From Patescibacteria group bacterium (lineage in GTDB: Bacteria; Patescibacteriota; Minisyncoccia; Phycocordibacterales; PALSA-1337): a stretch of 64,000 nt of DNA. A program made the position numbers and the translations under genes. Shown here piece after piece: positions 1 to 64,000 of the stretch. Positions within the stretch are counted from its first letter, which is position 1. The number at the start of each line of letters is the position of its first letter. The stretch lies in assembly GCA_038061795.1 (NCBI GenBank), contig JBBTYL010000002.1, positions 13,193 through 77,192 on the forward strand, written 5' to 3'. The notes beneath the pieces were generated by a model. That model made no database searches. It was not told the DNA's origin and saw nothing but the letters and a program-made list of their open reading frames with translations.

Positions 1-9710: not shown

Positions 9711-10047
9711 GGTGCGGTTGGACAGTTACAATCCGCTTACGACGCAGTGTGTCCTCAGCAGTGCGTTGTACGGTAGAAAATGAGGAATTTTGACAACAAT
9801 CGGCGCGCGGCGGACATTTCAACGCGCCGACCGAAAATGGCTACTAAGGATGAGGGTGGACTTTGCCGGACTTCGGTCCAACCACGCTCATAGCCCGTTT
9901 CCCTTCTATGCAACGGCGCAGGGAGGATTGAAACGCATCACGTCTGCAGCGATGATGAGGCGACCACCAATATATTTGCTCGAGGTGGATTGTTCGACCG
10001 GTTTGTGGGCGTGTCGTTGACTTCAAGTCGACGCACGCCCCTTTTTT
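9711..10047 (+). ncRNA. Unclassified structured ncRNA candidate (~335 nt), GC-rich, promoter to intrinsic terminator
   Basis: GC-rich island in an AT-rich genome. Local hairpins include GGAC-UUCG-GUCC (UUCG tetraloop) and GGCGCG...CGCGCC. Ends in the strong terminator GGGCGTG...CACGCCC plus TTTTTT at 10007-10047. No plus-strand CDS lies downstream. Confidence 0.4.
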
Positions 10048-13000
10048 ATTTCTCAATATCCAACTTCGCAGAGAATTCCCCTATAGCAGTTGACTCTCCT
10101 TCAATCGATTTTAAAACAATATCCTTCAACCCCGTTGCGCTTGAGAGAGCGCTTTTATTTTTTTCAATTATATCTGCGAGCACAGCGTCCGTATCGACAG
10201 TCAAAATCGCCCGATCTTGTATTGTAAGGCCTTTTTCTTTTCTCAAATCCTGAATAGCTCGGATAAGCTCCCGCACAGTTCCCTCCTCTTTCAATTCTGG
10301 CGTAAGTGCGACGTCGAGAATCACCTCTTCGTTAAGCGAAGGATTCTGAAGAATTTCTTTTACGTTAACTTCGTCCTTGACTAGATCTGCAAGCGCTGTC
10401 GGCAACGTCGCCTTTATCGCAAGCTTTGTAAGCGGCTGCCGGACATTTATTTTCTCCTTCATGCGTGCCTCAAGGCCAAGCGATGCAAACGTGCGAACTT
10501 TCTGCATATTTGCGATGACTGATTCATCAACCTTAGGATATGATGGCCATGATTCGAGATGTACGCTCTCTTCAGGACCTTTCAATCGCAAATAGACATC
10601 CTCTGCAGTAAACGGCATGAGCGGCGCGATAAGTTTTGCGAAATCAATCAGGACATTTCGAGTCGTATAAAGCGCCATCTCCTTGTCTGCGACATTTTCA
10701 CCCTTGAAGCGATCTCGCGAACGGCGGAGATACCATGTAGAAAGGTCATCGATAAACTGCGCAAATGGCCTTGCCGCTCGATCGATCTCATATTTTTCAA
10801 GCGCATCAGTGACTTCTTTTGCAAGTTCTGCGAGCCTCGTCATGATCCAGATATCGAGAACGTGCGTACTCTTTGTTTCAGAAAGCTTTCCATCTGCTGG
10901 TGCATACATCTCATAGAAAGAGACTACGTTATTGAGGCGTCCGATGTGCTTCTTTACGACTTCATCCACCCCCTTTTCTGAGAAAGCGAAATCCTGCCCC
11001 TTCACGATTGGCGATGACATAAGGAAATAGCGGAGCGCATCTGCGCCGTATTTGTTCACGATAAGCATAAGATCGGGATAATTCTTCTCGCGCTTCGACA
11101 TCTTTCGTCCGTCTTCCGCAAGTACAAGTCCATTCACGACCACCCTCTTGTAAGGAGATTTTCCAAACAGCGCGACTCCGAGCACGATCATAGAATAGAA
11201 CCATCCTCGTGTCTGATCTAGTCCTTCTGCGATAAAATCTGCTGGGTAGCCTTTTGTCTTTCCAAGAATCTTGCTGAACGGTCCTGGTTTAGGATTAAAA
11301 TCGTCTTTGCTAAAAGGATAATGAGCCTCGCCAAATGGCATTGCTCCAGACTCGAACCAACAATCAAATACCTCTGGGATGCGTGTCATCTTGTTCCCCT
11401 TTTCAGAAACAAGTTCTATATCATCGATGAACGGCCTGTGAAGCTCAACTTCATATTCGTCATTGTGTGGTAATGGAGAAAAATCAAGCTTACGAGGCTT
11501 TGCGTTTATATTGAAATGGTCGCTGGTGCCTCGAAGCGCAATCGACTGCTCCCTATCGAGTCCCTGCGCTGCGGCATCAAGAAGAAAGAGCGGCGTATCA
11601 TGAGAAACGATAAGAATATTCTTGCCTTCATATTTCTTTTCAAGGCTGTAAAGAAAATCCCCCACGCGCTTCTTTATGTCAGCGTAGTTTTCTCCGCCTT
11701 CGGGAGTCTCCGTAAAACGGCTCTCGTGTCCAAAACTCGAAATAAAATCATTGAAACCTTTTCCATTCCATATTCCGGTATTAATCTCGCAGATCTTCGG
11801 CTCAGAAATTATCTTTTTCTTATCGATTCCGATCTTCTTTGCGATTATCTCCGCGGTCTCTCGCGTCCTGACAAAAGGAGACGTGAAAATAAGATCGATT
11901 TTTTTGCTTGTAAGCCATTTCCCAGCATCCTCAGCTTGTTTCTTTCCCTTGTCAGTGAGGTGATGCGGATTTTCTGCCAACGAACTGATAATCATCTTGG
12001 CATTATTTTCCGCCTCCCCATGGCGGCAAACATAGTATGTATTCTTTGCCTTGCTATGTTTCTTGAGGTCCTCAACTGAACCAAGAACTTTGCACTCCCC
12101 TGTCTTGTCATCTTTCCAGACCGGAAGAGGGGCACCCCAGAAGCGTGAACGTGAAATCGCCCAGTCCCGCGCGCCAAGCAGCCAATTTCCAAATCTACCT
12201 TCTCCGATTTCAGCAGGAACCCATTCAACTTTCTTGTTTTCATTTACAAGCTTGTCTCGCAATGCTGTAACTTTTACGAACCATGATGAAGAGGCGTAAT
12301 TCAGAAGCGGAGTATCGCATCTCCAACAGTGTGGATATGAGTGGATTAATTTTTCTTTAGCAAAAAGCCTCTCTTTCTTTGCAAGATACTTTATGATTTC
12401 GACATCAGCTTTCTGGTGGGCATCTTTTTCTTCCAGAGTGTCTTTTGGCTTTACGAGCTGTCCGGCAAAATCGGTGACTTCGGGCCTGAATACACCACTT
12501 GTCGTGACATGCTGAACGAATGGGAGATTGTGCTTCAATGAAAGCTCATAGTCGTCAGCACCGAATGCCGGAGCGATATGCACGATTCCGGATCCGTCCT
12601 CTGTAGTCACGAATTCAGCGCCATAGACTTTCCAGCCGTTCTCAGCGTTTTTGAGCTTCTTGTCTTTCGAATAATAATCAAAAACTGGTTCATACGATTT
12701 TCCAACGAGTTCAGAGCCCTTAACTGTTTCCACAATCTTATATTTTGTATCTTTAAGCACTGACAATCTAGACTTTGCTAAAATATATTCTTCCTTAATT
12801 AATTCAAGTTCTGTTGGAAAAGATTTATTTGCCTCAAAAGATTCTTCAAATGTTTTACCTTGTGCATCAACTCCTTTGAATATTTTTATTTTTACATATT
12901 CAATTTCTGGATTTATCGCAAGCGCGACATTTCCTGGAAGCGTCCAAGGCGTCGTCGTCCATGCGAGAAAAAAAGTATCCGGCGCATCAGATAACTTGAA

Positions 13001-13651
13001 CTTAACATACACGGAAATATCTGTGATGTCCTTGTAGCCCTGGCTGACCTCGAAGTTTGAGAGCGTCGTCTCGCATCGAGGACAGAGATTCATTGACTTG
13101 AAACCTTCGTAGATCAAGCCTTTCTTGTGGAGCTGAGAAAATGCCCACCAGACAGACTCGGTGTATGTCGCATCCATCGTACGGTAATCGTCCTCCATAT
13201 CAACCCATCGTCCAAGTCGAGGAATGATTTTTCTCCAATCATCCGCATAGCGCATGACGCTTCCCTTCGCCATCGCATTGAACTTTCCAACACCGTAGTC
13301 AACAATATCTTTTTTTGAAGCAAGACCAAGTTCTTTTTCAATAATATTTTCTACTGGCAATCCGTGGCAGTCCCATCCCCATCGTCGACGGACCTTATAG
13401 CCCTGCATGGTCTTGTAGCGTGGAATGATGTCCTTTATGGTTCCGGGTACGACGTGTCCATAGTGCGGCTCGCCAGTAGCGAACGGAGGCCCGTCATAGA
13501 ATACAAAATCGCCCCGGTATTCTCTATCGGGTGCTTCTTGCGCAAGGGTTTTCTTGAAAATGCTATTCTTTTCCCAGAAAGCTAGTATCTTTTCTTCCGT
13601 TTCTGCTACTTTGCTCTTAGGGGGTTTCTCTAAAGGTTTTTCTTCAGACAT
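10046..13651 (-). CDS. ileS: Isoleucyl-tRNA synthetase with an inserted histidine-phosphatase-superfamily domain
   Basis: HIGH region PFATGEPHYGHV, KMSKREKN, and WAISRSRFWGAPLP...ELHRPFIDDI flanking the insert. The insert (aa ~535-735) has RHGEAENN, SPFVRTRETAEI and IVSHDTPL phosphatase motifs. 1201 aa against ~950-1050 for typical IleRS. Confidence 0.9.
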   Translation of the reverse strand: MSEEKPLEKPPKSKVAETEEKILAFWEKNSIFKKTLAQEAPDREYRGDFVFYDGPPFATGEPHYGHVVPGTIKDIIPRYKTMQGYKVRRRWGWDCHGLPVENIIEKELGLASKKDIVDYGVGKFNAMAKGSVMRYADDWRKIIPRLGRWVDMEDDYRTMDATYTESVWWAFSQLHKKGLIYEGFKSMNLCPRCETTLSNFEVSQGYKDITDISVYVKFKLSDAPDTFFLAWTTTPWTLPGNVALAINPEIEYVKIKIFKGVDAQGKTFEESFEANKSFPTELELIKEEYILAKSRLSVLKDTKYKIVETVKGSELVGKSYEPVFDYYSKDKKLKNAENGWKVYGAEFVTTEDGSGIVHIAPAFGADDYELSLKHNLPFVQHVTTSGVFRPEVTDFAGQLVKPKDTLEEKDAHQKADVEIIKYLAKKERLFAKEKLIHSYPHCWRCDTPLLNYASSSWFVKVTALRDKLVNENKKVEWVPAEIGEGRFGNWLLGARDWAISRSRFWGAPLPVWKDDKTGECKVLGSVEDLKKHSKAKNTYYVCRHGEAENNAKMIISSLAENPHHLTDKGKKQAEDAGKWLTSKKIDLIFTSPFVRTRETAEIIAKKIGIDKKKIISEPKICEINTGIWNGKGFNDFISSFGHESRFTETPEGGENYADIKKRVGDFLYSLEKKYEGKNILIVSHDTPLFLLDAAAQGLDREQSIALRGTSDHFNINAKPRKLDFSPLPHNDEYEVELHRPFIDDIELVSEKGNKMTRIPEVFDCWFESGAMPFGEAHYPFSKDDFNPKPGPFSKILGKTKGYPADFIAEGLDQTRGWFYSMIVLGVALFGKSPYKRVVVNGLVLAEDGRKMSKREKNYPDLMLIVNKYGADALRYFLMSSPIVKGQDFAFSEKGVDEVVKKHIGRLNNVVSFYEMYAPADGKLSETKSTHVLDIWIMTRLAELAKEVTDALEKYEIDRAARPFAQFIDDLSTWYLRRSRDRFKGENVADKEMALYTTRNVLIDFAKLIAPLMPFTAEDVYLRLKGPEESVHLESWPSYPKVDESVIANMQKVRTFASLGLEARMKEKINVRQPLTKLAIKATLPTALADLVKDEVNVKEILQNPSLNEEVILDVALTPELKEEGTVRELIRAIQDLRKEKGLTIQDRAILTVDTDAVLADIIEKNKSALSSATGLKDIVLKSIEGESTAIGEFSAKLDIEK

Positions 13652-13688
13652 GAGACCATGTTATCACTTTCTAACCTTTTTTTCATCT

Positions 13689-15368
13689 CTACATCCTTTT
13701 CGGAATTTGTATGCCAAGAACCCAAAGCCCATTCGTCATGACATCTGAAAAAACTTTTGTAAGTGCGACACGGTATGTAGATACTGCGTCGCTCTCGCTG
13801 ATGATCTGGTTGTTCGCATAGTATGAATTAAAGGCGGAAGAAAGCTCGATCAAATACGTCACAATATGATGCGGAGCATACTCTGTCCGCGCTCTTTCGA
13901 CAACTTCTGGGAATCTCAAGACAAGCTTCTCAAGTGTCTCTACTTTTTCTGGTAATGTTGTAACCTCCTTCACGCCGCCAGCTTTTGCGAGAACCGCTCG
14001 AGCACGGACGACAGCGTATTGGAGGTAGGGACCGGAATCACCCTCGAACGAAAGGGCTTTGGTCGGATCATAAATTACATCGCCGCCAATAGCTTGACGG
14101 AGGATAGTGTATTTGAGTCCAGCGACGGCAACTTCCTTGCGAATTTCCATTTTTTCCGCATCGGTAAATTCCCTATCGCTTATCTTCTCATCGACGAGTG
14201 ATTCGAATTCTCCAATAAGCGTTTCTGCAGCCACGATGTTTCCTTTACGTGAAGACATTTTTCCAGTCGATGGGCGAAGAATTCCATGGCTGAGATGCTT
14301 CATTTTTTCAGCTTTTTCAGGAAAAATCGCCTTTATCGTAACGAGAAGGACTTTGAAATATGCATTCTGCTCATTTGCGGTAATAACGATTGATTCTGTC
14401 ATATCAGGATACTTTTTAAACTTCAAATCCGTAAGCCCGAGCTCCTTTGCCTCGTACGTCGGCAAGCCTTGAGAATTGATGAAGACTCGCGTATGTTCCC
14501 CGTATTTTTCTCCAGGAAAAACGACTGCGCCCTCGCTCTCCTCAAAGACTCCCTCCTTGAGGAATTCCCTTACGATTTTTATTCCATCATCAGCGACCTG
14601 GCTTTCAAAAAAGAATTCATCGAACCTGGTTCCGAGCCTCTTGTAGACAGAATCGAAATATTCAAGGCTTAATTTCCTCCCGGCATCGTATATCTTGTTG
14701 ATTTCAGGATCTGATTTTTCAAAAACTTTCTTGTTCACGTCGGCAATCTCTTTTTTTGCAATCTCATCAGATTCATATTGGGCGGAACCGAAGACATATC
14801 TGTCTCCAAGATATTTAATATCGTCCTTATAGCTGCCGTCCTTCTGAATCGCCCAGATAGTCTTTGCAACATGAAGCCCGACATCGCCCTGATAGCAGGC
14901 ACGGATGACTTTCGCCCCTGAAAATTCGACAAGACGCGAGATCGATTCTCCGATCGTATTTGCCATGAGGTGACCGATATGGAAAATCTTGAAAGGATTC
15001 GGGTCGGTGTGTTCGACCATGATCTCCTTCCCCTTGTCAATTGAAAGCTTCCCAAAATTTTCGGCATCTTTTGAAATCCTAAGTATTTCTTTTGAAAAAT
15101 ACGAATCCACGACTTTGAAATTAATGAAACCTTGACCGGCAATCTCTATCGAGGCTATGTCTGCAGGAAGATTCTTTTTGCACTCATCAACGATCTTTTC
15201 TGCAAGAATCTTGGGTGAGATCTTCAGGGATTTCGAATGCATCATGGCAACATTCGATGAAAAATCGCCGTGAGACATGTCTTCTGGGTGTTCAAGACGA
15301 ATGGATGGGTCAGCAATGCCAATCTTTTGAGCCGCTTTTGCTAGCAATTCGATAATAACCTTATTCAT
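13689..15368 (-). CDS. argS: Arginyl-tRNA synthetase
   Basis: HIGH-like FKIFHIGHLMANTIGESISR, N-terminal Arg-tRNA-binding domain, anticodon-binding C-terminus ending KRM. Confidence 0.9.
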   Translation of the reverse strand: MNKVIIELLAKAAQKIGIADPSIRLEHPEDMSHGDFSSNVAMMHSKSLKISPKILAEKIVDECKKNLPADIASIEIAGQGFINFKVVDSYFSKEILRISKDAENFGKLSIDKGKEIMVEHTDPNPFKIFHIGHLMANTIGESISRLVEFSGAKVIRACYQGDVGLHVAKTIWAIQKDGSYKDDIKYLGDRYVFGSAQYESDEIAKKEIADVNKKVFEKSDPEINKIYDAGRKLSLEYFDSVYKRLGTRFDEFFFESQVADDGIKIVREFLKEGVFEESEGAVVFPGEKYGEHTRVFINSQGLPTYEAKELGLTDLKFKKYPDMTESIVITANEQNAYFKVLLVTIKAIFPEKAEKMKHLSHGILRPSTGKMSSRKGNIVAAETLIGEFESLVDEKISDREFTDAEKMEIRKEVAVAGLKYTILRQAIGGDVIYDPTKALSFEGDSGPYLQYAVVRARAVLAKAGGVKEVTTLPEKVETLEKLVLRFPEVVERARTEYAPHHIVTYLIELSSAFNSYYANNQIISESDAVSTYRVALTKVFSDVMTNGLWVLGIQIPKRM

Positions 15369-15409
15369 GGCTCAATTCTAGCACTAAAAGGCTGCTTCTA
15401 GCGAGAAAG

Positions 15410-15437
15410 TTGACTTTTTCTATATATCTGTTATATT
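15410..15437 (+). promoter_or_regulatory. sigma70-like promoter (TTGACT-16nt-TATATT)
   Basis: TTGACT at 15410-15415 and TATATT at 15432-15437 in the argS/glyA intergenic region. Confidence 0.3.
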
Positions 15438-15443
15438 CAACAC

Positions 15444-15535
15444 GGGGTGGAAACGCGCAAGTTCCTCAACCGTGCGTTTGGGCTCGTAGTCTGTAGCTGT
15501 GGGGGCAGCACAGGGTACGAGCCTTTTCTATTTCC
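15444..15535 (+). ncRNA. Small RNA candidate (~90 nt) ending in hairpin plus T-run
   Basis: Promoter-proximal start. Ends in the extended hairpin GGCTCGTA...CTGTG-GGGGCAG-CACAG...TACGAGCC at 15481-15523 plus TTTTCTATTTCC. No plus-strand CDS downstream. Confidence 0.3.
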
Positions 15536-16700
15536 TCAAAATCGCATCGATCCGTTCAGCGATTTTTTTCATGTCTTTTTCCTTCTTGCCTCGAGTCGTT
15601 TCTGCTGCGGTTCCGAGCCTGATACCTGAAGGATCAGCGGGCGGTCGGGTATCAAAAGGTATCGCATTCTTATTCACGATTATCCCCTCTTTCTCAAGCC
15701 TATCACTTGCATCCTTTCCAGAAATTCCTTTTCCTTCCATCCATGTATCGACAAGAACAAGATGACTGTCAGTACCTCCTGAAATTATTTTCCAGCCTTT
15801 CTTGTCGAGCTCATTTGCAAGCGTCTTTGCATTTTTCTTTATCTGAGAAGCATATTTTTTAAAAGCGGGGGCGGCTGCTTCTTTTAGAGCGACTGCCACA
15901 GCGGCAATTTGGTTTTCATGCGGACCTCCCTGAAGTCCAGGAAAAACAGCGCGATCTATTTTCTTTCCGAGTTCTCTGGTATCTGCCTTTGAAAAAATAA
16001 TAGCGCTTCGTGGGCCACGGAGAGTCTTGTGAACGGTCGTAGTGACAATATCCGCATACTCAAATGGCGAAGGATATTCCCTTCCCGCAATAAGTCCTGC
16101 AATATGAGACATATCTATCATAAGCAATGCCCCACTCACATCGGCCGCTTCTCGCAATTTCTTGAAATCAATCTGTCGCGGATATGCAGTATATCCTCCA
16201 ACTATAATCGCTGGTTTTTCTCGTATCGCGATTTCTTTTAACTCATTATAATCAAGGACTTCGGTAAGCTTGTTCACTCCATACGGTACTTGAGTCCAAA
16301 ATTTTCCTGTAGCTGAGACTTTGTGGCCATGCGTGAGATGTCCTCCCTGATCAAGAGACATGCCCATGATTTTTCCTCCTTGCGGTACGAGGGCGACATA
16401 TACTGCCAAGTTTGCTGGGGACCCAGAAAGCGCCTGCACATTCACATTCCATTCGGTTTCTTTTAGGCCAAAAAGCTTCAAAGCTCTCTCAATTGCAAGA
16501 GATTCTACTTTATCGACAACTTCGTTTCCACCATAGTAGCGCTTGCCTGGGTAGCCTTCAGCGTATTTGTTCGTGAGCTCGGAGCCGAGCGCCTCAAGGA
16601 CGTCCTTCGATACGTAGTTTTCTGAGGCGATAAGATTGATGACTTTCTTCTGCCTCTTCTTTTCAGCATCTAGTAGCTTCTTGATCTGTATGTCTTTCAT
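15528..16700 (-). CDS. glyA: Serine hydroxymethyltransferase
   Basis: LIASENYVSKDVLEALGS...YAEGYPGKRYYGG, HLTHGH, and a PLP-lysine region. Confidence 0.9.
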   Translation of the reverse strand: MKDIQIKKLLDAEKKRQKKVINLIASENYVSKDVLEALGSELTNKYAEGYPGKRYYGGNEVVDKVESLAIERALKLFGLKETEWNVNVQALSGSPANLAVYVALVPQGGKIMGMSLDQGGHLTHGHKVSATGKFWTQVPYGVNKLTEVLDYNELKEIAIREKPAIIVGGYTAYPRQIDFKKLREAADVSGALLMIDMSHIAGLIAGREYPSPFEYADIVTTTVHKTLRGPRSAIIFSKADTRELGKKIDRAVFPGLQGGPHENQIAAVAVALKEAAAPAFKKYASQIKKNAKTLANELDKKGWKIISGGTDSHLVLVDTWMEGKGISGKDASDRLEKEGIIVNKNAIPFDTRPPADPSGIRLGTAAETTRGKKEKDMKKIAERIDAILRK

Positions 16701-16709
16701 GGGCTTATC

Positions 16710-17180
16710 TTATTCCACAAGCGGTTCAATTGCAAAGTCCTTCCTTAATGAGTCATCATTATTGAATGCAAAGTGGCATCGGACTTTTTCGCCAGCCAAA
16801 ACCTTCGGCAGCCAATGCACATCATCAGGCCACATCTTGTCGAAAGGCAAAGCGTCTTTAGAGCACCATTCTGGCCTCATCTCTTCTGTTTCTGTCGGCT
16901 CTCCTTCCCATTCGGATGTGAGATAGACATGGCATTCCTGATTCCACTCCGGCTTCGTATCAAAACTGAAATGCAAGATGGCAACTTTCTCGAGCTTGTC
17001 TTCTTCAAGGGTCACTTCGATTTCCTCAAATGCCTCCCTGACAATAGCTTGCTCTGGAGTTTCATCTCCCTGTACTTTGCCTCCAACCCCATTCATCCTT
17101 CCCTCGCCAAATCCCCTCTTTTTCATGGCGAGCAGTAGATCCGTCTCAGTTTGCAGGAAACAAAGCGTTGTTATTTTCAT
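16710..17180 (-). CDS. NUDIX hydrolase (MutT-like)
   Basis: Nudix box GGKVQGDETPEQAIVREAFEEIEV. Confidence 0.75.
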   Translation of the reverse strand: MKITTLCFLQTETDLLLAMKKRGFGEGRMNGVGGKVQGDETPEQAIVREAFEEIEVTLEEDKLEKVAILHFSFDTKPEWNQECHVYLTSEWEGEPTETEEMRPEWCSKDALPFDKMWPDDVHWLPKVLAGEKVRCHFAFNNDDSLRKDFAIEPLVE

Positions 17181-17815
17181 ATGATTGAATTAATTAAATC
17201 TGCAAAATCCTTTTCGACTTTTTCAAAAGACTGGTTTGCATCTATGATCTTATGCGGCACTTTCTGAAAAAATTTAAGATATCCCTCGCGTACCAACGTA
17301 TGAAAATCTATTTCACGGTCATCAAAATGATCATATTGCTTTCCTTGAAGCAACGATTGGTTTCTCGAATTTGCCCTTCTCACCCCTTCTTTCGGCTCAA
17401 CATCAAAAAATATATAGAGGTCTGGTTTGACTGACAGATGATCTCTGAGATCCCAGAAAAGCTTTTCTAGCTTGCCTTTCGACTGTGCATGAACCTGATA
17501 AGCGTACGAAGACGCATCAAATCTATCAGTAATGATTGTGGTGCCTTTTTTCAAGGCTGGCCTGATCATATTTTCGCTGTTATCATAACGGGCTGCGAAC
17601 ATAAGGCAGAGCGTCGTCTCGACAGGAGCGGTCTTTGCCAAAGGATTCTTGAGCGTCGCTTCACGAATGACCTCTGCGTAGGGGGTTCCTCCAGGTTCTC
17701 GCGTTGTCATGATTGAATCACCAAGCCTTTCCTTGAGTCGCATCAGCATGCTGGATTTTCCAGATCCTTCTCCTCCTTCGATCACTATGAATTTCGGCTT
17801 GAGGTTTTGCATCAT
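17177..17815 (-). CDS. tmk: Thymidylate kinase
   Basis: P-loop FIVIEGGEGSGKSS and TREPGGTPYAE motifs. Confidence 0.8.
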   Translation of the reverse strand: MMQNLKPKFIVIEGGEGSGKSSMLMRLKERLGDSIMTTREPGGTPYAEVIREATLKNPLAKTAPVETTLCLMFAARYDNSENMIRPALKKGTTIITDRFDASSYAYQVHAQSKGKLEKLFWDLRDHLSVKPDLYIFFDVEPKEGVRRANSRNQSLLQGKQYDHFDDREIDFHTLVREGYLKFFQKVPHKIIDANQSFEKVEKDFADLINSII

Positions 17816-18237
17816 TGAAGTAATTGTATAACTTTTTGAAACACCTCATCAAATGAGTCGTATCTTACGAATTTAAAATTCTTATGATTTACTCCAGTAA
17901 TAAGCTTGCTGACCATGCTGTTTTTATGCGCAACAGCAAGTACAGGTATGCCTCTTTTTTCTATAGCGGTTGCCATTTCGTAGCCAAGACCAAGAGAAGG
18001 ATAGTCACAAATTGCCAACATGCAGTCTGCCACCATGACGCACTCCTCGATATCTACCCTATAAACTTCTTCAGGCGTTGCTTTTGATGGGTCCATTCTT
18101 ACCCAAAAAAATTCAAGAATTTCAAAAGAATCCTTTATCTTTTCCTTAAGCTTAGAGATATTTTCAAGAAGATTAGTTCTGTCTTCTAAGGATAAACTGC
18201 TGAGCGCACAGCCGATATAGATTTTTTTCTTTTTCAT
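17812..18237 (-). CDS. Nucleoside 2-deoxyribosyltransferase-family protein
   Basis: KIYIGCALSS aligns with NDT IYFGAGWF. SLGLGYEMATA aligns with DVGLGMELGYA, which holds the catalytic Glu. Confidence 0.55.
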   Translation of the reverse strand: MKKKKIYIGCALSSLSLEDRTNLLENISKLKEKIKDSFEILEFFWVRMDPSKATPEEVYRVDIEECVMVADCMLAICDYPSLGLGYEMATAIEKRGIPVLAVAHKNSMVSKLITGVNHKNFKFVRYDSFDEVFQKVIQLLQ

Positions 18238-18239
18238 AT

Positions 18240-18662
18240 TTATTTTCCTGTACTTCCAAATCCTCCAGAACCACGATCAGTCTGGTTCAGTTCACCAACC
18301 TCTTCAAATTGAACACTCTCCACTTTCTGAATAAGTAGCTGGGCAACCTTGTGACCTTTCTCAAATTTAAAACTTTCATTAGCAAGATTCATAAGTCCAA
18401 CATGAAGCTCGCCCCTATACCCAGAATCGATAACGCCTCCAAAAGTTTTTATTCCGTATTTATGTGAAAGACCGCTCTTATCCCAAATCAAACCGACATA
18501 GCCGTCTGGAATCTCTATAGCGATTCCTATTGAAATTGATTTTCTTTCATTCGGAGCCATTTCAAATGCATCAATCGCAAACAAATCCATTCCCGCGTCT
18601 GTTGCATGAGCATGCTTTGGAATTATTGCATCTGGATGAATTTTTTTAATCTTAAGTTTCAT
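18240..18662 (-). CDS. dut: dUTP diphosphatase (dUTPase)
   Basis: DAGMDLFA, GLIWDKSG and VIDSGYRGE dUTPase motifs. Start placed at the internal Met (MKLKIKKIHP). Confidence 0.8.
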   Translation of the reverse strand: MKLKIKKIHPDAIIPKHAHATDAGMDLFAIDAFEMAPNERKSISIGIAIEIPDGYVGLIWDKSGLSHKYGIKTFGGVIDSGYRGELHVGLMNLANESFKFEKGHKVAQLLIQKVESVQFEEVGELNQTDRGSGGFGSTGK

Positions 18663-18663
18663 G

Positions 18664-19140
18664 CTATTTCTTAAATAATTGCTCAGCAGTATCAACAAGA
18701 TACACATCTCGAATTCCAGCTGCGATCATTTCGTCCCAGCAAGGCTTACAGCACCACCAGTGGCCATAAAGATAAAGATCTGCTCCTTTTGCGTTTCCGT
18801 TTTTGCTGACGGCATCTTTTGCCGCTCTCGTCTCGGCATGGTGTCGGCATGATGAACAGCCAGGACAGAGCCAGTATTTTTGGCCAGAAGGAATTTTTAA
18901 AAGTCTTCTAACACAAAAGCCTCTCTTATGAATCTCTATTAGTTTCTTATTTTTAAGTGCTGACTGATTCGCCCCCCTTCCAATGATCTTGCCGTCAAAT
19001 ACCGCAACCGCTCCCGTTGGGTGATAAAAATCAGTAGAAAAATTCTGCCTCATTTTCATAGCCTCAATCATAAAAGGATCTGAAATTGTAACGTATTTTA
19101 TAGTCCTTCTTTCTGGCAGATAGGGGTAACGATTGTTCAT
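18664..19140 (-). CDS. Deoxycytidylate (dCMP) deaminase, cytidine-deaminase-superfamily zinc enzyme
   Basis: HAE...PCxxC zinc motif (HHAETRAA ... CCKPC). Confidence 0.7.
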   Translation of the reverse strand: MNNRYPYLPERRTIKYVTISDPFMIEAMKMRQNFSTDFYHPTGAVAVFDGKIIGRGANQSALKNKKLIEIHKRGFCVRRLLKIPSGQKYWLCPGCSSCRHHAETRAAKDAVSKNGNAKGADLYLYGHWWCCKPCWDEMIAAGIRDVYLVDTAEQLFKK

Positions 19141-20036
19141 TGGAGTATTGTAACAACATTATATATAATAAGCTCACAATGACAAAGTTCGACCAAATAT
19201 ACCAAAATCTTGTACGCCAGATAATGACCAGAGGAGAAGAAGAGCTCAATAAAAGCAAGCAAGCTGACAGCGCACGACCAACCTACACAACAAAAGCAAT
19301 TCCTGGAATGCATTTTTCTATTGATATAGAAAAAGACGGTTTCCCCCTTCTAACATTAAGAAAAATACCAATCAAACTTTTTGTCTCAGAGCAGATTTGG
19401 TTTATCTCAGGTGCGCGAAAACCGGAAATATTTTTGCGCGACTATACGAAAATATGGGATTATTTTACGAATCCTGGCGATGTAGTAACCGTTGCTTACG
19501 GATACAGATGGAGAAAGCATTTTGGTAGAGACCAACTTGCACTCCTGATTGATCTCCTACAAAAAGAACCGAGCTCAAGACATGGCGTTGTCGTAACTTG
19601 GGATCCTGCGCAAGACGGTCTCTCACTAGTAAAAAGGAAAAATGTCCCTTGTCCTTACACCTTTACGGTCAACATAATCAACGGCAGGCTTCACCTGCAT
19701 AACATTGTAAGATCAAATGATATAATACTAGGCATGCCAGCGGACGTTGCTGGATTTGCTCTTCTCCAGTGTATTCTTGCTCAGAAGCTCAGAGTGAAAC
19801 CTGGGATCTATTCTCACTCAATTTCAAACGCACACATCTATGACAATCATTACGATGGTGCAAAGGAAATCTTAAGCAGGAATAATGAACATCCTACCAT
19901 CAGGCTCGAACTTCCAGAAAATGCTTTCGAACGAGCAGAGAAAATGGATAAGGATCTTGCTGATGCAATCATTGATAATCTTGCAAAGCAATATGATCCG
20001 CTTGAAGCAATATCAGGACTTAAAATAACTGTATAA
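19140..20036 (+). CDS. Thymidylate-synthase-family pyrimidine C5 transferase (divergent ThyA-like, possible dCMP-specific enzyme)
   Basis: Ungapped alignment to E. coli ThyA. WFISG matches WFLQG. YGYRWR matches YGKQWR. VPCPYTF carries the catalytic Cys (ThyA PCHAFF). RSNDIILGMPADVAGFALL aligns with RSCDVFLGLPFNIASYALL, putting Asp where ThyA has Asn177. Likely start at internal Met 19179. Confidence 0.7.
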   Translation: MEYCNNIIYNKLTMTKFDQIYQNLVRQIMTRGEEELNKSKQADSARPTYTTKAIPGMHFSIDIEKDGFPLLTLRKIPIKLFVSEQIWFISGARKPEIFLRDYTKIWDYFTNPGDVVTVAYGYRWRKHFGRDQLALLIDLLQKEPSSRHGVVVTWDPAQDGLSLVKRKNVPCPYTFTVNIINGRLHLHNIVRSNDIILGMPADVAGFALLQCILAQKLRVKPGIYSHSISNAHIYDNHYDGAKEILSRNNEHPTIRLELPENAFERAEKMDKDLADAIIDNLAKQYDPLEAISGLKITV

Positions 20037-20038
20037 CC

Positions 20039-20674
20039 ATGGCCGTCATAACAAAAAAACAAATACTCGAAAAGATAGCGTCTGGAGATATCTCATTCAA
20101 ACCGCAGATAGACAAATTCCAATTACAAGAGCATTCCGTTGACCTTCGTCTGGGATTCACTTTCATGATTCCAAAAATGTGGCATCTTACCCCTCGTGGA
20201 CGAGAATCGCTCGACATTACCCATTTTGACAAGAAAAATAATGAATTCTTTGAGGTTATTGAGTTGGAGCAGGGACAGTATTTTGATCTTCTACCAAACG
20301 AATATATCCTTGTCGCTACATTTGAAAGCATTAAACTTCCAACCGACATCATGGCAGTCCTTTACCCTAGATCATCAACAAACAGAAAAGGGATGTCGTT
20401 AGACCTTACAGGAATAATAGACGCTGGGTATGAGGGCCAATTGATCTTGCCAATAAGAAATAATACCCATTCCCAGACGGTGCGCCTATACCCTGGCGAG
20501 AGGCTTTGTCAGATTGTGTTTGAAGAGCTTACAGAAAAAGTTTCACCTGAGCGTACGAGCAAGTACCATAGCAAAGACATCATCGATGGCGTCGGATTGG
20601 AAAAAAAAGAAGAGGCTGAACTTATTCTAAATGGGCAAATAAAAGAATTAAAAGAAAAGTATAAAGTACTATGA
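20039..20674 (+). CDS. dcd: dCTP deaminase
   Basis: dUTPase-like fold with Dcd-type motifs (RSSTNRKGMSLDLTGIIDAGYEGQLIL...ERLCQIVF). Confidence 0.8.
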   Translation: MAVITKKQILEKIASGDISFKPQIDKFQLQEHSVDLRLGFTFMIPKMWHLTPRGRESLDITHFDKKNNEFFEVIELEQGQYFDLLPNEYILVATFESIKLPTDIMAVLYPRSSTNRKGMSLDLTGIIDAGYEGQLILPIRNNTHSQTVRLYPGERLCQIVFEELTEKVSPERTSKYHSKDIIDGVGLEKKEEAELILNGQIKELKEKYKVL

Positions 20675-21195
20675 TAAAAGCCTTCATCATCGCCGCGGTT
20701 ACTGCCGACGGATTCATCGCAAAAGACGCCCAGCACAGCCCTTTCAACTGGACCAGCAAGGCTGACAAGAAGCGCTTTATCGAACTCACAAAACGTGCAG
20801 GAGTCGTCGTGATGGGTTCTGCTACCTACAAAACCATCGGTACCCCTCTCAAGGAACGCACCAACATCGTCTATTCAAAAAGTCAGAAATTCGAGGGTGT
20901 CGAAGTCACGCAGGACAAGCCTCTTGATCTTCTCAAAAAACTCGAGGAGCGAGGCTTCAAGGAAGTCGCCATCTGCGGCGGATCGCAGATTTATGGAATG
21001 TTCATGAAGGCCGGAGTCGTAGATACGATTTACCTGACCATCGAGCCGCTTGTCTTCGGAAAAGGCATCAATCTCTTCAGCGAAGATTTGAGATATACGC
21101 TGAAATTGAAAAGCGCCCAGACTTCTGAAAGTACTGGTGCGCTTCTCTTGGAATATTCTGTTGATTATTCTGGAACTCCGAAACTTACGGATTAG
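20671..21195 (+). CDS. Dihydrofolate reductase-family protein (RibD-C/DHFR-like)
   Basis: IIAAVTADGFIAKD ... VVMGSATYKTIG ... NIVYSKS pattern of the DHFR/RibD C-terminal fold. Translationally coupled to dcd. Confidence 0.65.
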   Translation: MIKAFIIAAVTADGFIAKDAQHSPFNWTSKADKKRFIELTKRAGVVVMGSATYKTIGTPLKERTNIVYSKSQKFEGVEVTQDKPLDLLKKLEERGFKEVAICGGSQIYGMFMKAGVVDTIYLTIEPLVFGKGINLFSEDLRYTLKLKSAQTSESTGALLLEYSVDYSGTPKLTD

Positions 21196-21198
21196 GAT

Positions 21199-21621
21199 TT
21201 ACTTCACATCAACCCCCATCGATCGGCAGGAGCCTTCGATGATCTTGATTGCCGCTTCGATAGTGCCTGCATTCAAGTCAGGCATTTTTCGTTCTGCAAT
21301 CTCTCGAACTTGAGCCTTTGTGATGGTACCAGCTCGCTTTACAGCGTGCTTGCCTGCTCCCTTCTCGATTCCTACCGCCTTCAGGATAAGCGAGCTTGCA
21401 GGAGGAGTCTTGAGCACGAAATCGTATGTTCGGTCATCATATACTGTGATAACGACTGGGATCATGTCTCCGATCATAGTCTTCGTGGCGTCGTTGAATT
21501 TCTTAGTAAAATCACCGATATTGACGCCAGCCTGACCTAGAGTTGGACCTAGCGGTGGCGCAGGAGTCGCCTTCCCAGCTGGAGCGATAACTTTTACTTT
21601 CTTGATTACTTTTTTAGCCAT
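21199..21621 (-). CDS. rplK: 50S ribosomal protein L11
   Basis: [24 protein letters not shown]11 N-terminal signature. Confidence 0.9.
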
Positions 21622-21647
21622 TGTTTTTAGTGTTATTGGATGTTACC

Positions 21648-22193
21648 TTAAATCTTCTTAACTTGCAAGAAATCGAGCTCTACGGGCGTTTCTCGGCCGA
21701 ACATAGAGACAAGCACCTTAATCTTGCCTCGGCTATCATCGACTTCGCTCACCTTTCCTTCAAGATCCTTGAACGGTCCGTCGACAATCTTCACATTCTC
21801 ATCCTTTACAAGATCGATTGTGTGCTTGACCTCATCCTTATTCATTCGGGAGAATAGAGAATCAACCTCCTTCTTTTCCAATGGAACAGGAAACACTCCT
21901 GATCCGACGAATCCAGTGACTCGAGGCGTATTTCGAACGACATACCATGAATCGTCGGTAACCGTCATGTCAACGAGAACATAACCTGGGTAAATCTTCT
22001 CCTCTTCCTCCACTCTCTTCCCTCCCTTGATCTTAATCTTCTTTTCAGTCGGGACGAGAACATTGAAAATCCTGTCCTCCATTCCAAGTGATTCTATTCT
22101 CTGCTTGAGATTTCGAGCTACGGCATTCTCGTACCCAGCGTAGGTATGTATCGCGTACCAATTCCTTTCACCGCCGACTTGCTGTTTTGACAT
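21648..22193 (-). CDS. nusG: Transcription antitermination factor NusG
   Basis: [17 protein letters not shown] domain and a C-terminal KOW ([15 protein letters not shown]). Confidence 0.85.
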
Positions 22194-22215
22194 AGTAATA
22201 TTTTAGATAAATTTA

Positions 22216-22392
22216 TTAAACGAAAAGCGTAAGAAGTCGTGAGAAGATATAATCGAAAAAACCAAGAAAGGCGGCGGTCGCGACAGAGACGATTACTACC
22301 GCGGCTGAAAACAGGACGGCCTGCTTTCTGCTCGGCCACGTCACATGAGACATTTCTGTCTTCGTATCCTTGATGTATTCTGTGATTTTCAT
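22216..22392 (-). CDS. secE: Preprotein translocase subunit SecE (start trimmed to internal Met)
   Basis: ITEYIKDTKTEMSHVTWPSRKQAVLFSAAVVIVSV SecE TM signature. The longer ORF to 22473 would run through an upstream terminator hairpin. Confidence 0.65.
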   Translation of the reverse strand: MKITEYIKDTKTEMSHVTWPSRKQAVLFSAAVVIVSVATAAFLGFFDYIFSRLLTLFV

Positions 22393-22413
22393 AGTCTTTT
22401 GATTAGTTTCTGT

Positions 22414-22434
22414 ATTAAAAAACCCCGAAGGGGG
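22414..22434 (-). terminator. Intrinsic terminator of the SIMPL-domain gene
   Basis: CCCCGAAGGGGG hairpin preceded on plus by an A-run, so on minus it reads CCCCCTTCGGGGTTTTTTAATA. Confidence 0.5.
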
Positions 22435-22481
22435 TAGTGGTTGAATACTACCTCTTTCGGAGTTTTTCGTCAAGCCGCTGA

Positions 22482-23270
22482 CTATCTGATCTCGTAAGTG
22501 ATAGACACCGTAGCCGTAACCTTCTGTTCGCCCTTTGGAATCTCTGGTGCTACTGAAGCCTTTACAGACATCATGTCGCCGCCCATCGCACCCTCGCGAG
22601 CGTAAGGATAATAGCCATCATCGCTTGAATCGTAGAAGCTTGTGATCTTAACAAGCTTTACGCCAAGATCCTTTGCGATCTTTTCAGCCTTTTCCTTTGC
22701 GTTCGCAATAGCTTCAGCGCGAGCTTCGGCTTTTACAGAATCAATATCGTCAATTGCGAATGAGAGGCCGTCGACTGTCTTTATTCCTGTCGCTCCAAGG
22801 GTATCGAACAACTCTCCTGCCTTTGCAAGGTCTCTGACCTTGACCTGAATAGCTTGATTCACATCATATCCATCAAGTACGGGCTTCCCAGACGGGCAAC
22901 CGTACTGCGTACAGACGCCTTGAGGATAATCATAGTGAGGAGCAATGGAATATGAAAGGGTCTTGATATCCTTCTCTGCAACCCCTCCTGTTCGTACAGC
23001 CGCAAGCGCCGCATTGATCTTATCTGCCGCCTTCGTCTGCGCCTCTTTAACCGTCTTCGCATTCTCGCTCACGCCAAATGAGAATGTCGCGATATCAGGA
23101 ATCGAAACGGCTTCGCCTTTTCCGTTCACTGAAATGCTGTTATAGATCGGGGTTTCCTTTCCGACATATTTTATTGAAATAAACTGCTTCACGATAAGCA
23201 CAGCAAGGAAAATTGCGAGCAATGTTCCTACCCACGCGCCGACTTTCCAAACCCTTTCTTGATAATTCAT
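22482..23270 (-). CDS. SIMPL/DUF541-domain periplasmic protein (YggE-like)
   Basis: N-terminal TM/signal anchor, then the SIMPL pattern (SISVNGKGEAVSIPD...KAAD...LAKAGELFD...VKLVKI). Confidence 0.65.
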   Translation of the reverse strand: MNYQERVWKVGAWVGTLLAIFLAVLIVKQFISIKYVGKETPIYNSISVNGKGEAVSIPDIATFSFGVSENAKTVKEAQTKAADKINAALAAVRTGGVAEKDIKTLSYSIAPHYDYPQGVCTQYGCPSGKPVLDGYDVNQAIQVKVRDLAKAGELFDTLGATGIKTVDGLSFAIDDIDSVKAEARAEAIANAKEKAEKIAKDLGVKLVKITSFYDSSDDGYYPYAREGAMGGDMMSVKASVAPEIPKGEQKVTATVSITYEIR

Positions 23271-23289
23271 ATTTTAAATTATTAAACTG

Positions 23290-24111
23290 TTAATCATTTT
23301 TATTACTATAACACGCGTCAATGAGGTTTTCAAAAAGAGCCAGAACCGTCATCTGCCCTACTCCGCCCGGAACCGGAGTGATCATTTGGACGGTATCCTT
23401 TACTTCATTAAAATCAACATCGCCAACCAATTTACCATCACTATGACGTGTGATTCCGACATCTATTACAACCTGCCCTACTTTGATGCATTCCTTCCCG
23501 ATAAAGTTCGGCTCGCCTATAGCGACAATCAAAACGTCGGCATTTCTGCATTTTTCGGGAATATTCTCTGTCTTGCTGTGGCAAACCGTCACGATTGCGC
23601 CTTCTTCCTGACACATCTTTGCGACAGGCTCGCCGACAAGCTTAGAACGGCCAAGCACAGTGACTTTTTTTCCAGTAAGACTGATTTTGTAAAATTCAAT
23701 GAGCTCTTTGATGCCACGGGCAGTTGCTGGAAGAAATTTCGTATCGCAGTTCAGCCCGTCAATATCCTTTTTGGGATCAATCAAATTAAGTACGGTTTCA
23801 GAATTAATTTGTGGCGGCAACGGGAGTTGAACAATAATTCCATGCACACTCTTATCTTCATTATATTTCTTTATTACTTCAATGAGTTCTTCCTGACCTA
23901 TTTTCTCATCAAAATTTACATGTATTTCTTTCACGCCAATCTTCTGCGCAAACAATTTCTTCGCTTTAATATATGAATCAGAATCCGTCCTGTTACCGAC
24001 CTGCAGTATTACTAGGCATGGGACAAAAGAAAGTTCCTTGATTCTTTTTTCAAGAAGAGATGAATAGTGTGCGCGAGCTGTCTTACCATCGAGAAGTATC
24101 ATAGTAGGCAA
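23290..24111 (-). CDS. folD: Bifunctional 5,10-methylene-THF dehydrogenase/cyclohydrolase
   Basis: SDSYIKAKK, GIIVQLPLP and VTVLGRSKLVGEPV motifs. Confidence 0.9.
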   Translation of the reverse strand: MPTMILLDGKTARAHYSSLLEKRIKELSFVPCLVILQVGNRTDSDSYIKAKKLFAQKIGVKEIHVNFDEKIGQEELIEVIKKYNEDKSVHGIIVQLPLPPQINSETVLNLIDPKKDIDGLNCDTKFLPATARGIKELIEFYKISLTGKKVTVLGRSKLVGEPVAKMCQEEGAIVTVCHSKTENIPEKCRNADVLIVAIGEPNFIGKECIKVGQVVIDVGITRHSDGKLVGDVDFNEVKDTVQMITPVPGGVGQMTVLALFENLIDACYSNKND

Positions 24112-24114
24112 AGA

Positions 24115-24774
24115 CTACCACGATTTTTCAGGAATTTCTAGGGCAACTGTCTTCTGTTCCCTGGTCGTCGCGGTCTCAAAAGAAAGTTCTGTGGCAGTCA
24201 GTGCAATCTTCTGGTCCAACAAGCGCACTGTCGATCCGTATTTGCTGTCCCCCACTATAGGATGACCCGTATGCGAAAGCTGCGCCCGAATCTGATGATG
24301 CCGTCCAGTTTTCAGAATTATTTTCAAGAGAGAAAAATCTCCTTCGGTTTTGATCAGCTCATATGAAAGTTCTGCACGGTCAGCTCCTTTTGTCTCTGTA
24401 TCAAAAACCCCAGCAAAATTCTGATTCTCATCATGCTTAAGGAAATTCACCAGAGTTCCGGCTTTTTCCTTTACGATTCCATGAACCCAGGCGTGGTAAA
24501 CCTTTTTAATCGTGTGATTGTGAAATTGTTCAGAAACGCGGGATGCGCCTTTGGAAGTCTTTGCGAAAAGTACTACGCCATCGACATTTCTATCAAGGCG
24601 ATGAATGAGTCCAAGAAAAACATTCCCAGGCTTCTGGTATTTGTTCTTGATGAAAGCTTTCACTTCATCAAGCAATGAACTATCTCCCGACTTATCGCCT
24701 TGCACGAGAATTCCCGCAGGCTTGTAGACTGCTATGAGGTGATTGTCTTCGTAGAGGACTTTTGGAGGTTGCAT
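24115..24774 (-). CDS. RluA-family pseudouridine synthase
   Basis: Catalytic HRLDRNVDGVVLFAKT motif. ~219 aa without an S4 domain. Confidence 0.8.
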   Translation of the reverse strand: MQPPKVLYEDNHLIAVYKPAGILVQGDKSGDSSLLDEVKAFIKNKYQKPGNVFLGLIHRLDRNVDGVVLFAKTSKGASRVSEQFHNHTIKKVYHAWVHGIVKEKAGTLVNFLKHDENQNFAGVFDTETKGADRAELSYELIKTEGDFSLLKIILKTGRHHQIRAQLSHTGHPIVGDSKYGSTVRLLDQKIALTATELSFETATTREQKTVALEIPEKSW

Positions 24775-24909
24775 ATTATTTTATCAACTTACCATAGATT
24801 TTTCATAACTTCTATTCTGTGTTGAGGTGATTGATTTCATCTTTTTTGCAAAAAATTCATCGTTCCTTCATTTCGCTTTGTTAGGATAGTTAATGGATGA
24901 TTATTTTTT

Positions 24910-24988
24910 CCTGTGGGCCTGCTAAGTGGTTTAGAACCTCCTTTCGTCAGGGAAGGTTTGCGGGTTCGACTCCCGTCAGGTCCACAGG
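24910..24988 (+). ncRNA. tRNA-like element with 12-bp terminal helix, Ala-type acceptor features (G3:U70, A73), canonical T-arm, non-canonical anticodon arm
   Basis: CCTGTGGGCCTG pairs with CAGGTCCACAGG (11 of 12 bp). D-like hairpin CTAA-GTGGT-TTAG. T-arm GCGGG-TTCGACT-CCCGT. Central hairpin is ACCTCCT/TTCGTCA/GGGAAGGT with a bulge. No Ala anticodon (xGC) is placeable and no CCA is encoded. Confidence 0.4.
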
Positions 24989-25013
24989 GGTAAATAATTA
25001 TCTCGGATAAAAC

Positions 25014-25042
25014 TTGACTCAGAAAAATGAATTTGGTAGACT
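25014..25042 (+). promoter_or_regulatory. sigma70-like promoter (TTGACT-17nt-TAGACT)
   Basis: TTGACT at 25014-25019 and TAGACT at 25037-25042, about 25 nt downstream of the tRNA-like element. Confidence 0.35.
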
Positions 25043-25048
25043 TACCTT

Positions 25049-25121
25049 ACTGACGAAGGGAGGTAACCACGATGGTAAACTTTGCAAGAACCCGCATGAG
25101 AGTGCGGTTTTTTGTTTTTAA
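25049..25121 (+). ncRNA. Short (~72 nt) terminated transcript with a 5' end antisense to the upstream tRNA-like anticodon arm
   Basis: 25051-25064 TGACGAAGGGAGGT is the reverse complement of 24936-24949 ACCTCCTTTCGTCA (14 nt including one G-U). Ends in the terminator CCGCATGAGAGTGCGG plus T-run at 25092-25120. Also contains RBS GGGAGG-8nt-ATG and a 17-codon ORF that runs through the terminator. Confidence 0.35.
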
Positions 25122-25327
25122 ATAATTTTATTCGATTTTTAACTTTTTTTTGAGTTTATGAGTATTTCCATATTTTAAAAGTCCTTTATATGAACTTACT
25201 TGGCAATTATCGATAGCTATTTTAAAGCTTTTAACTATCCACCTTTTGGTAGACGTTCGCAGGACTCGATGATTTGGAAAGTGCAAATATATTTTACATT
25301 ATTTTTTTATAGAAAACACCCGCAACA

Positions 25328-25353
25328 TTGTGTTGCGGGTGGGTGTCAAAGAG
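25328..25353 (-). terminator. Intrinsic terminator of the 25370-26107 gene
   Basis: 9-bp stem CCCGCAACA/TGTTGCGGG preceded on plus by an A-rich run (minus-strand T-run). Confidence 0.5.
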
Positions 25354-25369
25354 ACACAGTTTCCAAGTT

Positions 25370-26107
25370 TCAGTTGCGAAGGAAGAGCTGGCGGTCAGCA
25401 AACCACTCACGGTCGTATGCGAACCTGCTGACGTAGACGCGCCACCGACTGTCACCCCAGTGGACGCCGAGGACAAACACATTTCCCTTGTCGTCATGGG
25501 TGAAGAACAGATTGGCATAGCCATTGTCCAGTAAACCAACAGACTTGTCGCCCTTGTGGAACCGCAGGACAAGCTCCTCAACTTGCTTAGGGTTGTACGT
25601 CCTGCCAGTTTCGATGAGCTTCTTGCCAAGCACAGATAGGTCGTCTGAGGTTTCGTTCAGCACGCCCTGTGCCATGTGTCTAAACATCATATTTGCTCTC
25701 ACGAGCTTCATGACTTTCGTTTCACCGCCTTCAGTTGCCGGAAGACTTTTGGTCAGCCAGCGATCCAGATCGCCATCGCGATTGAAGACGTTCGCATCAG
25801 TGAAGCAGTCAGCGGTGTTGCATGCGACTACGGCAGGAGTTGCGATATTGATCGCTACGCAAGCCATAATGACAGCGACGATGCTGTGAACTTCCAACGC
25901 CAGGGCTTTCGCGTTCTTCGTCGGCTTTTCCCAGCAGGTTTCCCTGCGATTGAATCTGTTGAGTTCGCGGAGAACTTCTTCGCCGTTTTCACCGCAGATG
26001 ATATTTGTTTCCAGTTGAGTGATCGGTCCGCGAATTTTGCGGAGCGCTTGTTTGAGCATGGCATTCATGGTCAATTTTCTTTCATTCGGTAAGTAGAGAA
26101 ACATCAA
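25370..26107 (-). CDS. Hypothetical protein, GC-rich (compositionally foreign), one predicted TM helix
   Basis: ~52% GC against ~40% in flanking housekeeping genes. No recognisable motifs apart from a hydrophobic helix IVAVIMACVAINIATPAVVA. Confidence 0.35.
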   Translation of the reverse strand: MMFLYLPNERKLTMNAMLKQALRKIRGPITQLETNIICGENGEEVLRELNRFNRRETCWEKPTKNAKALALEVHSIVAVIMACVAINIATPAVVACNTADCFTDANVFNRDGDLDRWLTKSLPATEGGETKVMKLVRANMMFRHMAQGVLNETSDDLSVLGKKLIETGRTYNPKQVEELVLRFHKGDKSVGLLDNGYANLFFTHDDKGNVFVLGVHWGDSRWRVYVSRFAYDREWFADRQLFLRN

Positions 26108-26210
26108 AGTAGCAATAGGCTAGGTTGAGGGTATTGTGTGCCCTTGTTTCAAATAGCTGTACCTGGGTTGTATTATACACCTTTTATGAGGGTATGTCAA
26201 TACCAAAATT

Positions 26211-27047
26211 TTACCTCCTCCACCTCGCGAAAATTCCGCATGGCAGAAGTCTTTTTGTTACTGTTTCCTCAAGAGTCAGTTCCCCTATCTCGATAGACCC
26301 TCCGAATTTTTCGACGAGAACCTGAAGCACGTTCCTATAAGCAATCGCAGAGTAGCCTGCGGAATATCCATTTATGATAAAAAATAACGGCTTGTCTTTC
26401 AAAAGTTTTATGCAATCCTCAACTAACGGCAAAAAATCCTCTTCAATTTTCCAAACTTCCTTATTCGCCCCGTGGCCGAAAGCCGGAGGGTCCATGATAA
26501 TTCCATCATATTTGTTTCCTCGCTTCACTTCCCGTCCAACAAATATTCGCGCATCCTCGAGAATCCAACGAATGGGCTTATCGACAAGACCAGACAATTC
26601 TGCATTTTCTCTCGCCCAAGCGATAGCTGATTTCGAACCGTCGATATGAACGACTTTTGCTCCTACTTGTGCGCAGGCAAGCGATGCACCTCCCGTATAC
26701 CCAAAGAGATTGAGAACATCGGCCCCCTCATTTCCTTTCAGAACATCTCTCATCCAATCCCAATTCACCGCCTGTTCCGGAAAGATTCCTGTATGCTTGA
26801 ATGCCGTCGGCTTTATCCAGAATTTCAGTCCGCCATGCTCGATCTGCCACTTATCAGGCTTTTCCTTCTTGTATTTCCAATCTCCTCCTGCCTCTGTACG
26901 CGTAAAGTAACCATCGGCGGCTTTCCACTGACTTTCAGGTAGATGTTTCCTCCATAGGGCTTGCGGATCAGGACGTGCAAGCACCGTCGAGCCGAATCTC
27001 TCAAGCTTTTCGCCGTCGCCAGAATCTATCAATTTATAGCCTTTCAT
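26211..27047 (-). CDS. Class I SAM-dependent RNA methyltransferase (RlmI/COG1092-like)
   Basis: SAM motif I VLNLFGYTGGASLACA and motif IV IIMDPPAF. The N-terminal PUA-like region is absent or short. Confidence 0.65.
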   Translation of the reverse strand: MKGYKLIDSGDGEKLERFGSTVLARPDPQALWRKHLPESQWKAADGYFTRTEAGGDWKYKKEKPDKWQIEHGGLKFWIKPTAFKHTGIFPEQAVNWDWMRDVLKGNEGADVLNLFGYTGGASLACAQVGAKVVHIDGSKSAIAWARENAELSGLVDKPIRWILEDARIFVGREVKRGNKYDGIIMDPPAFGHGANKEVWKIEEDFLPLVEDCIKLLKDKPLFFIINGYSAGYSAIAYRNVLQVLVEKFGGSIEIGELTLEETVTKRLLPCGIFARWRR

Positions 27048-27113
27048 AGTGCTTCAAATCGTAGCACATATATTGTTATTTATACACGTTTGGGCTATAG
27101 TTTCCATACGAAT

Positions 27114-28340
27114 ATGGCATTTTACTCCTCAACCATACTTTACATAGCGCTTTTTTTCGGCCTGTATTACCAAATCTTTCTTTTGGTGACCTTTTTTGAA
27201 AAAGAAGAAGAAAATAGCCCTCTCGGAAAAAAGAAATACGAACCGACAGTCACGATAATTGTTCCATGTTTCAACGAAGCAAAGACCGTGACAAAGACCG
27301 TTCTCTCCCTGCTGGCCCTTGATTATCCAAAAGAAAAGCTTTTCATCACCATCGTTGACGACGGCAGCACTGACTCAACCTACCAGGAAGCATCGAAAAT
27401 AGCTCATCTCGGCAACATACACATCATCAGACAGGAAAACTCTGGGAAGTATGTCGCGCTGAATAAGGGCATAGGAGCGTCCGAGTCGGAAATAGTCGGT
27501 TGCCTCGACGCCGACTCTGCCGTAGCCCCAGGAACTCTCTTAAAAATGCTTCCTTATTTCTTGCAAGATAAAGTGGTTGCTGTGACTCCGGCAATGAAAG
27601 TTCATGACCCCAAAACGCTGCTTCAGAAGATCCAGAATGCAGAATACAACATCGGCATCCTGCTCAAGAAGATCATGGGCAAGCTTGACGCGATACACGT
27701 GACGCCTGGACCATTTTCGCTCTTCAAAAAATCCGTCTTCAAGGAAATCGGGTACTTCCGGCACGCGCATAACACCGAAGACATGGAGATAGCCTTCAGA
27801 ATACAGAACCATCATTACAGGATCGCCAACTGCCCCCAAGGGTTCGTCTACACCATTACTCCGCCGACATTCAGGAAGCTCTATAAGCAAAGGGTGCGCT
27901 GGACATACGGCTTCTTGAAGAATGCCATAGATTACAAACATATGTTCTTCAACAAGAAATATGGAAATATAGGAACACTCACCCTACCCTTCGCCATCAT
28001 CTCGGTAATCACCGCCTTCCTGATCATCGGAAACAGCCTTTATCACTTTTCGTCCTATGTTGTTGAAAATATCCAGAGGTATATGGTTGCGGGAGTGACA
28101 TTCGATTGGTTTTCCTTCGATGTTTTCTTCCTTAACACAAGCTCGATCGCTTTATTGACCTTTATCATGTTATGCAGTAGCTTTAGCATCATTCTCTTGG
28201 CTTGGAGGATGGCTGAAGGTAAAACGAAAATCACTCGAGACATCGTATACTTCATCACGCTATACGGCTTCATCGCGCCATTATGGCTCGCAAAGGCTTC
28301 ATGGAATACGATTGCCTCGAAAGCCGTCTCCTGGAGGTAA
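27114..28340 (+). CDS. Processive family-2 glycosyltransferase (membrane-embedded, QxxRW type)
   Basis: TIIVPCFNE, DDGSTD, DAD and QRVRW motifs. N- and C-terminal TM helices. Start moved to an internal Met to avoid overlapping the convergent methyltransferase. Confidence 0.75.
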   Translation: MAFYSSTILYIALFFGLYYQIFLLVTFFEKEEENSPLGKKKYEPTVTIIVPCFNEAKTVTKTVLSLLALDYPKEKLFITIVDDGSTDSTYQEASKIAHLGNIHIIRQENSGKYVALNKGIGASESEIVGCLDADSAVAPGTLLKMLPYFLQDKVVAVTPAMKVHDPKTLLQKIQNAEYNIGILLKKIMGKLDAIHVTPGPFSLFKKSVFKEIGYFRHAHNTEDMEIAFRIQNHHYRIANCPQGFVYTITPPTFRKLYKQRVRWTYGFLKNAIDYKHMFFNKKYGNIGTLTLPFAIISVITAFLIIGNSLYHFSSYVVENIQRYMVAGVTFDWFSFDVFFLNTSSIALLTFIMLCSSFSIILLAWRMAEGKTKITRDIVYFITLYGFIAPLWLAKASWNTIASKAVSWR

Positions 28341-28358
28341 CGCAAAACCTAGAACCTT

Positions 28359-29045
28359 ATGGTTTCAAAGAAAAAATACATCATCGTCTTCCTGATTACT
28401 GCTGGAATATTCGCAGTAGCTTTTATCGTGAGCAATTATCTAAATGATAAGAGATATGAGGTCATAAAGACGACTGCGGACAAGATTTCCATAGACATCC
28501 TGTCTCTCGAGACCCAATTCGAGCTTTTTCAGGAATCCTCATGCGCCTCCCTCGCCAACCCAGTGCTGTCCGACGAGATCAATGCGCTTGCCGACAGGCT
28601 CTCATACGCTGAAAATCAGCGCGGTATAGATGATGATGACGTGATAACGCTCAAGAAATATTATTCCCTCCTTGAGATAAAGGACTACCTCGTCATGAAG
28701 AAAGTCGACAAAAGGTGTGATGTCAATCCGATTTCGATACTTTATTTTTACACCAACGACGAAGGCTGCGAAGACTGTGCGAAGCAGGGTTATGTGCTCA
28801 CGAAACTGCGAAGCGACTATCCCCTTCTAAGGATATACAGCTTCGACTACGACCTCGATTTGAATGCGATCAGGACGCTTACTACTATCAGCAAAATACC
28901 GAAGGATCAGCTGCCAGCTATAGTCATAGAGGGAAAAACTTATACGAAATTCCAAAGCGTTGAGGATATAAGGAAAATCATTCCTGAGTTGACTGCAACA
29001 AGTTCTGCGACCTCAACACAAGCCACAACGACACAGAAAAAATAG
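28359..29045 (+). CDS. Hypothetical membrane-anchored protein with a CxxC motif (possible thioredoxin-like)
   Basis: N-terminal TM, then YFYTNDEGCEDCAKQG. Sits next to VKOR/DsbA genes. Confidence 0.35.
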   Translation: MVSKKKYIIVFLITAGIFAVAFIVSNYLNDKRYEVIKTTADKISIDILSLETQFELFQESSCASLANPVLSDEINALADRLSYAENQRGIDDDDVITLKKYYSLLEIKDYLVMKKVDKRCDVNPISILYFYTNDEGCEDCAKQGYVLTKLRSDYPLLRIYSFDYDLDLNAIRTLTTISKIPKDQLPAIVIEGKTYTKFQSVEDIRKIIPELTATSSATSTQATTTQKK

Positions 29046-29463
29046 AAAGTGAGATCACCGCAGAAACGACGCAATACTGACAGAACGCTTTGATGGCAAA
29101 AACCATGATATACATGAAAGCGAGCGAGGCTAGAGCGCCAAAAACCGACAGAAGCGCCGGTATCCTCAGGAAAATCTCCTTTTTTGTGTCAAGGTAAAGC
29201 ATAAGCAAGACAACAAAGACGAGGTAGTTCAAAGACCCGATTAACGAAACGGGAATGCCAAATATTTGCGCATACTGACTTGTCAAAACGGACTCGCATC
29301 CCCCGATAGTGCACGGCGGGATTTCGTTTTTGTAGTGCTCGATAGTCAGATATGTCGCATCGGCAAAGCCGATAAGCGCTAGCACAAGCAAAGCTATCGG
29401 AATCCACTTAGGAATTCGTTGCGGCTGCAGCGGCGTCGTCAATAATTTTCTTAAATTCTTCAT
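28978..29463 (-). CDS. Vitamin K epoxide reductase (VKOR) family protein
   Basis: CxxC in the first loop (CTIGGCES...), active-site CQYC in TM4, four TM helices. Confidence 0.75.
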   Translation of the reverse strand: MKNLRKLLTTPLQPQRIPKWIPIALLVLALIGFADATYLTIEHYKNEIPPCTIGGCESVLTSQYAQIFGIPVSLIGSLNYLVFVVLLMLYLDTKKEIFLRIPALLSVFGALASLAFMYIMVFAIKAFCQYCVVSAVISLSIFSVSLWLVLRSQNLLQSTQE

Positions 29464-30106
29464 ATCCTTGAGGATTGCTTATTTTTTTACCGTTAACATA
29501 AAATGTCGGCGTGCTGTTAATCCCTGCCTTTAGTCCGCTTTTGATATCGGCATCAATTGCATCACTAACTTCCTTTGAGTCAACATCCTCAGCGTATTTT
29601 GCCATATCAAGACCAAGCTTCTTGGCATATCCAGAAAAGACCGGTTTTATGTCAGTCACTGATTCCCACTCTGTCTGCGTCTCAAAAATCATTCCGTACA
29701 TCTCCCAGAACTTGCCCTGATTTCCTGCAGCTTCAGCAGCCTCTGAAGCTGGTATCGCATTGCCGTGCTGCGGCAGCGGAAAATGTCGGTATACGAAACG
29801 CACGAAGGGATTTTCAGCGACAAGCTTTTCCATGACGGGAAAATATGCGGCACATGCTGGGCACTGGAAGTCGCTGTATTCGATTATGGTTACAAGAGAC
29901 GATGTTGCTGCACCCTTTACCCAATCAGTATCAGTTACCTGATCGACTGCGGCGACTCCTGCGCTTTCCCTCTCAGCCTTATTGGAGGCCGCAACCATTC
30001 CCCAGACGATAAGTCCTATGACAACAATAAATCCTCCCCATGTGAATATTCGTTTCATGTTCATTTGATTAGTTACTGGAGCATTATAGCAGATGCGAGA
30101 ATTCAA
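29408..30106 (-). CDS. DsbA-like thioredoxin-domain oxidoreductase
   Basis: CPAC active site (FQCPACAAYFP) and an N-terminal membrane anchor. Overlaps the VKOR start by ~56 nt. Confidence 0.75.
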   Translation of the reverse strand: MNSRICYNAPVTNQMNMKRIFTWGGFIVVIGLIVWGMVAASNKAERESAGVAAVDQVTDTDWVKGAATSSLVTIIEYSDFQCPACAAYFPVMEKLVAENPFVRFVYRHFPLPQHGNAIPASEAAEAAGNQGKFWEMYGMIFETQTEWESVTDIKPVFSGYAKKLGLDMAKYAEDVDSKEVSDAIDADIKSGLKAGINSTPTFYVNGKKISNPQGYEEFKKIIDDAAAAATNS

Positions 30107-30656
30107 TCAAAAGATAGATGCCAAGCATGTTCATCGCTAAAGCGACCGGGATTAGTACGATAAGGCGGACCTTCGACATTCCCAAGAGGGTTATGCCAAA
30201 CTCATCAGGCAGCGGCGAGGCAATAATCAGCGCACCCAGAAGCGGCGAGAGCCATCTTAGGAAACCAAAATGAAGGGATTTGAGAATATGCCTTACTGTC
30301 GACGGCTTCACAGCTCTCATTAGATCACTAGCGAAACGATCCCTGATAAAGAAAAAAAGGATTAGGTCTCCACACATCGCTCCGAGCCCTCCCCATAGTG
30401 CGACTCCGTGAATCGGGGAATTCTGCGCGATATGAACAAGGGCAACCGACGATGGGGCGAGCGTAAAAGCCGAGGTAAAGAATATTCCTGCGATGAAACT
30501 CGCGAAAATGTAGTAATCCTCGAGAGCATAGACAGCGAAATCAATCGCCCCAACCCTAGAAAGAATGACAGCGATCGCTATTCCGAAAGCGATCATGACC
30601 ACATCGCGCAAAAGCGCGCTACCGTCCCTTTTTCCGTCTTTTTTTCTTTTACTCAT
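30084..30656 (-). CDS. Hypothetical integral membrane protein (5-6 TM)
   Basis: Hydropathy only. Confidence 0.4.
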   Translation of the reverse strand: MSKRKKDGKRDGSALLRDVVMIAFGIAIAVILSRVGAIDFAVYALEDYYIFASFIAGIFFTSAFTLAPSSVALVHIAQNSPIHGVALWGGLGAMCGDLILFFFIRDRFASDLMRAVKPSTVRHILKSLHFGFLRWLSPLLGALIIASPLPDEFGITLLGMSKVRLIVLIPVALAMNMLGIYLLIEFSHLL

Positions 30657-31092
30657 GATGATATCTTTCGCCCCTTAGTATGCTAAAACCCCTGTATATC
30701 TGCTCAGCAAGAATGCTTCTGACGAGTTCGTGCGGAAACACGAGGGAGGATAGCGACCAGGAGAATTGAGCTTTTTCTTTTATCGGATCACTAATTCCAT
30801 ATGCTCCACCAATCACAAAGACTAGATTTTTTATGCTTTCATTAAGTCTCTTGCCAAGAAAATCTGAAAATCCCAGCGATGTAAGCTGCTTGCCTTTTTC
30901 ATCAAGAACGACGACGTACGATTTTTCTGGAATTGCTTTGAGTATTTTTTCGCCTTCGTTCTTAATATCCGAAACAGGTATGAACTTCCATTCTATCGGC
31001 GAGTAATGCGATATTCTCGATGCATATTCCAATGCGACATCCTCACCAAGATATCCTTTGGATTTTCCTGGAGAAATGATGGTTATATTCAT
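30649..31092 (-). CDS. rlmH: 23S rRNA (pseudouridine1915-N3)-methyltransferase RlmH
   Basis: SPOUT fold: MNITIISPGKSKG ... VFVIGGAYGIS ... SLSSLVFPHELVRSILAEQIYRGFSILRGERYHHE. Start trimmed to an internal Met just past the upstream gene's stop. Confidence 0.8.
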   Translation of the reverse strand: MNITIISPGKSKGYLGEDVALEYASRISHYSPIEWKFIPVSDIKNEGEKILKAIPEKSYVVVLDEKGKQLTSLGFSDFLGKRLNESIKNLVFVIGGAYGISDPIKEKAQFSWSLSSLVFPHELVRSILAEQIYRGFSILRGERYHHE

Positions 31093-31093
31093 A

Positions 31094-31993
31094 TTAGAGA
31101 GCGTCACTTGCCTCTTCCGCCAAATCTCGTGCTTCATTGGCCAAATCTTCAGCTTCAGCATAGTCTTCGTCGTCAAACGCTGAACGCGCATCGTCATATT
31201 TTTCCCTTGCTTCATCATAAAAATCCTGCGCTTCGTCGATATCGTCCCCATCGTCGTCCGCATCGGATATGTCGGCTCGCGAATCAGAAATCGCTTCCTT
31301 GGCATCAGCGATCGCGTCCTCCGCGTCCCCTTTGCTTCCGCTGCTCAAATCTTCAGTGGAGTCCTCAGCGTATTTTTTCGCCCTGTTCGCAAGCACGGTC
31401 GCTTCTTCATAATCCTCGTCTATGAATGCGTAGAGTGCATCGAGAAGCTTGTCTTCTGCTTTCTTGACTGTTTCTTCAGCATCATCTATCAGACTTTGAT
31501 CGTCATCAGCATCATCGATATCGTCTTTGGCGGTTTCTATGGCCTTCTTCACTGCCTTAAGTGCATCGAGAGTCTTCTTTTCTGTAGAAGAAACTGAGAC
31601 GATCGGCTTCTCAACTATCGTGGTCGTTGTCGTAACTGCCCCAATCGGAGTCGCTGTTATCCCTGCTGCTTCTGTATCATATAGCGAACGAGAAAGTGGT
31701 CCGAAATACCCCTTTCCGGATGTGACGCTCTTGGATGTCTGCCACTTCGCAAGGGCCTCTTTTGTCTTTTCGCCGAACATATTCGTTTCGCTGCCTGACG
31801 ATCCTATTCCGCTTGACGCGACCGTATAACCCTTTTTATTCAAAAATTTTTGAAGGCATCGCACATCTTCGCCGATGATTCCGACTTCGAGATCGCGTGT
31901 AAAGACGCACTTATCATCGGCGTTTGTAATAGATGGGATAATAATGATTGTAAATGCCACAAAAGCACCAGCGAATATGTTTATCTTTTTCAT
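31094..31993 (-). CDS. Secreted protein with a peptidoglycan-binding domain and a highly acidic repetitive C-terminus
   Basis: Signal peptide. PG_binding_1-like segment (GEDVRCLQKFLNKKGY...GEKTKEALAKWQ). C-terminal half is D/E/A-rich repeats. Confidence 0.5.
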   Translation of the reverse strand: MKKINIFAGAFVAFTIIIIPSITNADDKCVFTRDLEVGIIGEDVRCLQKFLNKKGYTVASSGIGSSGSETNMFGEKTKEALAKWQTSKSVTSGKGYFGPLSRSLYDTEAAGITATPIGAVTTTTTIVEKPIVSVSSTEKKTLDALKAVKKAIETAKDDIDDADDDQSLIDDAEETVKKAEDKLLDALYAFIDEDYEEATVLANRAKKYAEDSTEDLSSGSKGDAEDAIADAKEAISDSRADISDADDDGDDIDEAQDFYDEAREKYDDARSAFDDEDYAEAEDLANEARDLAEEASDAL

Positions 31994-32000
31994 GCGATTA

Positions 32001-32903
32001 TTATATCACAGTGAAAAAACGAAGGAATGTCGCTGGATCAATCGATATCCCATTAATTTTAATGCTTATATGAAGATGTGCGGCCTCTGCATAGCCGGTT
32101 TTCCCGCTCAAGCCAAGTATCTGACCAGTCTTAACGATATCGCCCTCTTTGATATCAAGCTTTGACATATGCATATAGAAGCTTTGAATACCAAATCCGT
32201 GATCGATAACGACTGTATTTCCATATACCGTAAACATTCGAGCTATCCTGACCACACCATTATTTAAGGCCTTCACCTCAGTACCCTCCTCCGCCCTGAA
32301 ATCGGTTCCCTTGTGCACGATCGTTGAGTTAACCGTCTTCCTATCATAACCGTAATCATCAGTGATGAAAATTGATTGCAACGGCAATCCGAACTTTTCT
32401 GTCCACAATTGTTTTTGCTCGGATTTAACACTATTTAGGATTGCATTTTCTTTTGCTAAATTATTTATAAGGGCTTTCTCTGCAGCTGGTGTGTTTCCTC
32501 CAAGTTTCTCTGGGATGCCGAGCGGCCGCTCTATCTTTTCCCTCAAAGTAAAGGTGACCGGTTCTACGATGACCATTCCGTTCGACAAGGTAACCTCGAC
32601 TTCATGCTCTAGATCCTTTTCGTTGAAATCAATCGGAACAAAAACACTAGATTTTCCTTCGAAGGATAGAATCGGCAGGTCTCTGCCATCAAAAGAAATA
32701 CGATTAGGAGAGGAGGTCGCAGTAACAGTTATCATGATCGGGTCACCTGGAAGAATGATCTCTGGCGAAACCATTACGGATTTAATGGACGTCGGTTTTG
32801 TAGTAGCTTCTTGGATAAGAATACTGTTCTCTGATTTGGTCATTAGAAAAAGGATAAAAATTATGATTGAGAGGATTATGATTTTCATAAGGAGGTTTTT
32901 CAT
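32001..32903 (-). CDS. M23-family metallopeptidase (LytM-like)
   Basis: HKGTDFRA ... DHGFG...YMHMS ... AHLHISI zinc-binding motifs. Confidence 0.75.
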   Translation of the reverse strand: MKNLLMKIIILSIIIFILFLMTKSENSILIQEATTKPTSIKSVMVSPEIILPGDPIMITVTATSSPNRISFDGRDLPILSFEGKSSVFVPIDFNEKDLEHEVEVTLSNGMVIVEPVTFTLREKIERPLGIPEKLGGNTPAAEKALINNLAKENAILNSVKSEQKQLWTEKFGLPLQSIFITDDYGYDRKTVNSTIVHKGTDFRAEEGTEVKALNNGVVRIARMFTVYGNTVVIDHGFGIQSFYMHMSKLDIKEGDIVKTGQILGLSGKTGYAEAAHLHISIKINGISIDPATFLRFFTVI

Positions 32904-33059
32904 GGTCTTATTCTAGCATCTAATCGCTTTCGTTATGCCATGATTGTCTCTATAAGTCCACGAAAGAAATGCCTGCGAGAGCCGTCAGTTATCGCGGGGG
33001 TCTAATGCACTCCACCATTATCAGCTTATTTATCAGCCTAATTACATATAAACAAAATT

Positions 33060-34352
33060 ATGAGAAATAACATTTTTTCAGCTGTCATTTTGACAGCCCT
33101 TGTGGCGTCGATAGCCCTGTCTCCTGCAGGAGCATCAGCCCAAACAAAAAAGAACCGGCCGCCGGTCATCAATGGCATAAGTTCTCCGACAGTGCTCAAT
33201 GTGGACGCTGAAGGAACTTGGACCATAAAAGCCTACGACCCAGAAAACAGCAGCCTGAGCTACTCCGTGGACTGGGGAGATGAAGAAAATAACTTCCGAA
33301 CAACAATGCTTGGAAGGAAAGCAGAATTTTCCCAAAGTGCCTCATTCAGCCACTCATACGCTGACGCTGGGACATACAATGTCAAATTTGCCGTCAAGGA
33401 TGATTCCGGGGCCACGGCAAAGTCATCTGTGACTGTCCGTGTAGGAAAAAAATCAAGCAGTTCGCTAAAAATAAGCGATGTTTCAGCAACCTCAACCAAG
33501 CCGAATCGTGCTACGGTAACTTGGAATACAGATATAAAATCAAATTCCGTCCTCTGGTTAAGCACGAAGCCATCGATTGATACCTCGAAAAAGCCTTCGA
33601 TTTACAGGCCGGAACATAGGACCAAGCATAAGATAGAGCTCACCCGCCTCAATCCCGACACCACTTACTACGTTGTCGTGAAGTCATCGACAAAGAAAAA
33701 TAGCGCTATATCATCTGAGTTCTCATTCAAGACTCCTCCTCTCGCAAACTTGGCCCCAGTCATAAAAAGCATTGACGGGCCTAAATCCCTCGAAGTCGAG
33801 CAAGAGGGCACATGGACCCTAAACGCATACGATCCCAAGAATAGTCCTCTCTCATACTCCGTCGATTGGGGGGATGAAGGAGTAAGCGTAATGGCCCGCT
33901 TCTTCACAAAAGAGGATCCGTTCGTCCAGACTTCTACCTTCACCCATAGTTACGCGGAAGCTGGAACGTATGCCATAAAGTTCACAGCCAAGAACGAAGC
34001 CGGCAAGACTACAGAATCGACTGTAAAAGTCGAAGTGACCAAAGCAACTGATACGGTTGCTCCAGTCTTGAGCGCAATCACTACGCAATCAGTCGGTTCT
34101 GATCAGGCCACCATAACCTGGAACACTGATGAAGCTTCCGATTCAGCAATCTATTACTCTACGACGTCTCCCGTCATCCTTGATGATGAGGATACTGCGT
34201 CCGTGACAGATTCAAGCCTCGTCACAAGCCATTCCCTATCAGCCACCGACCTCGTCGCAAGCACGACGTATCACTTCCTTGTCCAATCAAAGGACTCTGC
34301 TGGAAACGCGGCAACTTCGAGCGAGTTCTCGCTGACGACAACTGGAATCTAG
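33060..34352 (+). CDS. Secreted protein with tandem PKD-like plus FN3-like modules
   Basis: Signal peptide. Two copies of ...EGTWT(I/L)(K/N)AYDP(E/K)NS(S/P)LSYSVDWGDE..., each followed by (A/Q)T(V/I)TWNTD FN3-like segments. Confidence 0.5.
   Translation: MRNNIFSAVILTALVASIALSPAGASAQTKKNRPPVINGISSPTVLNVDAEGTWTIKAYDPENSSLSYSVDWGDEENNFRTTMLGRKAEFSQSASFSHSYADAGTYNVKFAVKDDSGATAKSSVTVRVGKKSSSSLKISDVSATSTKPNRATVTWNTDIKSNSVLWLSTKPSIDTSKKPSIYRPEHRTKHKIELTRLNPDTTYYVVVKSSTKKNSAISSEFSFKTPPLANLAPVIKSIDGPKSLEVEQEGTWTLNAYDPKNSPLSYSVDWGDEGVSVMARFFTKEDPFVQTSTFTHSYAEAGTYAIKFTAKNEAGKTTESTVKVEVTKATDTVAPVLSAITTQSVGSDQATITWNTDEASDSAIYYSTTSPVILDDEDTASVTDSSLVTSHSLSATDLVASTTYHFLVQSKDSAGNAATSSEFSLTTTGI
33163..34300 (+). 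repeat. Internal tandem duplication (~590 bp x 2) encoding the two PKD/FN3 modules
   Basis: Amino-acid repeat of aa ~36-235 versus ~236-430 with conserved blocks. Confidence 0.4.
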
Positions 34353-34387
34353 GAGGCCCCCGCAGGAGTGCATCATAGGAATCAATG

Positions 34388-34424
34388 AAATCCCCGATTG
34401 CAGGTGCAGGCGGGGATTTCTATT
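34388..34424. terminator. Hairpin terminator between convergent genes
   Basis: AAATCCCCG...CGGGGATTT stem followed by a T-rich run. Confidence 0.45.
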
Positions 34425-34466
34425 TATCTACCCCGGCTTTATTTCTTAATTCGTGGAAGTTTTTGT

Positions 34467-35009
34467 CTAAATTATATTAACTGGGTATAGGAAGTCACTC
34501 TTCTCAATTTGAATTTTCTTAACAAACTTGGTTCCTTTTCCATCTTGATCTTTTTTTGAATATTGCCAGTTGCTATTAGCATCTTTTTCAAACTCTTCGG
34601 AATTTTCAATTAAATATACGTAACCCGTATCCCCAATAGTATCTTCTTCTGGGCCTTCTATCGTCAAAACAAGATTTGATCTATTATCAATCACATTCAT
34701 TGGGTAGCTTAAATTTTTTGCATTATTAAGATATATAGCCTTGAGTATGGCTATTGCGGGGTCACTGGAAGCAAATAACACGCCCCTCCCCTGTGAAGTT
34801 ATTTGTTCAGAAAAAGATAAGTTATTTCTTGATCCATGGAAAAGAAAGTTATATTTTTCAGATAAATAATCTAAAAAGTTTTCAGTTGTTATTCCTTGTT
34901 CTTTAAGCTTAGACAAATCTTCGAGGGTTATTTCTTCTTTATCCGAAAATAACATGTAGAATCTTTCTAAAATTTGCCGACTATCAATCTTTTCGTCAAA
35001 TTTTTCCAT
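34467..35009 (-). CDS. Hypothetical protein (AT-rich island, last gene)
   Basis: No recognisable motifs. Co-directional and tightly spaced with the island genes. Confidence 0.4.
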   Translation of the reverse strand: MEKFDEKIDSRQILERFYMLFSDKEEITLEDLSKLKEQGITTENFLDYLSEKYNFLFHGSRNNLSFSEQITSQGRGVLFASSDPAIAILKAIYLNNAKNLSYPMNVIDNRSNLVLTIEGPEEDTIGDTGYVYLIENSEEFEKDANSNWQYSKKDQDGKGTKFVKKIQIEKSDFLYPVNII

Positions 35010-35014
35010 AATAT

Positions 35015-35644
35015 CTAAAGTATACCAGAATTCTTCTCTATTTCTTTCAAAATAACCTGCATATCGGCCATTTTTTCAAAATCAATGTTCGTCCTGTCCA
35101 AAACTATTAATTTTCCAGGGATTTTATCCTTTGAAAAAGCTTTGTTATGCATTTCTTGGTTCAGGACGATGTATTCATCCGAATAGATCTTGCCTGAATC
35201 AAAGTCCCTTTTGCCAAACCTAAGAAAATTCCTGGTATTTTCGGGACTGTTCTGAAGCAAAATAACCAGATCAGGCAAGCCCAATGATTGAGCGTCTATT
35301 TCAAAAATATCCTGGCAGATTTCTCTTTCAAAACCTTCGGTGAGGATAGGGATGTATGGCTCCAAACTCATCCAGAAAGTATCCATAACGACAATCCTCC
35401 CTTCTTTCTTGAGTGTTTCAGCTCTCATGTGATCTTTCACCATCTTGTTCCTAAACCATAGCATCCTCTCAAGCGGCCTTATGTTTTCTTTAATATCTTC
35501 CTTGAGGCGTGGTGGGAAATCCGCCTCTTCCCCCTCCAAGAGGACTTCGGCGCCGTAGTGCTGCGCCAATTTTTTAGCAAGAAAAGACTTACCTGCGCGT
35601 GGCGCGCCGACGATTGCAATAATTTTACCCTGGAGGTTTTTCAT
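35015..35644 (-). CDS. Deoxynucleoside-kinase-like P-loop kinase
   Basis: Walker A IIAIVGAPRAGKS. C-terminal PDLVILLQNSPENTRNFLRFGKRDFDSG...EYIVLNQEMHNKAF parallels dNK/dCK/dGK PDLIIYLRTSPE...R..R.R.EE...YL..LHE.H. Confidence 0.55.
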   Translation of the reverse strand: MKNLQGKIIAIVGAPRAGKSFLAKKLAQHYGAEVLLEGEEADFPPRLKEDIKENIRPLERMLWFRNKMVKDHMRAETLKKEGRIVVMDTFWMSLEPYIPILTEGFEREICQDIFEIDAQSLGLPDLVILLQNSPENTRNFLRFGKRDFDSGKIYSDEYIVLNQEMHNKAFSKDKIPGKLIVLDRTNIDFEKMADMQVILKEIEKNSGIL

Positions 35645-35676
35645 AACGAAATCTCATTAATATATTTATATCAACA

Positions 35677-36222
35677 TTAGTCATCAAGATAATGCATCAT
35701 AATGTCGTACCCCTTCATCACATAATTATCCTTTTCAAGACCAAAGGTATTTTTTGCAAATTCGAACATTTTTTTCTGCATCTTTTCTCCATCCCCATCT
35801 TCGACCACTTGCTCTATTTCAATGAAGCTTCCCAGCCTTTCAACTTCATCAAGCGTAATTGTGTAATTCTTATACTTGGTCATCCGTCGCTTCTTCTTTA
35901 CCGTAACTCCAGGCAAATAATTGAACATCTTCATGATTGGAGCAATTTCTTCCGGATTATCTATCTGAATATTGTGCTCGATGCAATCCAATTCATTCTT
36001 AACTGGCTTCTTAACAGTAAAAGTATACTCGCCATTTTGAATCCTTAAGCGAGGATAAACCCATTCACCTATTTCTGGTTCGAACCATTTCACATCGTCC
36101 TTATGAATGAAATTCCTGTCTTCTTGAGTTTTCTGTTCAGAAATGACGCAACCCAATTCTTTCAGCTTGTTTTCAATTTGATCTAAATCAGGTGCCTTGA
36201 GTTTTATTTCGATTTCTCTCAT
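35677..36222 (-). CDS. CYTH-domain protein (triphosphate tunnel metalloenzyme, CyaB/ThTPase-like)
   Basis: N-terminal EIEIKLK motif, acidic residues patterned along beta strands. ~180 aa. Confidence 0.6.
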   Translation of the reverse strand: MREIEIKLKAPDLDQIENKLKELGCVISEQKTQEDRNFIHKDDVKWFEPEIGEWVYPRLRIQNGEYTFTVKKPVKNELDCIEHNIQIDNPEEIAPIMKMFNYLPGVTVKKKRRMTKYKNYTITLDEVERLGSFIEIEQVVEDGDGEKMQKKMFEFAKNTFGLEKDNYVMKGYDIMMHYLDD

Positions 36223-36223
36223 G

Positions 36224-37528
36224 TTATTTCTTCCAAAGCTTTAGATCTGTCGGTGTCGGTCGGGAGCCTTTCGGTGCGGCGGATCGATCTGTTTCTGACC
36301 TCGACTGCTTGCCAACAGTCCCATCGGGCCATATGTGATAACCCGGCATGCAAGCCATCACATCATGATGATCATCATCGCTCACACTACTTTTCATTGG
36401 TCCTGAATAAAATGATAGTCTAGCTCTTGTGTAATAAACCAAATCGAACTCTTTAGTGTATGCTTTTATCTTTTCAAGAAGTTCGGTCCATTTCGGATCC
36501 TGTGTATTGTCGAATAGAATCACTTGTAGACCAAGTTTTGCAAGTGTACGAATTGAATTTTTTATATCTTCGAGATAAGTCACGGAATCTTTTCTTACTC
36601 GAGCCTCATATTGATTAATACTCAACCTGATATCTGAAATGCAGTCTCTATTCATTTCAGCAATTTTCTCAGCGGCGATTTGTGCTATTTTATCCATAGC
36701 CGACCATCCTGCTGTTGTGATATGTAGAGGCCTTACTGGTGTAGCTAATAATCTCGCCACATCCCCGAAATCAGCAGGAGACCCGTCCTCATGGAGAAAA
36801 TTTCTATCCTTATAATCAAAGGGGTCGCTATCATAATAATTGGTGATTCTATCGAAAATTGATCCAAAATGTATGTCTTTATAGTCAACAGGCACGGCAT
36901 CTATAAAACCGGCAGTTGATGGCTGTCCGAAATCTTTTACTGTTTTCTCGAAAAACGCAACTGCCTGTGGCTTTAACTTTCGGTATATTTCAAGGAAAGG
37001 ATGTTTAGCAAATATTTCAGCAGCCTTTTTACTGATGAGATTTGTTTCATCAGAGAAACCCGCTTTCCCATTTTTTATATTTCTTATTTCTTCAATACTG
37101 CATCCTGTACCCTCTTCAAGATCTTTAAAATAATTTTCAACCAACTGCCTCATTTTCTCCTCTGCCTTATGTTTTTGTTCGGCACTTTTCACGATTGCTG
37201 GATATGGCATGGTCTGAACCGTTTCAGCCGCGCCAGCGGCGCAGAAAGTACACTTGTGACGACACCCTTTTGTCACTTGAATATTAGAAAGCTCCTCACC
37301 GAATATTTCCGCGAGTTTTTCTTCCGAAAGCTCTAGCCCCTTGAATAATTCAGGTCTTGGATTTTCAACGGTTGGAATGTCCTCCGTTCTTGCTGTACCG
37401 GTCTCAACCTCTTTTCTAAAAGCCTCTCCTTCTTCTGACAACGGATAAGGAATCTTTAAAAACTTTTCTCTTATTAAGCCTTCATTTCTTAATTCTTCAG
37501 GTGGGGATGTAAACTCAAATTTTTCCAT
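36224..37528 (-). CDS. Radical SAM enzyme of unknown specificity
   Basis: CxxxCxxC cluster motif TKGCRHKCTFCAAG at aa ~88-97. No additional Cys cluster, so a single 4Fe-4S. 434 aa. Confidence 0.65.
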   Translation of the reverse strand: MEKFEFTSPPEELRNEGLIREKFLKIPYPLSEEGEAFRKEVETGTARTEDIPTVENPRPELFKGLELSEEKLAEIFGEELSNIQVTKGCRHKCTFCAAGAAETVQTMPYPAIVKSAEQKHKAEEKMRQLVENYFKDLEEGTGCSIEEIRNIKNGKAGFSDETNLISKKAAEIFAKHPFLEIYRKLKPQAVAFFEKTVKDFGQPSTAGFIDAVPVDYKDIHFGSIFDRITNYYDSDPFDYKDRNFLHEDGSPADFGDVARLLATPVRPLHITTAGWSAMDKIAQIAAEKIAEMNRDCISDIRLSINQYEARVRKDSVTYLEDIKNSIRTLAKLGLQVILFDNTQDPKWTELLEKIKAYTKEFDLVYYTRARLSFYSGPMKSSVSDDDHHDVMACMPGYHIWPDGTVGKQSRSETDRSAAPKGSRPTPTDLKLWKK

Positions 37529-37654
37529 ACCAGAAGTATAGCAAATAAGAGAAACTTCGTCGGTGTGCCGTCTTAGAGGAAATTAGAACGATATTTGAGA
37601 AAAGGAATGATGCGACGATCTACATTCCAACATTTTACCCTGCATTTGAACACA

Positions 37655-38452
37655 CTATTCCAAATCAGAAAAAATAGGGTGTGCATCATTATCATCTATA
37701 GGTAGACTGCCTCTCAAATAGCCTTTCGTTTTACTGATGATTTCTTCTGCCGCCGACTTTTGCTCGGTGGTTATATTTTGTGGCAACGGTGTGTCGAGTA
37801 TTTGCTGAATAATTTCTCGCGCTCGAGTAAATTCTTTACCATATTTTCTTTCGACAGAGACCATGTGTCTATATAACCAAAGAACAACATTGCAGAGTGC
37901 TACCTTCCCGTCACGGATATAAAAGTCAGTGTCAACCAAATATATGTGCGGGACTTCATCACCCTTCTTTTTTCCATATACATATTGAGAGGCACTGTTT
38001 ATGTCAGCAAGATATAAACCACCTTCTTCTGGTAACTTATCTAAATAGTATTGAGCAATGCTTGCGTATAATTTTTCCACCTCTTCCGTTAGTTCAGGGG
38101 TAACTTCAATTTTATCCAGATCTGTACCATCAATTTTATCAACAATTGCATATATAACATCTTTGTCTTCGTCGCCTTTACCAATTATAAAATCGACTGG
38201 CGCATTGATGCCATATCTATCTTTCAATTCACTATATAATTTTTGTCCCAATTCCCCTATTACAACAGGGTCTACTTGACCTTTGTATCTTTCTTCCAAA
38301 TCCTCGAAACTCTCCATACGTACAATTTTGTCAGGATTATCTTTTATTTCAAAAATCTTGCCCCTGCCTTTATGGATTGGTGATATTTCACTTTCAATCA
38401 AATGGTCACTGAAATTTATTTCCTTATCGTGTTTTGGTTCTTGGTTTTCCAC
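37655..38452 (-). CDS. Hypothetical protein, possible small protein-kinase-like fold
   Basis: Gly-rich HKGRGKIFEI near the N-terminus and a YLVDTDFY (D-x-D-F) segment reminiscent of kinase-fold catalytic and DFG regions. Weak. Confidence 0.3.
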   Translation of the reverse strand: MENQEPKHDKEINFSDHLIESEISPIHKGRGKIFEIKDNPDKIVRMESFEDLEERYKGQVDPVVIGELGQKLYSELKDRYGINAPVDFIIGKGDEDKDVIYAIVDKIDGTDLDKIEVTPELTEEVEKLYASIAQYYLDKLPEEGGLYLADINSASQYVYGKKKGDEVPHIYLVDTDFYIRDGKVALCNVVLWLYRHMVSVERKYGKEFTRAREIIQQILDTPLPQNITTEQKSAAEEIISKTKGYLRGSLPIDDNDAHPIFSDLE

Positions 38453-38522
38453 ACCAAAAGTCTATCAGGTTAAAGCTGAAATTACTAACTGAAGTAAGGT
38501 TGTCTCGCTAAAAAATATCTGT

Positions 38523-38595
38523 GGGTGGCTAGAGAGAATCGGACTCTCGATACCGGTTCCACAAACCGGAGTTTTACCACTAAACTATAGCCACC
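38523..38595 (-). tRNA. tRNA-His (anticodon GTG) with G-1
   Basis: Reverse complement reads GGTGGCTATAGTTTAGTGGTAAAACTCCGGTTTGTGGAACCGGTATCGAGAGTCCGATTCTCTCTAGCCACC. Anticodon arm CCGGT-TTGTGGA-ACCGG, an extra 5' G pairing with C73, 5' sequence nearly identical to E. coli tRNA-His. Confidence 0.85.
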
Positions 38596-38601
38596 ATATA
38601 A

Positions 38602-39072
38602 TTAAAGGGTCTTGCCGTCATGTGCCAAATAATGGCAATTTCTGCATAACCACCTTAGATTATCTATCTTATTATTTTTTCTGTTTTGGTCAATATGATG
38701 AACCACCAAAACCTTGACGTTAGTTATATCACATTTTGAACAAATTGGCCTAATATTGTTCCTTAGCATGATCTTTCTATACGCATTTTCTCCTCCCTTC
38801 CAATTGCCATGATCCTCACCCGAAAGAATATGGGCATTCTTCCAAACAGCAAAACATGACTTATTGCAAAAGAATCTTCCACTTTTTGACCTTTTAATTT
38901 CAAGCTTGGTTCTATAAAAAGACTTTTTGCAAATTTCACACAAACGTAACTCCCCAGTCTTCATTCTTTCCGAGGAGCAAGCTTGGGAACAATACTTACC
39001 CCAGCCAATTTTAATATGGCTAGGTTTTGCATAAAAATCTTTTGTACAATTTACACAGTTTATCCAAGGCAT
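38602..39072 (-). CDS. HNH endonuclease with N-terminal Cys-rich zinc-ribbon repeats
   Basis: HNH motif VHHIDQNRKNNKIDNLRWLCRNCH. Multiple CxxC pairs upstream. Confidence 0.7.
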   Translation of the reverse strand: MPWINCVNCTKDFYAKPSHIKIGWGKYCSQACSSERMKTGELRLCEICKKSFYRTKLEIKRSKSGRFFCNKSCFAVWKNAHILSGEDHGNWKGGENAYRKIMLRNNIRPICSKCDITNVKVLVVHHIDQNRKNNKIDNLRWLCRNCHYLAHDGKTL

Positions 39073-39136
39073 TCAACCATTATAATTTAATTTATAAGTA
39101 TTGACAATGTAATTACAAATGCATTATACTGTCTGC

Positions 39137-39412
39137 ATGAATATACAAACAACACTGCAAATTAGGGTTGATGACTCTCTCAAAGAAAAAGCCTCTCAAG
39201 CCCTGAAGAGAATGGGGCTGGATCTCTCTTCTGGAATCAAGCTTTTTCTCAATGAAGTGGCCATGACCGAAACCATTCCCTTCTTACCATCAACTGAAAA
39301 AGGCAAAAAACTTCGGGGTTACGAAACATATAAAAAAGAAGCTGAATTTCTAAAAAAACATGGTAAAAGATTTACTTCTGGAAAAGAATTGATAGATGAT
39401 ATTTTAAAATAA
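39137..39412 (+). CDS. dinJ: RelB/DinJ-family type II antitoxin
   Basis: TLQIRVDDSLKEKASQALKRMGLDLSSGIKLFLNEV matches the DinJ ribbon-helix-helix N-terminus. Confidence 0.65.
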   Translation: MNIQTTLQIRVDDSLKEKASQALKRMGLDLSSGIKLFLNEVAMTETIPFLPSTEKGKKLRGYETYKKEAEFLKKHGKRFTSGKELIDDILK

Positions 39413-39455
39413 AAAAATTCATTAATTCTTCATCTCTGTATGTTACGGTAAAGGA

Positions 39456-39734
39456 ATGTACAGCATACTTTATTCAAGCAAATTCAGAAAACAATCAAAG
39501 AAAATAGTGGGGTCAGGCAAATATCCTCGAGAGAAGATCGAGTACATTATTAATATTCTTGCTTCTGGAATTCCTCTGGAACCTCACCTTAAAAACCACA
39601 AGTTGCATGGCAAATATAATGGCATGATGGAGTGTCATGTTATACCAAATATGCTTTTGGTTTATGAAAAGGATGAAGAAAAAAGATTAATAATCCTCAT
39701 GGCCCTCGGAAGCCATTCCGAATTATTCAAATAA
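39456..39734 (+). CDS. yafQ: YafQ/RelE-family type II toxin (mRNA interferase)
   Basis: HKLHGKYNGMMECHVIPNMLLVYEKDEEKRLIILMALGSHSELF matches the YafQ C-terminal signature (H..G...ECHI.PD.LLIY....L.L.R.GSHS.LF). Confidence 0.7.
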   Translation: MYSILYSSKFRKQSKKIVGSGKYPREKIEYIINILASGIPLEPHLKNHKLHGKYNGMMECHVIPNMLLVYEKDEEKRLIILMALGSHSELFK

Positions 39735-39888
39735 CTGTGCGGAGGGCTGGACGATGTTCGGGCCTATCGCTACAAAGCTGAACATGCAGCCGCACTCATA
39801 TACGCCCACTTCAGAAAGGAGTTCGGGATTCCGATCAGGAAACGAATTGTGAGACCAGCTAAGAATAGCAGGCGGAAAAATTCGCTGA
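39735..39888 (+). pseudogene. GC-rich start-less ORF fragment (~50 codons) ending ...FGIPIRKRIVRPAKNSRRKNSLKG; possible gene remnant
   Basis: Open frame without a start codon directly after the yafQ stop. Higher GC than surroundings. Confidence 0.2.
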
Positions 39889-39940
39889 AGGGGTAAAGGT
39901 TTGCCGAAAGCGGCAAGATTATTGAGATAAAGCTAAATCA

Positions 39941-40990
39941 CTAAATAACAAAAGCGACACTATACCTTGCCCTAGTCACCGCTACATACAATTTAGAGCG
40001 ATCTCCAACGTGATCAAGATTCCTAGATTTTAGATACGCTTTCATTGGGCCAGTAGGGAAAATCAAAACTCTGTCGTAATTTCTTCCCTTGGATGCTCCA
40101 ATATTAAATGCTGGCAAATTCATCGTATCACTCTGCTTATTCCATCTCAGCACTACTGGCTTGTAACTCTCAAAATATGTCGGCACTTCAGGTTTTTTGA
40201 TCATAAAAATGCCGTCATGCCCTGTCGTGGTCCCATTCATCGACTTCGTCTTATTAAAATCTGGGAACAACACATCCGCAAAATCACAAATTACCTGATT
40301 ACACCTGAATGAATCATTTTTTTCTTCCATAGTGATCAGGCCTGAGCCGCTATGCTGAAGAACCCAATCAAATATACCGCTTCTCTTAAATTTCTTATTT
40401 TTTCCAGAATTATTCGTACTAAAAGTCCCTTGCCGGGGATCACCCACCGCTGTGATTGGAAGTGCGGACTGAAAAAGCTTCTCAAGGAAAGTGAGGTCAT
40501 ATCCCGCCAAGTCTTGCACCTCATCAATGAAGATATGATCGTAAGCTTTTTCAAGTCTCCTAACAATCAACCCGCCGGAGCGCTCATCGCATGTACAGAC
40601 AAAATCAGAAACTCGATCCCGGTAAATATCTCCACTATTTGCTAGGTAATAGCGGTCAAGATTGTTCTTGGGAGCATATTTGGTCCCACTAGGCATATCC
40701 TTAAAAAGGATGGATGCGATCCGAGATTTTTCCGTCACGAAGCTTTGGTAAGGCCGGATGCCTTCCTGTAATAAAAAGCTGAACCATGATAACAGCACGA
40801 TGTGTTTTGGGACATGCCCGCACTTTTCAATTAGATAAGACCTGATCTGGTCCAAGTTCTCATGGGTGTATGTTGTTATCAGAATCCGCTTCCCGACCAA
40901 CGCAATAGCCTCCTCGACAATCATGGTTGTCTTCCTTGATCCAGCGCTCGCCACGACCACCTTGTTTTTAGCTGACGGCATCTTTGACAT
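39941..40990 (-). CDS. UvrD/Rep-like superfamily 1 helicase (short), GajB-like partner of the OLD-family ATPase
   Basis: Motif I ASAGSRKTT, motif II IFIDEVQD, motif VI YVAVTRAR. 23-nt overlap with the upstream OLD-family gene. Confidence 0.6.
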   Translation of the reverse strand: MSKMPSAKNKVVVASAGSRKTTMIVEEAIALVGKRILITTYTHENLDQIRSYLIEKCGHVPKHIVLLSWFSFLLQEGIRPYQSFVTEKSRIASILFKDMPSGTKYAPKNNLDRYYLANSGDIYRDRVSDFVCTCDERSGGLIVRRLEKAYDHIFIDEVQDLAGYDLTFLEKLFQSALPITAVGDPRQGTFSTNNSGKNKKFKRSGIFDWVLQHSGSGLITMEEKNDSFRCNQVICDFADVLFPDFNKTKSMNGTTTGHDGIFMIKKPEVPTYFESYKPVVLRWNKQSDTMNLPAFNIGASKGRNYDRVLIFPTGPMKAYLKSRNLDHVGDRSKLYVAVTRARYSVAFVI

Positions 40991-42563
40991 ACGCGGGAAA
41001 TTCTATCTTCTCGTTGGTCTCGAACAACGCGAGCGCGCATTCCGTCTTATTGGCGGTCATATAATCAACAAGTTCTGGTTTATCTTTGAAAGCCTTGCCA
41101 AAAACTTTATTTAACACGTCTAGCCCATTAACCTCTGCGATGTGAGGCTCCAGTGTTGTAAGGGCATTGTTCTTATCGGCGCACACTTTGATTGAGCCGA
41201 AAGCAGAATATGGTGTGTATTTTTTCTCAACCTTATTCTCATAATCGCCATCATTATCAGTTACAACTGCGACGGTGTTTGAAAGCTCTTTTGCAATATC
41301 AAGGAACCGGGCAAAAGAAAGTCCCCGAACGCTTATGACATCAACACCTGCTTCAATCGGCAACTTTCCGTGTTTCACCAGGAAAGCTTTTTGAACAATC
41401 AATTCGTCAGACGGCCCTTCAACTAAAATGGCCTTCTTTGCCAAAATGAGGCGCAGGGTATCATATCCAGAAAGTTTTTTGAAGTAATCCTGCGTATCTG
41501 GAGGCAGTTTGCTCAAATTTGAATGCTTCGCTTCATGAAGGAAAATCACCTTGTCGATACCAAGCTTATTTAAAACGTATGCGCTGTGTGTCACGATCAC
41601 GATCTGTTTCCCAGCACATTTTTCCCGTATCTTTTTAATGAGTGTACTCATCGAGGAAAACGAGAGATGGTTCTCAGGCTCTTCAATAAGAATGACATTC
41701 GACTCCTTTGCTTGCCGCTCAAGTGCGAGCATGATTTTGAGGGCGCTCTGTTCTCCCTTACCAATGAACTGGAATGGCAATTCATCTAAATGAGGAATCA
41801 GGGAGTTTTCCCAATTTGTCTTTTGCGAAGTGTCGATGGAAATTGCGAGCTTCTTGGTCGTTATCGCGCCCTGGTTTTGGGTCAGTTTTGCATTGATACC
41901 AACAATTGCGTCCTCAGCTGAAAACTGCTCTTTCAGTTTTCTGTAAGCAATCGCCAGCGAAACCTTCTCTTTTGCATCAAGGCTGCCGTTGATTATTTCT
42001 TGAAGGAAATAATCAGTCCCACTTTGTAGACGGATTGTGGTCGCATCGATATTGGAAATGGCAACCGGCAGACTACGAGGTGTTATCGCGTTATTTGCAA
42101 ATGAATACCAGTGAACCTTGTAGTACTCGGTTGGAATGGTTTTTATTTGCTCCCTTGCTTCAAGCAGCTTGGAATATTCATCCGCATACTCGTCATCAAA
42201 CGAGATCACCAATTTCAATCCAACGTAGTCCGTCTTCTGTGAATTATTGTTTCCTCGCAAGTATTGCAACTCTGCCAATTCCTCAAGATACAGTTCAATT
42301 ACTATCTCCGGCGGAACTGGATTGCCTCCACCAGCTACCTCTTTCAAATACGCGTCGATAGAGGCCTTGTTGAACAAGTGGGAAGAGAGCTCATATTCAA
42401 TCGCTTTGCCGTTGAGTCTTTTGGTCAGCACTAATGCTATTGCTTCAAGGATGGTTGACTTACCTGCCTCGTTGTTTCCAACGATAATGTTCAAATCCTT
42501 ATTAAGGGATAGGGTAAAAGCTTGGAACAGCTTGAAGTTTTTAATGTAAATTTGATTTATCAT
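40968..42563 (-). CDS. OLD-family ABC-type ATPase with C-terminal TOPRIM nuclease domain (GajA-like)
   Basis: Walker A GNNEAGKST, Walker B IILIEEPENHLS, H-loop VIVTHS. C-terminal TOPRIM ILVEGPSDE ... VTDNDGD. Confidence 0.7.
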   Translation of the reverse strand: MINQIYIKNFKLFQAFTLSLNKDLNIIVGNNEAGKSTILEAIALVLTKRLNGKAIEYELSSHLFNKASIDAYLKEVAGGGNPVPPEIVIELYLEELAELQYLRGNNNSQKTDYVGLKLVISFDDEYADEYSKLLEAREQIKTIPTEYYKVHWYSFANNAITPRSLPVAISNIDATTIRLQSGTDYFLQEIINGSLDAKEKVSLAIAYRKLKEQFSAEDAIVGINAKLTQNQGAITTKKLAISIDTSQKTNWENSLIPHLDELPFQFIGKGEQSALKIMLALERQAKESNVILIEEPENHLSFSSMSTLIKKIREKCAGKQIVIVTHSAYVLNKLGIDKVIFLHEAKHSNLSKLPPDTQDYFKKLSGYDTLRLILAKKAILVEGPSDELIVQKAFLVKHGKLPIEAGVDVISVRGLSFARFLDIAKELSNTVAVVTDNDGDYENKVEKKYTPYSAFGSIKVCADKNNALTTLEPHIAEVNGLDVLNKVFGKAFKDKPELVDYMTANKTECALALFETNEKIEFPAYVKDAVS

Positions 42564-42799
42564 AATTGGGGGAGTGTTCGCTCTTCGGCAAAAAGTTAAG
42601 TCTTCTGAAGTGACATATTATTTGAATCACTACCCAGATGCTTCTGTGGGAATGAGTCAATCGTACGCCGATAGCAACTTCGAGTCAACGCACGCGCGTT
42701 GTTATGATTTAGTTGGTCCTTTATCAACCAATAAAATCATCATGAAATCATATTTCGCATACATCCGCGTCTCAACAGCGCGACAAGGAGAGGAAGACC

Positions 42800-43152
42800 A
42801 TTTGGATTTCTCTTCACCTTGGATCTTTACGACTGTAAAGCGGGTGTTTGTGACGACATCGCCCTTTGCTACGACTTTCTGGAAAAGTTGGTGGATGAGC
42901 TTCAGATGCAAAAACAATCGCCGCCGTTTATTTTCCGTAGCGACGGGAACAAGTATCCCGAAAAGGCGGGCCTTAGTGGATGGGTTCCGCTGATTGAAAG
43001 CGGCATTCAGATCCACACACTTTCAGCTAAAAACTTTATTTCGATCGACATCTATTCCTGCGGCCCGTTCCGTACAGAACGGCTGGCGGAATTTGTGCGC
43101 ACTTTTTTTGAGCCCGGGGATATTGAGACCAATCTTATTCCGCGCGGGAAAA
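42800..43152 (+). repeat. 353-bp perfect direct repeat, copy A (matches 44028-44380)
   Basis: Sequence from ACCATTTGGATTTCTCTTCACC through AATCTTATTCCGCGCGG is identical in both copies. Confidence 0.85.
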
Positions 43153-43184
43153 AATACCATTGTCGGATGACTGATGCGAAATAA
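42800..43184 (+). pseudogene. speH: S-adenosylmethionine decarboxylase (SpeH, pyruvoyl type) copy 1; N-terminus and start codon unclear, divergent C-terminus
   Basis: FGFLFTLDLYDC ... GWVPLIESGIQIHT ... IDIYSCG SpeH motifs. No in-frame ATG/GTG upstream; only a TTG inside the first strand. C-terminus differs from copy 2. Confidence 0.45.
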
Positions 43185-43644
43185 GCCTAAGCAGAGCTTG
43201 CTAATCTCTATTCGCGGCCCCGTTGAAGCGATTGTGGTCGCAAAAGGGGCCGCTGACATTGCGGATGTTAAATATGCTGCCTCTACCCATGGGGATCCCT
43301 ATTGCTGTCACCTGTTTCTTAGGCATGATTTCGCGGATTTGAGGTAATGGCTCAGTTTGAAGATTCACCCACTTGTAAGCGGTATTCCAAGTGGGTGTTC
43401 CCATCCGAGGATGAGGCTGCCATATTTCAGGCATCGTTTGCCACATCGTTCCGGTTTCCCCTATTTACTTTCCCGCTAGGGCACGGCTCGGTGTGGTTAT
43501 CTTCTGCGTAGCTACTGGCATCATTTTAATCACGCTCTTGCGAGGGTGAACCGGCGCTCGGACCAGAAGTTTTTCCGTGAGTTCAAAAATTTGGCTAACA
43601 TATCATCAGCCTCCTTTCTGGCCATCACGGCCATTTGTATGGCA

Positions 43645-43891
43645 TCAGTAAATGGATTGTTCTTCAAGAAGATTAATAATCTCTTCCAAGCTCCAAACGT
43701 GATCTGTGAGTCCGGCGGCCATTGCGGGGGTTATGCGCAACGATTGATGAATGCGCCCGAAGTTGTAGAACATATAACGTAATGAACTGCGATGGAATGC
43801 TCGTGGTCTCAACCTTCTTGGAGAATCCGTTTGTGAGCCGCGTGAACCGGCGCATTGACATACGCTCACAAGTTCGCCAGTGACATTTCAA
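43645..43891 (-). mobile_element. IS1595-family (ISXO2-like) transposase C-terminal remnant, frameshifted
   Basis: Two overlapping minus frames carry RFTRLTNGFSKKVE and YNFGRIHQSLRITPAMAAGLTDHVWSLEEI, both hallmarks of the IS1595/ISXO2 transposase C-terminus. The N-terminal ~220 aa and the inverted repeats are absent. Confidence 0.6.
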
Positions 43892-43998
43892 ACTGAGCCA
43901 CTACCGGATTTGAGCGTGCATTGCGGTAAGGCGTGATACGTGGTAAGATTTGCTTACTCGTCAATAATGCTTCTGGGTACGTTGACGAATTAATTGTC

Positions 43999-44421
43999 GT
44001 GGAGGCATACAATAACGCGCAAAAACCATTTGGATTTCTCTTCACCTTGGATCTTTACGACTGTAAAGCGGGTGTTTGTGACGACATCGCCCTTTGCTAC
44101 GACTTTCTGGAAAAGTTGGTGGATGAGCTTCAGATGCAAAAACAATCGCCGCCGTTTATTTTCCGTAGCGACGGGAACAAGTATCCCGAAAAGGCGGGCC
44201 TTAGTGGATGGGTTCCGCTGATTGAAAGCGGCATTCAGATCCACACACTTTCAGCTAAAAACTTTATTTCGATCGACATCTATTCCTGCGGCCCGTTCCG
44301 TACAGAACGGCTGGCGGAATTTGTGCGCACTTTTTTTGAGCCCGGGGATATTGAGACCAATCTTATTCCGCGCGGAACTAAATATCACCACTCTTTTGCC
44401 GCAGATGAGCCCATAATTTAG
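43999..44421 (+). CDS. speH: S-adenosylmethionine decarboxylase proenzyme (SpeH), likely functional copy, GTG start
   Basis: Full beta-strand 1 (KPFGFLFTLDLYDCK) aligning with T. maritima KSLGRHLVAEFYEC. ES (Ser) pyruvoyl cleavage site in ESGIQIHT. Confidence 0.65.
   Translation: MEAYNNAQKPFGFLFTLDLYDCKAGVCDDIALCYDFLEKLVDELQMQKQSPPFIFRSDGNKYPEKAGLSGWVPLIESGIQIHTLSAKNFISIDIYSCGPFRTERLAEFVRTFFEPGDIETNLIPRGTKYHHSFAADEPII
44028..44380 (+). repeat. 353-bp perfect direct repeat, copy B (matches 42800-43152)
   Basis: Identical to copy A. The two copies are 1228 bp apart and flank an IS remnant. Confidence 0.85.
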
Positions 44422-44565
44422 GAAATGCGGGGGAACAACGAATTCTGTTCCGATTGTCATTTCGCGGGTTAAAATCCCCACCTCTGAGACGTTGGGTTCA
44501 AAACATTTTTGCTTCTTCGATCAAAAAAAGCCCCTCGCGATAAATCGAGAGGGGTTGTGCTGATG

Positions 44566-45159
44566 TCAGCCGAACGACAACTCCTGTTGTCCAAGCGAAA
44601 CTTTGATGCGTTCCACCTCGGTAGGCTTGGGCGGTTCGCCTTGTTCCAAAGCCTCGGGTGATTGGATGCGGAGTGCGAGCGGCAGCCACGGTGCGATGTA
44701 ATGGATATTTGACCATGCGGCCCAATACTCATTGGACAACGCATTGCCGTGCATGACCCGGGTGGGGATGCCCCACAGGGTCGTGTTGATGAACGCCATG
44801 TCACAGGCCGTGCGGCTAATATCAATGGCGGTGACGCGCAGGCGTCTGCGGATTTCAGGCGGACACGCTTCCGCCACTGACAGAATCATCGCCCCTGCGC
44901 CGCAGGCAGGCTCACAGATGAGTATAGGCCCTTCGGCGGGCCATGATTCCGTGTCTCCCATGAGCATTTGTGCCATCATATCGCAGATGTTCTTCGGCGT
45001 GTGGAACTCGCCGTTCCATTGTTGTCCCTTCTGAGACAGAGCGGATTCCATATAGTATCCGCCAATCAAGTCCTCAAAGGGATGTATTTCCATTTCGGCA
45101 TCCCTGCCACGGTTGGCGCCAGGAAGCGCAGTTCCGGCCCCCCTGCTGATAAAGGCCAC
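44566..45159 (-). pseudogene. N6-adenine DNA methyltransferase fragment (HsdM-like), GC-rich
   Basis: Motif X-like GEFHTPKNICDMMAQML, motif I ICEPACGAGAM, LWGI...HGNAL, but no NPPF/Y motif IV and only 197 aa. Confidence 0.5.
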
Positions 45160-45223
45160 CTCCCATTGCTCGCGCAGAAGGCACAGGGACTGTTGCAGGT
45201 CTTGGAGTACGGGTGACGCCCCA

Positions 45224-46036
45224 TCAACAAACCGGAATTGTGTATGGTCCTGAATGGAAGATGGCGTGCGAGCAATCCATTCTAAGAAATTCGAGTCGTC
45301 TTGGCGGGGGGCGCTCCTTGATGATCAAGGTCGCCAAGGCGACCCGAATTCCTTTACCCACAGCAAAAAACTGCCCAGCCCTCCCTGGCTGGGATGATGG
45401 ATGGTTGGCGTATCGAACCAAATCGGCAGTGCAGTGCAATTGCAGTTTGCCCAAGATATTCTTGCGGTGTGTTTCCACCGTGCCGAGGCTGATTCCCAAA
45501 GTTTCGGCGGTTTCCTTGTTCGTTTTTCCTTCGGCGAGCAATTGTACTATCTGACGTTCGCGTGGCGTTAATCTAAAACGCTGCATGCCGCCGATTGGGA
45601 GCGCTGTTGTCGCGCGGAGGTTTTGCCCGTTTACGTTGTTTGAGATTTTGGGCGTGAGGAAGTTTTTGCCGGAAGCCAAAGCTTCAATTGCTATGGGGAG
45701 CAGTTCCGCGGCGTCACTCTTGAGCAAATAACCGCACGCGCCAGCTTTCAGGACTTCATCAGCAAGGGATTCCGAGTCGTGCATGGTGAGAATCAACACT
45801 TTGGTCCGGGGCGATTCCGCTTTCAGGATGCGGGTGGCGTCCAGGCCATTCAATTCAGGCATGGAGATGTCCAAGATGGCGATGTCGGGTTTGAGTGTGT
45901 GCACGAGTTCGAGCGCGGTGCGGCCATTGGCAGCCTCGCCACACAGTTCCCATGTCGTCTGGCTGTCAATTACGCTTTTAACGCCTTGCCGAATCATGCT
46001 GTGGTCATCGGCAATGATGATGCGAAGATTTTTCAC
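45224..46036 (-). CDS. NarL/FixJ-family response regulator (REC plus LuxR HTH), GC-rich
   Basis: IIADDHSMIRQG...LDISMPELNG receiver. LTPRERQIVQLLAEGKTNKETAETLGISLGTVETHRKNILGKL LuxR HTH. Confidence 0.8.
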   Translation of the reverse strand: MKNLRIIIADDHSMIRQGVKSVIDSQTTWELCGEAANGRTALELVHTLKPDIAILDISMPELNGLDATRILKAESPRTKVLILTMHDSESLADEVLKAGACGYLLKSDAAELLPIAIEALASGKNFLTPKISNNVNGQNLRATTALPIGGMQRFRLTPRERQIVQLLAEGKTNKETAETLGISLGTVETHRKNILGKLQLHCTADLVRYANHPSSQPGRAGQFFAVGKGIRVALATLIIKERPPPRRLEFLRMDCSHAIFHSGPYTIPVC

Positions 46037-46045
46037 GTGAGATTA

Positions 46046-46300
46046 TTCATTTGGTTGGGAGCAGTCTGGGGGGAATCCTCTGGCGAAAGGGGTACTGAGG
46101 CGAGCACTGTGACGCCTTCTGAATCTGATTCCACGTTGAGGTCGCCCCCCACCAAGGCCAGCCGCTCCTGCATGGCTGCCAGGCCAACGCCGGATTTTCG
46201 CAGGAACTTGGTGTCGGACGTAGCGGGTTGCGTCGGGAGGCCGTGTCCGAAGTCTTGAACTTCAACGCGGACCTCCTGGTGGTCACGGGCGAGCCGGATG
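46046..46300 (-). pseudogene. Histidine kinase C-terminal (HATPase_c) fragment, NarX-type, translationally abutting the NarL-like gene
   Basis: Minus-strand translation IRLARDHQEVRVEVQDFGHGLP...GVGLAAMQERLALVGGDLNVESDSEGVTVLASVPL. No intact upstream ORF. Confidence 0.5.
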
Positions 46301-46570
46301 TCCGATGAGGAATACAGCCTCCAGCGGACGGCCTTATTGGAGGAGAAACGCGGATTGGAAAAGTCGCTTCAGGGCGTCGGCCAACAAGTCGAAACTTGTT
46401 TGCAGCAGTCCGAACAAGCGCTTGAATTCGCCTGTGCGGTCCGGCAGCAGTTCACCAAGGGCGATTTTGCGACGAAGAAAGAGATCGTTGCGACCATTGG
46501 ATCGAACCTAACCCTGAAAGACAAAATCCTCATAGTTGAAGCCCGGAAACCGTTTTATCTGCTCGAAACT
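46298..46570 (+). pseudogene. Possible C-terminal fragment of a serine recombinase (coiled-coil tail)
   Basis: DEEYSLQRTALLEEKRGLEKSL...KKEIVATIGSNLTLKDKILIVEARKPF resembles large serine recombinase C-termini. Lacks a catalytic domain. The ORF tail runs antisense through tRNA-Leu. Confidence 0.3.
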
Positions 46571-46672
46571 TCCCTCTGCCATGCCGAAGGTCAGAACGAG
46601 CCAATCGAACCTGAAAATACCGTTGCGACACAGGGACAAAAAGAGGCTTGCGCCTCTTCTTGTCCAAGTCTG

Positions 46673-46756
46673 TGCCCAGGAGAGGACTCGAACCTCCACG
46701 CCCGTAAGGGCTTATCCACCTCAAGGATAAATGTCTACCAGTTTCAACACCTGGGC
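46673..46756 (-). tRNA. tRNA-Leu (anticodon GAG), class II
   Basis: Reverse complement GCCCAGGTG...TGGTAGACA...TATCC-TTGAGGT-GGATA... with a long variable arm, T-arm GGAGG-TTCGAGT-CCTCT, discriminator A. Confidence 0.85.
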
Positions 46757-46826
46757 ATGTATGTCTTCAAACAAAAAGACCCTCTCACTATAGCTGATAA
46801 CGGGTCTTTTTTCAATTTATTTCGTT

Positions 46827-47258
46827 TTATGCAGCAGCCTCTTCCTTCTTCTCTTCTGCCTTAACGCCGTGCTTCGTATCCGTATTCTGGTCCTTCTCGA
46901 TTGCGAGCATTCGTCGCATCTGTCGTCGGATTTCCTTCGTGGCCTTTTCTCGGACGAAGTAAAGCTTTGCTCGGCGAACCTTTGAGCGTCGTAGGAGGTC
47001 TATCTTGTCGATCATCGGAGTATACAATGGGAAAATCTTCTCGACTCCCACGCCGTCCATGACCTTTCGTACTGTGAATGTTCCTCCAGCTTCTGTTCCA
47101 TGCTTTCGGGCAAGAACAAGACCCTCAAACGCCTGAAGCCGTGTCTTTCCCTTTTCCTGGATCTTTTGCCAGACCTTTACTGTATCGCCAGGGCGAATAT
47201 CAAGAGTTTTTCGCTCTTCAACCTTGACTGATGAAATTACTTGAGTTTTTGTTGCCAT
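46827..47258 (-). CDS. rplS: 50S ribosomal protein L19
   Basis: IRPGDTVKVWQKIQEKGKTRLQAFEGLVLARKHGTEAGGTFTVRKV signature. Start set at MATKTQV. Confidence 0.85.
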   Translation of the reverse strand: MATKTQVISSVKVEERKTLDIRPGDTVKVWQKIQEKGKTRLQAFEGLVLARKHGTEAGGTFTVRKVMDGVGVEKIFPLYTPMIDKIDLLRRSKVRRAKLYFVREKATKEIRRQMRRMLAIEKDQNTDTKHGVKAEEKKEEAAA

Positions 47259-47292
47259 ATAGGTAGAGACAAATCTAACACAGACCCTTATT

Positions 47293-48081
47293 TTACGCAA
47301 CCCTTGGTACTCCAAGGAGCAGTCGTCGTATGGCGGCAACTTCGGTGATACCAAGCTCCTCAAAAGCATTCAAGAAGTCCGCTGGAAGGGGTGCCTTAAT
47401 AATAACTTTCTTTCTCATATAAGTAGTGAATTCGATGGAATACGCATGGAGGGCGTTCCTCTCGAACCCTATCTTGTTAGGTATGCCAGAGGCGTAGAGA
47501 CCGTCACAGACGACTGGATGATTCAAGGCTTTGAAGTGCACGCGGATTTGGTGGGTTCGGCCAGTCTTTGGTTCGACTTCAAGAAACGAATACCCTGCCC
47601 TATAAGCGAGCAGCGTATACCATGTCTCAGCTTCGCGAAGCTCTCCCCTAGCGCCTCGGGTGGCTGACCATCTTCGAAAATCTTTCGGGCTCCTACCAAT
47701 AGGGCGATTGATGATACCAAACTGATCCTTGATTTCACCATAGACAAATGTTAGGTATTTTTTTGTAAGTGTCCTCTCTTGGAACTGATCCTTAAGGCAG
47801 GCATGTCCATTTGCGGTTTTTGCAATCAAAATAACTCCGGAAGTATCCCGGTCGAGGCGATGAACAATTCCTGGGCGTTCGATGACTCCATACTCCTTGC
47901 TTTCAATCGGCTCTCCGACATTCTTCGCTCTCGGATAATTCTCAATGACCCAATCGGTAAGAAATGGCCCTTTTGATTTGCCGTCTGGATGCACGACAAG
48001 GCCAGCCGGCTTGTTTACCGCGACGATGTCCTTATCTTCGTATAATATAGGAATCTCCATTATCTTTTTCAGATATTTCAA
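47293..48081 (-). CDS. RluA/RluD-family pseudouridine synthase
   Basis: HRLDRDTSGVILIAKT catalytic motif. Confidence 0.8.
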   Translation of the reverse strand: MKYLKKIMEIPILYEDKDIVAVNKPAGLVVHPDGKSKGPFLTDWVIENYPRAKNVGEPIESKEYGVIERPGIVHRLDRDTSGVILIAKTANGHACLKDQFQERTLTKKYLTFVYGEIKDQFGIINRPIGRSPKDFRRWSATRGARGELREAETWYTLLAYRAGYSFLEVEPKTGRTHQIRVHFKALNHPVVCDGLYASGIPNKIGFERNALHAYSIEFTTYMRKKVIIKAPLPADFLNAFEELGITEVAAIRRLLLGVPRVA

Positions 48082-48092
48082 AAGAATAAATT

Positions 48093-48168
48093 TGGTGCGC
48101 GATGCAGGACTCGAACCTGCGGCCTACCCGGTGTAAACGGGTTGCTCTACCAACTGAGCTAATCGCGC
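48093..48168 (-). tRNA. tRNA-Val (anticodon TAC), CCA encoded
   Basis: Reverse complement GCGCGATTAGCTCAGTTGGTAGAGCAACCCGTTTACACCGGGTAGGCCGCAGGTTCGAGTCCTGCATCGCGCACCA. Confidence 0.9.
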
Positions 48169-48260
48169 ATCATCACTTATTTATACACTAGACTCTTGCA
48201 AAGTTCAAGTTGAATATAATAGACCTTTATTGTGTATGTTGTATATGATATACTCTACTC

Positions 48261-48926
48261 ATGAAAACCAAGGAAAAAGCACGGGCTCGCCTTTTGCGCA
48301 AAAAGGGGTATTCAATAAACCAGATCGTGGAGGAGGCTAGATTTTCAAAGGCTAGCGTCAGCCTCTGGGTCAGAGACATCACGCTCACAAAAGCTCAATC
48401 AAGAAAACTCTCAAAAAGAGGAAGAAGTGTGGAGTCGATAGAAAAAAGAAGGATCAGCCGGCTGAAAAATGAACAAATTAAAAGAAGGCTTACGGTTGAT
48501 GCGGCGAAAAAAGATTACAACGCAATCTCATCAGAGGAACTGAAGCTTATCGGGATAATATTGTATTTAGGTGAGGGGGCAAAGACACTAAGAGGAAAAG
48601 TTGCGCTTGCAAATAGTGATCCTATAGTTATACAGATAATGGTAAAATTCTTAAGAGAAATATGTAACGTTCCTGGGAAAAAGCTTCGTGGGCAAATCCA
48701 TACATTTAAACATGCTCATATTTTAAAAACTGAAAAATATTGGTCAAAGATCACAGGAATACCTAGAAAGCAATTTTATAAGACCTATATTAAACCAAGT
48801 TCAGCAAGTCTGCAGAAGAGAAAGACCCTTCCATTCGGAACATTTGATATATCAGTAAATGATACAAAACTTCTACTAACGATATTGGGTTGGATTGAAA
48901 AAATAAAAGAATTAGCTCTAAAATAA
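48261..48926 (+). CDS. HTH-containing protein with a LAGLIDADG-like segment (possible free-standing homing-endonuclease-like protein)
   Basis: N-terminal HTH (LLRKKGYSINQIVEEARFSKASVSLWV). LIGIILYLGEGAKT resembles a single LAGLIDADG motif. Confidence 0.3.
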   Translation: MKTKEKARARLLRKKGYSINQIVEEARFSKASVSLWVRDITLTKAQSRKLSKRGRSVESIEKRRISRLKNEQIKRRLTVDAAKKDYNAISSEELKLIGIILYLGEGAKTLRGKVALANSDPIVIQIMVKFLREICNVPGKKLRGQIHTFKHAHILKTEKYWSKITGIPRKQFYKTYIKPSSASLQKRKTLPFGTFDISVNDTKLLLTILGWIEKIKELALK

Positions 48927-48988
48927 ACAAAAACCGCTCCCTTGTATTCCTTGGGGCGGTTTTTGCTTTGAAAATCTTTCTGGTGAGA

Positions 48989-49219
48989 TTACACCGTTGG
49001 GCTTGCTGGAGTCGAAGGGGTTGAAGAGACGCAATCGCTGCATGTCTTCTTGTGCGTGACGATCAAGTAGACCGCTGAAAGGCCAACTAGAATGTAGACA
49101 ACCTTGGAAATTCCGTATCCGATAAGATCAGCAAGTCCCGCGTTGAAGATTCCGATTACAAGCCAATTCAAGCCTCCGATAATGACCAAAACAAACGCAA
49201 TTTTATGCAATGCTTTCAT
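48989..49219 (-). CDS. DUF378-family small membrane protein
   Basis: IIGGLNWLVIGIF...YILVGLSAVY two-TM pattern typical of DUF378. Confidence 0.55.
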   Translation of the reverse strand: MKALHKIAFVLVIIGGLNWLVIGIFNAGLADLIGYGISKVVYILVGLSAVYLIVTHKKTCSDCVSSTPSTPASPTV

Positions 49220-49315
49220 GTTTTTTTGTTAACTAATAATAATTGATATCTAGCGATAATTATACCTCATTCGCAAGATTTGTGTCATATTGCGTTATAC
49301 ACAGGGATTGTTTCG

Positions 49316-49390
49316 TGGTGCCCCTGGTTGGAATCGAACCAACATTGACGGCTTAGAAGTCCGCAGTTCTATCCATTGAACTACAGGGGC
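49316..49390 (-). tRNA. tRNA-Arg (anticodon TCT), CCA encoded
   Basis: Reverse complement GCCCCTGTAGTTCAATGGATAGAACTGCGGACTTCTAAGCCGTCAATGTTGGTTCGATTCCAACCAGGGGCACCA. One A-G mismatch at the base of the anticodon stem. Confidence 0.8.
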
Positions 49391-49439
49391 ATTGGCGCAC
49401 ATTCAAGAATATAGCAGAAAAGACCTTAAAATGAAACGA

Positions 49440-49769
49440 TTACAGTGAAGGATCAGCCAGGCCCTTATACCCTTTCTTGACCTGCAGGCTGGCATTCTCA
49501 CGCGATTGGAAACGGCCAATAAGCGAATCAAGCTCACCCTTGTCGAAAATCTTATCTGTGGATTCTGCAGTTTCGGCGACTTTGAAATTGCCACTGCTTA
49601 TCTGCCAATAAAGATGGACGCCACCCGCGATGAGTGCCCCCGCGACGATAATAGTTGCGGTAAGCACGATTATCCAATCGACAAAGGCGTTCCTGCCGAT
49701 TTCTCTGAAAGCATTCCGTGTAGAAAGATGCGGCACTCTCATGAATTTTTTCTTAAAAAGGTTTGTCAT
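49440..49769 (-). CDS. Hypothetical single-TM protein downstream of pilMNO-like genes
   Basis: One TM helix. Operonic position only. Confidence 0.3.
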   Translation of the reverse strand: MTNLFKKKFMRVPHLSTRNAFREIGRNAFVDWIIVLTATIIVAGALIAGGVHLYWQISSGNFKVAETAESTDKIFDKGELDSLIGRFQSRENASLQVKKGYKGLADPSL

Positions 49770-49770
49770 T

Positions 49771-50319
49771 TTATTTGGCTGATTTCTTAGTCAACGCCTC
49801 TATAGTCAAAGAAAGGTGCCATATATGCCCAGAAGCTGCCTTCTTCTTGCCTGAACTCTCGAGATCGCCCGAGGTATAAAGACGGATATCGTCCAACGTG
49901 GTACCAAGCGGCAGATTCTCCATGAGCATGAGAGCATTCATGACGCCTGGCCAAGAACCATCGATGTCGACTTTGGCCTTGATGTGAGATTCTTCGTTGG
50001 TTATGGCAGAAATCTCTAGCTCGGTCAGAGAATCAACGCCGACTTTCTCAATCCTCTCGATAAAATCGACGGCTGTCTCTTCCGGTATGAAAAAGGAAGA
50101 TAGTTTCTCTCGACTGACGGAAGTATCCTTATGTATATCAGTAAGCTCCTGTTCGTTTTGCTTTTTGATGCTTTCATTGGCCACCTCGTTGGCGGCGCTG
50201 ATATAATGCTCTGCTTGCACGACCGTCTTCTTATAAAGAAAAGCATAGCCAAAAGAGGCGCAAATGACTGTGCACAAGGCAAAAAGTATAAGCGTATAAT
50301 GTCGTTGATTTATTTTCAT
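49771..50319 (-). CDS. PilO-like type IV pilus assembly protein (bitopic)
   Basis: N-terminal TM plus coiled-coil plus a C-terminal periplasmic domain. Position after pilM/pilN-like genes. Confidence 0.4.
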   Translation of the reverse strand: MKINQRHYTLILFALCTVICASFGYAFLYKKTVVQAEHYISAANEVANESIKKQNEQELTDIHKDTSVSREKLSSFFIPEETAVDFIERIEKVGVDSLTELEISAITNEESHIKAKVDIDGSWPGVMNALMLMENLPLGTTLDDIRLYTSGDLESSGKKKAASGHIWHLSLTIEALTKKSAK

Positions 50320-50873
50320 GGGGTCAGGATGACTAGCTTAAGGGCGAAAGAAACGTCTTTGCTCTTGGCAAGATCAGAGATCGGCAGATCGATTTTCAAA
50401 ATAAGCGGGTTCTGTTCAAGGATCTTCTTGAAATTTACCAACGAATCCCTCGTCATGGCCTTGCCTTGGACGATTACCTCAAGAGAAGACGATGCTGTCT
50501 CCCCCGATGAACCGAGCTGAAAAGAGCTTATCGAAACCTGGGCTGGCTTGCGGAGAACGATTTCAGAAATTATCTGCGAAAATTCAGCGCTATCTTGGTG
50601 CTTCTTGAGATCTTCAATCAATGATTGGGCGCTGGCAAGATCATCCACGACAACATCAGTTCCCCTTTCCCGCCTGCTCTCCTGCAACGACTGAAGGTTC
50701 TTGATGGCCTCCTTTTCTTGCGTGTATGAGAAAATATACGCAGGTATGAGCGAAACGATGCCGGTCAGTATGCCGCAAGACACGAAGAAAATAAGCACGA
50801 TGAAAAGCCTCGTCCTGTATTCTTTTTTAAGAGATTTGATTTCTTTTTCTGGCAAAAGCGTATAGTGGATCAT
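50316..50873 (-). CDS. PilN-like type IV pilus assembly protein
   Basis: Short cytoplasmic N-terminus, TM (LFIVLIFFVSCGILTGIVSLI), periplasmic domain. Overlaps the pilO-like start by 4 nt. Confidence 0.45.
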   Translation of the reverse strand: MIHYTLLPEKEIKSLKKEYRTRLFIVLIFFVSCGILTGIVSLIPAYIFSYTQEKEAIKNLQSLQESRRERGTDVVVDDLASAQSLIEDLKKHQDSAEFSQIISEIVLRKPAQVSISSFQLGSSGETASSSLEVIVQGKAMTRDSLVNFKKILEQNPLILKIDLPISDLAKSKDVSFALKLVILTP

Positions 50874-50885
50874 GACTAAGTTGAA

Positions 50886-51860
50886 TTATGGAAGCGCAAG
50901 GCCGGCTGATATTGCATAATCGAGCGAATCCTCGAAGGTGACGGCTGGAACGTAGTGGTCACCAGAAAAAGCATTCTGCCATACATGAGCGACTTGAAGC
51001 TGTATGCTGTGATCCGGAGAAAGATGAGAAATCTGGCTTATGGCAAGGGCATCGTGGCCTGAAACAATTATTGACTTGATCGGCTGGCCTTCGCCGTGCT
51101 CTGACCAATAGGTATATACCCTCTCAATTTCATGTCGCAATGAAAATATGTCATCGGACATATCAACCATGCTTTTGTTCCGTATGAGTTCTCCGCCCCA
51201 TGGCACGGTCGAAGTGAAGCAAACGACCCCGCTTGAGACGACATAGAGCCCAGTCTTCTTATTCATGACATTTACGATAAGCTGTGTCTCTTTGCTATCA
51301 TGAGGAACAACAGCGCGCGCAATTGCCTTGGCTTGGATTTCAAAAGACACGACAGTAAGTCCTGCAGCTTGAAAAGCATTTAGATAGCTATGAACAAGCT
51401 CGCGCGGCGTCACAGAAACGCTCACCATTGTCTTGCCAGCATTATTCATGGAATCTGGTAGAATATCGAAGAAAAAAATCGCATCAGCCGGCGAAAGCGG
51501 CACATTTTCTTCAAGCTTGAACTCTATGTTTTGACGGATCTGATCTTCATTCGTATCCGGCACTTCAGCCTTGAAAAGGTACATCCTTTCTTCGGGAAGC
51601 GAGGCTTTAACGGTTGTAAGCTTAAGCTCCTGGGCAAGCGATGTGAGTTCCTGTATCAAAGCTTTCTCATCCTTTATGTACCCTGAATCGACGATTCCCG
51701 GCTTGAGGCCGCGTGTGCCGTAACGATGAAGCGTGTAGCCATGGTGACTGGAAGAATATTCTATGCAACGGATAGCATCATCGGAAATATCAACGCCGGC
51801 ATATGGAATGTTCAGATATTTCGGTGGAGGAAATAATTTGAAAAAAGTCTTAGTAAACAT
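50886..51860 (-). CDS. pilM: PilM-like actin-fold pilus assembly ATPase
   Basis: N-terminal GVDISDDAIRCIE comparable to PilM GIDIGS.SIK.V. ~324 aa. Confidence 0.6.
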   Translation of the reverse strand: MFTKTFFKLFPPPKYLNIPYAGVDISDDAIRCIEYSSSHHGYTLHRYGTRGLKPGIVDSGYIKDEKALIQELTSLAQELKLTTVKASLPEERMYLFKAEVPDTNEDQIRQNIEFKLEENVPLSPADAIFFFDILPDSMNNAGKTMVSVSVTPRELVHSYLNAFQAAGLTVVSFEIQAKAIARAVVPHDSKETQLIVNVMNKKTGLYVVSSGVVCFTSTVPWGGELIRNKSMVDMSDDIFSLRHEIERVYTYWSEHGEGQPIKSIIVSGHDALAISQISHLSPDHSIQLQVAHVWQNAFSGDHYVPAVTFEDSLDYAISAGLALP

Positions 51861-51878
51861 ACGAGTGTTTACTTGCCA

Positions 51879-52496
51879 TTATACCACATGATTTTTCGTC
51901 TTCTTATGCTTTATGAACTCTACAATGGGAGGAATGAACGAGGTGAGAATGATGGCAAGGATAATCGGCGTAAGGTAACGCTCCGCGTTGGGGGTGCTGT
52001 TGCCAAGAAGGTATCCGAGACCTAGCATCCCCCATGTCCAGACGAAACCGCCAATGATATTGAAACGAATGAAGGTTTTGTATTCCATCCCTGCTACGCC
52101 TGCGACTATCGGAGCGAACGTCCTTACGATCGGAATGAAGCGCGCGAAGATAATCGTCTTTTTTCCATGCTTTTGGTAAAACGCGTTAGCCCGCTCAATG
52201 TGTTTCTTATGGAAAAAGAGCGAATCATCCTTGGAAAAAATCATCGGCCCCGTCTTTTTGCCGAAGGAATAGCCGACGCTGTCACCAGCCACTGCCGCAA
52301 TGAAGCATAGAATCAAAAGACCCCAGATCGAGACGAGATCCTGCGAGGCCAGAAATCCAGCAGTAAACAGCAATGAATCCCCCGGAAAAAAGAATCCGAA
52401 AAACAGTCCTGACTCGGCAAAGATTATAAGAACGACGCCGAGCATGCCAAGCGTCCTTATTATGGCCAATGGATCAAGCAGGTCGTGAAATGACAT
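51879..52496 (-). CDS. DedA/VTT-domain membrane protein
   Basis: FFPGDSLLFTAGFLA and FARFIPIVRTFAPIVAG DedA signature. Start trimmed to MSFHDLL. Confidence 0.75.
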   Translation of the reverse strand: MSFHDLLDPLAIIRTLGMLGVVLIIFAESGLFFGFFFPGDSLLFTAGFLASQDLVSIWGLLILCFIAAVAGDSVGYSFGKKTGPMIFSKDDSLFFHKKHIERANAFYQKHGKKTIIFARFIPIVRTFAPIVAGVAGMEYKTFIRFNIIGGFVWTWGMLGLGYLLGNSTPNAERYLTPIILAIILTSFIPPIVEFIKHKKTKNHVV

Positions 52497-52500
52497 AATT

Positions 52501-52830
52501 TTATTTCGCCTTAGTTCCTGGGGGAATCGTGGCGTTCGGTTCAAGAAGAGAAAAAGCGCCTTCAGAAGTCGACACAGCAAAAAGCATTCCGTTGCTTTCG
52601 AAACCGCGTATTGTCCGTGGCTCGAGATTCGTCACGAACATGCAGGTCTTCCCTACGAGCATCGCTGGATCTGGAAAATATGCGGAAATCCCGGAGACGA
52701 TTTGTCGTGGCGACGCTTCTGCAAAATCAACCGAAAGCTTTAAAAGCTTGTCAGTATCTGGGATTTTTTCAGCTGAAAGAACTTTTCCGGCCCGTATTTC
52801 TACTTTTGCAAAATCTTCGTATGAAATCAT
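52501..52830 (-). CDS. tRNA-binding domain protein (CsaA/Trbp111, EMAP-like OB fold)
   Basis: FAKVEIRAGKVLSAEKIPDTDKLLKLSVDF...RQIVSGI...LVGKTCMFVTNLEP. Confidence 0.75.
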   Translation of the reverse strand: MISYEDFAKVEIRAGKVLSAEKIPDTDKLLKLSVDFAEASPRQIVSGISAYFPDPAMLVGKTCMFVTNLEPRTIRGFESNGMLFAVSTSEGAFSLLEPNATIPPGTKAK

Positions 52831-52842
52831 GATAAATTCATA

Positions 52843-53229
52843 TTACCCTTTCGCTCTCTGCTTATCAAGAAAGCTCTGAAGGATAAGCGCAGCTGCGGAC
52901 GCATCGAGCATATCTGTCTTTCCTTGGAATCTTTCCGCGTTGTGGCTCGTCATGAATTCCGGCTCAAGATGCACAGTGAATCCCTCCTTTTCCATATCCA
53001 TCTTAAAATTGAGGCTTTCCGGAAGAATGACATTCGCTTCTCCTTTGTAATTCTTCGATTCCCCCATGACGATAACCTTCGTGCCATTTTCTTTCGCAAT
53101 ATCAGACACTTCCTTGATAAGGTTCTTTGAATTATTGAGTGTGATTACTGGCAAGGCAAATTCGCCCGCTTCGTCAGAGCAAGCAACTCCAACCATCTTT
53201 GAGCCGTAATCGATGCCAAGAATTCTCAT
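52843..53229 (-). CDS. ruvX: Holliday-junction resolvase-like YqgF/RuvX
   Basis: MRILGIDYGSKMVGVACSDE RNase H-like N-terminus. Start trimmed because the longer ORF overlaps tRNA-Ser. Confidence 0.8.
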   Translation of the reverse strand: MRILGIDYGSKMVGVACSDEAGEFALPVITLNNSKNLIKEVSDIAKENGTKVIVMGESKNYKGEANVILPESLNFKMDMEKEGFTVHLEPEFMTSHNAERFQGKTDMLDASAAALILQSFLDKQRAKG

Positions 53230-53290
53230 GAGCACAGTGTATCCTATGTTGAAATTTACAGCAAAATATGAGAGTATCTTCATACACCAA

Positions 53291-53377
53291 GGATGGGTGC
53301 CAGAGTGGTCTAATGGAACAGTCTTGAAAACTGTCGCCCGCGCAAGTGGGCCGTGAGTTCGAATCTCACCCCATCCG
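53291..53377 (+). tRNA. tRNA-Ser (anticodon TGA), class II
   Basis: GGATGGG...ACAGT-CTTGAAA-ACTGT, long variable arm, T-arm GTGAG-TTCGAAT-CTCAC, acceptor CCCATCC, discriminator G. Confidence 0.9.
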
Positions 53378-53404
53378 CAAAACAGGTATGATATAATATT
53401 CCCC

Positions 53405-53863
53405 ATGCAACCCCTCATCTCATGGGACGCTCCCGATCACATGTACACTGACAAGAGCAACGACTGGTATTGGTCAGTCGGCATCATTACCATTACGGCG
53501 GCGGCGTTAGCTTTCATTTTCAATAATTTCATATTCGGAATCTTCATCATTGTTGCGGCTTTTGCCTTGATTGTACACGCAGGCAAGAAACCAAAGATAG
53601 TCCATTGCGAAATAAACGACCGCGGGATCGTTCTTGATAACATCCTCTATCCTTTTCTTTCCCTTGAATCATTCTGGATCGACGCGCATGATGAACCACC
53701 AAGAGTGCTTGTGAGATCCCATAAGACGTTCATGCCATTCATAACTATATATATCGAGGAAGTGGATCCTGAAAAAGTCCGCGAAATTCTCCTCAACTAT
53801 ATTGCCGAAACCGAGCATCACGAGCCACTCGCTCAAAAATTGCTTGAGAAATTTGGATTCTAG
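53405..53863 (+). CDS. Hypothetical membrane protein (2 TM)
   Basis: Hydropathy only. Confidence 0.4.
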   Translation: MQPLISWDAPDHMYTDKSNDWYWSVGIITITAAALAFIFNNFIFGIFIIVAAFALIVHAGKKPKIVHCEINDRGIVLDNILYPFLSLESFWIDAHDEPPRVLVRSHKTFMPFITIYIEEVDPEKVREILLNYIAETEHHEPLAQKLLEKFGF

Positions 53864-53890
53864 CTGAAATATGCTAGGCTGTTTCGTATC

Positions 53891-53962
53891 GCTCTCATCG
53901 TTCAATGGATAGGACTCAACTTTGCGGAAGTTGAAATGTTGGTTCGATTCCAACTGAGAGCA
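53891..53962 (+). tRNA. tRNA-Arg (anticodon GCG as read)
   Basis: GCTCTCA TC GTTCAATGGATAGGAC T CAACT-TTGCGGA-AGTTG AAATG GTTGG-TTCGATT-CCAAC TGAGAGC A. Confidence 0.75.
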
Positions 53963-54029
53963 CCGAATAAAATGTGCTGAATAAAAAGAAGGCGAGATTT
54001 TCATCTCGCCTTCTTGGGCGACCATCACT

Positions 54030-54296
54030 TCAAAAACTGAATGGGGTGCGGGGTCGAGGAAAGACCGGCTCGTCTTCTTCGACACGCCATATCGAAGGGC
54101 GACTAAAGCGTGACGGAAGAGTCTTCGGTGCTGGTGCAACAGGTTGCTCTGGCGGCACCCACTTCCCGGTACGTTTTTTCTCCTGCTTTTTAGCATACTT
54201 ACTACCGCCGCTAGGATTCTGCATAGCTTTCTGCTGATCAGTTCTATGTTTTTCCAACATCTGTCGGCGACGTGCTTCACGACTCAGTCTGCTCAT
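54030..54296 (-). CDS. Hypothetical small basic protein, GC-rich
   Basis: ORF with an upstream GGAG. Composition only. Confidence 0.3.
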   Translation of the reverse strand: MSRLSREARRRQMLEKHRTDQQKAMQNPSGGSKYAKKQEKKRTGKWVPPEQPVAPAPKTLPSRFSRPSIWRVEEDEPVFPRPRTPFSF

Positions 54297-54377
54297 ATAT
54301 GCTCCTGGTTGAGGTTTGTGTTGTTGAAACTTCGTGCTACTTTATTAGAAAGCTATCAAATACCAGCCTAAATTGCA

Positions 54378-54405
54378 AAAGTAAAACCGCGATCGACCCT
54401 GATCG
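54378..54405 (-). terminator. Intrinsic terminator of the PEP-CTERM protein gene
   Basis: CCGCGATCG-ACCCT-GATCGCGG hairpin with a minus-strand T-run. Confidence 0.5.
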
Positions 54406-54428
54406 CGGTCCTAGTGAAAACCTCCTGA

Positions 54429-55082
54429 TTACCGTCTGCGCCGAATGCGGCTAGTGAGCAGAAGCACTCCAGAACAAAGAATGGTTACCGATGATGGTTC
54501 AGGAATCGCGAGCATTGAAAGAAGTGATCTTTCGGCGAATTCGAATGGAGAATTAAAATCCGCCTTGAAAGCTTCGATCTCCCCCGAGGCTCTCGTAACC
54601 TCCATCATGATGCTCAGCCCGTCTATGTGGACCCAGTCAGGTGCGTAGTGGAGGTAGAGGATCTCGAACCTCTGGTCAATCACATCTCCATAGACCCCAG
54701 GCCCAGATATACTCATGCGCGGGCCCGGCTCATCGAAATCGCTGTAACAGACAGGGTGTTCGTACACCCCTTCAGTAAAAGCCGCCCCACCTGATGCCAG
54801 AGCTGCAAATAAATAATATCCGCCGAGGCCTTCGCCGCACGCGACCTCGAGAACGAATTGTCCGGCATTGTTGTCATAGTGCGTTGCCCCGATGATGGGG
54901 GGATTGTAGCAAAAGCTGTGGCTGACTGATCCGGGATCAAAGTCTATCGAACGGAGCGGGCTGTCCGCCGACAACGAAATGATCTCGAATTTGTTGGTTA
55001 TTAGTTGTGCGTTGGACTTGCTTCCCGCAATAAGAAAGAGCAAAACCAAGATGGACAAGAGCAATTTATTAATGATCTTCAT
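54429..55082 (-). CDS. Secreted protein with a C-terminal PEP-CTERM sorting signal, GC-rich
   Basis: Signal peptide. C-terminus IPEPSSVTILCSGVLLLTSRIRRRR is PEP, then a TM helix, then an Arg cluster. Confidence 0.55.
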   Translation of the reverse strand: MKIINKLLLSILVLLFLIAGSKSNAQLITNKFEIISLSADSPLRSIDFDPGSVSHSFCYNPPIIGATHYDNNAGQFVLEVACGEGLGGYYLFAALASGGAAFTEGVYEHPVCYSDFDEPGPRMSISGPGVYGDVIDQRFEILYLHYAPDWVHIDGLSIMMEVTRASGEIEAFKADFNSPFEFAERSLLSMLAIPEPSSVTILCSGVLLLTSRIRRRR

Positions 55083-55227
55083 GCGAACCTTTCTTCGACT
55101 GAATTTGGCGGCCGTTGATATGAATCTCAGGCTTTGTTGGTTGCCAAGGCGTTGAAAACGACTGTCCTATATTATGCATAAAAAAGGTATTTTGTCAATA
55201 CCATCCCGTACAAACAAAAACCTGGAG

Positions 55228-55491
55228 TTATCCGAGTTTCTTTGCTGCCACCATAATTCGAGACTTGTACCTCGCGGCCGTATTTGCCTTTATGAATTTT
55301 CGTTTCGCCGCCTTGTCCAAAGCTTTATAAAGAGATGGGATGAGCGCCTTTGCTTCCTTCGCCTTCTTTTCAGAGATGAGCTTTCGGAATTTCTTGAGAG
55401 GAACATCAATAGCGGCCTTTGTTCGGAGGTTATATACTCGCTTCCTTTCCCCTGCTCGAAGCGCTTTCTTTGCTGATGAAGTTATTGCCAT
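55228..55491 (-). CDS. rpsT: 30S ribosomal protein S20
   Basis: MAITSSAKKALRAGERKRVYNLRTKAAI ... LYKALDKAAKRKFI...NTAARYKSR. Start at the internal Met. Confidence 0.8.
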   Translation of the reverse strand: MAITSSAKKALRAGERKRVYNLRTKAAIDVPLKKFRKLISEKKAKEAKALIPSLYKALDKAAKRKFIKANTAARYKSRIMVAAKKLG

Positions 55492-55560
55492 ATATGTTGT
55501 ATGTATGAACAAACTAACATAAGCCTTTAAAAAAGACAAGGTTTCAGCTATGATAGACTC

Positions 55561-56139
55561 ATGATATCCCGTCTAACAGGCTCAATCGTGCATATAGATC
55601 AGAAATACATTGTTATAGACGTTCAGGGGGTCGGCTATAAGGTGGCTACAACCGCCGACATTATGACTAGGCTATCTAAAGAGAAAGTCTCAGTGACTCT
55701 CTGGACATATTTGGCGGTACGCGAAAACGCCCTTGATCTCTATGGCTTCACTTCCCTGTCAGAGCTTAATTTCTTCGAGTTGCTCATTACTATTTCTGGA
55801 ATCGGCCCGAAGACAGCACTCGGCATCCTAAATTCCGCTTCAGTTGAAACGCTTGAAACAGCCATACAGACTGGCGACACTTCCCATATAGTTAAAGTGT
55901 CTGGGATCGGAAAAAAGGTGGCAGAAAAGATCGTTCTTGAATTGAAAGATAAGGTGGAAAAAGTCACTCACACGCCTGAAGCGAAAACTGCGCTGCGAGG
56001 AGATGCTGACGCACTTGAAGCACTCAAATCGCTCGGCTACAGCCAAAACGAAGCTCGTGATGCCTTGAAAGAATTGCCAAAGACAATTACAAAGACGAGT
56101 GAAAAAATCAGGGAGTCACTGAAAATCTTGGGGAATTAG
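55561..56139 (+). CDS. ruvA: Holliday junction branch-migration protein RuvA
   Basis: MISRLTGSIVH...VIDVQGVGYKV, HhH motifs (ISGIGPKTALGIL, VSGIGKKVAEKIV), C-terminal domain III. Confidence 0.85.
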   Translation: MISRLTGSIVHIDQKYIVIDVQGVGYKVATTADIMTRLSKEKVSVTLWTYLAVRENALDLYGFTSLSELNFFELLITISGIGPKTALGILNSASVETLETAIQTGDTSHIVKVSGIGKKVAEKIVLELKDKVEKVTHTPEAKTALRGDADALEALKSLGYSQNEARDALKELPKTITKTSEKIRESLKILGN

Positions 56140-56157
56140 TTAGAGTGGCAGTCATTA

Positions 56158-56895
56158 TCAAACCGGTCTGAATGACGCGACGATGTGCCATCCTTCAGTA
56201 TTGGAGCCGTAGCGGCAGAATTTGTTATGAATCCGCAACACTGGCCTGATGATGTGCTGGGTTCTCGTAATGAAGAGCCTGTTTGCCAGTATCTGCGCAA
56301 GCAGCCAAGAGAGCCAGTTATTTCTGTAAATGAATTTGTGATCAATGAGCTCAAACCCAACAAGGTGCTTTTTTAGTAACTCGAGATCGTAATGCCTGAA
56401 ATGCTTCGGGTTAAGGCTGACATTGGTTGTCGGCACCGACACGATGAGGCGCTTCTTGGTTCTTTTCCTGAGAGAGGAAACGAAGCCTGGAATCTCTTCA
56501 TCTGGTATGTGTTCAAGCGTTTCAACGCATACTATTGCATCAAATGTGCCTTCAACTGTTAGGAAATCATCGGTATGGAAAGCAAGATTCTTATACTGGC
56601 CACCGAAAGCTTTTGCATATTGGATTGCCCTATCAGAGATATCGTATCCGACAAACTGATTTTTAGGATATTTTTTTGCAAGTTCAATAGTAATCTTTCC
56701 ATCGCCGCAGCCGACTTCTGCTACAGAACCATATGAGGAGTAGTCAATTTTTTCTACTACTTCAGAAACATATGAATAATATATTAAGCCCCACGAAAGA
56801 TAATCGTAGAGACTGAATGGGGACAGGTTTATGAGATGGTGGTACGGCCTTTTATATTCATCTTCCTGTAGCTTGGTCTGATTATCATTGTTCAT
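56158..56895 (-). CDS. Class I SAM-dependent methyltransferase
   Basis: Motif I VAEVGCGDGKITIELAKK. Motif II FVGYDISD. Confidence 0.7.
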   Translation of the reverse strand: MNNDNQTKLQEDEYKRPYHHLINLSPFSLYDYLSWGLIYYSYVSEVVEKIDYSSYGSVAEVGCGDGKITIELAKKYPKNQFVGYDISDRAIQYAKAFGGQYKNLAFHTDDFLTVEGTFDAIVCVETLEHIPDEEIPGFVSSLRKRTKKRLIVSVPTTNVSLNPKHFRHYDLELLKKHLVGFELIDHKFIYRNNWLSWLLAQILANRLFITRTQHIIRPVLRIHNKFCRYGSNTEGWHIVASFRPV

Positions 56896-57002
56896 ATTCG
56901 ATATACTGAATAATATCTTACAAATACAGAATCTCCAATAAATAGAAAACCGCCAGATTGCTCCGGCGGTCGTGAAAGAGACTCTGTGAACGAATCACAA
57001 CA

Positions 57003-58367
57003 TTATGGCGGTCCCCATTGAAGGCGGAACATTCGCATGCTGCCTGTCGTAGGTACATCCACGCTGAATGGCTGATCCGTTCCAGATGACGTGTTCATGT
57101 CGCTCCAATCGACCAGGTTGGTCGATGTCTGGAGCACATACCTGCCCCAAAACGAGCGTCCGTGTGAGATGGTTACGTAGCCGGGTCCTTGTTTTATCTC
57201 GAGATTGCGCTCGATGTTGAACAGGGCATTCCAAACTATGGCTCCGAAGTACTGATTCCCAAGCTTAGTCTCGTGGACCAAGTCGCTTTCTATGTAGCCT
57301 TGCGCGACCATCCAATCCATCGAATGGCATGGGTTTTGGCAATCCACATAAGTCTGCTCAGACGCAACTGTAAAATCCCTGACGGCAGCATTCTGCTGGA
57401 CGGTTATGGTATCCGCCGATAAGAAGTTGCTATCCTGTGAGGTTATCGGCGTGCCGATGTACGCTATGGCCATGTCGGGCATGGCGTTCGACTGCACTGT
57501 GGCACATTCGAGCAGTCGTGCTGTGAGTGAAGGACCGACTGGCTCCTTCATATGCCACAGCATGAGTACATTGCTGTGCGACAGACGATAGAGAGCCGAA
57601 AATATCGGGTCCCGTATCTTGGGCGACACATTTGTCATATACCCAAGATCGATTCCGCCGCGGTCCATGAATATGGAGATGGTACCAGGTGCCTGGCTGT
57701 TCTCGACATACCTTCCCAATATGATGTTAGTGGCGGCTGTATTCGTGGAAACGCCGATCTTGGTCCTATAATAATTCGGCTCCATGACTATATCAACGAC
57801 AGGATATCCCTCTCCATCGAGATCCGATGTATAGCCGTCAAGCCAGAGTAAGGTACCCCACGGTCCGCCGTTTGTTGATACCATGAGGGGAAACATTCCT
57901 CCTCCGGGGTATTTGACGGAAAACACGCCCAGCCTGTCTGAGAAGATTCCGTTTGGGGAACCTTGAGTCTCCCACCACAGCTCACTGCCAGGCGGGGTTA
58001 GTACAAAGTCATTGAACCAATACTTCCTCATGGCCGTATTGGTCAATACATTGACGAGAACCGCCCCGCCAGAACTTGCCCATAAGCTTTTGTTGCCGTA
58101 GTTGTTTAGGGCATATCCGGCAATTCCCACGCTGTGGGACATCCAGGTCATGTTCCAATATGCGGCTGACCGATATGAATCGGCCATCGAGTCGCCTTTT
58201 GAAAAAAGCCCCGAACGCCCAACCCGCGCTTTTTCACGGAAACTAGTGAGCCTGGTCGAGTTCGTGCCGACCGTAGTCAGGCTTGGGGCAGTAGGAACTA
58301 CCCCCATCGCCGAGAAACCGACAGCCGTCATGAGAACGGTAAGACAATAATGTAGTTGTATTTTCAT
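57003..58367 (-). CDS. Hypothetical secreted protein, GC-rich
   Basis: Signal peptide. No motifs recognised. ~52% GC. Confidence 0.4.
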   Translation of the reverse strand: MKIQLHYCLTVLMTAVGFSAMGVVPTAPSLTTVGTNSTRLTSFREKARVGRSGLFSKGDSMADSYRSAAYWNMTWMSHSVGIAGYALNNYGNKSLWASSGGAVLVNVLTNTAMRKYWFNDFVLTPPGSELWWETQGSPNGIFSDRLGVFSVKYPGGGMFPLMVSTNGGPWGTLLWLDGYTSDLDGEGYPVVDIVMEPNYYRTKIGVSTNTAATNIILGRYVENSQAPGTISIFMDRGGIDLGYMTNVSPKIRDPIFSALYRLSHSNVLMLWHMKEPVGPSLTARLLECATVQSNAMPDMAIAYIGTPITSQDSNFLSADTITVQQNAAVRDFTVASEQTYVDCQNPCHSMDWMVAQGYIESDLVHETKLGNQYFGAIVWNALFNIERNLEIKQGPGYVTISHGRSFWGRYVLQTSTNLVDWSDMNTSSGTDQPFSVDVPTTGSMRMFRLQWGPP

Positions 58368-58488
58368 TCTGTGATCTTTCTAATCGTTTGATTGTGTGGT
58401 GCTGATGTTAACCAGATATGATAGTAACACTTATTTATGATTAAGTCAATTAGTATTAAAAAAATAAAAAATAAGCCATAATGAAAAG

Positions 58489-59775
58489 ATGCTTGATAAA
58501 ATCCTCAACAAGGTCCGCCAATACGTGCCGACAAAGATCTTTGCCTTCTTTCAGCCAGCCTACCACTATTCCCTCGCCCTGCTGGCGGCGATCATATACC
58601 GATTTCCATCAAGGAAAATAAAGGTCGTCGGCGTAACTGGGACAAAAGGCAAGAGCACGACGACTGAAATCATCAATGCGATTCTTGAGGAAGCTGGCTA
58701 CAAGACAGCACTCTCAAATACCATTCGCTACAAGATAGGCAACGAATCGACCGACAATAGATTCAAGATGTCGATGCCTGGCAGATTCTTTGTCCAAAGC
58801 CTTATCAGAAAAGCCGTATCGGCAAAATGTAATTTCATCATCCTTGAAATGACGTCTCAAGGCACACTTCAGTTCCGACACAAGTTCATTCATCTTGACG
58901 CATTCGTCTTCACGAATCTCTCACCAGAGCATATCGAGTCTCATGGATCATATGAAAATTACGCGGCTGCAAAAGTGAAAATCGCCTGCGAGATGATGAA
59001 ATCAAAAAAATCAAACAGGATCATCGTGGCCAATGCCGACGACAAGGAATCAGTGCGTTTCCTCGGCTGCGAATCAGAGATCAAAGCAACCTTCAGCACG
59101 AAGGATGCGGAACCGTTCGAAATACAGAAGGAGGGAATCGATTTCACCCTTGGCGGAAAAAAGGTCCGATCTCCCCTTTCCGGCCTTTTCAACCTCTACA
59201 ATCTTCTCGCGGGAATCAGCTGCGCTCGTAGCCTCGGCATCTCCAATGACGTCATAGCCCGCGCGGTAGAAAAATTCGTCGGCGTCAGGGGAAGAGTCGA
59301 GAAAATAAAATCTGGGCAGGATTTCAATGTCGTCGTCGACTATGCCCACACTGCAGACTCGCTCGAAAAGCTTTACCAGGTATTCGAAACATCCAGAAGC
59401 ATCTGCGTGCTTGGCGGCACTGGCGGGGGCCGCGATAAATGGAAGCGAAAGGAGATGGGAAGGATCGCCGACGCCTACTGCGATGAAATCATCCTGACCG
59501 ATGAAGATCCGTATGATGAGGACCCAAAACAAATCGTGGCTGATGTTGCTGAAGGGATTTCAGGACAATCTCCGAAAATAATAATGGACCGTCGAGCAGC
59601 CATAGCCGAAGCAATAAAAAATGCCAGAACCGGCGATAGCGTACTCATAACTGGAAAAGGCACTGACCCGTACATCATGGGGCCGAATGGCACAAAGATG
59701 CCTTGGGACGACGCCAGAATCGCAAAAGAAGAATTGGAAAAGGCTATTTCAGCTGGACAGAATATCGCTCATTAA
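58489..59775 (+). CDS. Mur-ligase-family protein (MurE/MurF/CapB-like, lacks the MurE N-terminal domain)
   Basis: P-loop VVGVTGTKGKSTTTEI at aa ~48. Mur ligase middle and C-terminal pattern (IVANADDKES, DYAHTADSLEKL). Confidence 0.65.
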   Translation: MLDKILNKVRQYVPTKIFAFFQPAYHYSLALLAAIIYRFPSRKIKVVGVTGTKGKSTTTEIINAILEEAGYKTALSNTIRYKIGNESTDNRFKMSMPGRFFVQSLIRKAVSAKCNFIILEMTSQGTLQFRHKFIHLDAFVFTNLSPEHIESHGSYENYAAAKVKIACEMMKSKKSNRIIVANADDKESVRFLGCESEIKATFSTKDAEPFEIQKEGIDFTLGGKKVRSPLSGLFNLYNLLAGISCARSLGISNDVIARAVEKFVGVRGRVEKIKSGQDFNVVVDYAHTADSLEKLYQVFETSRSICVLGGTGGGRDKWKRKEMGRIADAYCDEIILTDEDPYDEDPKQIVADVAEGISGQSPKIIMDRRAAIAEAIKNARTGDSVLITGKGTDPYIMGPNGTKMPWDDARIAKEELEKAISAGQNIAH

Positions 59776-61009
59776 GAACCCTTCTTGTCTCTGACCCGGC
59801 CCTTTGCCCGTTTCCATCAATCCCATATTTCTTCTGAAATGCTGCAAGCGCACTGATGGTGCATGGTCCGAATTTTCCTGAACGAGGGCAGTCATTCTTC
59901 GTTTTCGGCTGCGGCGGGTACGTCCCTTCGAGAAGCAGTGCGGATTGCAAGGCAAGAACATCATTCTGATTAGAATCAGCGGCAGTCATATCCCCCGTCC
60001 AGCTATATGGAAGCACGAGCGTATCGTATGCAAGCGAAACATCGTTCCCGCTGCCAAAGAAATCTTGAAGTCCGATATATGTTTGGAATGCCAGGTCCTT
60101 GATGGTTGAATCGCGGACGTCTAGGTCGGTGAATTGCGGTTCGTAAATATAGCCGTATTCGATGAGCATGCTTGGCACGTCTAGCGTATTGTATGAGCCT
60201 ATGGCGATCAGGTCCTGTTCCTCGACGACCCCAGCCTCTTCCCTTGGAAAATCGCTCGTAGCATTGTATTTCGAGAGCCTTCTGAAAACAGAGTCGGCGA
60301 TCGCATTTGTTGTTGTGCTGTTCGCATATTGCTTTTCTGGTACATAGATCGCAAAACCTGAATATTTGCCGGGTGTTGAAGCGCTTTTGCGCGGATAATC
60401 ATTGAAATGAATATGAATGGCGATATCTATCCTATTCTCATTAGACCATTTATTGATTCCATAAAGCCGCAATGCGACATCCTGCCGAGCGCTATTATGT
60501 ATGAGCCCGTTTTCCACCATCTTCACATCGCCGCTGTTCACGAGGTGCAGCATCTCGCTCTTCCTCTCTTTGAAAAAAGCCATGATATCGCTCCAATTAG
60601 CGTTGAAATAATTTGCAAGCGTCGGGTGCCAATTGTACTTGTCGCGCGCAAGGAAAGACTCATAGTGCGGATTGCTATTGATGAAGCCCTCGAGATATCT
60701 CGCAAGATCGACGACCATATCACGTTCCTTGAGATTGCCGTATTCTGCCCCTCCATAATCAGGCTCGTGCCCTGGCATTATGAGTATCCTGACCTTCGCC
60801 TTGCTTCTCGGCGCAGCATTGTATTTATTCTGAAGCTGGGCGATGGTGATGACTGGCTTATGAAGAAACGCTGCGGTGAAATTATCTCCGACATAACTGA
60901 AGATGGAGTCAACGAAGCGTGTGCCTTGCGGAAATACTGTAATGGCCCAAGGCGTCCCTACGATTGACAGGGCGAAGATTGATATTAAAGTGTACTTGAA
61001 ATGTTTCAT
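59744..61009 (-). CDS. N-acetylmuramoyl-L-alanine amidase (Amidase_3) with a C-terminal peptidoglycan-binding domain
   Basis: ILIMPGHEPDYGGA...AIHIHFND amidase_3 zinc ligands. C-terminal LALQSALLLEG...FGPCTISALAAFQKKYGI PGBD. Start at the internal Met. Confidence 0.7.
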   Translation of the reverse strand: MKHFKYTLISIFALSIVGTPWAITVFPQGTRFVDSIFSYVGDNFTAAFLHKPVITIAQLQNKYNAAPRSKAKVRILIMPGHEPDYGGAEYGNLKERDMVVDLARYLEGFINSNPHYESFLARDKYNWHPTLANYFNANWSDIMAFFKERKSEMLHLVNSGDVKMVENGLIHNSARQDVALRLYGINKWSNENRIDIAIHIHFNDYPRKSASTPGKYSGFAIYVPEKQYANSTTTNAIADSVFRRLSKYNATSDFPREEAGVVEEQDLIAIGSYNTLDVPSMLIEYGYIYEPQFTDLDVRDSTIKDLAFQTYIGLQDFFGSGNDVSLAYDTLVLPYSWTGDMTAADSNQNDVLALQSALLLEGTYPPQPKTKNDCPRSGKFGPCTISALAAFQKKYGIDGNGQRAGSETRRVLNERYSVQLK

Positions 61010-61045
61010 CGAGCAGCAAAAAGCGAAATGTGGTATAAGAATTGT

Positions 61046-61945
61046 ATGCCAGAATTGCCAGAAGTACAAACTACAGCTTCAGGTCTCGATCGCGTGCTGC
61101 GTGGCCTTGTCATCACTGATGTCTGGACAGACTACGACAGCAAGTACTTTTATGGTTCAGATAGCATAAAGGACCCCGCCTATTTCAAAGGTTTCAAAAA
61201 GAATATCATCGGAAGGAAGATCATCAGCGTGACTCGCAGGGCTAAGAACATACTTATCCACCTATCTGCAGGAAAAACCATGCTTATCCATATGAAGATG
61301 ACGGGTCATATGCTCTATGGGAATTATGATCGAAAAGACCCGTTTAACAGGCATATCAGATTCATCGCTAAGCTATCGAATGGAAAGACCCTGGAGATGT
61401 GCGACACTAGGAGATTCGCCAAAATCACCATGCTTGATACCGAAACCATGCACGAAACCGAACACCTCAGGGGAATCGGGCCAGAACCGCTTGAAGATAG
61501 CTTCACCTTTAGCGCATTTAAAGAGAGGATCGGCAAAAAACCCCGAGGAAAAATAAAACCGGTGCTTCTTGATCAAGCCATAATTGCAGGCATCGGAAAT
61601 ATCTATAGCGATGAAAGCTTGTGGCGAGCCGGGATACACCCAGAACAACCGGTCGAGACCATACCAGAAAAAAAGTTGCGGGAATTGTATGCAGCTATCC
61701 ACACTACCCTCTTGAGAGGTATCGACCTCGGCGGAGACTCCATGTCAGACTATAGGAATATCGACGGCAAGCGGGGAAAATTCCAAGAACAGCATATGGC
61801 CTACAAGAGGACAGGGAAAGCTTGCCAGAAAAAAGGATGCGAAGGAAAAATTATCCGTACCGTCGTTGCCGGCCGGGGCACGCATTTCTGCGATGAACAT
61901 CAGAAGCTAAACAAGGCAGTAAAGAACAACCCCCGCAGCAACTGA
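61046..61945 (+). CDS. mutM: Formamidopyrimidine-DNA glycosylase
   Basis: N-terminal MPELPEV catalytic Pro2/Glu3. H2TH. C-terminal zinc finger CxxC...CxxC (CQKKGCEG...FCDEHQ). Confidence 0.85.
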   Translation: MPELPEVQTTASGLDRVLRGLVITDVWTDYDSKYFYGSDSIKDPAYFKGFKKNIIGRKIISVTRRAKNILIHLSAGKTMLIHMKMTGHMLYGNYDRKDPFNRHIRFIAKLSNGKTLEMCDTRRFAKITMLDTETMHETEHLRGIGPEPLEDSFTFSAFKERIGKKPRGKIKPVLLDQAIIAGIGNIYSDESLWRAGIHPEQPVETIPEKKLRELYAAIHTTLLRGIDLGGDSMSDYRNIDGKRGKFQEQHMAYKRTGKACQKKGCEGKIIRTVVAGRGTHFCDEHQKLNKAVKNNPRSN

Positions 61946-62386
61946 AACATTCAAGGATTCTTTTTCTCCAAGCATCGGAATTTCTGCGATCGTGTCGCAC
62001 ATGCTAAGAATTTCCTTCCCTACTCCATCGACTTCGTTTCCCATTATAATCAGAATTTTTTCTTTCCTTGGAATTTCTCTGTAATCGATCGAGGTATCAT
62101 CCTGTTCGACCGCGCAGATTTGAAAACCATTATGTTTCATATCCTTCATGAATTTTTGAATATCTCCGACGCTTTCCCAGGCGACCGTCTTTTCCGCTCC
62201 AAGCGAGGCTTTCGAGATATCAGCGCGTGCTCGGCCGAAGCGGTCTACTGGCGCTGGAGTATATCCTGATAAATAGATCTTTGAAACGGCTACCGCGTCT
62301 GCCGTTCGGAATATTGACCCGACATTGTGGGCGCTGCGGATATTGTGCAGAAGTACGTGTATTTCGAGAGTTTTTTGTGCTACCAT
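61907..62386 (-). CDS. SpoU/TrmH-family RNA 2'-O-methyltransferase
   Basis: NVGSIFRTADA ... ILIIMGNEVDGV SPOUT motifs. Confidence 0.75.
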   Translation of the reverse strand: MVAQKTLEIHVLLHNIRSAHNVGSIFRTADAVAVSKIYLSGYTPAPVDRFGRARADISKASLGAEKTVAWESVGDIQKFMKDMKHNGFQICAVEQDDTSIDYREIPRKEKILIIMGNEVDGVGKEILSMCDTIAEIPMLGEKESLNVSVAAGVVLYCLV

Positions 62387-62421
62387 GATATTACTTTATA
62401 GGAAATTAACCAAATATCAAC

Positions 62422-62781
62422 ATGTTATCGATTTTCCCATCTCTGCTAGCTTTCGAAGGATTCGCGCCGCTCCTTCTCCGCCTTACGGTCGGCGCAGTCT
62501 TTGCTCTTTGGGCTTATGGGAAATTGAAAAAACGTACAAACTCACAGGATATCGGCTTGGGGGTCATTGAAGCGCTCATCGCTCTCGGACTTGTTCTCGG
62601 CACCCTTACGCAGATTGCCGCTCTCGTGGCTGCAATAGTCCTCGGTATTCGCCTAGTGCAGAAAATACAGCAGAAAGCCTTCCTCACCGACGGGATTAAT
62701 TATTACCTTATTCTCTTCATCATTTCAATCACGCTTCTTCTTACAGGGCCTGGATTCTTGGCATTTGACTTGCCTTTATAA
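62422..62781 (+). CDS. DoxX-family membrane protein
   Basis: Four-TM pattern with LLRLTVGAVFALWAYGK typical of DoxX. Confidence 0.65.
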   Translation: MLSIFPSLLAFEGFAPLLLRLTVGAVFALWAYGKLKKRTNSQDIGLGVIEALIALGLVLGTLTQIAALVAAIVLGIRLVQKIQQKAFLTDGINYYLILFIISITLLLTGPGFLAFDLPL

Positions 62782-62804
62782 AAATACTATAGTTTTCCCA
62801 CCTT

Positions 62805-62877
62805 GCGCCTATAGCTCAGTTGGTAGAGCATCTCCCTTTTAAGGAGTGGGTCGTTGGTTCGATTCCAACTAGGCGCA
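62805..62877 (+). tRNA. tRNA-Lys (anticodon TTT)
   Basis: GCGCCTA TA GCTCAGTTGGTAGAGC A TCTCC-CTTTTAA-GGAGT GGGTC GTTGG-TTCGATT-CCAAC TAGGCGC A. Confidence 0.9.
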
Positions 62878-63546
62878 CAATAGAAAAGCCTCCAATCCTG
62901 TCTCCAATTCATGATTCCCTCTTCTTGCCTCATGATATACAGTTATAAGTCCATCCAGAAGTTTGAGCAATTCTTCTTGGCTCCAAACGCTGCTCCCTCC
63001 GGCAAGCATCATCGTCTTTGCCTTCCAAAAAAGGATCCCGTGAAGCTCTTCTGGGGCGCTGCCTTTACCGATATATTCCCTATAGAGCATCCAGAGTTCC
63101 TTCTTGTCTTTTCTCCCCAATGCGTTTGCAAGCTCAAAAACATTAGAATCCTCTTCTTTCTTTTCTTTTTCTTTCAAATCAAAGGTAACTGTTTTTTCTG
63201 ATTTCTTTTCAATTTTCGTTACAGTAGCTTTATCTATTTTTCCTTCAAGAACGATGAAAATATTTTCCGATTCGGAAATTTCCTTGAGGAGAACGATAAA
63301 CTCCGCTTTCACCTCTCTATTTCCACAGAGCCTGTCCAGAAAAACTATATATTTATTTGAAAAAAGCCCTTGTCCTCCGATATATTCCTGCAGTTGTGCG
63401 ATACTGAAATTCTCGCTACTGATATTGAAAAAAGCTGCGTCCGGCTTCTTTTTACGTAAGGAATCGATGAGCTCATGAGCCTTCATGCGGGCTTTGTCAG
63501 TGTCGGTTCCGTGATAAAAATAAATCATGGCTTTAGTATAGTGCAA
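62869..63546 (-). CDS. holA: DNA polymerase III delta subunit-like (short HolA)
   Basis: N-terminal MIYFYHGTD pattern and clamp-loader delta-like helical C-terminus. 3' end overlaps tRNA-Lys by 9 nt on the other strand. Confidence 0.55.
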   Translation of the reverse strand: MHYTKAMIYFYHGTDTDKARMKAHELIDSLRKKKPDAAFFNISSENFSIAQLQEYIGGQGLFSNKYIVFLDRLCGNREVKAEFIVLLKEISESENIFIVLEGKIDKATVTKIEKKSEKTVTFDLKEKEKKEEDSNVFELANALGRKDKKELWMLYREYIGKGSAPEELHGILFWKAKTMMLAGGSSVWSQEELLKLLDGLITVYHEARRGNHELETGLEAFLLCA

Positions 63547-63617
63547 ATGGGCTCATATAAAAAGTTCAGCCGGCGCTTGGTGTAAAGCGCCGGCTTGGCT
63601 GGCTGTCTGGTAACATT

Positions 63618-63938
63618 TCAAAATCCCTGGGCCTCGTTCCAGATGCTTGTGAGGATCGAGAAAATCTCGACGGCGTACGTGCAACCAGGCTGGGACGCGA
63701 GGTGCGAATGGCGAGAGTAGTCAGTGGAATCAGTAATGTTCACCGCTCGCTGCTCTCCTCGCCCAGTCAGGATAGCGATGATGCTCAAGCCCTTGTCGAA
63801 ACTTCCAAGGGAGGCCAGTGTTGGAAACGGCTGCTGGACCCGCATTTTTGCGAGGGAGCTTCCGAATTTTGCCACGGTTTGAACAGGATTCAGTATTGGT
63901 GGATCATGCATTATTCTCATTGGATTTTTTTGGTTCAC
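63618..63938 (-). CDS. Hypothetical protein, GC-rich
   Basis: Composition only. No motifs. Confidence 0.3.
   Translation of the reverse strand: MNQKNPMRIMHDPPILNPVQTVAKFGSSLAKMRVQQPFPTLASLGSFDKGLSIIAILTGRGEQRAVNITDSTDYSRHSHLASQPGCTYAVEIFSILTSIWNEAQGF

Positions 63939-64000: not shown

What the first reader, a model, noticed from the sequence alone, without database searches (positions are those of the whole stretch)
11449..12049. Isoleucyl-tRNA synthetase carries an in-frame ~200-aa histidine-phosphatase (PGAM-like) domain inside its catalytic core
Seen in sequence: the ileS ORF is 1201 aa. Between the conserved WAISRSRFWGAPLP block (aa ~500-510) and ELHRPFIDDI (aa ~738), bacterial IleRS normally has ~40-50 residues. 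Here there are ~230. That segment has the three diagnostic histidine-phosphatase branch-1 motifs in order: RHGE (VCRHGEAENN), SPxxRTxETA (SPFVRTRETAEI) and a second catalytic His (IVSHDTPL). HIGH and KMSKS flank the insert in the same frame, so this is one polypeptide, not two genes. Inference: an aaRS with a built-in phosphohydrolase could couple aminoacylation to dephosphorylation of a nucleotide or tRNA end. It could alternatively be a degenerate structural module. I am not aware of a described IleRS with this architecture.
Basis: partly seen in the sequence, partly recalled or inferred. Interest (0 to 1): 0.72.

Follow-up and report, generated by a model that had tools for sequence, protein, structure and literature searches.

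The report
IleRS with an embedded histidine phosphatase
The isoleucyl-tRNA synthetase of this candidate-phyla-radiation bacterium really does carry a complete histidine phosphatase domain, with all its catalytic residues in place, spliced into its catalytic domain; the pairing is old and widespread in these bacteria, I found no description of it in the literature, and its substrate is unknown.

Summary
ORF 10046-13651 (minus strand, 1201 aa) is a type-2 IleRS (TIGR00392, 873 bits). A 198-aa His_Phos_1 domain (PF00300, E 5e-32) replaces a six-residue loop between WGAPLPVW and LHRP. It is not an artefact. All 120 best homologues (58-100% identity, many independent Patescibacteria assemblies) share the architecture. 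The same insert occurs at about 40% identity in Saccharibacteria and Parcubacteria, and its divergence tracks that of the IleRS core.

The catalytic Arg-His, Arg, Glu and His are invariant or nearly so in about 165 domain copies, so a degenerate module is unlikely. AlphaFold models a complete fold for the insert (pLDDT 90-96). Its nearest solved structures are small-metabolite phosphatases (PspA, PhoE, GpgP, CobC).

New here: in Nealsonbacteria-like lineages the same phosphatase is a separate gene abutting an insert-less ileS, in the same argS-ileS-recO synteny. Related copies sit at other IleRS sites, in ValRS (up to four copies), on the ArgRS C-terminus and on TsaC.

So this is most likely an active phosphatase partnered with tRNA-charging enzymes. 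The substrate and any kinetic coupling are untested. I found no published description. Verdict: new variant of a known kind, interest about 0.66.

The parts
10046..13651 (-). ileS: one ORF of 1201 aa, a type-2 isoleucyl-tRNA synthetase with an embedded phosphatase domain
   Evidence: ORF list. TIGR00392 scores 872.8 bits against a cut-off of 621.4. Best solved relative is P. megaterium IleRS2 8c8u, E 1e-213. The AF2 model matches IleRS2 structures with TM 0.71-0.80.
12053..13651 (-). IleRS aa 1-533: first half of the Rossmann (HUP) catalytic domain with the HIGH motif (HYGH, 13454-13465), the CP1 editing domain (TTTPWTLPGN 12929-12958; GSGIVHIAPAFGADD 12551-12595) and WAISRSRFWGAPLPVW (within the 12116-12166 match)
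   Evidence: Pfam tRNA-synt_1, stretch 22-541. Motif positions. These residues are invariant in 77 homologues.
11459..12052 (-). Inserted histidine phosphatase domain (His_Phos_1), aa 534-731. It replaces a roughly 6-residue loop of insert-less IleRS2.
   Evidence: PF00300 E 5.4e-32. pLDDT 90-96 within the full-length model. Domain model pLDDT 84.9, best folds PspA 4ij5/4ij6, GpgP Rv2419c, PhoE, CobC. pN 0.12, similar to the CP1 and C-terminal domains, against saturated pS of about 0.8.
12014..12025 (-). RHGE motif: Arg543 and the nucleophile His544
   Evidence: R, H and G are invariant in 120/120 close homologues. R and H are invariant in 163/163 domain copies from 50%-identity cluster representatives and related genome loci.
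11867..11869 (-). Arg595 (SPFVRTRETA), phosphate-binding arginine
   Evidence: 120/120; 172/172.
11786..11788 (-). Glu622, the expected general acid
   Evidence: 120/120. Glu in 157 and Asp in 12 of 171 copies.
11600..11602 (-). His684 (IVSHDTP), the second active-site histidine
   Evidence: 120/120; 168/169.
10862..11458 (-). IleRS aa 732-930: second half of the catalytic domain (ELHRPFIDD 11420-11446, DCWFESG 11345-11365, KMSKR 11090-11104)
   Evidence: phmmer alignment to 8c8u resumes at query residue 732, chain residue 483. Motifs located.
10049..10855 (-). Anticodon-binding domain (aa 933-1075) and C-terminal DUF5915 domain (aa 1110-1201)
   Evidence: PF08264 E 3.7e-29 and PF19302 E 3.1e-17.
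13689..15368 (-). argS (559 aa), 37 nt upstream of ileS. In related lineages the free-standing phosphatase gene lies between argS and ileS.
   Evidence: ORF. Synteny argS-(hisphos)-ileS-recO in L009 and L021-L023; in L020 a different 1015-aa gene (faint PG_binding_1 hit) precedes the phosphatase gene.
9062..9616 (-). recO-like gene (184 aa), the conserved downstream neighbour of ileS
   Evidence: ORF. RecO_N/RecO_C sit in the same position in L020-L023. BLAST synteny table.

Best explanation
The gene encodes a working type-2 isoleucyl-tRNA synthetase. A complete PhoE/PspA-like histidine phosphatase domain of about 198 aa is spliced into a surface hairpin of the Rossmann-fold domain, between WGAPLPVW and LHRP.

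Shown here:
- The insert is predicted with high confidence to adopt a complete histidine-phosphatase fold.
- It keeps every residue of the phosphohistidine mechanism: Arg543 and His544 as nucleophile pair, Arg595 and His684 for phosphate binding, Glu622 as general acid.
- It has been inherited with its IleRS host across deeply diverged Patescibacteria.
- In a sister lineage the same phosphatase is a separate gene that abuts or overlaps the start of an insert-less ileS.

Inferred: the domain is an active phosphohydrolase whose job is tied to IleRS, and more generally to ATP-consuming tRNA enzymes (IleRS, ValRS, ArgRS, TsaC). What selection maintains is co-localisation and 1:1 co-expression, not a precise active-site geometry, because insertion sites and copy numbers vary.

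My best guess at the chemistry is hydrolysis of a small phosphorylated compound generated or used at adenylate-forming enzymes, such as a nucleotide monoester or pyrophosphate-type by-product. Removal of a 2'/3'-phosphate or pyrophosphate that blocks the tRNA CCA end is the main alternative. The substrate is not established by anything done here.
For: Architecture and motifs.

Not an artefact and widespread:
- 120/120 best homologues carry PF00300.
- 105 of the 150 best 50%-identity cluster representatives that match the insert have IleRS flanks.
- The same insert occurs at 37-42% identity in Saccharibacteria, Parcubacteria and Dojkabacteria genomes.

Catalytic residues: invariant in 120/120. 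Across about 165 diverse copies, R543 163/163, H544 163/163, R595 172/172, E/D622 169/171 and H684 168/169.

Purifying selection: pN 0.12 for the insert. That is higher than the 0.04-0.06 of the catalytic core and similar to the 0.11-0.12 of the CP1 and C-terminal domains, against saturated pS of about 0.8.

Fold: pLDDT 90-96 for the insert in the full-length model. The nearest folds and sequences are the roughly 200-aa metabolite phosphatases PspA, PhoE, GpgP, CobC and HFP.

Vertical inheritance: insert identity tracks core identity, at 80/85, 39/54, 37/40, 52/57 and 93/89 %.

Genetic partnership: in 5 of 5 loci examined a free-standing homologue (198-205 aa) lies directly upstream of an insert-less ileS, from an overlap of up to 10 nt to a gap of 58 nt. 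The 10 fused loci have no separate phosphatase gene nearby.

Other partners: 71 of the 120 best ValRS hits carry PF00300. P0235 is an ArgRS C-terminal fusion and P0231 a TsaC fusion. Alternative IleRS sites and multiple old copies that are only 33-36% identical to one another also occur.
Against: No enzymatic activity, substrate or inter-domain geometry was or could be tested. The structure tool returns no coordinates or PAE, so I do not know whether the phosphatase pocket faces the synthetic site.

The nearest characterised relatives act on ordinary metabolites (phosphoserine, alpha-ribazole phosphate, glucosyl-3-phosphoglycerate). The variety of insertion sites fits simple hitch-hiking as well as it fits coupling.

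The five split loci belong to one clade (phosphatases 55-66% identical), so they may reflect a single evolutionary event.

The survey of partner proteins started from an IleRS insert and is biased towards IleRS.

Some CPR bacteria encode an ordinary inorganic pyrophosphatase (PMC4736985), so there is no evident need for a pyrophosphate-removing role.
Confidence: 0.62

Rival explanations
1. Hitch-hiking metabolic enzyme. The domain is an ordinary small-metabolite phosphatase (phosphoserine, sugar phosphate or cofactor phosphate). It became welded to constitutively expressed essential genes in streamlined genomes and has no mechanistic link to aminoacylation.
For: The closest solved relatives by sequence and fold are metabolite phosphatases. 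The several insertion sites, tandem copies and an end-to-end ArgRS fusion that simple stop-codon loss could create suggest that geometry does not matter. glyA lies two genes upstream of ileS in the window.
Against: Every context found for this clade is a tRNA-charging or tRNA-modification enzyme that forms an adenylate: IleRS, ValRS, ArgRS, TsaC. The pairing with IleRS survives down to about 40% identity, and the fused and split forms are complementary. An internal insertion into an essential catalytic domain is a costly route to mere co-expression. No NCBIfam equivalog cut-off for PspA, CobC, dPGM or GpmB is reached.
Confidence: 0.25
2. Catalytically silent structural or regulatory module. 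The fold would be kept as a spacer, a tRNA-binding surface or a ligand sensor that modulates the nearby KMSKS loop, with no turnover.
For: Insertions at this position of class Ia synthetases can be non-enzymatic; the leucine-specific domain of LeuRS is an example (my own knowledge, not tested here). The position after the second His is Asp or Glu in this clade where other copies mostly have Gly.
Against: All five catalytic residues plus Gly545, Asn550, Ser591, Thr599 and Glu654 are conserved across copies that are otherwise only 33-40% identical. Pseudo-enzymes normally lose these residues. Free-standing homologues keep the same residues.
Confidence: 0.08
3. Selfish or mobile insertion (intein-like or transposon-derived) that is merely tolerated.
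For: Patescibacterial IleRS and ValRS genes also hold other foreign in-frame domains: an IS200-type Y1 transposase domain and GNAT in P0206, PF04480 in two ValRS, and Nudix plus serine hydrolase in L010. The insert ends in a conserved His-Asn.
Against: There is no Hint/intein or endonuclease domain in the window protein. The residue after His-Asn is Asp, Glu or Ala rather than Cys, Ser or Thr, and distant lineages have Arg-Asp or Arg-Asn there. Insert divergence tracks host divergence, so there is no sign of recent spread. There is no compositional anomaly.
Confidence: 0.03
4. Sequencing, assembly or frameshift artefact that joins two genes.
For: None found.
Against: It is a single ORF with IleRS sequence on both sides in the same frame. 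The identical protein occurs on 4 contigs, and the same architecture is found in more than 120 independent clusters from NCBI, ENA, JGI and Logan assemblies.
Confidence: 0.01

Closest known systems
Type-2 (eukaryote-like) bacterial IleRS, e.g. Priestia megaterium IleRS2 (PDB 8c8u/8c8v)
   Same: Best solved relative of the host protein (E 1e-213; Foldseek E 1e-75, TM 0.71-0.78). It has the same HIGH and KMSK motifs, CP1 editing domain, anticodon-binding domain and C-terminal DUF5915-type domain.
   Different: The solved enzyme has only residues 478-483 where the window protein has 198 residues forming a phosphatase domain. The window protein also lacks the Cys pairs of the hairpin that other lineages keep.
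Small histidine phosphatases of branch 1: Hydrogenobacter PspA (4ij5), Geobacillus PhoE/YhfR (1h2e, 1ebb), mycobacterial GpgP Rv2419c (4qih), CobC alpha-ribazole phosphatase (6nru, 6e4b)
   Same: Same fold (TM 0.67-0.76, rmsd 2.5-3.5 A), the same RHG / R / E / H catalytic set, and a similar size of about 200 aa without the dPGM-specific extensions.
   Different: They are free-standing enzymes acting on metabolites. Identity is only 21-29%. None of their NCBIfam equivalog cut-offs is reached: PspA 75 against 350, CobC 78 against 163, dPGM_arch 84 against 225. The insert's substrate is unknown.
Bifunctional RNase H / acid phosphatase (NCBIfam NF005567, PRK07238; M. tuberculosis Rv2228c type)
   Same: This family pairs a nucleic-acid enzyme with a His_Phos_1 phosphatase in one polypeptide. 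It is the best NCBIfam hit of the insert alone (88.6 bits, E 5e-25).
   Different: It is an end-to-end fusion, not an insertion into a catalytic domain. The partner is RNase H, not a synthetase. The score is far below the cut-off of 326, so the window protein is not a member.
IleRS with an N-acetyltransferase domain (NCBIfam NF040702, ileS_w_GNAT)
   Same: A curated precedent for an IleRS that carries an extra enzymatic domain. One relative found here (P0206) has both His_Phos_1 and GNAT.
   Different: The extra domain is of a different kind. The window protein scores 325.8 against a cut-off of 1999 and has no GNAT domain.
Free-standing His_Phos gene directly upstream of ileS in Nealsonbacteria/Minisyncoccales-like genomes (e.g. 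L009 5992-6588; P0390, P0430, P0474, P0478, P0487)
   Same: Same phosphatase clade (33-42% identical to the insert), with shared motifs KNxY(F/Y)xxRHGE and EKKYxGKNILIVSH and the same argS-ileS-recO neighbourhood.
   Different: It is a separate polypeptide of about 198 aa, and the IleRS next to it has no insert. It has an SCWPEK motif where the insert has SSLAENPHH.

Membership tests
Isoleucyl-tRNA synthetase (class Ia; TIGR00392 ileS) | Whole-protein score above the curated equivalog cut-off | tested here: met
   872.8 bits against a cut-off of 621.4.
Isoleucyl-tRNA synthetase (class Ia; TIGR00392 ileS) | Class I signature motifs HIGH and KMSKS in the Rossmann fold | tested here: met
   HYGH at aa 63-66 and KMSKR at aa 850-854. 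H62, G64, K849 and K852 (numbering minus 1) are invariant in 77 homologues.
Isoleucyl-tRNA synthetase (class Ia; TIGR00392 ileS) | CP1 editing domain with the conserved Thr-rich and GxGxVHxAP motifs; anticodon-binding domain | tested here: met
   TTTPWTLPGN at 232-241 and GSGIVHIAPAFGADD at 353-367. PF08264 E 3.7e-29.
Isoleucyl-tRNA synthetase (class Ia; TIGR00392 ileS) | Charges tRNA-Ile with isoleucine | not testable with these tools
   This needs an aminoacylation assay.
Type-2 IleRS (IleRS2) | Type-2 C-terminal organisation (ARD2/ARD3-like, no C-terminal zinc-binding domain) and closest to IleRS2 structures | tested here: met
   DUF5915 at the C-terminus. The best solved relatives are IleRS2 and eukaryotic IleRS, with IleRS1 far lower at E 1e-83. 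Nomenclature follows 10.64898/2026.02.03.703510.
Acquired mupirocin-resistance IleRS (NCBIfam MupA NF000257 / MupB NF000258) | Score above the exception-model cut-off (1900 bits) | tested here: not met
   737.8 and 737.3 bits. It is related as an IleRS2 but is not a MupA or MupB allele.
Histidine phosphatase superfamily, branch 1 (PF00300 His_Phos_1) | Significant match to the family profile above the gathering score | tested here: met
   111.5 bits against 21.7, E 5.4e-32, aa 540-703.
Histidine phosphatase superfamily, branch 1 (PF00300 His_Phos_1) | Catalytic core: RHG motif with nucleophilic His, second Arg, acid Glu, second His | tested here: met
   R543, H544, G545, R595, E622 and H684 are all present and are 120/120 in close homologues. 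They are at least 99% conserved, allowing E/D at 622, in about 165 divergent copies.
Histidine phosphatase superfamily, branch 1 (PF00300 His_Phos_1) | Alpha/beta fold of the family, complete including the last strand | tested here: met
   The AF2 domain model (pLDDT 84.9) superposes on PspA, PhoE, GpgP and CobC with TM 0.67-0.76. The insert has pLDDT 90-96 in the full-length model.
Histidine phosphatase superfamily, branch 1 (PF00300 His_Phos_1) | Phosphohydrolase or mutase activity through a phosphohistidine intermediate | not testable with these tools
   This needs an enzyme assay with an H544A control.
Cofactor-dependent phosphoglycerate mutase (dPGM; TIGR01258, NF010713 and others) | Score above the equivalog cut-offs; dPGM-length protein (about 230-250 aa) with a C-terminal tail | tested here: not met
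   Scores are 20-44 bits against bacterial dPGM cut-offs of 82-421, and 84 against 225 for the archaeal dPGM model. The domain is about 198 aa and resembles the short phosphatase subgroup. 'PGAM-like' is correct only at superfamily level.
Phosphoserine phosphatase PspA (NF045917) / alpha-ribazole phosphatase CobC (TIGR03162) | Score above the equivalog cut-off | tested here: not met
   PspA 75.0 against 350; CobC 77.7 against 162.9.
Intein (protein-splicing insertion) | Hint domain; Cys/Ser at the N-terminal junction; His-Asn followed by Cys/Ser/Thr at the C-terminal junction | tested here: not met
   There is no Hint or intein family in Pfam. The conserved His-Asn (729-730) is followed by Glu, Ala or Asp and is Arg-Asp or Arg-Asn in distant lineages.

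The most novel reading that the evidence does not exclude
In a large part of the Patescibacteria the tRNA-charging step has an obligatory phosphatase partner. The embedded or adjacent histidine phosphatase would act on a species produced or bound at the synthetase itself. One option is that it strips a 2'/3'-phosphate or pyrophosphate from the tRNA CCA end, the kind of damage made by toxic RelA/SpoT-homologue enzymes. Another is that it hydrolyses pyrophosphate or a nucleotide by-product to pull adenylate formation. Either way IleRS, and ValRS, ArgRS and TsaC in other lineages, would be a genuine two-activity enzyme of a kind not described for any synthetase.
Probability: 0.3. Interest if true: 0.85.

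Novelty: new variant of a known kind. Interest (0 to 1): 0.66.

Why it matters
Aminoacyl-tRNA synthetases are among the best-studied enzymes. Their extra domains (editing, tRNA-binding, GST-like, cytokine-like) have repeatedly revealed new biology.

I found no described case of a histidine phosphatase with intact catalytic residues sitting inside the catalytic domain of IleRS. The case is stronger because the domain is conserved across a radiation that makes up a large share of bacterial diversity, and because the same enzyme exists as a separate gene abutting ileS.

If the phosphatase acts on a tRNA end, a nucleotide or pyrophosphate, it would add a new step to how these reduced, host-dependent bacteria keep translation running. 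If it is only a hitch-hiker, it is still a clear example of how streamlined genomes weld unrelated activities into essential genes, and of how tolerant class Ia synthetases are to large insertions.

The split and fused forms make a ready-made experimental pair.

Tried and rejected
- **Literature.** Six full-text searches found nothing on this architecture: IleRS or aaRS with histidine phosphatase, phosphoglycerate mutase, CPR, Patescibacteria, insertion, fusion. The 2026 IleRS domain survey does not mention a phosphatase or Patescibacteria.
- **Geometry.** I hoped to measure the distance from His544 to the synthetic site and the tRNA A76 path. Structure prediction returns no coordinates or PAE, and none are in /data, so this could not be done.
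- **Pyrophosphatase idea.** I looked for an argument from absence. At least Peribacteria encode an inorganic pyrophosphatase (PMC4736985). The 64-kb window has no family-I PPase signature and no second RHG phosphatase, but a window cannot show absence from a genome. The idea is kept only as one option.
- **Intein or mobile element.** There are no Hint or endonuclease domains and the junction residues do not fit.
- **dN/dS.** Synonymous sites between the window and L001 are saturated (pS about 0.8), so only pN could be compared between domains.
- **Recent tandem duplication as the source of multi-copy proteins.** Rejected, because copies within one protein are only 33-36% identical.
- **Rfam.** A scan of the window and of the 430-nt gap downstream of ileS gave only tRNAs and a sub-threshold chance hit.
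- **Specific assignment.** Assigning the domain as dPGM, PspA, CobC, GpmB or SixA is rejected because every NCBIfam equivalog cut-off is missed.
Full report
**1.

The window has one uninterrupted ORF at 10046..13651 on the minus strand, encoding 1201 aa. It passes the curated cut-off of the IleRS equivalog TIGR00392 (872.8 bits against 621.4). Pfam reports a split tRNA-synt_1 domain, Anticodon_1, DUF5915 and His_Phos_1 (PF00300) at aa 540-703 with E 5.4e-32.

Against the closest solved structure, Priestia megaterium IleRS2 (8c8u, E 1e-213), the alignment breaks at query residue 533 / chain residue 478 and resumes at 732 / 483. About 198 residues therefore replace a loop of about six. I place the insert at aa 534-731, which is window 11459-12052.

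GC content shows no break at the junctions.

**2. It is not an artefact and not a one-off.**

The identical protein is on record from four contigs in NCBI and ENA. All 120 best homologues (58-100% identical, from NCBI, ENA, JGI and Logan assemblies, named Patescibacteria or Parcubacteria where named at all) carry PF00300 together with the IleRS domains.

I searched with the insert alone against one representative per 50%-identity cluster. This gave 59 clusters at E <= 1e-30 and 1270 at E <= 1e-10. Of the best 150, 105 have IleRS sequence on one or both sides.

In GTDB genomes the same insert, at the same site, occurs at 37-42% identity in Saccharibacteria (L002, L003, L017), in Parcubacteria-type genomes with a different IleRS subtype (L005-L007) and in other Patescibacteria (L004, L008). 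A Dojkabacteria IleRS (L010) also has it.

Pairwise identity of the insert tracks that of the IleRS core: 80/85, 39/54, 37/40, 52/57 and 93/89 %. The insertion is therefore old and vertically inherited, and there is no sign of recent spread.

**3. The domain looks like a working enzyme.**

- In the 120 close homologues R543, H544, G545, N550, S591, R595, T599, E622, E654, R662 and H684 are invariant.
- In about 165 domain copies taken from the 50%-identity representatives and the genome loci, R543 is 163/163, H544 163/163, R595 172/172, position 622 is Glu or Asp in 169/171, and H684 is 168/169.
- Against L001 (84% identical over the queried stretch) the insert has pN 0.12. That is higher than the 0.04-0.06 of the catalytic core and similar to the CP1 editing domain and the C-terminal domains (0.11-0.12). 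Synonymous sites are saturated at pS of about 0.8.
- AlphaFold2 on an alignment of 77 homologues gives mean pLDDT 81.5, with 90-96 over the insert. The full model matches IleRS2 and eukaryotic IleRS structures with TM 0.71-0.80.
- The domain modelled alone (pLDDT 84.9) superposes best on short branch-1 phosphatases with TM 0.67-0.76: Hydrogenobacter phosphoserine phosphatase PspA, mycobacterial glucosyl-3-phosphoglycerate phosphatase, PhoE, CobC and a riboflavin-pathway phosphatase. The sequence search of the PDB gives the same ranking.
- No NCBIfam equivalog cut-off is reached for dPGM, PspA, CobC, GpmB or SixA.

The domain is thus a member of the superfamily and of the short phosphatase type, but it cannot be assigned a substrate. 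'PGAM-like' is correct only at superfamily level.

**4. New evidence for a partnership with IleRS.**

In a Nealsonbacteria genome (L009) a free-standing 198-aa homologue lies 6 nt upstream of an ileS that has no insert, where the sequence reads ...SIKELEEKKESFSEIKNLHRP.... It is 40% identical to the insert and shares the motifs KNxY(F/Y)xxRHGE and EKKYEGKNILIVSH.

A homology search with this protein found a large family of proteins of about 198 aa. Four members, 60-66% identical to the L009 protein and taken from long contigs, all lie directly upstream of an insert-less ileS of 949-987 aa. The arrangement ranges from an overlap of up to 10 nt to a gap of 58 nt. RecO lies downstream in all four, and argS lies upstream in three of them.

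The window has the same order, argS (13689-15368), ileS, recO-like (9062-9616), with only 37 nt between argS and ileS.

Across the 15 loci compared the two forms are complementary:
- Ten loci have the insert and no separate phosphatase ORF nearby.
- Five loci have the separate gene and no insert.

This is a classic fused/split (Rosetta-stone) pattern combined with conserved adjacency. One caveat applies: the five split loci belong to one clade, so they may represent a single evolutionary event. The adjacency has nevertheless been kept while the proteins diverged to 55-66% identity.

**5. The phenomenon is wider than IleRS and wider than one site.**

Some relatives carry the domain at other positions of IleRS:
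- after the WFESG motif;
- after LHKxxxD inside the same hairpin;
- between the catalytic and anticodon-binding domains.

These proteins have two or three copies. P0131 is a ValRS with four RHG domains, one of them at the equivalent WGxxIPVW site. Of the 120 best hits to it, 71 are ValRS of Gracilibacteria, Peregrinibacteria and similar bacteria that carry PF00300. Copies within one protein are only 33-36% identical, so they are old rather than recent duplications.

P0235 is an ArgRS with the domain fused to its C-terminus, as expected if the stop codon of argS were lost in an argS-phosphatase-ileS operon. P0231 is a TsaC/Sua5 fused to the domain. Every context found is an ATP-consuming, adenylate-forming enzyme of tRNA charging or tRNA modification. 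The survey started from an IleRS insert, so it is biased towards IleRS.

**6. How it most likely works.**

Shown: a complete histidine-phosphatase fold with an intact catalytic set sits inside an IleRS that itself keeps all synthetic and editing motifs, and the phosphatase is genetically bound to IleRS in two alternative forms.

From established knowledge of the superfamily, His544 would attack a phosphoryl group held by Arg543, Arg595 and His684. Glu622 would protonate the leaving group, and the phosphohistidine would then be hydrolysed.

Inferred: selection keeps the phosphatase physically and stoichiometrically with tRNA enzymes. Because sites and copy numbers vary, exact geometry is probably not critical. 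This favours a diffusible or loosely bound substrate over strict channelling.

My rough probabilities for the role:

| Role | Probability |
|---|---|
| Active phosphatase working on a small phosphorylated by-product or substrate of adenylate chemistry (nucleotide monoester, pyrophosphate-type compound) | about 0.3 |
| Removal of a blocking 2'/3'-phosphate or pyrophosphate from the tRNA CCA end | about 0.2 |
| Unrelated metabolic phosphatase that hitch-hikes | about 0.25 |
| Silent structural or regulatory module | under 0.1 |

- CCA-end repair draws on my own knowledge that toxic RelA/SpoT homologues pyrophosphorylate CCA ends. The TsaC fusion argues against it, because TsaC does not handle the CCA end.
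- The pyrophosphate option is not helped by any known lack of pyrophosphatase in CPR bacteria.
- None of these options can be separated with the tools available. In particular I could not obtain coordinates to see where the phosphatase pocket points.

**7. Comparison with what is known, and novelty.**

The host is an ordinary IleRS2 and the guest an ordinary short branch-1 histidine phosphatase. The combination is what is new.

Known precedents are of a different kind:
- NCBI curates an IleRS with a GNAT domain (NF040702). The window protein is not a member (326 against 1999 bits).
- NCBI also curates a bifunctional RNase H/acid phosphatase (NF005567). It is the best NCBIfam hit of the insert but far below its cut-off, and it is an end-to-end fusion.

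Six full-text searches returned nothing on a synthetase with a histidine phosphatase. A 2026 analysis of 96,219 IleRS sequences and their domains does not mention it. The sequences themselves are public and carry automatic names such as 'class I tRNA ligase family protein'.

I rate it a new variant of a known kind (synthetases with accessory domains), with interest about 0.66. A synthetase specialist would be surprised by an intact phosphatase active site inside the catalytic domain that is conserved across a large bacterial radiation. The fused and split pair makes the question directly testable. The function, however, is still unknown.

Noticed in passing
L010 3601-8232 (Ca. Dojkabacteria, WJKM01000019.1): An IleRS of about 1540 aa carries three foreign enzymatic domains in frame. 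A serine-hydrolase-like domain (PF06821) and a NUDIX domain (PF00293) sit in the CP1 region, and a His_Phos_1 domain sits at the same site as in the window.
   Followed up: partly
P0131 and the hits (ValRS of Gracilibacteria/Peregrinibacteria-type bacteria): ValRS also carries His_Phos_1 inserts. 71 of the 120 best hits have PF00300, and P0131 has four RHG domains, one of them at the equivalent WGxxIPVW site. Two ValRS also list PF04480 (endonuclease-like DUF559).
   Followed up: partly
P0235 (689 aa) and P0231 (387 aa): The same phosphatase clade is fused to the C-terminus of ArgRS (P0235) and to TsaC/Sua5, the threonylcarbamoyl-AMP synthase of t6A formation (P0231). The TsaC-fused copy is most similar (50%) to an IleRS insert.
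   Followed up: partly
P0206 (1066 aa): An IleRS fragment has an IS200-type Y1 transposase domain (PF01797) in frame at aa 340-461, a His_Phos_1 domain, and a GNAT acetyltransferase domain. It may be real or an assembly chimera; I did not check.
   Followed up: no
P0222, P0244, P0209, P0267: These IleRS proteins have two or three His_Phos_1 copies at different sites: after WFESG, after LHKxxxD, and before the anticodon-binding domain. P0222 lacks a copy at the window's site. Copies within one protein are only 33-36% identical.
   Followed up: partly
window 12782-12889 (ileS aa 255-290): There is a second, small lineage-specific insertion in the CP1/editing region (…KIFKGVDAQGKTFEESFEANKSFPTELELIKEE…). 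It has very low GC (0.32 in 12650-12949), pLDDT below 50 (residues 265-283), and no counterpart in the alignment to 8c8u.
   Followed up: no
window 9617-10045: A 430-nt gap between ileS and the recO-like gene has no convincing ORF and raised GC (0.50-0.54). A strong GC-rich hairpin follows the ileS stop directly (GGGGCGUGCGUCGACUUGAAGUCAACGACACGCCC). There is no Rfam match, and the fold z-score is only -1.8. In the split-gene loci a small ORF of 101-146 aa without a Pfam hit occupies this position.
   Followed up: partly
L005, L006, L007, L009 (ileS N-terminus): These IleRS have the HIGH-motif variant GIHH (…NGKPGIHHVLAR…). It fits the [A/G]XHH variant that 10.64898/2026.02.03.703510 links to mupirocin hyper-resistance in IleRS2. 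The window enzyme has the canonical HYGH.
   Followed up: no
window 7103-16700; L001, L003, L004, L008, L009, L017, L020-L023: The gene order (glyA)-argS-ileS-recO followed by a large 560-650-aa protein (DUF7619-like) is conserved across very divergent Patescibacteria.
   Followed up: partly
L020 313-4853: Directly upstream of the free-standing phosphatase gene lies what looks like a diversity-generating retroelement: bAvd (PF22296), a reverse transcriptase (RVT_1) and a 1015-aa possible target protein.
   Followed up: no
window 3029-4468 (minus strand, 479 aa): An ORF with weak similarity to class I synthetases (E 8e-09 to the N-terminal part of IleRS). It is probably another class I aaRS. 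I did not identify it.
   Followed up: no

Follow-up and report, generated by a model that had tools for sequence, protein, structure and literature searches.

Why would a bacterial genome place an RNA with the shape of a tRNA immediately upstream of a short RNA that is complementary to its anticodon-type arm? The question is raised by two loci in the window analysed here, a 64,000-nt stretch of a contig from a Patescibacteria group bacterium. An earlier note on one of them had offered three readings: an antisense RNA that regulates or sequesters the tRNA-like RNA next to it, an attenuator-like device, or a decayed tRNA gene with an inverted partial copy. Our analysis supports the first, because the pairing between the two RNAs is kept by compensatory changes in four related modules (A, B, B2, and C). 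The cassette looks like an undescribed two-RNA module, consisting of a tRNA-shaped RNA and a short RNA that pairs with its anticodon-type arm, and it is quite probable from the sequence comparisons that the two form a functional base-pairing pair.

The first cassette, module A, is composed of the following features.

24775-24866, no strand assigned: left arm, from the rluA start codon to P1 (boundary uncertain)
24867-24887, plus strand: P1, conserved motif TTCATTTCGCTTTG-T-TAGGAT, read as an extended -10 (TGn + TAGGAT)
24915-24984, plus strand: tRNA-like RNA A (tRL-A), identified by sequence, fold, structural scan, and cloverleaf covariation
25014-25042, plus strand: P2, putative promoter of the short antisense RNA, TTGACT-17-TAGACT with a TG upstream of the -10 (promoter scan)
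25049-25119, plus strand: short RNA A, predicted, about 70 nt; a 5' seed, a small hairpin, then an intrinsic terminator

The acceptor stem of tRL-A has 7 bp with a G3:U70 pair, the discriminator is an A, and an encoded CCA is absent; since five of the seven real tRNA genes in the window are also without an encoded CCA, the organism needs 3' CCA addition anyway. Pairing between the leader and the trailer (24910-24914 with 24984-24988) lengthens the acceptor helix of this copy to 12 bp (24910-24921 with 24977-24988, one G-U pair). The D hairpin (CTAA/GTGGT/TTAG, 24922-24934) abuts the acceptor without an 8-9 linker, and the T arm (GCGGG-TTCGACT-CCCGT, 24960-24976) is canonical. The earlier note had described the 12-bp helix, the D-like hairpin, and the T arm at 24910-24988, and the sequence and the MFE fold, in which the helix is present, agree with that description. 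However, the central arm, which was held to be unable to present a standard anticodon loop, can form a 7-bp stem with a bulged A and a 7-nt loop, UUCGUCA, at 24943-24949.

The seed of short RNA A (25050-25064) pairs with the loop and the 5' strand of this central stem (24936-24950) over 15 bp, including one G-U pair. After a 4-nt bulge, the following nucleotides (25065-25070) pair with the D-loop (24926-24931). The complementarity had been put at about 14 nt; 13 of the 14 pairs are exact and the 14th is a G-U pair, but its real extent is longer, at 15 bp plus 6 nt with the D-loop. The scans recovered both P2 and the terminator (25092-25107 plus a T-run) where they had been proposed. The 17-codon ORF of the short RNA is likewise present (ATG at 25072, TAA at 25123); its arrangement, GGGAGG-8-ATG, is specific to copy A.

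A second copy with the same architecture had also been reported, and we found it at 2821-3026 with different sequences. This cassette, module B, is composed of the following features.

2720-2790, no strand assigned: left arm, from the tatD start codon to P1; conserved in the related locus L236 (empty versus filled sites)
2791-2811, plus strand: P1, CTCATTTCACTTTG-A-TAAAGT
2821-2888, plus strand: tRNA-like RNA B (tRL-B), identified by structural scan, fold, and cloverleaf covariation
2909-2936, plus strand: P2, TTGACA-16-TATCAT with a TG
2944-3026, plus strand: short RNA B, predicted; a seed, then a terminator hairpin at about 2990-3017 plus a T-run

tRL-B has the acceptor GCCGGCG/CGTCGGC with a G5:U68 pair, the D hairpin GCA-TGG-TGC, a bulged central stem with the loop CUUAGUA, the T arm GAGGG-TTCGATT-CCCTC, and a U as the discriminator. 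The seed of short RNA B (2945-2955, TACTAAGTCCC; to 2963 with a bulge) is complementary to the loop and the 5' stem strand of tRL-B (2838-2852), and the T-run of its terminator abuts the metG stop codon. P1 is predicted from its consensus to be the promoter of the tRNA-like RNA. Its TCATTTCRCTTTGWTA motif occurs at only two sites in the window, 24868 and 2792; the P1 motif is also found upstream of the tRNA-like RNA in the related locus L087, and a diverged form is present in L236.

We searched for further members of the family with a structural regex scan. A metagenome scan for the P1 motif combined with the T loop yielded one new member, L087, and the other 23 matches were ordinary tRNAs or coding sequence. 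In total, four modules were found at three loci: A and B in the window, B2 in L236 (at the metG-tatD site, as is B), and C in L087 (after recR). All four come from one aquifer lineage (groundwater contigs) and share their architecture, while their specificity sequences differ. A genome-collection scan with the neighbouring RluA protein placed the sequence in the Patescibacteria/Paceibacteria and yielded empty sites and no further modules, and no further copies were found in approximately 300 kb of related Patescibacteria DNA. Scans of viral contigs returned only ordinary phage tRNAs or chance matches, and blastn searches against phage and plasmid collections returned no match. No family or paper matching such a two-RNA system was found in the literature.

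Evidence for pairing comes from covariation among the four modules. In an alignment made by hand to fit the structure, 96.7% of the cloverleaf cells were paired and both sides had changed in 18 of the 24 pairs; none of 500 shuffles scored as high, and register-shifted controls fell to 39-54% paired. For the intermolecular 15-bp helix in the same hand-made alignment, 94.9% of the cells were paired, both sides had changed in 13 of the 15 pairs, and again none of 500 shuffles scored as high. Comparison of the orthologous modules B and B2 showed that the seed had changed together with both the 5' and the 3' strand of the stem; the two promoters, the acceptor ends, and the D and T arms were conserved, and the short RNA had diverged completely in its body and terminator. 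The complementarity that had been seen in the window is thus conserved in the homologous modules of L236 and L087.

These changes on both sides also contradict the earlier suggestion of a decayed tRNA with an inverted partial copy. A functionless, decaying tRNA pseudogene next to a fortuitous or duplication-derived inverted fragment is extremely improbable given compensatory changes in every helix and in the intermolecular pairing, the conservation of two promoters, and the occurrence of the architecture at three unrelated loci, even though tRNA detectors do not accept the elements and tRL-A is similar to the tRNA-Ala(UGC) of related Patescibacteria.

Outside the seed and the terminator, the short RNAs have no ORF, Shine-Dalgarno sequence, or structure in common, and their bodies are not conserved. 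Their small ORFs vary in presence, frame, and length (17 aa in A, 6 aa in B, and an unrelated 21 aa in B2), and the tRNA-like RNA has no ORF. We considered the small ORFs as a conserved feature and rejected them; a shared peptide ending, RV.FF.F, is the terminator sequence read in one frame. Copy A alone has a well-spaced Shine-Dalgarno sequence and ATG (in copy C the spacing is short, at 4 nt), and the bodies and terminators are unrelated even between B and B2. An attenuator-like device acting on the 17-codon ORF, as had been suggested, is not supported by this pattern.

What is common to the short RNAs is where they are predicted to start. P2 is present at the same place in all four modules, 10-29 nt after the tRNA-like RNA, in the form TTGAC(A/T)-16/17-TG-TAnnnT, and the predicted short RNAs are 70-85 nt long and terminated. 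The complementary segment begins 8-9 nt after the -10, at +1 to +3 of the predicted transcript. This near-consensus promoter in four of four modules, with its predicted start 1-3 nt before the complementary segment, lends further support to the antisense reading. In 2.18 Mb of sequence, we found 391 promoter-like sites, seven of which had a perfect complement of at least 10 nt just upstream; five of the seven were these modules, in agreement with the previous argument that the recurrence of the architecture is not due to chance.

A single cis-acting transcript of approximately 215 nt could instead run from P1 and fold its downstream segment back on the central arm, so that the cloverleaf and a long-range helix would be alternative structures of a switch or a processing signal. 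We found no terminator between the tRNA-like RNA and the downstream short-RNA segment, and the MFE fold of the whole 216-221-nt stretch does use a long-range helix (z-scores of -5.1 and -3.8). However, the near-consensus -35, spacer, TG, and -10 are kept in all four modules, and P2 always lies exactly 8-9 nt ahead of the complementary segment, a position that is difficult to account for if transcription does not begin there. The genes flanking the module converge on it, and none downstream on the module strand looks regulated; a single switch transcript is therefore improbable.

The complementary segments could also be the inverted repeats of an inverton, at which a recombinase flips P2 towards rluA or tatD. 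The repeat sequences are unrelated between modules and their imperfections are of a kind that RNA tolerates (the G-U pair in A, and bulges), inversion would destroy a tRNA-like RNA whose helices are under clear selection, and the right-hand repeat lies exactly at the predicted transcript start. Six assemblies show one orientation (A in the window, L001, and L002; B2 in L236-L238), and no recombinase gene was seen adjoining any module. These observations make an inverton very improbable, although a strong promoter does lie between inverted repeats of 11-15 bp and rluA and tatD lost their operon promoter on insertion of the cassette.

Is the tRNA-like RNA nevertheless a tRNA? ARAGORN called seven tRNAs in the window, neither element A nor element B among them, and no tmRNA. 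There was no match to RF00005 at the gathering threshold, and permissive scans gave only other members of the clan, all below threshold. For tRL-A, this was the tRNA-like domain of tmRNA (RF00023), with 25 bits against a gathering score of 47 and 304 model positions skipped; for B and B2, the best sub-threshold match was mascRNA/menRNA (RF01684), with 22.2 and 20.9 bits against a threshold of 42.5. These results fit the doubts that the earlier note had raised about a standard tRNA. Its alanine-identity features, G3:U70 and A73, and the 12-bp helix are present in copy A but are not conserved in the family, G3:U70 being absent from B, B2, and C.

A true decoding tRNA of unusual form, or else a tmRNA in miniature or split form, would account for the canonical T arm, the GG of the D-loop, the U33-like loop position, and the G3:U70/A73 and tmRNA domain match of copy A. 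Yet the canonical tRNA core is missing (no 8-9 linker, a bulged stem of 7-8 bp, and a pyrimidine at position 37), and the "anticodon" triplet of the loop switches from UAG in B to UGG in its orthologue B2 with the acceptor end unchanged. Because the T arm and the 3' acceptor strand follow directly, the element has no room for a tag reading frame or pseudoknots. We regard a decoding or tagging role as scarcely conceivable.

The tRNA-like RNA resembles the tmRNA domain in that copy A has G1-G2-G3:U70, A73, and a T arm and 3' strand near the consensus, with the anticodon arm replaced by a helix; it differs in lacking an mRNA-like region and pseudoknots, in missing the gathering score, and in the absence of G3:U70 from the other three copies. 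With mascRNA/menRNA it shares a compact cloverleaf, a 3-bp D hairpin directly after the acceptor, and a canonical T arm; however, those RNAs are vertebrate and are cut from the 3' end of a long noncoding RNA, whereas the tRNA-like RNA has its own predicted promoter and a dedicated antisense partner. YrlA is a bacterial Y RNA with a tRNA-mimicking module, bound with Rsr/Ro60. It too is a bacterial noncoding RNA that keeps a T arm, a D arm, and an acceptor-like stem without a decoding function, but YrlA has no cognate antisense RNA and the module has no rsr/rtcB neighbourhood. Scans against all Rfam families gave no Y-RNA match at E <= 10 for module A or at E <= 1 for the other three modules.

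The four central loops begin with UUCG, CUUA, CUUG, and CUCA, each then YA, and fit the YUNR U-turn motif, which, in the 1999 work of Franch et al., reportedly serves fast antisense pairing. The seeds are unpaired in the short RNAs' own predicted folds. Since position 37 is a pyrimidine in the tRNA-like RNAs, purine-37 modifications that block pairing presumably cannot occur.

Co-folding predicted that the cognate pairs bind, with gains over the separate folds of -14.6, -5.8, -13.4, and -8.0 kcal/mol. Noncognate pairs gained approximately 0, with one predicted cross-reaction (tRL-B and the short RNA of C, -7.2 kcal/mol), and a duplexfold matrix agreed with the cognate specificity. The loop and stem sequences differ between modules, so that each pair should be largely private.

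CopA/CopT, the ColE1 RNAI/RNAII pair, and IS10 RNA-OUT are antisense control RNAs that use a YUNR U-turn. As in those systems, a 7-nt YUNR loop would start recognition, changes in the loop would create new specificities, and the duplex would spread from loop to stem; in the predicted folds, the recognition loop carries a YUNR sequence and its complementary partner is single-stranded. However, the module involves neither a replicon nor a transposase. CopA/CopT-type pairs are complementary automatically because they are transcribed from opposite strands of the same DNA, whereas the complementarity in the module comes from a separate inverted segment approximately 100 nt away and must be kept by co-evolution. 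Gene conversion between the inverted DNA repeats could in principle help to keep it.

The cassettes are inserted between genes that are otherwise tightly packed. In the loci of ten relatives, whose TatD proteins are 84-91% identical to that of the window, the metG stop codon lies 1 nt from the tatD ATG, and MT278 abuts rluA in six relatives. These empty sites indicate that the cassette is an accessory insertion, and the abutment of MT278 and rluA makes the left arm of module A a part of the insertion. In one relative with an empty site, TatD is 95% identical to the protein encoded at the filled locus L236. Taken from these comparisons, the predicted cassette is a self-contained accessory unit of approximately 280-310 bp; its neighbours include rluA, folD, metG, tatD, and recR.

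No mobility signature, neither a target-site duplication nor terminal repeats, was seen at the junction of empty and filled sites. A transposable element or MITE was rejected for want of terminal inverted repeats or a target-site duplication and in view of the strong divergence of the copies, although a presence/absence polymorphism exists. Hyp245, an orphan protein inserted with module A, was rejected as a protein partner, since its approximately 10 homologues occur without any module, at the corresponding site in L250 and at a different one in L248. We also rejected the reading of the element as a leader or riboswitch acting on rluA or tatD from the minus strand: the G-U pairs speak for the plus strand, and downstream of module C there is no minus-strand gene. 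The promoter scan found a minus-strand promoter-like site facing rluA in the left arm of module A (24806-24778).

How might the two RNAs act? That two separately promoted RNAs are made and that the short RNA neutralises the tRNA-like RNA, direction of control included, is an account that the sequence evidence favours on balance. P1, with its extended -10 and conserved spacer, would drive the tRNA-like RNA, which would keep the "top half" of a tRNA (the acceptor helix, the T arm, and a D-loop GG able to form an elbow) on a "bottom half" consisting of a long bulged stem and a 7-nt YUNR-type loop that varies between modules. P2, a near-consensus sigma-70 promoter, would drive the terminated 70-85-nt RNA, whose sole conserved feature is its 5' complementarity to the loop, the 5' stem strand, and part of the D arm. 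The short RNA would first dock on the U-turn loop with its single-stranded 5' end, and pairing would then zipper through the stem into the D arm, destroying the L-shaped fold. The resulting duplex of 13-21 bp would be of the kind cleaved by RNase III, and the tRNA-like RNA would be neutralised. P2 would keep the short RNA in excess, and read-through transcripts from P1 would carry the antidote in cis. The sequences show the anatomy, the covariation, the insertion polymorphism, and the specificity of predicted binding; that the RNAs are transcribed, the direction of control, and what becomes of the duplex we infer.

The same pairing and covariation data fit a reversed direction of control equally well. 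The tRNA-like RNA would then be a stable, tRNA-scaffolded antisense regulator or sponge that sequesters the 5' end of an effector short RNA; short RNA A would be a mini-mRNA with a masked Shine-Dalgarno sequence, and the others would be trans-acting sRNAs with targets elsewhere in the genome. The arm of tRL-A (ACCUCCUUUC) covers exactly the GGGAGG Shine-Dalgarno sequence of the 17-codon ORF, and tRNA folds are generally long-lived. However, the short RNAs share only the seed and the terminator, with unrelated bodies in B and B2 despite their orthology, and the conserved, structurally constrained partner is the tRNA-like RNA. The seeds of A and B have no other complementary site within the 64-kb window. 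We consider the reversed direction rather unlikely.

If the short RNA does neutralise the tRNA-like RNA, we would tentatively guess that the free tRNA-like RNA occupies a factor that recognises tRNA top halves, giving an RNA-only toxin-antitoxin or dosage-control pair. It is possible, with comparable doubt, that the cassette is an addiction module with a tRNA-mimic toxin, in which the occupied factor is essential and the private antisense RNA, in excess from its own promoter, is the antidote. Such a toxin might owe its maturation to RNase P, RNase Z, and the CCA-adding enzyme, and in copy A the G3:U70 pair might allow charging by AlaRS. With a loop and stem that change quickly, the pairs would be orthogonal, as plasmid incompatibility groups are.

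Type I toxin-antitoxin systems with adjacent, nonoverlapping genes include tisB/istR-1, shoB/ohsC, and zor/orz. The modules resemble them as small, accessory, patchily distributed units placed side by side, in which a short terminated RNA pairs with its neighbour over approximately 18-21 nt in a module-specific manner; the predicted pairing of the adjacent small RNA lies within a range of approximately 15-25 nt. The partner, however, is a tRNA-shaped RNA rather than the mRNA of a conserved small, usually hydrophobic, toxic peptide, neither RNA has a conserved ORF, and the genes lie in tandem on one strand without a terminator between them.

Other small RNA-only effectors are tied to tRNA biology, and among them, too, one RNA neutralises another. 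The 3'ETS-leuZ RNA is an sRNA sponge from a tRNA precursor and a side product of an actual tRNA operon. In the RNA-toxin module CreTA, CreT uses its codons to sequester a genuine rare tRNA and is repressed by a CRISPR-like guide (PMC8501985). Neither CreTA nor 3'ETS-leuZ includes an RNA of tRNA shape that is paired with an antisense RNA of its own.

Should the pairing prove functional, the module would be, to our knowledge, the first bacterial tRNA-derived RNA with a dedicated, co-evolving, adjacent antisense partner. It would show that tRNA genes can be recycled as a stable scaffold presenting an anticodon-type U-turn loop for RNA recognition, an idea invented independently by synthetic biologists with tRNA scaffolds, and it would be a natural source of orthogonal RNA pairs. 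Strains with 95% identical TatD proteins differ in the presence of the insertion, which provides a tractable case of tiny noncoding cassettes invading the tight operons of streamlined genomes. Hardly any small RNAs have been characterised in the large phylum Patescibacteria, for which functional pairing would provide a concrete, testable RNA-RNA system.

Module A consists of a tRNA-like RNA (tRL-A) and, downstream of it, a short RNA whose 5' segment (the seed) is complementary to one arm of the tRL. The earlier note's description of window positions 24910-25125 matched the sequence when checked against the window.

Parts of tRL-A, and module B, in the window
24910-24921 with 24977-24988: closing helix of module A, 12 bp with one G-U, closing a compact cloverleaf
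24915-24921 / 24977-24983: acceptor stem, 7 bp
CTAA-GTGGT-TTAG: D-like hairpin, directly after the acceptor stem
Central stem: 7 bp, one A bulged, capped by a 7-nt loop, UUCGUCA
GCGGG-TTCGACT-CCCGT: canonical T arm, with discriminator A
2821-3026: module B, comprising a tRL, TTGACA-16-TATCAT and a terminated RNA starting TACTAAGTCCC...

The 12-bp helix was retained in the minimum free energy (MFE) fold of tRL-A (z = -4.5). A promoter scan recovered the proposed promoter of the short RNA (P2; TTGACT-17-TAGACT, 25014-25042) and added a TG extension, and the intrinsic terminator was located by scanning at 25092-25107, followed by a T-run. The antisense complementarity is present, but its extent had been understated: 25050-25064 pairs with 24936-24950 over 15 bp (one G-U), and a second block, 25065-25070, pairs with the D-loop at 24926-24931 beyond a 4-nt bulge. 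Positions 24936-24945 of the tRL arm read ACCUCCUUUC, which is identical to the usual 3' tail of 16S rRNA, and positions 25056-25064 of the short RNA, AAGGGAGGU, constitute a strong Shine-Dalgarno sequence that pairs with it. The RNA pair of module A is a mimic of the SD/anti-SD interaction; this is not so in the other three modules. Since ACCUCCUUUC in copy A also covers the GGGAGG of a 17-codon ORF, control could run in the opposite direction, with the tRL serving as a tRNA-scaffolded regulator that masks the short RNA; however, the short RNAs share nothing conserved beyond the seed, and we regard this arrangement as unlikely.

As the note had claimed, the same order of parts recurs in module B. 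The sequences are different, and short RNA B begins with nucleotides complementary to the loop of tRL-B and to the 5' strand of its stem. Modules A and B have little in common apart from the T loop and a motif 5' of the tRL, TCATTTCRCTTTGWTA, which had no occurrence in the window outside the two modules and reads as a putative extended -10 promoter of the tRL (P1; TGn-TAnnnT). The contigs of TatD homologues revealed module B2 (L236-L238), which shares the metG-tatD location of B, and a metagenome scan with the P1 motif and the T loop yielded one further member, module C, 3' of the recR gene in contig L087 from the same aquifer (Hainich) as the window. The window itself belongs to a Paceibacteria-like Patescibacteria genome recovered from Hainich groundwater. 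The family sample is four modules from one aquifer lineage; no similar sequence was found in phage and plasmid collections. An unrelated metagenome contig (L102, 982-1250) contains a tandem repeat with a unit of ~160 bp, each unit carrying CTCATTTCACTTTG, which is P1-like, and a sequence similar to a T arm, GCGGTTCGACTCCCGGTCCACAGG, the latter resembling tRL-A at its 3' end.

ARAGORN detected seven ordinary tRNAs in the window, and Rfam at gathering thresholds detected six; neither set included the module A element. In a permissive Rfam scan, the element's only match was to tmRNA, confined to that family's tRNA-like domain and scoring 25 bits where the threshold is 47. This match is explained by the resemblance of tRL-A to tRNA-Ala(UGC) of related Patescibacteria, which covers the acceptor stem (GGGCCYG...CRGGTCCA, with G3:U70) and the start of the anticodon arm. 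The second type of tRL, found in B, B2 and C (GCC...GGC-U, with the D hairpin GCA-TGG(T)-TGC), had as its best sub-threshold match the model of the compact tRNA-like mascRNA. Beyond these sub-threshold matches, no Rfam family was found at E <= 10 for module A or at E <= 1 for B, B2 and C. Judging from these resemblances, the tRLs appear to be recycled tRNA genes. Assignment as a pseudogene, a decoding tRNA or a tmRNA failed on tests of membership.

The four tRLs and four seeds were aligned by hand and fitted to the structure, so that the following figures, from four rows, describe a pattern and not probabilities: 96.7% of the cells were paired in the cloverleaf (24 pairs; both-side changes in 18/24) and 94.9% in the intermolecular helix (15 pairs; 13/15), with 0/500 shuffles as high in either case and register-shifted controls at 39-54% and 29-44%, respectively. 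The qualitative pattern points clearly to selection on both the tRL fold and its pairing with the short RNA. The clearest evidence for such selection is the comparison of the orthologous B and B2: P1, P2, the D and T arms, the acceptor stem ends and most of the loop are kept, whereas both strands of the central stem and the short-RNA seed have been replaced in concert, and the remainder of the short RNA, terminator included, is not alignable. The tRL is therefore the conserved, constrained molecule, and the short RNA amounts to little more than a seed and a terminator. An inverton would fit the repeat-promoter-repeat layout; however, the repeats are unrelated and imperfect, the tRNA-like fold appears to be under selection and one orientation was found in 6/6 assemblies, which makes this explanation highly improbable.

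In all four modules P2 comprises TTGAC(A/T) and a -10 hexamer separated by a spacer of 16-17 nt whose last bases are TG(C/G), and the complementary segment starts 8-9 nt past the -10, within the first one to three nt of the predicted transcript. This conservation does not fit a single cis-acting transcript, a quite improbable alternative that would account for the long-range helix in the MFE fold of the whole unit. The tRL loops (UUCGUCA, CUUAGUA, CUUGGUA and CUCAGUA) start with Y-U-N-R and end with Y-A, the middle positions varying most. Loops of the YUNR U-turn type, classical in antisense RNAs as a means of fast recognition, share their geometry with anticodon loops; here a pyrimidine takes the place of residue 37, and the purine-37 modifications by which pairing past an anticodon is blocked would thereby be avoided. 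The predicted binding is specific: relative to the two RNAs folded separately, cognate pairs gained -14.6, -5.8, -13.4 and -8.0 kcal/mol and non-cognate pairs ~0, the one exception being tRL-B paired with short RNA C (-7.2 kcal/mol), and a duplexfold matrix was consistent with this specificity. Neither window seed had a second complementary site within the 64 kb. The architecture is rare, as only 7 of 391 promoter-like sites in 2.18 Mb of analysed sequence had a perfect complement of at least 10 nt within 130 nt upstream, five being modules and two AT-rich chance matches.

At the empty metG-tatD site, the metG stop lies one nt from the tatD start in ten loci of relatives, whose TatD proteins share 84-91% identity with the window protein; the filled site holds 307 bp in the window and 279 bp in L236, and the TatD proteins of an empty-site strain (L247) and of the filled L236 share 95% identity. 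The methyltransferase gene MT278 abuts rluA in six relatives, and in the window the orphan gene hyp245 and module A lie between them. By these sequence comparisons, the cassette is an accessory insertion. Neither a target duplication nor terminal repeats were seen at its junctions, so that it cannot be assigned to a particular transposition mechanism. The direction of modules A and B is opposite to that of the host operon.

Left arms (both promoters end 3-6 nt before the ATG, the range common to A and B) and post-terminator bases
24778-24806, - strand: left arm of module A, extended -10-like promoter ending before the rluA ATG
2720-2745, - strand: left arm of module B, extended -10-like promoter ending before the tatD ATG
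Window 3018-3035 and 25113-25137; L087 3876-3895; L236 (reverse complement) near 9722: post-terminator bases

The left-arm sites would restore expression of the gene severed by the insertion, and would give leaderless or nearly leaderless rluA and tatD mRNAs. The terminator T-run is followed by TTT(T)ATTTC in three modules and by TTTTATTC in copy A. For B and B2 these bases coincide with the final metG codons, which empty sites have as well, a hint of microhomology where the insertion occurred.

The hyp245 product (25370-26107, - strand) matched no Pfam or NCBIfam entry and had about ten homologues in 5.8 billion clusters; the gene lies in the methyltransferase-rluA gap in the window and L250 and in the tpiA-pgk gap in L248. 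Its few homologues occur without any module, and it was rejected as a module partner. A further unit lies between recO and ileS.

The recO-ileS unit
Window 9660-10046, + strand: unit antisense to the operon, ~370 nt
L236 2680-3075, - strand: counterpart, promoter and terminator the same as in the window

The unit starts with a strong promoter (GCTTGACA-17-TACCAT) and finishes with a terminator that is GC-rich (GGGCGTG...CACGCCCC, then a T-run); the body is not alignable between L236, where a 71-aa ORF is called, and the window, and the relatives L239-L242 have only a 183-nt gap here. The unit had no Rfam match and may represent either a further variable cassette of inserted DNA or a hypervariable gene of small size. 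At 39941-42563 (- strand), an OLD-family AAA/TOPRIM ATPase followed by a UvrD-like helicase forms a Gabija-like defence pair in a low-GC stretch (0.37-0.40) beside tRNA-His (38523-38594), which suggests a small defence island. The region 44000-48000 (GC 0.50-0.53 against ~0.45) contains, beside tRNA-Leu and tRNA-Val, an N6 DNA methylase fragment, a LuxR-type response regulator and a second RluA-type pseudouridine synthase, and is possibly acquired DNA.

Our literature searches turned up no tRNA-like RNA to which an adjacent antisense RNA is dedicated. U-turn-loop recognition is a known kind of antisense mechanism and adjacent genes are shared with some type I toxin-antitoxin systems, whereas the tRNA-shaped partner and the same-strand tandem genes are, to our knowledge, new. 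The anatomy and covariation show that the tRL/short-RNA pairing matters; the direction of control, degradation of the duplex and an activity of the free tRL are inferences. In the reading we favour, the cassette would make two small RNAs. The tRL would retain the features by which tRNA-handling enzymes recognise their substrates, namely the minihelix of acceptor and T arm, and the elbow. That the organism must have the maturation machinery follows from the window's seven real tRNA genes, five of which encode no CCA. The 5' end of the short RNA would dock on the U-turn loop and zipper through the stem into the D arm, abolishing the tRNA fold and giving a 13-21-bp duplex. No terminator follows the tRL, so P1 transcripts would carry the complementary segment in cis, and P2 would supply additional short RNA in trans, together guaranteeing an excess of the neutralising RNA. 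Our best guess, still rather doubtful, is a toxin-like role in which the free tRL may be a tRNA mimic that titrates a factor binding the top halves of tRNAs.

Follow-up and report, generated by a model that had tools for sequence, protein, structure and literature searches.

An AT-rich run of five genes beside tRNA-His in a Patescibacteria genome, including an uncharacterised radical-SAM family

In the 64,000-nucleotide stretch of Patescibacteria DNA analysed here (the window), five co-directional minus-strand open reading frames, called genes A to E, span positions 34467-38452 on the 3' side of a tRNA-His gene. The features of the locus are as follows.

34387-34420, minus strand: hairpin with a 10-bp stem, read from the sequence, between the convergent gene E and a PKD-domain gene
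34467-35009, minus strand: gene E, 180 amino acids, small unannotated family
35015-35644, minus strand: gene D, 209 amino acids, P-loop nucleoside/nucleotide kinase of the dNK/dTMP-kinase-like group
35677-36222, minus strand: gene C, 181 amino acids, CYTH/triphosphate-tunnel metalloenzyme (CyaB-like)
36224-37528, minus strand: gene B, 434 amino acids, divergent radical-SAM enzyme
37655-38452, minus strand: gene A, 265 amino acids, unannotated family of proteins of about 250 amino acids
38523-38594, minus strand: tRNA-His (GTG), called by ARAGORN; Rfam RF00005, 64.4 bits
38602-39072, minus strand: HNH endonuclease gene (Pfam HNH_3/HNH), upstream of tRNA-His
39119-39412, plus strand: RelB antitoxin (Pfam RelB, 2.7e-10)
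39456-39734, plus strand: YafQ toxin (Pfam YafQ_toxin, 8.6e-25)
39941-40990, minus strand: GajB, full length (PADLOC, 1.6e-118; Pfam UvrD)
40968-42563, minus strand: GajA, full length (PADLOC, 2.7e-211; Pfam AAA_15 and OLD-like TOPRIM)

The five tightly spaced, co-directional genes described in the original prediction were all found as open reading frames at these positions. The tRNA lies 70 nt upstream of gene A, and the spacers from A through to E are 126, 1, 32 and 5 nt. The shared strand and the tight B-C and D-E spacing permit co-transcription, a point that counts against functionally unlinked genes. The hairpin beyond gene E is a possible end of the transcription unit: the 96-nt stretch around it folds with -23.8 kcal/mol (z -2.6), but no U-run follows it and it is not among the calls of a consensus terminator scan.

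The AT bias claimed for the block is real. Its GC content is 38.0%, compared with 44.9% for the window, which makes it the most AT-rich 4 kb in the window and places it within the lowest 0.7% of 4-kb windows (standard deviation 2.7 points). Of the individual genes, A (36.8%), C (36.6%) and E (31.7%) agree with the range of about 33-36% first given, whereas B (40.5%) and D (41.6%) lie above it. Low GC extends past tRNA-His into the HNH, RelB and YafQ genes (about 35%). Defence genes had been noted on that side of the tRNA, and a complete Gabija system is present at 39941-42563, together with RelB/YafQ. That the block deviates in composition and adjoins a real defence island is likewise an observation that speaks against a patchwork of genes.

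Searches of Pfam, NCBIfam, PADLOC, PHROG and PDB with gene A returned no matches. Its family comprises 549 representative clusters at E<=1e-3, with D150 and D174 invariant and R45, E75, K139, Q156 and D176 near-invariant. Single family members gave isolated weak kinase matches (MAD6 kinase, 1.1e-3; Bud32, 0.057; ABC1, 0.096). A protein-kinase-like fold is possible, and the product may be an atypical kinase.

Gene C begins 1 nt past the gene B stop codon and encodes an N terminus, MREIEIKLK, with the ExExK motif. It passes the cut-offs of both Pfam CYTH (5.3e-14) and TIGR00318 cyaB (69.1 bits against a cut-off of 57.95), in agreement with its prediction as a CYTH domain protein, and its nearest solved chains are the triphosphate-tunnel metalloenzyme (TTM) Saci_0718 (9e-8) and Yersinia class IV adenylate cyclase (4e-6). 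Like class IV adenylate cyclase CyaB and Sulfolobus Saci_0718 it belongs to the CYTH/triphosphate-tunnel class, its sequence being compatible with a cyclase, a triphosphatase or another activity, and it would hydrolyse or cyclise a triphosphate substrate inside the tunnel. In contrast to these proteins, it has a radical-SAM neighbour, an arrangement confined to the present lineage among the loci examined.

The proposed deoxynucleoside-kinase-like nature of gene D is supported by several lines of evidence. The protein carries the P-loop GAPRAGKS and the motif PDLVILLQNSPENTRNF quoted in the original prediction, matches phrog_761 'thymidylate kinase' over its full length (3.7e-17), and has homologues named deoxyadenosine/deoxycytidine kinase or deoxynucleoside kinase by their sources. 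It differs from the deoxynucleoside and dTMP kinases in falling below the Pfam cut-offs for dNK (0.058) and Thymidylate_kin (0.005), its best curated match being the generic AAA_28 (5.8e-8, above cut-off). We found 82 homologue clusters; where an organism is named, it belongs to a Patescibacteria lineage. De novo nucleotide synthesis is for the most part missing from Patescibacteria, which rely on salvage. Gene D probably has a role in nucleotide salvage, in which it would phosphorylate salvaged (deoxy)nucleosides or nucleotides.

Gene E, originally left without an assignment, does belong to an unannotated family, with no significant sequence-family or Foldseek matches and none in IMG/VR, but an ADP-ribosyltransferase fold of the Arr/Tpt1/PARP-like type is now probable. 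The family has an invariant HGS motif. Compared with rifampin ADP-ribosyltransferase Arr, RNA 2'-phosphotransferase Tpt1/KptA and the PARP catalytic domain, gene E has an additional N-terminal three-helix segment; unlike Tpt1, it has no invariant arginine able to serve in the phosphate-binding tetrad; and, relative to small ADP-ribosyltransferases, its acidic catalytic position is uncertain (D143 or Q149). The enzyme may carry out NAD+-dependent ADP-ribosylation of some target. Binding of nucleotides or NAD+ is plausible for three or four products of the block, a common theme that is suggestive and counts against unrelated genes.

Gene B is the unusual item of the block, an uncharacterised radical-SAM family restricted almost entirely to the Patescibacteria phylum. 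The predicted single CxxxCxxC site and the fold were both borne out: the protein carries the quoted motif KGCRHKCTFCAAG, the site is invariant in the family, and C89, C93 and C96 would bind a [4Fe-4S] cluster at which SAM is cleaved to a 5'-deoxyadenosyl radical. The only additional near-invariant cysteine is C393, and no second cysteine cluster of a SPASM/Twitch domain was found. A helical insert of about 100 amino acids follows the cluster loop, and N- and C-terminal modules are conserved in the family. The family is small and sparse, with 26 loci in 185,579 species genomes scanned, and one metagenome-assembled genome holds two homologues (L014 and L022).

The original prediction joined all five genes into one antiviral or modification pathway of viperin-like type, with the radical-SAM enzyme producing a modified nucleotide such as a ddh-NTP and the kinase, the CYTH protein and the others supplying or processing substrates. 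The viperin resemblance did not hold. Gene B matches no viperin model, has no PADLOC match, as is also true of A, C and E, and reaches at best E 0.004 in NCBIfam, where every match covers the cluster motif alone. Structurally, gene B is no closer to viperin than to about a dozen other, unrelated radical-SAM enzymes. About 200 of its 434 residues align to solved radical-SAM enzymes, and the inserts and terminal modules, which set it apart from prokaryotic viperins, remain unaligned. Those viperins often adjoin nucleotide kinases, whereas the kinase gene D is linked to gene B in no other genome among those examined. Identity to minimal-core radical-SAM enzymes (the peptide epimerase EpeE/YydG, SuiB, SkfB, BtrN, anSME and PFL-activating enzyme) is 9-15%, and a search with the family profile retrieves none of them; a further difference from these enzymes is that no conserved precursor-peptide or partner gene was found beside gene B.

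Co-occurrence likewise speaks against a single pathway. We searched 67 gene B loci (43 distinct, about 703 kb; flanks of 6-10 kb, many on short contigs) with tblastn and family HMMs, and found no homologue of A, D or E near gene B; outside the present genome, the five genes never occur together in the loci examined. No recurrent neighbour emerged from all-vs-all neighbour clustering or from Pfam assignments of the 145 proteins encoded by the two genes on either side of B, and the genes directly downstream are unrelated (DUF218, methyltransferase, NUDIX, S1, nitroreductase and tRNA synthetase). Close relatives carry either B-C, lacking the other three genes, or D as the only one of the five. 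Taken with the synteny of gene D described below, these results make the one-pathway model very improbable. Because a conserved partner gene is absent, gene B most likely acts alone, presumably on a substrate present in any cell.

The exception is gene C, which adjoins gene B elsewhere only in the Hainich population (L034, L035 and L046), where the pair and its 1-nt spacer are retained at 85% amino-acid identity. The homology block shared by the window and L034 begins 15 nt before B and stops 10 nt short of the C stop codon, and NUDIX genes, of a nucleotide-phosphate hydrolase class, directly follow gene B homologues in L011 and L021. Such data could fit a lineage-specific two-gene module in which C hydrolyses or cyclises a nucleoside triphosphate or polyphosphate compound that is either the substrate or the product of B. 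We consider this unlikely: the pairing occurs in just one other population, whose 85% identity means that shared descent explains it, CYTH is absent from the two flanking genes scanned on each side at 41 other distinct B loci, and small CYTH proteins stand alone elsewhere, as does the closest solved relative, an archaeal TTM. NUDIX hydrolases flank B homologues at 3 of the 43 loci, which with the CYTH gene here weakly hints at a nucleotide-phosphate link, against a patchwork.

Related genomes show that gene content varies in the locus that begins at tRNA-His, as had been suggested. The tRNA occupies the equivalent place in L034 (5493-5566) and L042 (7928-8000), and what follows it is a mosaic: B-C in L034, and in L042 a gene D homologue (83%) directly after the tRNA. 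Gene A homologues were not found in L034, L042 or any gene B locus. The Gabija-bearing segment is missing from both relatives, in which tRNA-Leu is followed by HNH/tRNA-His; in L034 the HNH gene still adjoins the tRNA (tblastx, 37-51% identity). The housekeeping synteny of the kinase is kept in L042 and in L044, which retains the order D, PKD and PG-binding; conserved synteny of this gene was among the outcomes that the original prediction had named as counting against it. This dNK-like kinase has been inherited vertically. B and C share 82.2% nucleotide identity with L034, where core flanks share 73-82.5%, and D shares 80.4% with L042, where flanks share 74-80%. Since B-C and D have thus diverged about as much as their core surroundings, they look like old genes and not like recent acquisitions.

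With its position 3' of a tRNA, low GC and variable content, the block resembles tRNA-linked genomic islands, and serine recombinase, TraG-like or Fic/PLD genes lie near some gene B homologues. It, or gene B alone, might be cargo of an integrative element aimed at the tRNA-His 3' end. This explanation is hard to reconcile with the core-like divergence of B-C and D and with the locus itself: a search of the whole window, allowing up to 3 mismatches, found no copy of the tRNA-His 3' end, a repeat that the original prediction had proposed to look for, no long direct repeats bound the block, and no integrase or recombinase is encoded at 34.4-39.1 kb. Gene B homologues are not generally AT-biased relative to their own flanks (mean -0.009, 44 loci) and have no matches in IMG/VR or in phage and plasmid collections. 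We therefore regard mobile cargo as very unlikely.

Alternatively, the locus could be a collection of single accessory, and not housekeeping, genes, with B a stand-alone stress or defence enzyme of Patescibacteria and E an independent toxin- or resistance-like ADP-ribosyltransferase. The sparseness and the doubled copy of gene B, the mobile or defence genes in some of its contexts, the variable locus adjoining Gabija, and the predicted fold of E, common in toxins and Arr-type resistance enzymes, are in keeping with this. We nevertheless think it improbable, as many B and E homologues sit amid ribosomal, tRNA-synthetase, RNase Y and purine/pyrimidine genes, PADLOC returned nothing for B or E, and E homologues, found beside HSP20, between L27 and L9 or amid NUDIX/HAD genes, have no immunity-like partner alongside.

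The modules A, B-C, D and E are distributed independently of one another, and E and D homologues stand alone in housekeeping contexts. Together, these data suggest that the block is probably a row of genes on one strand with no functional link among them, lying in a gene-content hotspot just downstream of tRNA-Leu/tRNA-His, rather than a dedicated pathway, and that A to E, if co-transcribed, may be so because the genome is compact and not because they share a function.

All five of the minus-strand open reading frames in the original prediction, here called genes A–E, were confirmed, and they lie on the same strand as the adjacent tRNA-His. NCBI proteins listed for a 'Patescibacteria group bacterium' match B, D and E exactly, which places the window in a Patescibacteria MAG.

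Features of the A–E locus and its surroundings in the window
37655–38452, minus strand: gene A (265 aa)
36224–37528, minus strand: gene B (434 aa, radical-SAM protein)
35677–36222, minus strand: gene C (181 aa, CYTH protein)
35015–35644, minus strand: gene D (209 aa, kinase)
34467–35009, minus strand: gene E (180 aa)
38523–38594, minus strand: tRNA-His(GTG)
34387–34420: hairpin with a 10-bp stem, between E and a convergent PKD-domain gene
39941–42563: Gabija, overlapping genes for GajB (349 aa) and GajA (531 aa)

The intergenic spacers measure 126 nt (A–B), 1 nt (B–C), 32 nt (C–D) and 5 nt (D–E). Scans for consensus promoters and terminators were uninformative because match counts equalled chance expectation, and an Rfam search of 33–47 kb found no RNA family other than tRNA. 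An identical 15-nt sequence, TATGGAAAAATTTGA, spans the start codons of B (37515–37529) and E (34996–35010) and encodes MEKF. A MEK start also occurs in several homologues of both families, and the 15-nt sequence that B and E have in common is probably due to chance.

The [4Fe-4S] ligands of B, C89, C93 and C96 (CxxxCxxC), do not vary across an alignment of 34 family members. The structural model of B has the partial or full TIM-barrel core fold of radical-SAM enzymes, and on this high-confidence model the B family, which comprises approximately 70 clusters found nearly all in Patescibacteria, is predicted to be a true radical-SAM enzyme family. Against Pfam PF04055, B scored 25.2 bits, below the gathering score of 29.5 and over residues 83–119 only; the family is too divergent for this sequence model. 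Placement of B in a specific radical-SAM subfamily was rejected, as NCBIfam matches (ArsL, MiaB, CofH and others) covered the cluster motif only, with E values of 0.004 or worse. B would work like a radical-SAM enzyme, but the viperin identity originally proposed for it was rejected: PADLOC gave no match at E ≤ 1, no viperin model was among the NCBIfam matches and the predicted structure is not specifically closest to viperin. A B family profile found no match among PDB sequences, and longer family members carried no additional Pfam domains. One MAG (JACQPQ01...) carries two members of the B family, diverged from each other, on separate contigs (L014 and L022); this MAG is possibly mis-binned or mislabelled, because it is labelled Gammaproteobacteria.

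The product of C carries an N-terminal ExExK motif (MREIEIKLK) and exceeded curated cut-offs for both PF01928 (52.9 bits; cut-off 23.2) and TIGR00318 (69.1 bits; cut-off 57.95), which identifies it, at the sequence level, as a CYTH/triphosphate-tunnel protein. The solved structures nearest to it are those of Saci_0718 and of class IV adenylate cyclases. A literature search for a link between radical-SAM and CYTH proteins in Patescibacteria gave nothing relevant. D scored 13.6 bits against the Pfam dNK model PF01712, below the gathering score of 27, and 33.6 bits against AAA_28, passing the cut-off of 27. Some D homologues have precomputed PF01712 or PF02223 matches, and their sources name D homologues deoxyadenosine/deoxycytidine kinase (dAK/dCK). 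D is predicted to be a P-loop kinase resembling dNK and dTMP kinases.

At least 549 representative clusters make up the A family, in which D150 and D174 never vary and D176 almost never does. Profile searches of this family found nothing beyond isolated weak kinase matches in single members, and it is possible that A is an atypical kinase. ORFs upstream of B homologues in two other loci (L001 and L002) were considered as A-like proteins and rejected, having no similarity to A. In the E family, the histidine of an HGS motif is invariant, and F fills the aromatic position except in one member, which has Y; for the acidic residue of an H-Y-E/H-Y-D triad the candidates are D143, which is mostly conserved, and Q149, which is invariant, with neither placed confidently. 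E probably represents a small unannotated family with a minimal Arr/Tpt1-like ADP-ribosyltransferase (ART) fold, an assignment that is provisional because a Foldseek cross-check was not significant.

The original prediction read A–E as a five-gene, viperin-like nucleotide-modifying pathway; the components of a multi-gene system should be found together in different genomes. Homologues of B were collected from a genome scan, a metagenome scan and look-ups of exact proteins, which gave 67 loci (43 distinct; approximately 703 kb), with flanks of 6–10 kb and many contigs short; co-occurrence was assessed over these 43 loci together with three distinct loci for E and two for D. By tblastn and family HMMs, A, D and E were found in none of the 67 B loci, and C followed B in a single population, Hainich H41, where B is 85% identical, leaving B–C as the sole recurring pair. 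The genes directly downstream of B homologues were mutually unrelated (DUF218, methyltransferase, NUDIX (twice), S1, nitroreductase and tRNA synthetase), and no recurrent partner of B emerged from BLAST clustering of neighbouring ORFs or from a Pfam census of 145 proteins, two genes on each side. A weak tblastn match in locus L020 had pointed to a D homologue adjoining B, but the gene encodes DUF218, not a kinase. D homologues either followed tRNA-His or lay in different chromosomal surroundings, and E homologues were solitary, lying beside HSP20, between L27 and L9 or amid small hydrolase genes. One of them sits within a co-directional run (L039, 2938–8361) of small genes related to nucleotides (nucleoside deoxyribosyltransferase-like, NUDIX, histidine phosphatase, glyoxalase-like and HAD), which shows that runs of genes with an apparent theme are frequent in these genomes yet are not conserved units. 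With neither the expected co-occurrence nor viperin membership of B, the five-gene pathway is very improbable, and because such a system was not upheld, A–E do not merit further pursuit as a candidate pathway for defence or modification.

These distributions bear on smaller units as well. B and C may form a lineage-specific module, the 1-nt B–C coupling being kept in one close relative and a few B homologues having NUDIX neighbours. In two Uhrbacteria MAGs a NUDIX gene directly follows the B homologue (L011, 9559–10005, 143 nt downstream; L021, 9520–10101, 2 nt downstream), and another lies approximately 2.5 kb away (L004, 3923–4453). NUDIX genes were thus near B homologues in 3 of the 43 loci, judged too few to count; together with the CYTH gene in the window they are the sole, faint hint that B is linked to nucleotide-phosphate metabolism, and we consider a B–C module unlikely. 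It is a long shot that B is a new Patescibacteria-restricted radical-SAM class, translationally coupled here to a CYTH enzyme, that would make or process a modified nucleotide, analogous to viperin and evolutionarily separate from it, in a defence-rich hotspot. As a family, B goes unrecognised by any sequence model and has no partner gene; B had no match in IMG/VR or in phage and plasmid collections, and E had none in IMG/VR. That B and E each serve a single-gene accessory or defence role is a doubtful proposition.

Two related groundwater contigs, L034 and L042, have the conserved pilM...L19–tRNA-Leu flank of the window at 73–86% nucleotide identity.

Gene order after tRNA-Leu
Window: Gabija/TA/repeat segment, HNH, tRNA-His, A, B, C, D, E, PKD, M23 peptidase, PG-binding
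L034: HNH, tRNA-His, SKI-like kinase, NTPase, binding protein, two small ORFs, B, C, four unrelated genes
L042: tRNA-His, D, 72-aa gene, sugar-metabolism genes, M23 peptidase, PG-binding genes

Homology between L034 and the window begins 15 nt before B and stops 10 nt before the C stop codon. The M23 peptidase and PG-binding genes of L042 also follow the A–E block in the window, and the order D ... PKD ... PG-binding is conserved in the more distantly related genome L044. Nucleotide identity is 82.2% for B+C (with L034) and 80.4% for D (with L042), a divergence about that of the core flanks; judging by these sequences, B+C and D appear to have descended vertically, with genes lost or gained differentially, rather than having been imported recently. 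An HNH endonuclease gene lies directly upstream of tRNA-His in the window (38602–39072) and in L034 (4987–5484), with 37–51% amino acid identity; L042 lacks the gene and has 29 nt between its tRNA-Leu and tRNA-His.

The block also has the compositional deviation and variable presence of a tRNA-associated island: its content differs in L034 and L042, and its GC content is 38.0% versus 44.9% for the window, a value within the bottom 0.7% of 4-kb windows. Gene by gene, GC content is 36.8% (A), 40.5% (B), 36.6% (C), 41.6% (D) and 31.7% (E). The AT-rich stretch extends past tRNA-His into HNH, RelB and YafQ, and B homologues in other genomes have no AT bias relative to their own flanks. No integrase-like ORF was found in 34.4–39.1 kb and no direct repeats bound the block; the repeat of the tRNA-His 3' end that integration there would predict did not materialize, as the 21-nt end has no second copy within three mismatches. 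The signature of a tRNA-integrated island was rejected on these three counts, and we regard an integrative island as highly unlikely.

The prediction that defence genes lie on the other side of tRNA-His held, with a complete Gabija system and RelB/YafQ. GajA (ATPase and TOPRIM; PADLOC, 2.7e-211) adjoins GajB (UvrD-like helicase; 1.6e-118), both at full length. The whole tRNA-Leu-to-HNH segment, including Gabija, is absent from L034 and L042; it is separate from A–E. Nearby, a direct repeat with two perfectly matching copies of at least 300 nt (42794–43093 and 44022–44321; spacing 1,228 nt) duplicates an S-adenosylmethionine-decarboxylase-like gene (ORFs 42819–43184 and 43933–44421); the copies flank short ORF fragments, and the arrangement resembles a scar left by insertion or duplication. 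The segment at 44500–46100 has 55–58% GC within a 45% GC genome and holds two ORFs that by eye resemble a LuxR-type response regulator (270 aa, 45224–46036, minus strand) and a methyltransferase fragment (197 aa, 44566–45159); foreign origin or a chimeric assembly could account for the segment.

Together, the gene distributions observed across these loci suggest that the A–E block is probably a mosaic whose genes are unlinked, situated in a gene-turnover hotspot. Going by fold and motifs, D would act as a salvage kinase, C as a triphosphate-tunnel enzyme, E as an NAD+-dependent ADP-ribosyltransferase and A possibly as an atypical kinase, and B would be a stand-alone radical-SAM enzyme that forms a 5'-deoxyadenosyl radical and directs it at a generally available substrate. 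None of these results overturns current understanding. What is new here is an unrecognised radical-SAM family, together with a probable unrecognised ART-fold family, and not a new system. The B and E families are annotation leads for a phylum rich in hypothetical proteins, and the three-genome comparison is a clear example, in reduced genomes, of gene-content turnover downstream of a tRNA pair without classical integration signatures.

What the first reader, a model, noticed from the sequence alone, without database searches (positions are those of the whole stretch)
38602..42563. Defence cluster on the other side of tRNA-His: HNH endonuclease, DinJ/YafQ toxin-antitoxin and a Gabija-like OLD-ATPase/TOPRIM plus UvrD-like helicase pair
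Seen in sequence: 40968-42563 encodes an ABC-type ATPase (Walker A GNNEAGKST, Walker B IILIEEPENHLS, H-loop VIVTHS) with a C-terminal TOPRIM (ILVEGPSDE ... VTDNDGD). This is the OLD-family architecture. It overlaps by 23 nt a 349-aa SF1 helicase (motifs ASAGSRKTT, IFIDEVQD, YVAVTRAR). Established: class-2 OLD nucleases paired with UvrD-like helicases constitute the Gabija anti-phage system (GajA/GajB). Next to them sit an HNH endonuclease with zinc ribbons and a DinJ/YafQ-type TA pair. Inference: a functional anti-phage island. The helicase is ~30% shorter than typical GajB, so this may be a minimal Gabija variant.
Basis: partly seen in the sequence, partly recalled or inferred. Interest (0 to 1): 0.55.

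Follow-up and report, generated by a model that had tools for sequence, protein, structure and literature searches.

The report
Compact Gabija defence cassette in tRNA island
This stretch of a groundwater Patescibacteria genome holds an intact two-gene Gabija-type anti-phage system of a compact, already catalogued subfamily, plus a toxin-antitoxin pair and a small HNH nuclease, all sitting in an 8-kb piece of foreign DNA wedged between two tRNA genes; it is a well-supported but ordinary finding.

Summary
The five ORFs and all quoted motifs are present at the stated coordinates; only one residue was mis-transcribed. The 531-aa protein is an OLD-family ABC-ATPase/TOPRIM nuclease. It matches PADLOC GajA model PDLC00102 full length (E=2.7e-211), and its best structural match is B. 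cereus GajA. The 349-aa protein is a complete SF1 motor and matches PADLOC GajB model PDLC00148 full length (E=1.6e-118).

The short helicase is not a truncation. It belongs to a large clade of 318-369 aa proteins that keep subdomains 1A, 1B and 2A but lack 2B. In 80 of 80 genomes examined, across many phyla, an OLD gene lies directly upstream of it. The overlap is exactly 23 nt in 44 of those 80. The same compact pair is found on about 1,750 sequenced plasmids, including E. coli and Klebsiella IncF plasmids.

In relatives of this genome, tRNA-Leu and tRNA-His lie 61-1,348 nt apart. Here they are 8,077 nt apart, so the cluster is an accessory island. The HNH gene and the RelB/YafQ pair are real, but they are never linked to the Gabija pair elsewhere.

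Verdict: this is a new member of a known kind. Anti-phage function is inferred. I found no experimental study of this 2B-less clade.

The parts
38523..38594 (-). tRNA-His(GTG), the left boundary of the inserted island
   Evidence: Found by ARAGORN and by Rfam (64.4 bits). In relatives it lies 61-1,348 nt from tRNA-Leu.
38602..39072 (-). Small stand-alone HNH endonuclease of 156 aa, with two N-terminal CxxC...C...C zinc-ribbon-like repeats and a C-terminal CxxC...HH...N...CxxCH beta-beta-alpha-Me motif
   Evidence: Pfam HNH_3 1.4e-5, 25.0 bits against a cut-off of 24.8. PADLOC homing-endonuclease model 8.1e-7 and ZorE 6.9e-6. The motif is read directly from the translation. The gene is absent next to the Gabija pair in 80 other loci and absent from relatives of this genome.
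39119..39412 (+). RelB/DinJ-family antitoxin
   Evidence: Pfam RelB 2.7e-10. TIGR02384 scores 62.8 bits against a cut-off of 45.65. NCBI names it RelB/DinJ family antitoxin.
39456..39734 (+). YafQ/RelE-family mRNA-interferase toxin
   Evidence: Pfam YafQ_toxin 8.6e-25, matched full length. TIGR02385 RelE_StbE scores 59 bits against a cut-off of 27.9. TIGR00053 YafQ scores 63.7 bits, below its cut-off of 87.25.
39750..39940 (-). 3' flank of the cassette, conserved only with the nearest relatives. It includes a 6-bp hairpin, TTGCCG-CTTT-CGGCAA, at 39916-39901.
   Evidence: blastn homology to L007/L008 (74.7%) runs over window 39750-42566. The alignment shows the hairpin kept in L007 with one compensatory change. 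No T-run follows it, and the terminator scan did not flag it.
39941..40990 (-). gajB of the compact clade: a 349-aa SF1A (UvrD/Rep/PcrA-like) motor with subdomains 1A, 1B and 2A but no 2B
   Evidence: PADLOC GajB PDLC00148 1.6e-118, residues 8-348 on profile positions 2-352 of 369. Motifs I, Ia, II, III, IV, V and VI are invariant in 28 homologues. The AF2 model has pLDDT 89.6. Foldseek top hits are Rep, B. cereus GajB, PcrA and UvrD. From motif III to motif V there are 107 residues here against 309 in Rep.
40968..40990 (-). 23-nt overlap between the gajA stop and the gajB start, suggesting translational coupling
   Evidence: Coordinates. The ORFs overlap in 74 of 80 loci from many phyla, and the overlap is exactly 23 nt in 44 of 80.
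40968..42563 (-). gajA of the compact clade: a 531-aa OLD-family nuclease with an ABC ATPase carrying a helical insert (about residues 176-270), a TOPRIM domain (about 375-465) and a short C-terminal helical domain (471-530)
   Evidence: PADLOC GajA PDLC00102 2.7e-211, full length. Pfam OLD-like_TOPRIM and AAA_15. The best PDB sequence hit is B. cereus GajA at 5e-10. Foldseek top hits are GajA 8u7i/8sm3 at 1e-19 to 1e-18, followed by TsOLD. K35, H326, E382, D386, D436, D438, T470, E472 and K506 are invariant in 26 homologues.
42564..46671 (.). The rest of the inserted segment. It holds a duplicated AdoMet-decarboxylase gene (exact 354-nt repeat 42794-43147 / 44022-44375), an IS1-family transposase remnant (43343-43905), a truncated N6 DNA methylase (44566-45159) and a GC-rich LuxR-type response regulator (45224-46036).
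   Evidence: GC is 0.477 for 42564-44500 and 0.554 for 44500-46600, against a backbone of about 0.45.
46672..46756 (-). tRNA-Leu(GAG), the right boundary of the inserted island
   Evidence: Found by ARAGORN. In relatives it is directly followed by tRNA-His.

Best explanation
Positions 39941-42563 carry an intact two-gene Gabija cassette (gajA then gajB, translationally coupled) of a compact subfamily. GajA is a 531-aa OLD-family ABC-ATPase/TOPRIM nuclease. GajB is a 349-aa UvrD-like SF1 motor that naturally lacks the 2B subdomain.

By analogy with B. cereus Gabija, the likely mechanism is as follows; it is inferred, not shown here. GajA oligomerises through its ATPase and helical insert, and GajB docks onto it through its retained 1B subdomain. 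Physiological (d)NTP bound to the ATPase keeps the TOPRIM two-metal nuclease silent. During phage replication the nuclease nicks or cleaves DNA. GajB is then stimulated by DNA ends and burns (d)ATP/(d)GTP, which further releases GajA. The outcome is destruction of phage DNA and/or abortive infection.

The cassette arrived by horizontal transfer into an 8.1-kb mosaic island between tRNA-Leu and tRNA-His of a Patescibacteria genome. The neighbouring RelB/DinJ-YafQ module and the HNH nuclease are separate, independently acquired cargo.
For: Identity of the proteins:
- Both proteins match PADLOC GajA and GajB models full length.
- Pfam finds OLD-like_TOPRIM plus AAA_15, and UvrD-helicase.
- The fold of the 531-aa protein is closest to B. 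cereus GajA, then TsOLD.
- The fold of the 349-aa protein is closest to Rep, GajB, PcrA and UvrD.

Intactness:
- The ATPase residues K35 and H326 are invariant across 26 homologues.
- So is the full two-metal set E382/D386/D436/D438/T470/E472 plus K506. This set maps onto BpOLD E400/E404/D455/D457/T506/E508/K562 (PMC6755086) and onto B. cereus GajA E379/E383/D432/D434/D511/D513/K541 (PMC10822852).
- All SF1 motifs of the helicase are invariant across 28 homologues.

Obligate pairing:
- A GajA homologue lies directly upstream on the same strand in 80 of 80 GTDB loci.
- The ORFs overlap in 74 of 80 loci, by exactly 23 nt in 44 of 80.
- Identities of the two proteins co-vary, r=0.89, n=69.
- The same arrangement is seen in loci L001-L008.

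Mobility and island status:
- Neighbours differ in every locus: relaxase/T4CP, type I R-M, SIR2+HerA, HEPN/NTase, serine recombinases.
- About 1,715-1,791 PLSDB plasmids carry the pair.
- DNA homology to the nearest cassette stops 3 nt upstream of the gajA ATG.
- In relatives the tRNA-Leu/tRNA-His gap is 61, 96, 1,264 or 1,348 nt, against 8,077 nt here.

Mechanistic analogy: PMC8136825, PMC10781630, PMC10681800, PMC10822852 and PMC10568477.
Against: No experiment exists for this clade that I could find.

Sequence similarity to the characterised B. cereus proteins is low. GajA reaches only E=5e-10, over the C-terminal half. GajB has no PDB sequence hit, and a family profile finds PcrA, Rep and UvrD but not B. 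cereus GajB.

Two features of canonical Gabija are missing. The 2B subdomain of GajB is absent. About 45 residues between the DxD motif and the metal-B helix of GajA are also absent: D438 to T470 is 32 residues, against 77 in B. cereus GajA.

The helical insert of the ATPase, which forms the dimerisation domain in GajA and TsOLD, is modelled with pLDDT below 55. Oligomerisation is therefore untested.

No convincing promoter or terminator was found.

The enrichment on conjugative plasmids leaves open the possibility that the natural target is other mobile elements rather than phages.
Confidence: 0.85

Rival explanations
1. The compact OLD/helicase pair is a functional conflict system, but its main target is other mobile DNA (incoming plasmids or conjugative elements) or plasmid maintenance, not phages. 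Under this reading 'Gabija' is only a homology label.
For: About 1,100 of roughly 1,750 matching plasmids are conjugative. These include 658 Escherichia and 784-819 Klebsiella plasmids. In E. coli IncFIB/IncFII the pair sits beside vapBC. Several chromosomal copies lie beside relaxase, T4CP and recombinase genes. No phage-challenge data for this clade were found.
Against: Defence systems in general are carried on plasmids and integrative elements, so the location does not discriminate between the two readings. Other copies sit next to classical anti-phage genes, namely type I R-M, SIR2-HerA and nSTAND. The catalytic machinery is the same as in phage-tested Gabija.
Confidence: 0.1
2. The pair is a housekeeping DNA-repair module (an OLD nuclease working with a UvrD-like helicase) that belongs to the core genome of this lineage.
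For: UvrD-like helicases and TOPRIM nucleases do act in repair. NCBI annotates the genes only generically, as 'AAA family ATPase' and 'UvrD-helicase domain-containing protein'.
Against: Four relatives of this genome lack the pair at the locus, where tRNA-Leu and tRNA-His are adjacent. The closest homologues (GajA 76-87% identical) are in Verrucomicrobiota MAGs and on an unrelated contig carrying mobile-element genes. The distribution is patchy across more than 15 phyla and on plasmids.
Confidence: 0.02
3. The cassette is a decaying remnant. The short helicase would be a truncated GajB and the system would be inactive, like the fragmented genes immediately to its right.
For: The adjacent DNA holds a truncated methylase, an IS1 remnant and a duplicated gene fragment. 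The helicase is 29% shorter than B. cereus GajB.
Against: The length is typical of the family: 318-369 aa for the best 120 helicase homologues and 529-538 aa for nearly all listed OLD homologues. Both proteins align end to end with their PADLOC profiles. All catalytic and motor motifs are intact. An independent assembly has the same genes at 99.86% DNA identity.
Confidence: 0.03

Closest known systems
Bacillus cereus VD045 Gabija (GajA 578 aa / GajB 494 aa; PDB 8SM3, 8U7I, 8X5I, 8TK1)
   Same: The gene order is the same, with an OLD-family ABC-ATPase/TOPRIM gene followed by a UvrD-like SF1 gene. It is the top structural match for the 531-aa protein and among the top matches for the helicase. 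The Walker A lysine has the same number (K35), the H-loop histidine is present, and the TOPRIM set E/(E or D)/DxD/(D or T)x(D or E)/K is conserved (PMC10822852). The 1B subdomain, which carries the GajA-binding surface in B. cereus (PMC10781630), is retained and highly conserved.
   Different: Sequence relationship is weak: GajA E=5e-10 over residues 217-446 only, and GajB undetectable by sequence. GajB lacks the 2B subdomain, which spans residues 306-416 in B. cereus GajB (PMC10822852). GajA is 47 aa shorter, and almost all of the difference lies between the DxD motif and the metal-B helix. Complex stoichiometry, site specificity and nucleotide control are untested here.
Class 2 OLD nucleases BpOLD/XccOLD (PDB 6NK8; Schiltz 2019, PMC6755086)
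   Same: A helicase gene lies immediately downstream. The T-x-E metal-B motif sits at the start of a C-terminal helical domain, and a catalytic lysine sits in a later helix (T470/E472/K506 here, T506/E508/K562 in BpOLD).
   Different: The second metal-B acid is Asp (D386), as in class 1 TsOLD (D381), rather than Glu. The protein has class 1 length (531 aa; the TsOLD chain is 528 aa) and not the roughly 50 extra residues given as typical of class 2.
Class 1 OLD (Thermus scotoductus OLD, PDB 6P74; phage P2 Old)
   Same: Overall size, the ABC ATPase with a helical insert, and the TOPRIM domain. It is the fifth-best structural match, E=6e-16.
   Different: Class 1 genes stand alone, lack the C-terminal helical domain and use Arg in place of the catalytic Lys (PMC7049728). 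Here a helicase partner is present in 80 of 80 loci, and an invariant Lys lies in a predicted five-helix C-terminal domain.
Uncharacterised 'AAA family ATPase + helicase UvrD' pair of enterobacterial IncF plasmids (e.g. NZ_AP027792.1: WP_001128474.1 521 aa / WP_000361402.1 340 aa)
   Same: It hits the same PADLOC models best (PDLC00102 6.5e-102; PDLC00148 1.9e-47). The sizes are equally compact, the genes overlap, and a type II toxin-antitoxin pair (vapBC) sits next door.
   Different: The helicase is only about 27% identical to the one here. The setting is a conjugative virulence or resistance plasmid rather than a chromosomal tRNA island.
E. coli Rep lacking 2B (engineered RepΔ2B; recalled from Brendza et al. 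2005 PNAS, not checked here)
   Same: Both are SF1A motors consisting of 1A/1B/2A only. The engineered protein keeps ATPase and translocase activity and is a better monomeric helicase, so loss of 2B is compatible with an active motor.
   Different: That protein is an artificial deletion in a repair and replication helicase. Here the 2B-less state is natural, family-wide and coupled to a nuclease partner.

Membership tests
Gabija (GajA/GajB = class 2 OLD + UvrD-like helicase) | GajA has an N-terminal ABC-type ATPase with Walker A, Walker B, a signature-like motif and an H-loop | tested here: met
   Pfam AAA_15, AAA_21 and SMC_N. G29/G34/K35/S36, E294/E295, G268/G270/Q272 and H326 are invariant in 26 homologues. 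The fold matches GajA, TsOLD, Rad50 and RecF heads.
Gabija (GajA/GajB = class 2 OLD + UvrD-like helicase) | A helical dimerisation domain is inserted in the ATPase; it drives GajA tetramer formation | tested here: inconclusive
   A helical insert is predicted at about 176-270 (helices 182-191, 197-215, 218-229), but pLDDT is only 32-55. Oligomeric state cannot be tested with these tools.
Gabija (GajA/GajB = class 2 OLD + UvrD-like helicase) | A C-terminal TOPRIM domain carries the two-metal set (Glu, acid at +4, DxD, T/D-x-E/D) and a catalytic Lys | tested here: met
   Pfam OLD-like_TOPRIM 2.7e-13. E382, D386, D436, D438, T470, E472 and K506 are all invariant. They were mapped to the residues listed in PMC6755086 and PMC10822852. 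The second acid is Asp rather than Glu.
Gabija (GajA/GajB = class 2 OLD + UvrD-like helicase) | Class 2 proteins have a C-terminal helical domain following the TOPRIM core | tested here: met
   The AF2 model shows five helices at 471-530 with pLDDT 90-95. E472 lies at the start of the first helix and K506 at the start of the fourth. The domain is more compact than in BpOLD.
Gabija (GajA/GajB = class 2 OLD + UvrD-like helicase) | Class 2 OLD proteins are on average about 50 aa longer than class 1 | tested here: not met
   The protein is 531 aa, and nearly all listed homologues are 529-538 aa. TsOLD (class 1) is 528 aa and B. cereus GajA is 578 aa. This is a statistical trait of the class, not a functional requirement.
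Gabija (GajA/GajB = class 2 OLD + UvrD-like helicase) | [quoted passage not shown] | tested here: met
   The genes overlap by 23 nt here. The same arrangement is found in 80 of 80 GTDB loci and in L001-L011.
Gabija (GajA/GajB = class 2 OLD + UvrD-like helicase) | GajB has the four-subdomain SF1A architecture 1A/1B/2A/2B | tested here: not met
   Subdomain 2B is absent. Motif IV (R229/Q232) to motif V (G298/K301/G302) spans only about 65 residues. Motif III to motif V is 107 residues, against 309 in Rep. PADLOC profiles of 500 or more positions align only up to query residue 247-256 and again from 288. The model shows no extra domain. Subdomains 1A, 1B and 2A and motifs I-VI are present.
Gabija (GajA/GajB = class 2 OLD + UvrD-like helicase) | Both proteins are recognised by dedicated defence-system profiles | tested here: met
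   PADLOC-DB GajA PDLC00102 and PDLC00098 (2.7e-211, 7.4e-201). PADLOC-DB GajB PDLC00148 and PDLC00140 (1.6e-118, 9.2e-112). All are full length. The DefenseFinder models could not be run.
Gabija (GajA/GajB = class 2 OLD + UvrD-like helicase) | The system shows a 4:4 GajA:GajB complex, nucleotide-inhibited DNA cleavage and protection against phage | not testable with these tools
   This needs biochemistry and phage challenge. No paper on this clade was found.
Type II toxin-antitoxin, RelB/DinJ-YafQ (RelE superfamily) | A small antitoxin gene lies directly upstream of a small toxin gene on the same strand, and both pass family thresholds | tested here: met
   The gap is 43 nt. RelB PF04221 scores 40.5 against a cut-off of 22.4. 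TIGR02384 scores 62.8 against 45.65. YafQ_toxin PF15738 scores 87.3 against 30. TIGR02385 scores 59 against 27.9. The YafQ equivalog TIGR00053 scores 63.7, below its cut-off of 87.25, so 'YafQ-like RelE-family' is the safe name.
HNH endonuclease (beta-beta-alpha-Me) | An HH...N...H catalytic motif is framed by two CxxC zinc ligand pairs | tested here: met
   The motif C111-x2-C114 ... H124-H125 ... N132/N137 ... C143-x2-C146-H147 ... H151 was read from the translation. Pfam HNH_3 scores 25.0 against a cut-off of 24.8. Pfam HNH scores 20.9, below its cut-off of 21.4. This is marginal by profile but clear by motif.
Septu (PtuA ATPase + PtuB HNH), considered because an HNH gene lies near an AAA_15/21 ATPase | A PtuA-type ATPase without TOPRIM sits directly adjacent to its HNH partner | tested here: not met
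   The NCBIfam PtuA match covers only residues 2-47 and scores 53 bits against a cut-off of 500. The ATPase carries a fused TOPRIM domain. The HNH gene is separated from it by three genes and is absent from all 80 related loci.
PARIS (AriA/AriB), considered because AriA models were hit | The ABC ATPase and the TOPRIM nuclease are encoded as separate proteins | tested here: not met
   ATPase and TOPRIM are fused in one 531-aa protein. The AriA hits (2.5e-22) are far weaker than the GajA hits (2.7e-211).

The most novel reading that the evidence does not exclude
The compact clade (OLD nuclease of about 530 aa plus 2B-less helicase of about 345 aa) may be a mechanistically distinct Gabija subtype that nobody has characterised. 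It lacks the 2B subdomain that gates DNA binding in SF1A helicases, and it lacks about 45 residues of the GajA TOPRIM region. It may therefore assemble, sense or target differently from B. cereus Gabija, for example by acting on conjugative or plasmid DNA. Its presence on about 1,750 sequenced plasmids, including E. coli and Klebsiella IncF virulence and resistance plasmids, would make that clinically relevant. The Patescibacteria copy would then be one intact, easily synthesised representative.
Probability: 0.2. Interest if true: 0.5.

Novelty: new member of a known kind. Interest (0 to 1): 0.25.

Why it matters
For this genome, it shows that an ultra-small groundwater Patescibacterium keeps an intact abortive-infection-type system. 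The system and other foreign genes sit in a hotspot between two tRNA genes, and the system was apparently exchanged with Verrucomicrobiota and other phyla. This fits published reports that CPR genomes have few defence systems but a high density of them (PMC12259885).

More generally, the check makes explicit that a large and widely disseminated part of what annotation tools call 'Gabija' is a compact form whose helicase has no 2B subdomain. All structural and biochemical knowledge of Gabija comes from the long form. A test of the compact form would therefore show which parts of the current mechanism are general.

Tried and rejected
Sequence and structure searches:
- The helicase against PDB sequences gave no hit at E<=0.01.
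- A 28-sequence family profile against PDB found PcrA, Rep and UvrD at 2e-5 to 2e-3, but not B. cereus GajB. The 'GajB' label therefore rests on PADLOC models, gene context and fold, not on direct sequence similarity to the characterised protein.

Literature: searches for any study of a short or 2B-less Gabija, or of the IncF plasmid pair, found nothing specific.

Signals around the genes:
- Promoter-like sites are no more frequent than in shuffled sequence (9 found, 10.1 expected), and no terminator was flagged for the cassette.
- Divergent 11/12 matches between the HNH and relB genes are noted but not significant.
- Rfam found only the tRNAs.

Integration mechanism: I looked for att-like direct repeats of tRNA-His or tRNA-Leu and for an integrase in the 8.1-kb insert. 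None was found, so how the segment was inserted is unknown.

Links and alternative classifications:
- A functional link between the HNH or RelB/YafQ genes and the Gabija pair is rejected, because they co-occur in 0 of 80 related loci.
- Septu, PARIS and class 1 OLD were considered and rejected (see the membership tests).
- The truncation or pseudogene reading is rejected on family length and intact motifs.

Full report
OBSERVATION

- HNH, 38602-39072(-), 156 aa
- RelB/DinJ, 39119-39412(+), 97 aa
- YafQ, 39456-39734(+), 92 aa
- helicase, 39941-40990(-), 349 aa
- ATPase-TOPRIM, 40968-42563(-), 531 aa

The last two overlap by 23 nt. tRNA-His(GTG) lies at 38523-38594(-). All quoted motifs are present. 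The only slip is that Walker B reads VILIEEPENHLS, not IILIEEPENHLS.

WHAT THE PROTEINS ARE

The 531-aa protein:
- Pfam finds AAA_15 (1.8e-20), SMC_N and OLD-like_TOPRIM (2.7e-13).
- PADLOC-DB gives full-length matches to GajA models PDLC00102 (2.7e-211, profile of 532 positions) and PDLC00098.

The 349-aa protein:
- Pfam finds UvrD-helicase (1.8e-11), Viral_helicase1 and AAA_19.
- PADLOC-DB gives full-length matches to GajB models PDLC00148 (1.6e-118, profile of 369 positions) and PDLC00140.

So the compact sizes are built into existing defence-system profiles.

The relationship to the characterised B. cereus proteins is distant:
- GajA is the best PDB sequence hit, but only at 5e-10.
- The helicase has no PDB sequence hit.
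- A 28-sequence profile of the helicase finds PcrA, Rep and UvrD rather than GajB.

Fold comparison closes that gap. The AF2 model of the OLD protein (pLDDT 78.8, TOPRIM region 80-95) matches B. cereus GajA best (E 2.6e-19 to 1e-17). TsOLD and the retron-Eco8 OLD follow. The helicase model (pLDDT 89.6) matches Rep, B. cereus GajB (8tk1_F), PcrA and UvrD.

INTACTNESS

In a 26-sequence alignment the following GajA residues are invariant:
- Walker A: G29/G34/K35/S36
- E294/E295
- signature-like motif: G268/G270/Q272
- H-loop: H326
- TOPRIM set: E382, D386, D436, D438, T470, E472 and K506

The TOPRIM set corresponds to BpOLD E400/E404/D455/D457/T506/E508/K562 (PMC6755086). It also corresponds to B. 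cereus GajA E379/E383/D432/D434/D511/D513/K541 (PMC10822852).

In the helicase, motifs I (A14/A16/G17/K20/T21), Ia, II (D156/E157/Q159/D160), III (D184/R186/Q187), IV (R229/Q232), V (G298/K301/G302) and VI (T339/R340/A341) are invariant in 28 sequences.

WHICH PARTS ARE MISSING

B. cereus GajB consists of 1A (1-72, 157-223), 1B (73-156), 2A (224-305, 417-494) and 2B (306-416) (PMC10822852). The evidence that 2B is absent here, while 1A, 1B and a slightly trimmed 2A remain, is as follows:
- About 81 residues lie between motif Ia and motif II, the size of a 1B subdomain.
- Only about 65 residues lie between motif IV and motif V.
- Against Rep, motif III to motif V spans 107 residues here and 309 in Rep.
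- PADLOC profiles of 500 or more positions align collinearly only up to query residue 247-256 and resume from 288.
- The model shows no extra domain.

The 1B region carries invariant W69/L73/G77/P80/Y81. In B. cereus Gabija, 1B is the surface that binds GajA (PMC10781630).

GajA is 47 aa shorter than B. cereus GajA. The difference lies between the DxD motif and the metal-B helix, which are 32 residues apart here against 77 in B. cereus GajA. A five-helix C-terminal domain carrying K506 is retained. That domain is a class 2 feature, and class 1 TsOLD lacks it (PMC7049728).

THE PAIR IS AN OBLIGATE, MOBILE TWO-GENE UNIT

The best 120 helicase homologues are all 318-369 aa. The listed OLD homologues are nearly all 529-538 aa.

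A scan of one genome per GTDB species confirmed 461 relatives among the first 600 pattern matches. The 80 best come from Verrucomicrobiota, Patescibacteria, Planctomycetota, Desulfobacterota, many Streptomyces, Bacteroidota, Proteobacteria, Nitrospirota and others. In those 80 loci:
- All 80 have a GajA homologue directly upstream on the same strand.
- The ORFs overlap in 74, and by exactly 23 nt in 44.
- The identities of the two proteins to the window's proteins co-vary, r=0.89, n=69.

Neighbours differ from locus to locus. They include relaxase/T4CP/serine recombinase, type I R-M, SIR2+HerA-like, HEPN/NTase and nSTAND genes.

tblastn finds the pair on 1,715-1,791 PLSDB plasmids, about 1,100 of them conjugative. 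These include about 658 Escherichia and 784-819 Klebsiella plasmids. On an E. coli IncFIB/IncFII plasmid the 521-aa and 340-aa genes sit beside vapBC and iutA, and they hit the same PADLOC models.

DNA homology between the window and the nearest cassette (L007/L008, 74.7%) covers only 39750-42566. It starts 3 nt upstream of the gajA ATG.

ISLAND STATUS

The window comes from a Patescibacteria MAG. NCBI proteins MEK7463692-699 carry generic names. An independent Hainich groundwater contig covers the same five genes at 99.86% DNA identity.

Relatives were found through ribosomal protein L19. They keep the order RluA-L19-tRNA-Leu(GAG)-tRNA-His(GTG), and the distance between the two tRNAs is:
- 61 nt in L093
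- 96 nt in L104
- 1,348 nt in L094, with one cobalamin-adenosyltransferase-like ORF between
- 1,264 nt in L092, with the same kind of ORF between

In the window the two tRNAs are 8,077 nt apart. The whole 38595-46671 segment is therefore inserted.

The segment is a compositional mosaic:
- HNH and toxin-antitoxin genes: 34% GC
- gajBA: 43% GC
- 44.5-46.6 kb: 55% GC
- backbone: about 45% GC

It also contains a duplicated AdoMet-decarboxylase gene, an IS1 remnant, a truncated methylase and a LuxR-type regulator. No integrase gene or att-like repeat was found.

The HNH, RelB and YafQ genes have no homologues near the pair in any of the 80 other loci. They have none in the relatives of this genome either. 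They are separate cargo.

MECHANISM (INFERRED)

The following comes from the B. cereus work:
- GajA is a TOPRIM nicking or cleaving enzyme held off by nucleotide binding to its ATPase domain (PMC8136825).
- GajA tetramerises, and GajB docks through 1A/1B onto the GajA ATPase (PMC10781630, PMC10822852).
- GajB shows no unwinding activity but hydrolyses (d)ATP/(d)GTP when stimulated by DNA ends. This drives nucleotide depletion and abortive infection (PMC10568477, PMC10681800).

All residues needed for these steps are conserved here, and 1B is retained, so the same scheme is the most likely one.

The missing 2B is compatible with this scheme. 2B is flexible and unresolved in several Gabija maps (PMC10822852). 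It already lacks the gating helix and GIG motif in B. cereus GajB (PMC10681800). From memory, an engineered Rep lacking 2B remains an active motor.

What is shown here is identity, intactness, obligate pairing, mobility and island status. What is inferred is complex formation, nucleotide control and anti-phage activity.

COMPARISON AND NOVELTY

The locus meets the defining features of Gabija, i.e. a class 2 OLD system:
- the OLD architecture
- the catalytic residue set
- the C-terminal helical domain
- a helicase gene immediately downstream
- recognition by dedicated profiles

It fails two descriptive features: the class 2 length and the four-subdomain GajB architecture. It is best filed as a member of a compact, already catalogued but experimentally unstudied Gabija subfamily.

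Defence systems in groundwater CPR bacteria are documented (PMC12259885). The finding is therefore well supported but ordinary. Its residual interest is that the compact clade is very widespread, including on clinical plasmids, and that no mechanistic study of it turned up in my searches.

Noticed in passing
window 42794-43147 and 44022-44375: There is an exact 354-nt direct repeat with 1,228-nt spacing. It duplicates most of an S-adenosylmethionine decarboxylase gene. The full copy is at 43933-44421 and an N-terminally truncated copy is at 42819-43184. An independent assembly's contig (L009) ends inside the repeat, at window position 42851, so this is either a recent duplication or an assembly problem.
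   Followed up: partly
window 43343-43905: A 563-nt piece is bounded by 26-nt imperfect inverted repeats (43343-43368 / 43880-43905). It lies between the two repeat copies. It encodes the C-terminal remnant of an IS1-family transposase (ORF 43645-43869(-); tblastn to annotated IS1 transposases at 5e-10). It has no Pfam or NCBIfam hit.
   Followed up: partly
window 44500-46600: This segment is 55% GC in a genome of about 45% GC. It holds a truncated N6 DNA methylase (44566-45159(-), matching only positions 17-131 of the 311-position Pfam profile) and an intact LuxR/NarL-type response regulator (45224-46036(-)) with no nearby kinase. It is probably foreign DNA from a GC-richer donor; a chimeric assembly is not excluded.
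   Followed up: no
window 31994-38522 (left of tRNA-His): The other side of tRNA-His is also variable. In relative L104, tRNA-His is followed directly by the homologue of the gene at 31094-31993. In L093, no homologue of this stretch is found and the homologue of 30084-30656 lies about 2.3 kb past tRNA-His. So the M23 peptidase, the PKD-repeat protein and the low-GC (38%) five-gene cluster 34467-38452 appear to be inserted too. That cluster encodes AAA_28 kinase-like, CYTH and radical-SAM-like proteins plus two proteins with no family hit.
   Followed up: partly
window 39750-39940; L007 11044-11241: About 190 nt downstream of gajB is conserved (about 75%) only with the nearest relative cassette. 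It includes a 6-bp hairpin (39916-39901) that L007 keeps with a compensatory change. On the opposite strand it holds a 32-aa ORF (39754-39852), which one gene caller annotated. It may be a terminator plus a remnant of a former neighbouring gene.
   Followed up: partly
L012, L013, L058/L001 (Verrucomicrobiota MAGs); protein cluster of window 43933-44421: Among taxonomically labelled genomes, the closest GajA relatives of this Patescibacteria copy (76-80% identity) are Verrucomicrobiota MAGs. An 87%-identical copy sits on an unclassified contig (L007/L008). The neighbouring AdoMet decarboxylase falls in a >=90%-identity cluster with a Verrucomicrobiota protein seen on 15 contigs. This hints at recent exchange between the two phyla.
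   Followed up: no
L010 (E. coli plasmid NZ_AP027792.1, 69885-72457): ColV-type IncFIB/IncFII plasmids carry the same compact OLD/helicase pair (521 aa and 340 aa, overlapping) between vapBC and the aerobactin receptor gene iutA. About 658 Escherichia and about 800 Klebsiella plasmids in PLSDB have a relative. I found no paper addressing its function.
   Followed up: partly
window 39079-39130: Two divergent sigma-70-like sites, each an 11/12 match, overlap in the 46-nt spacer between the HNH and relB genes. The overall count of such sites in the region is not above the shuffled expectation.
   Followed up: no
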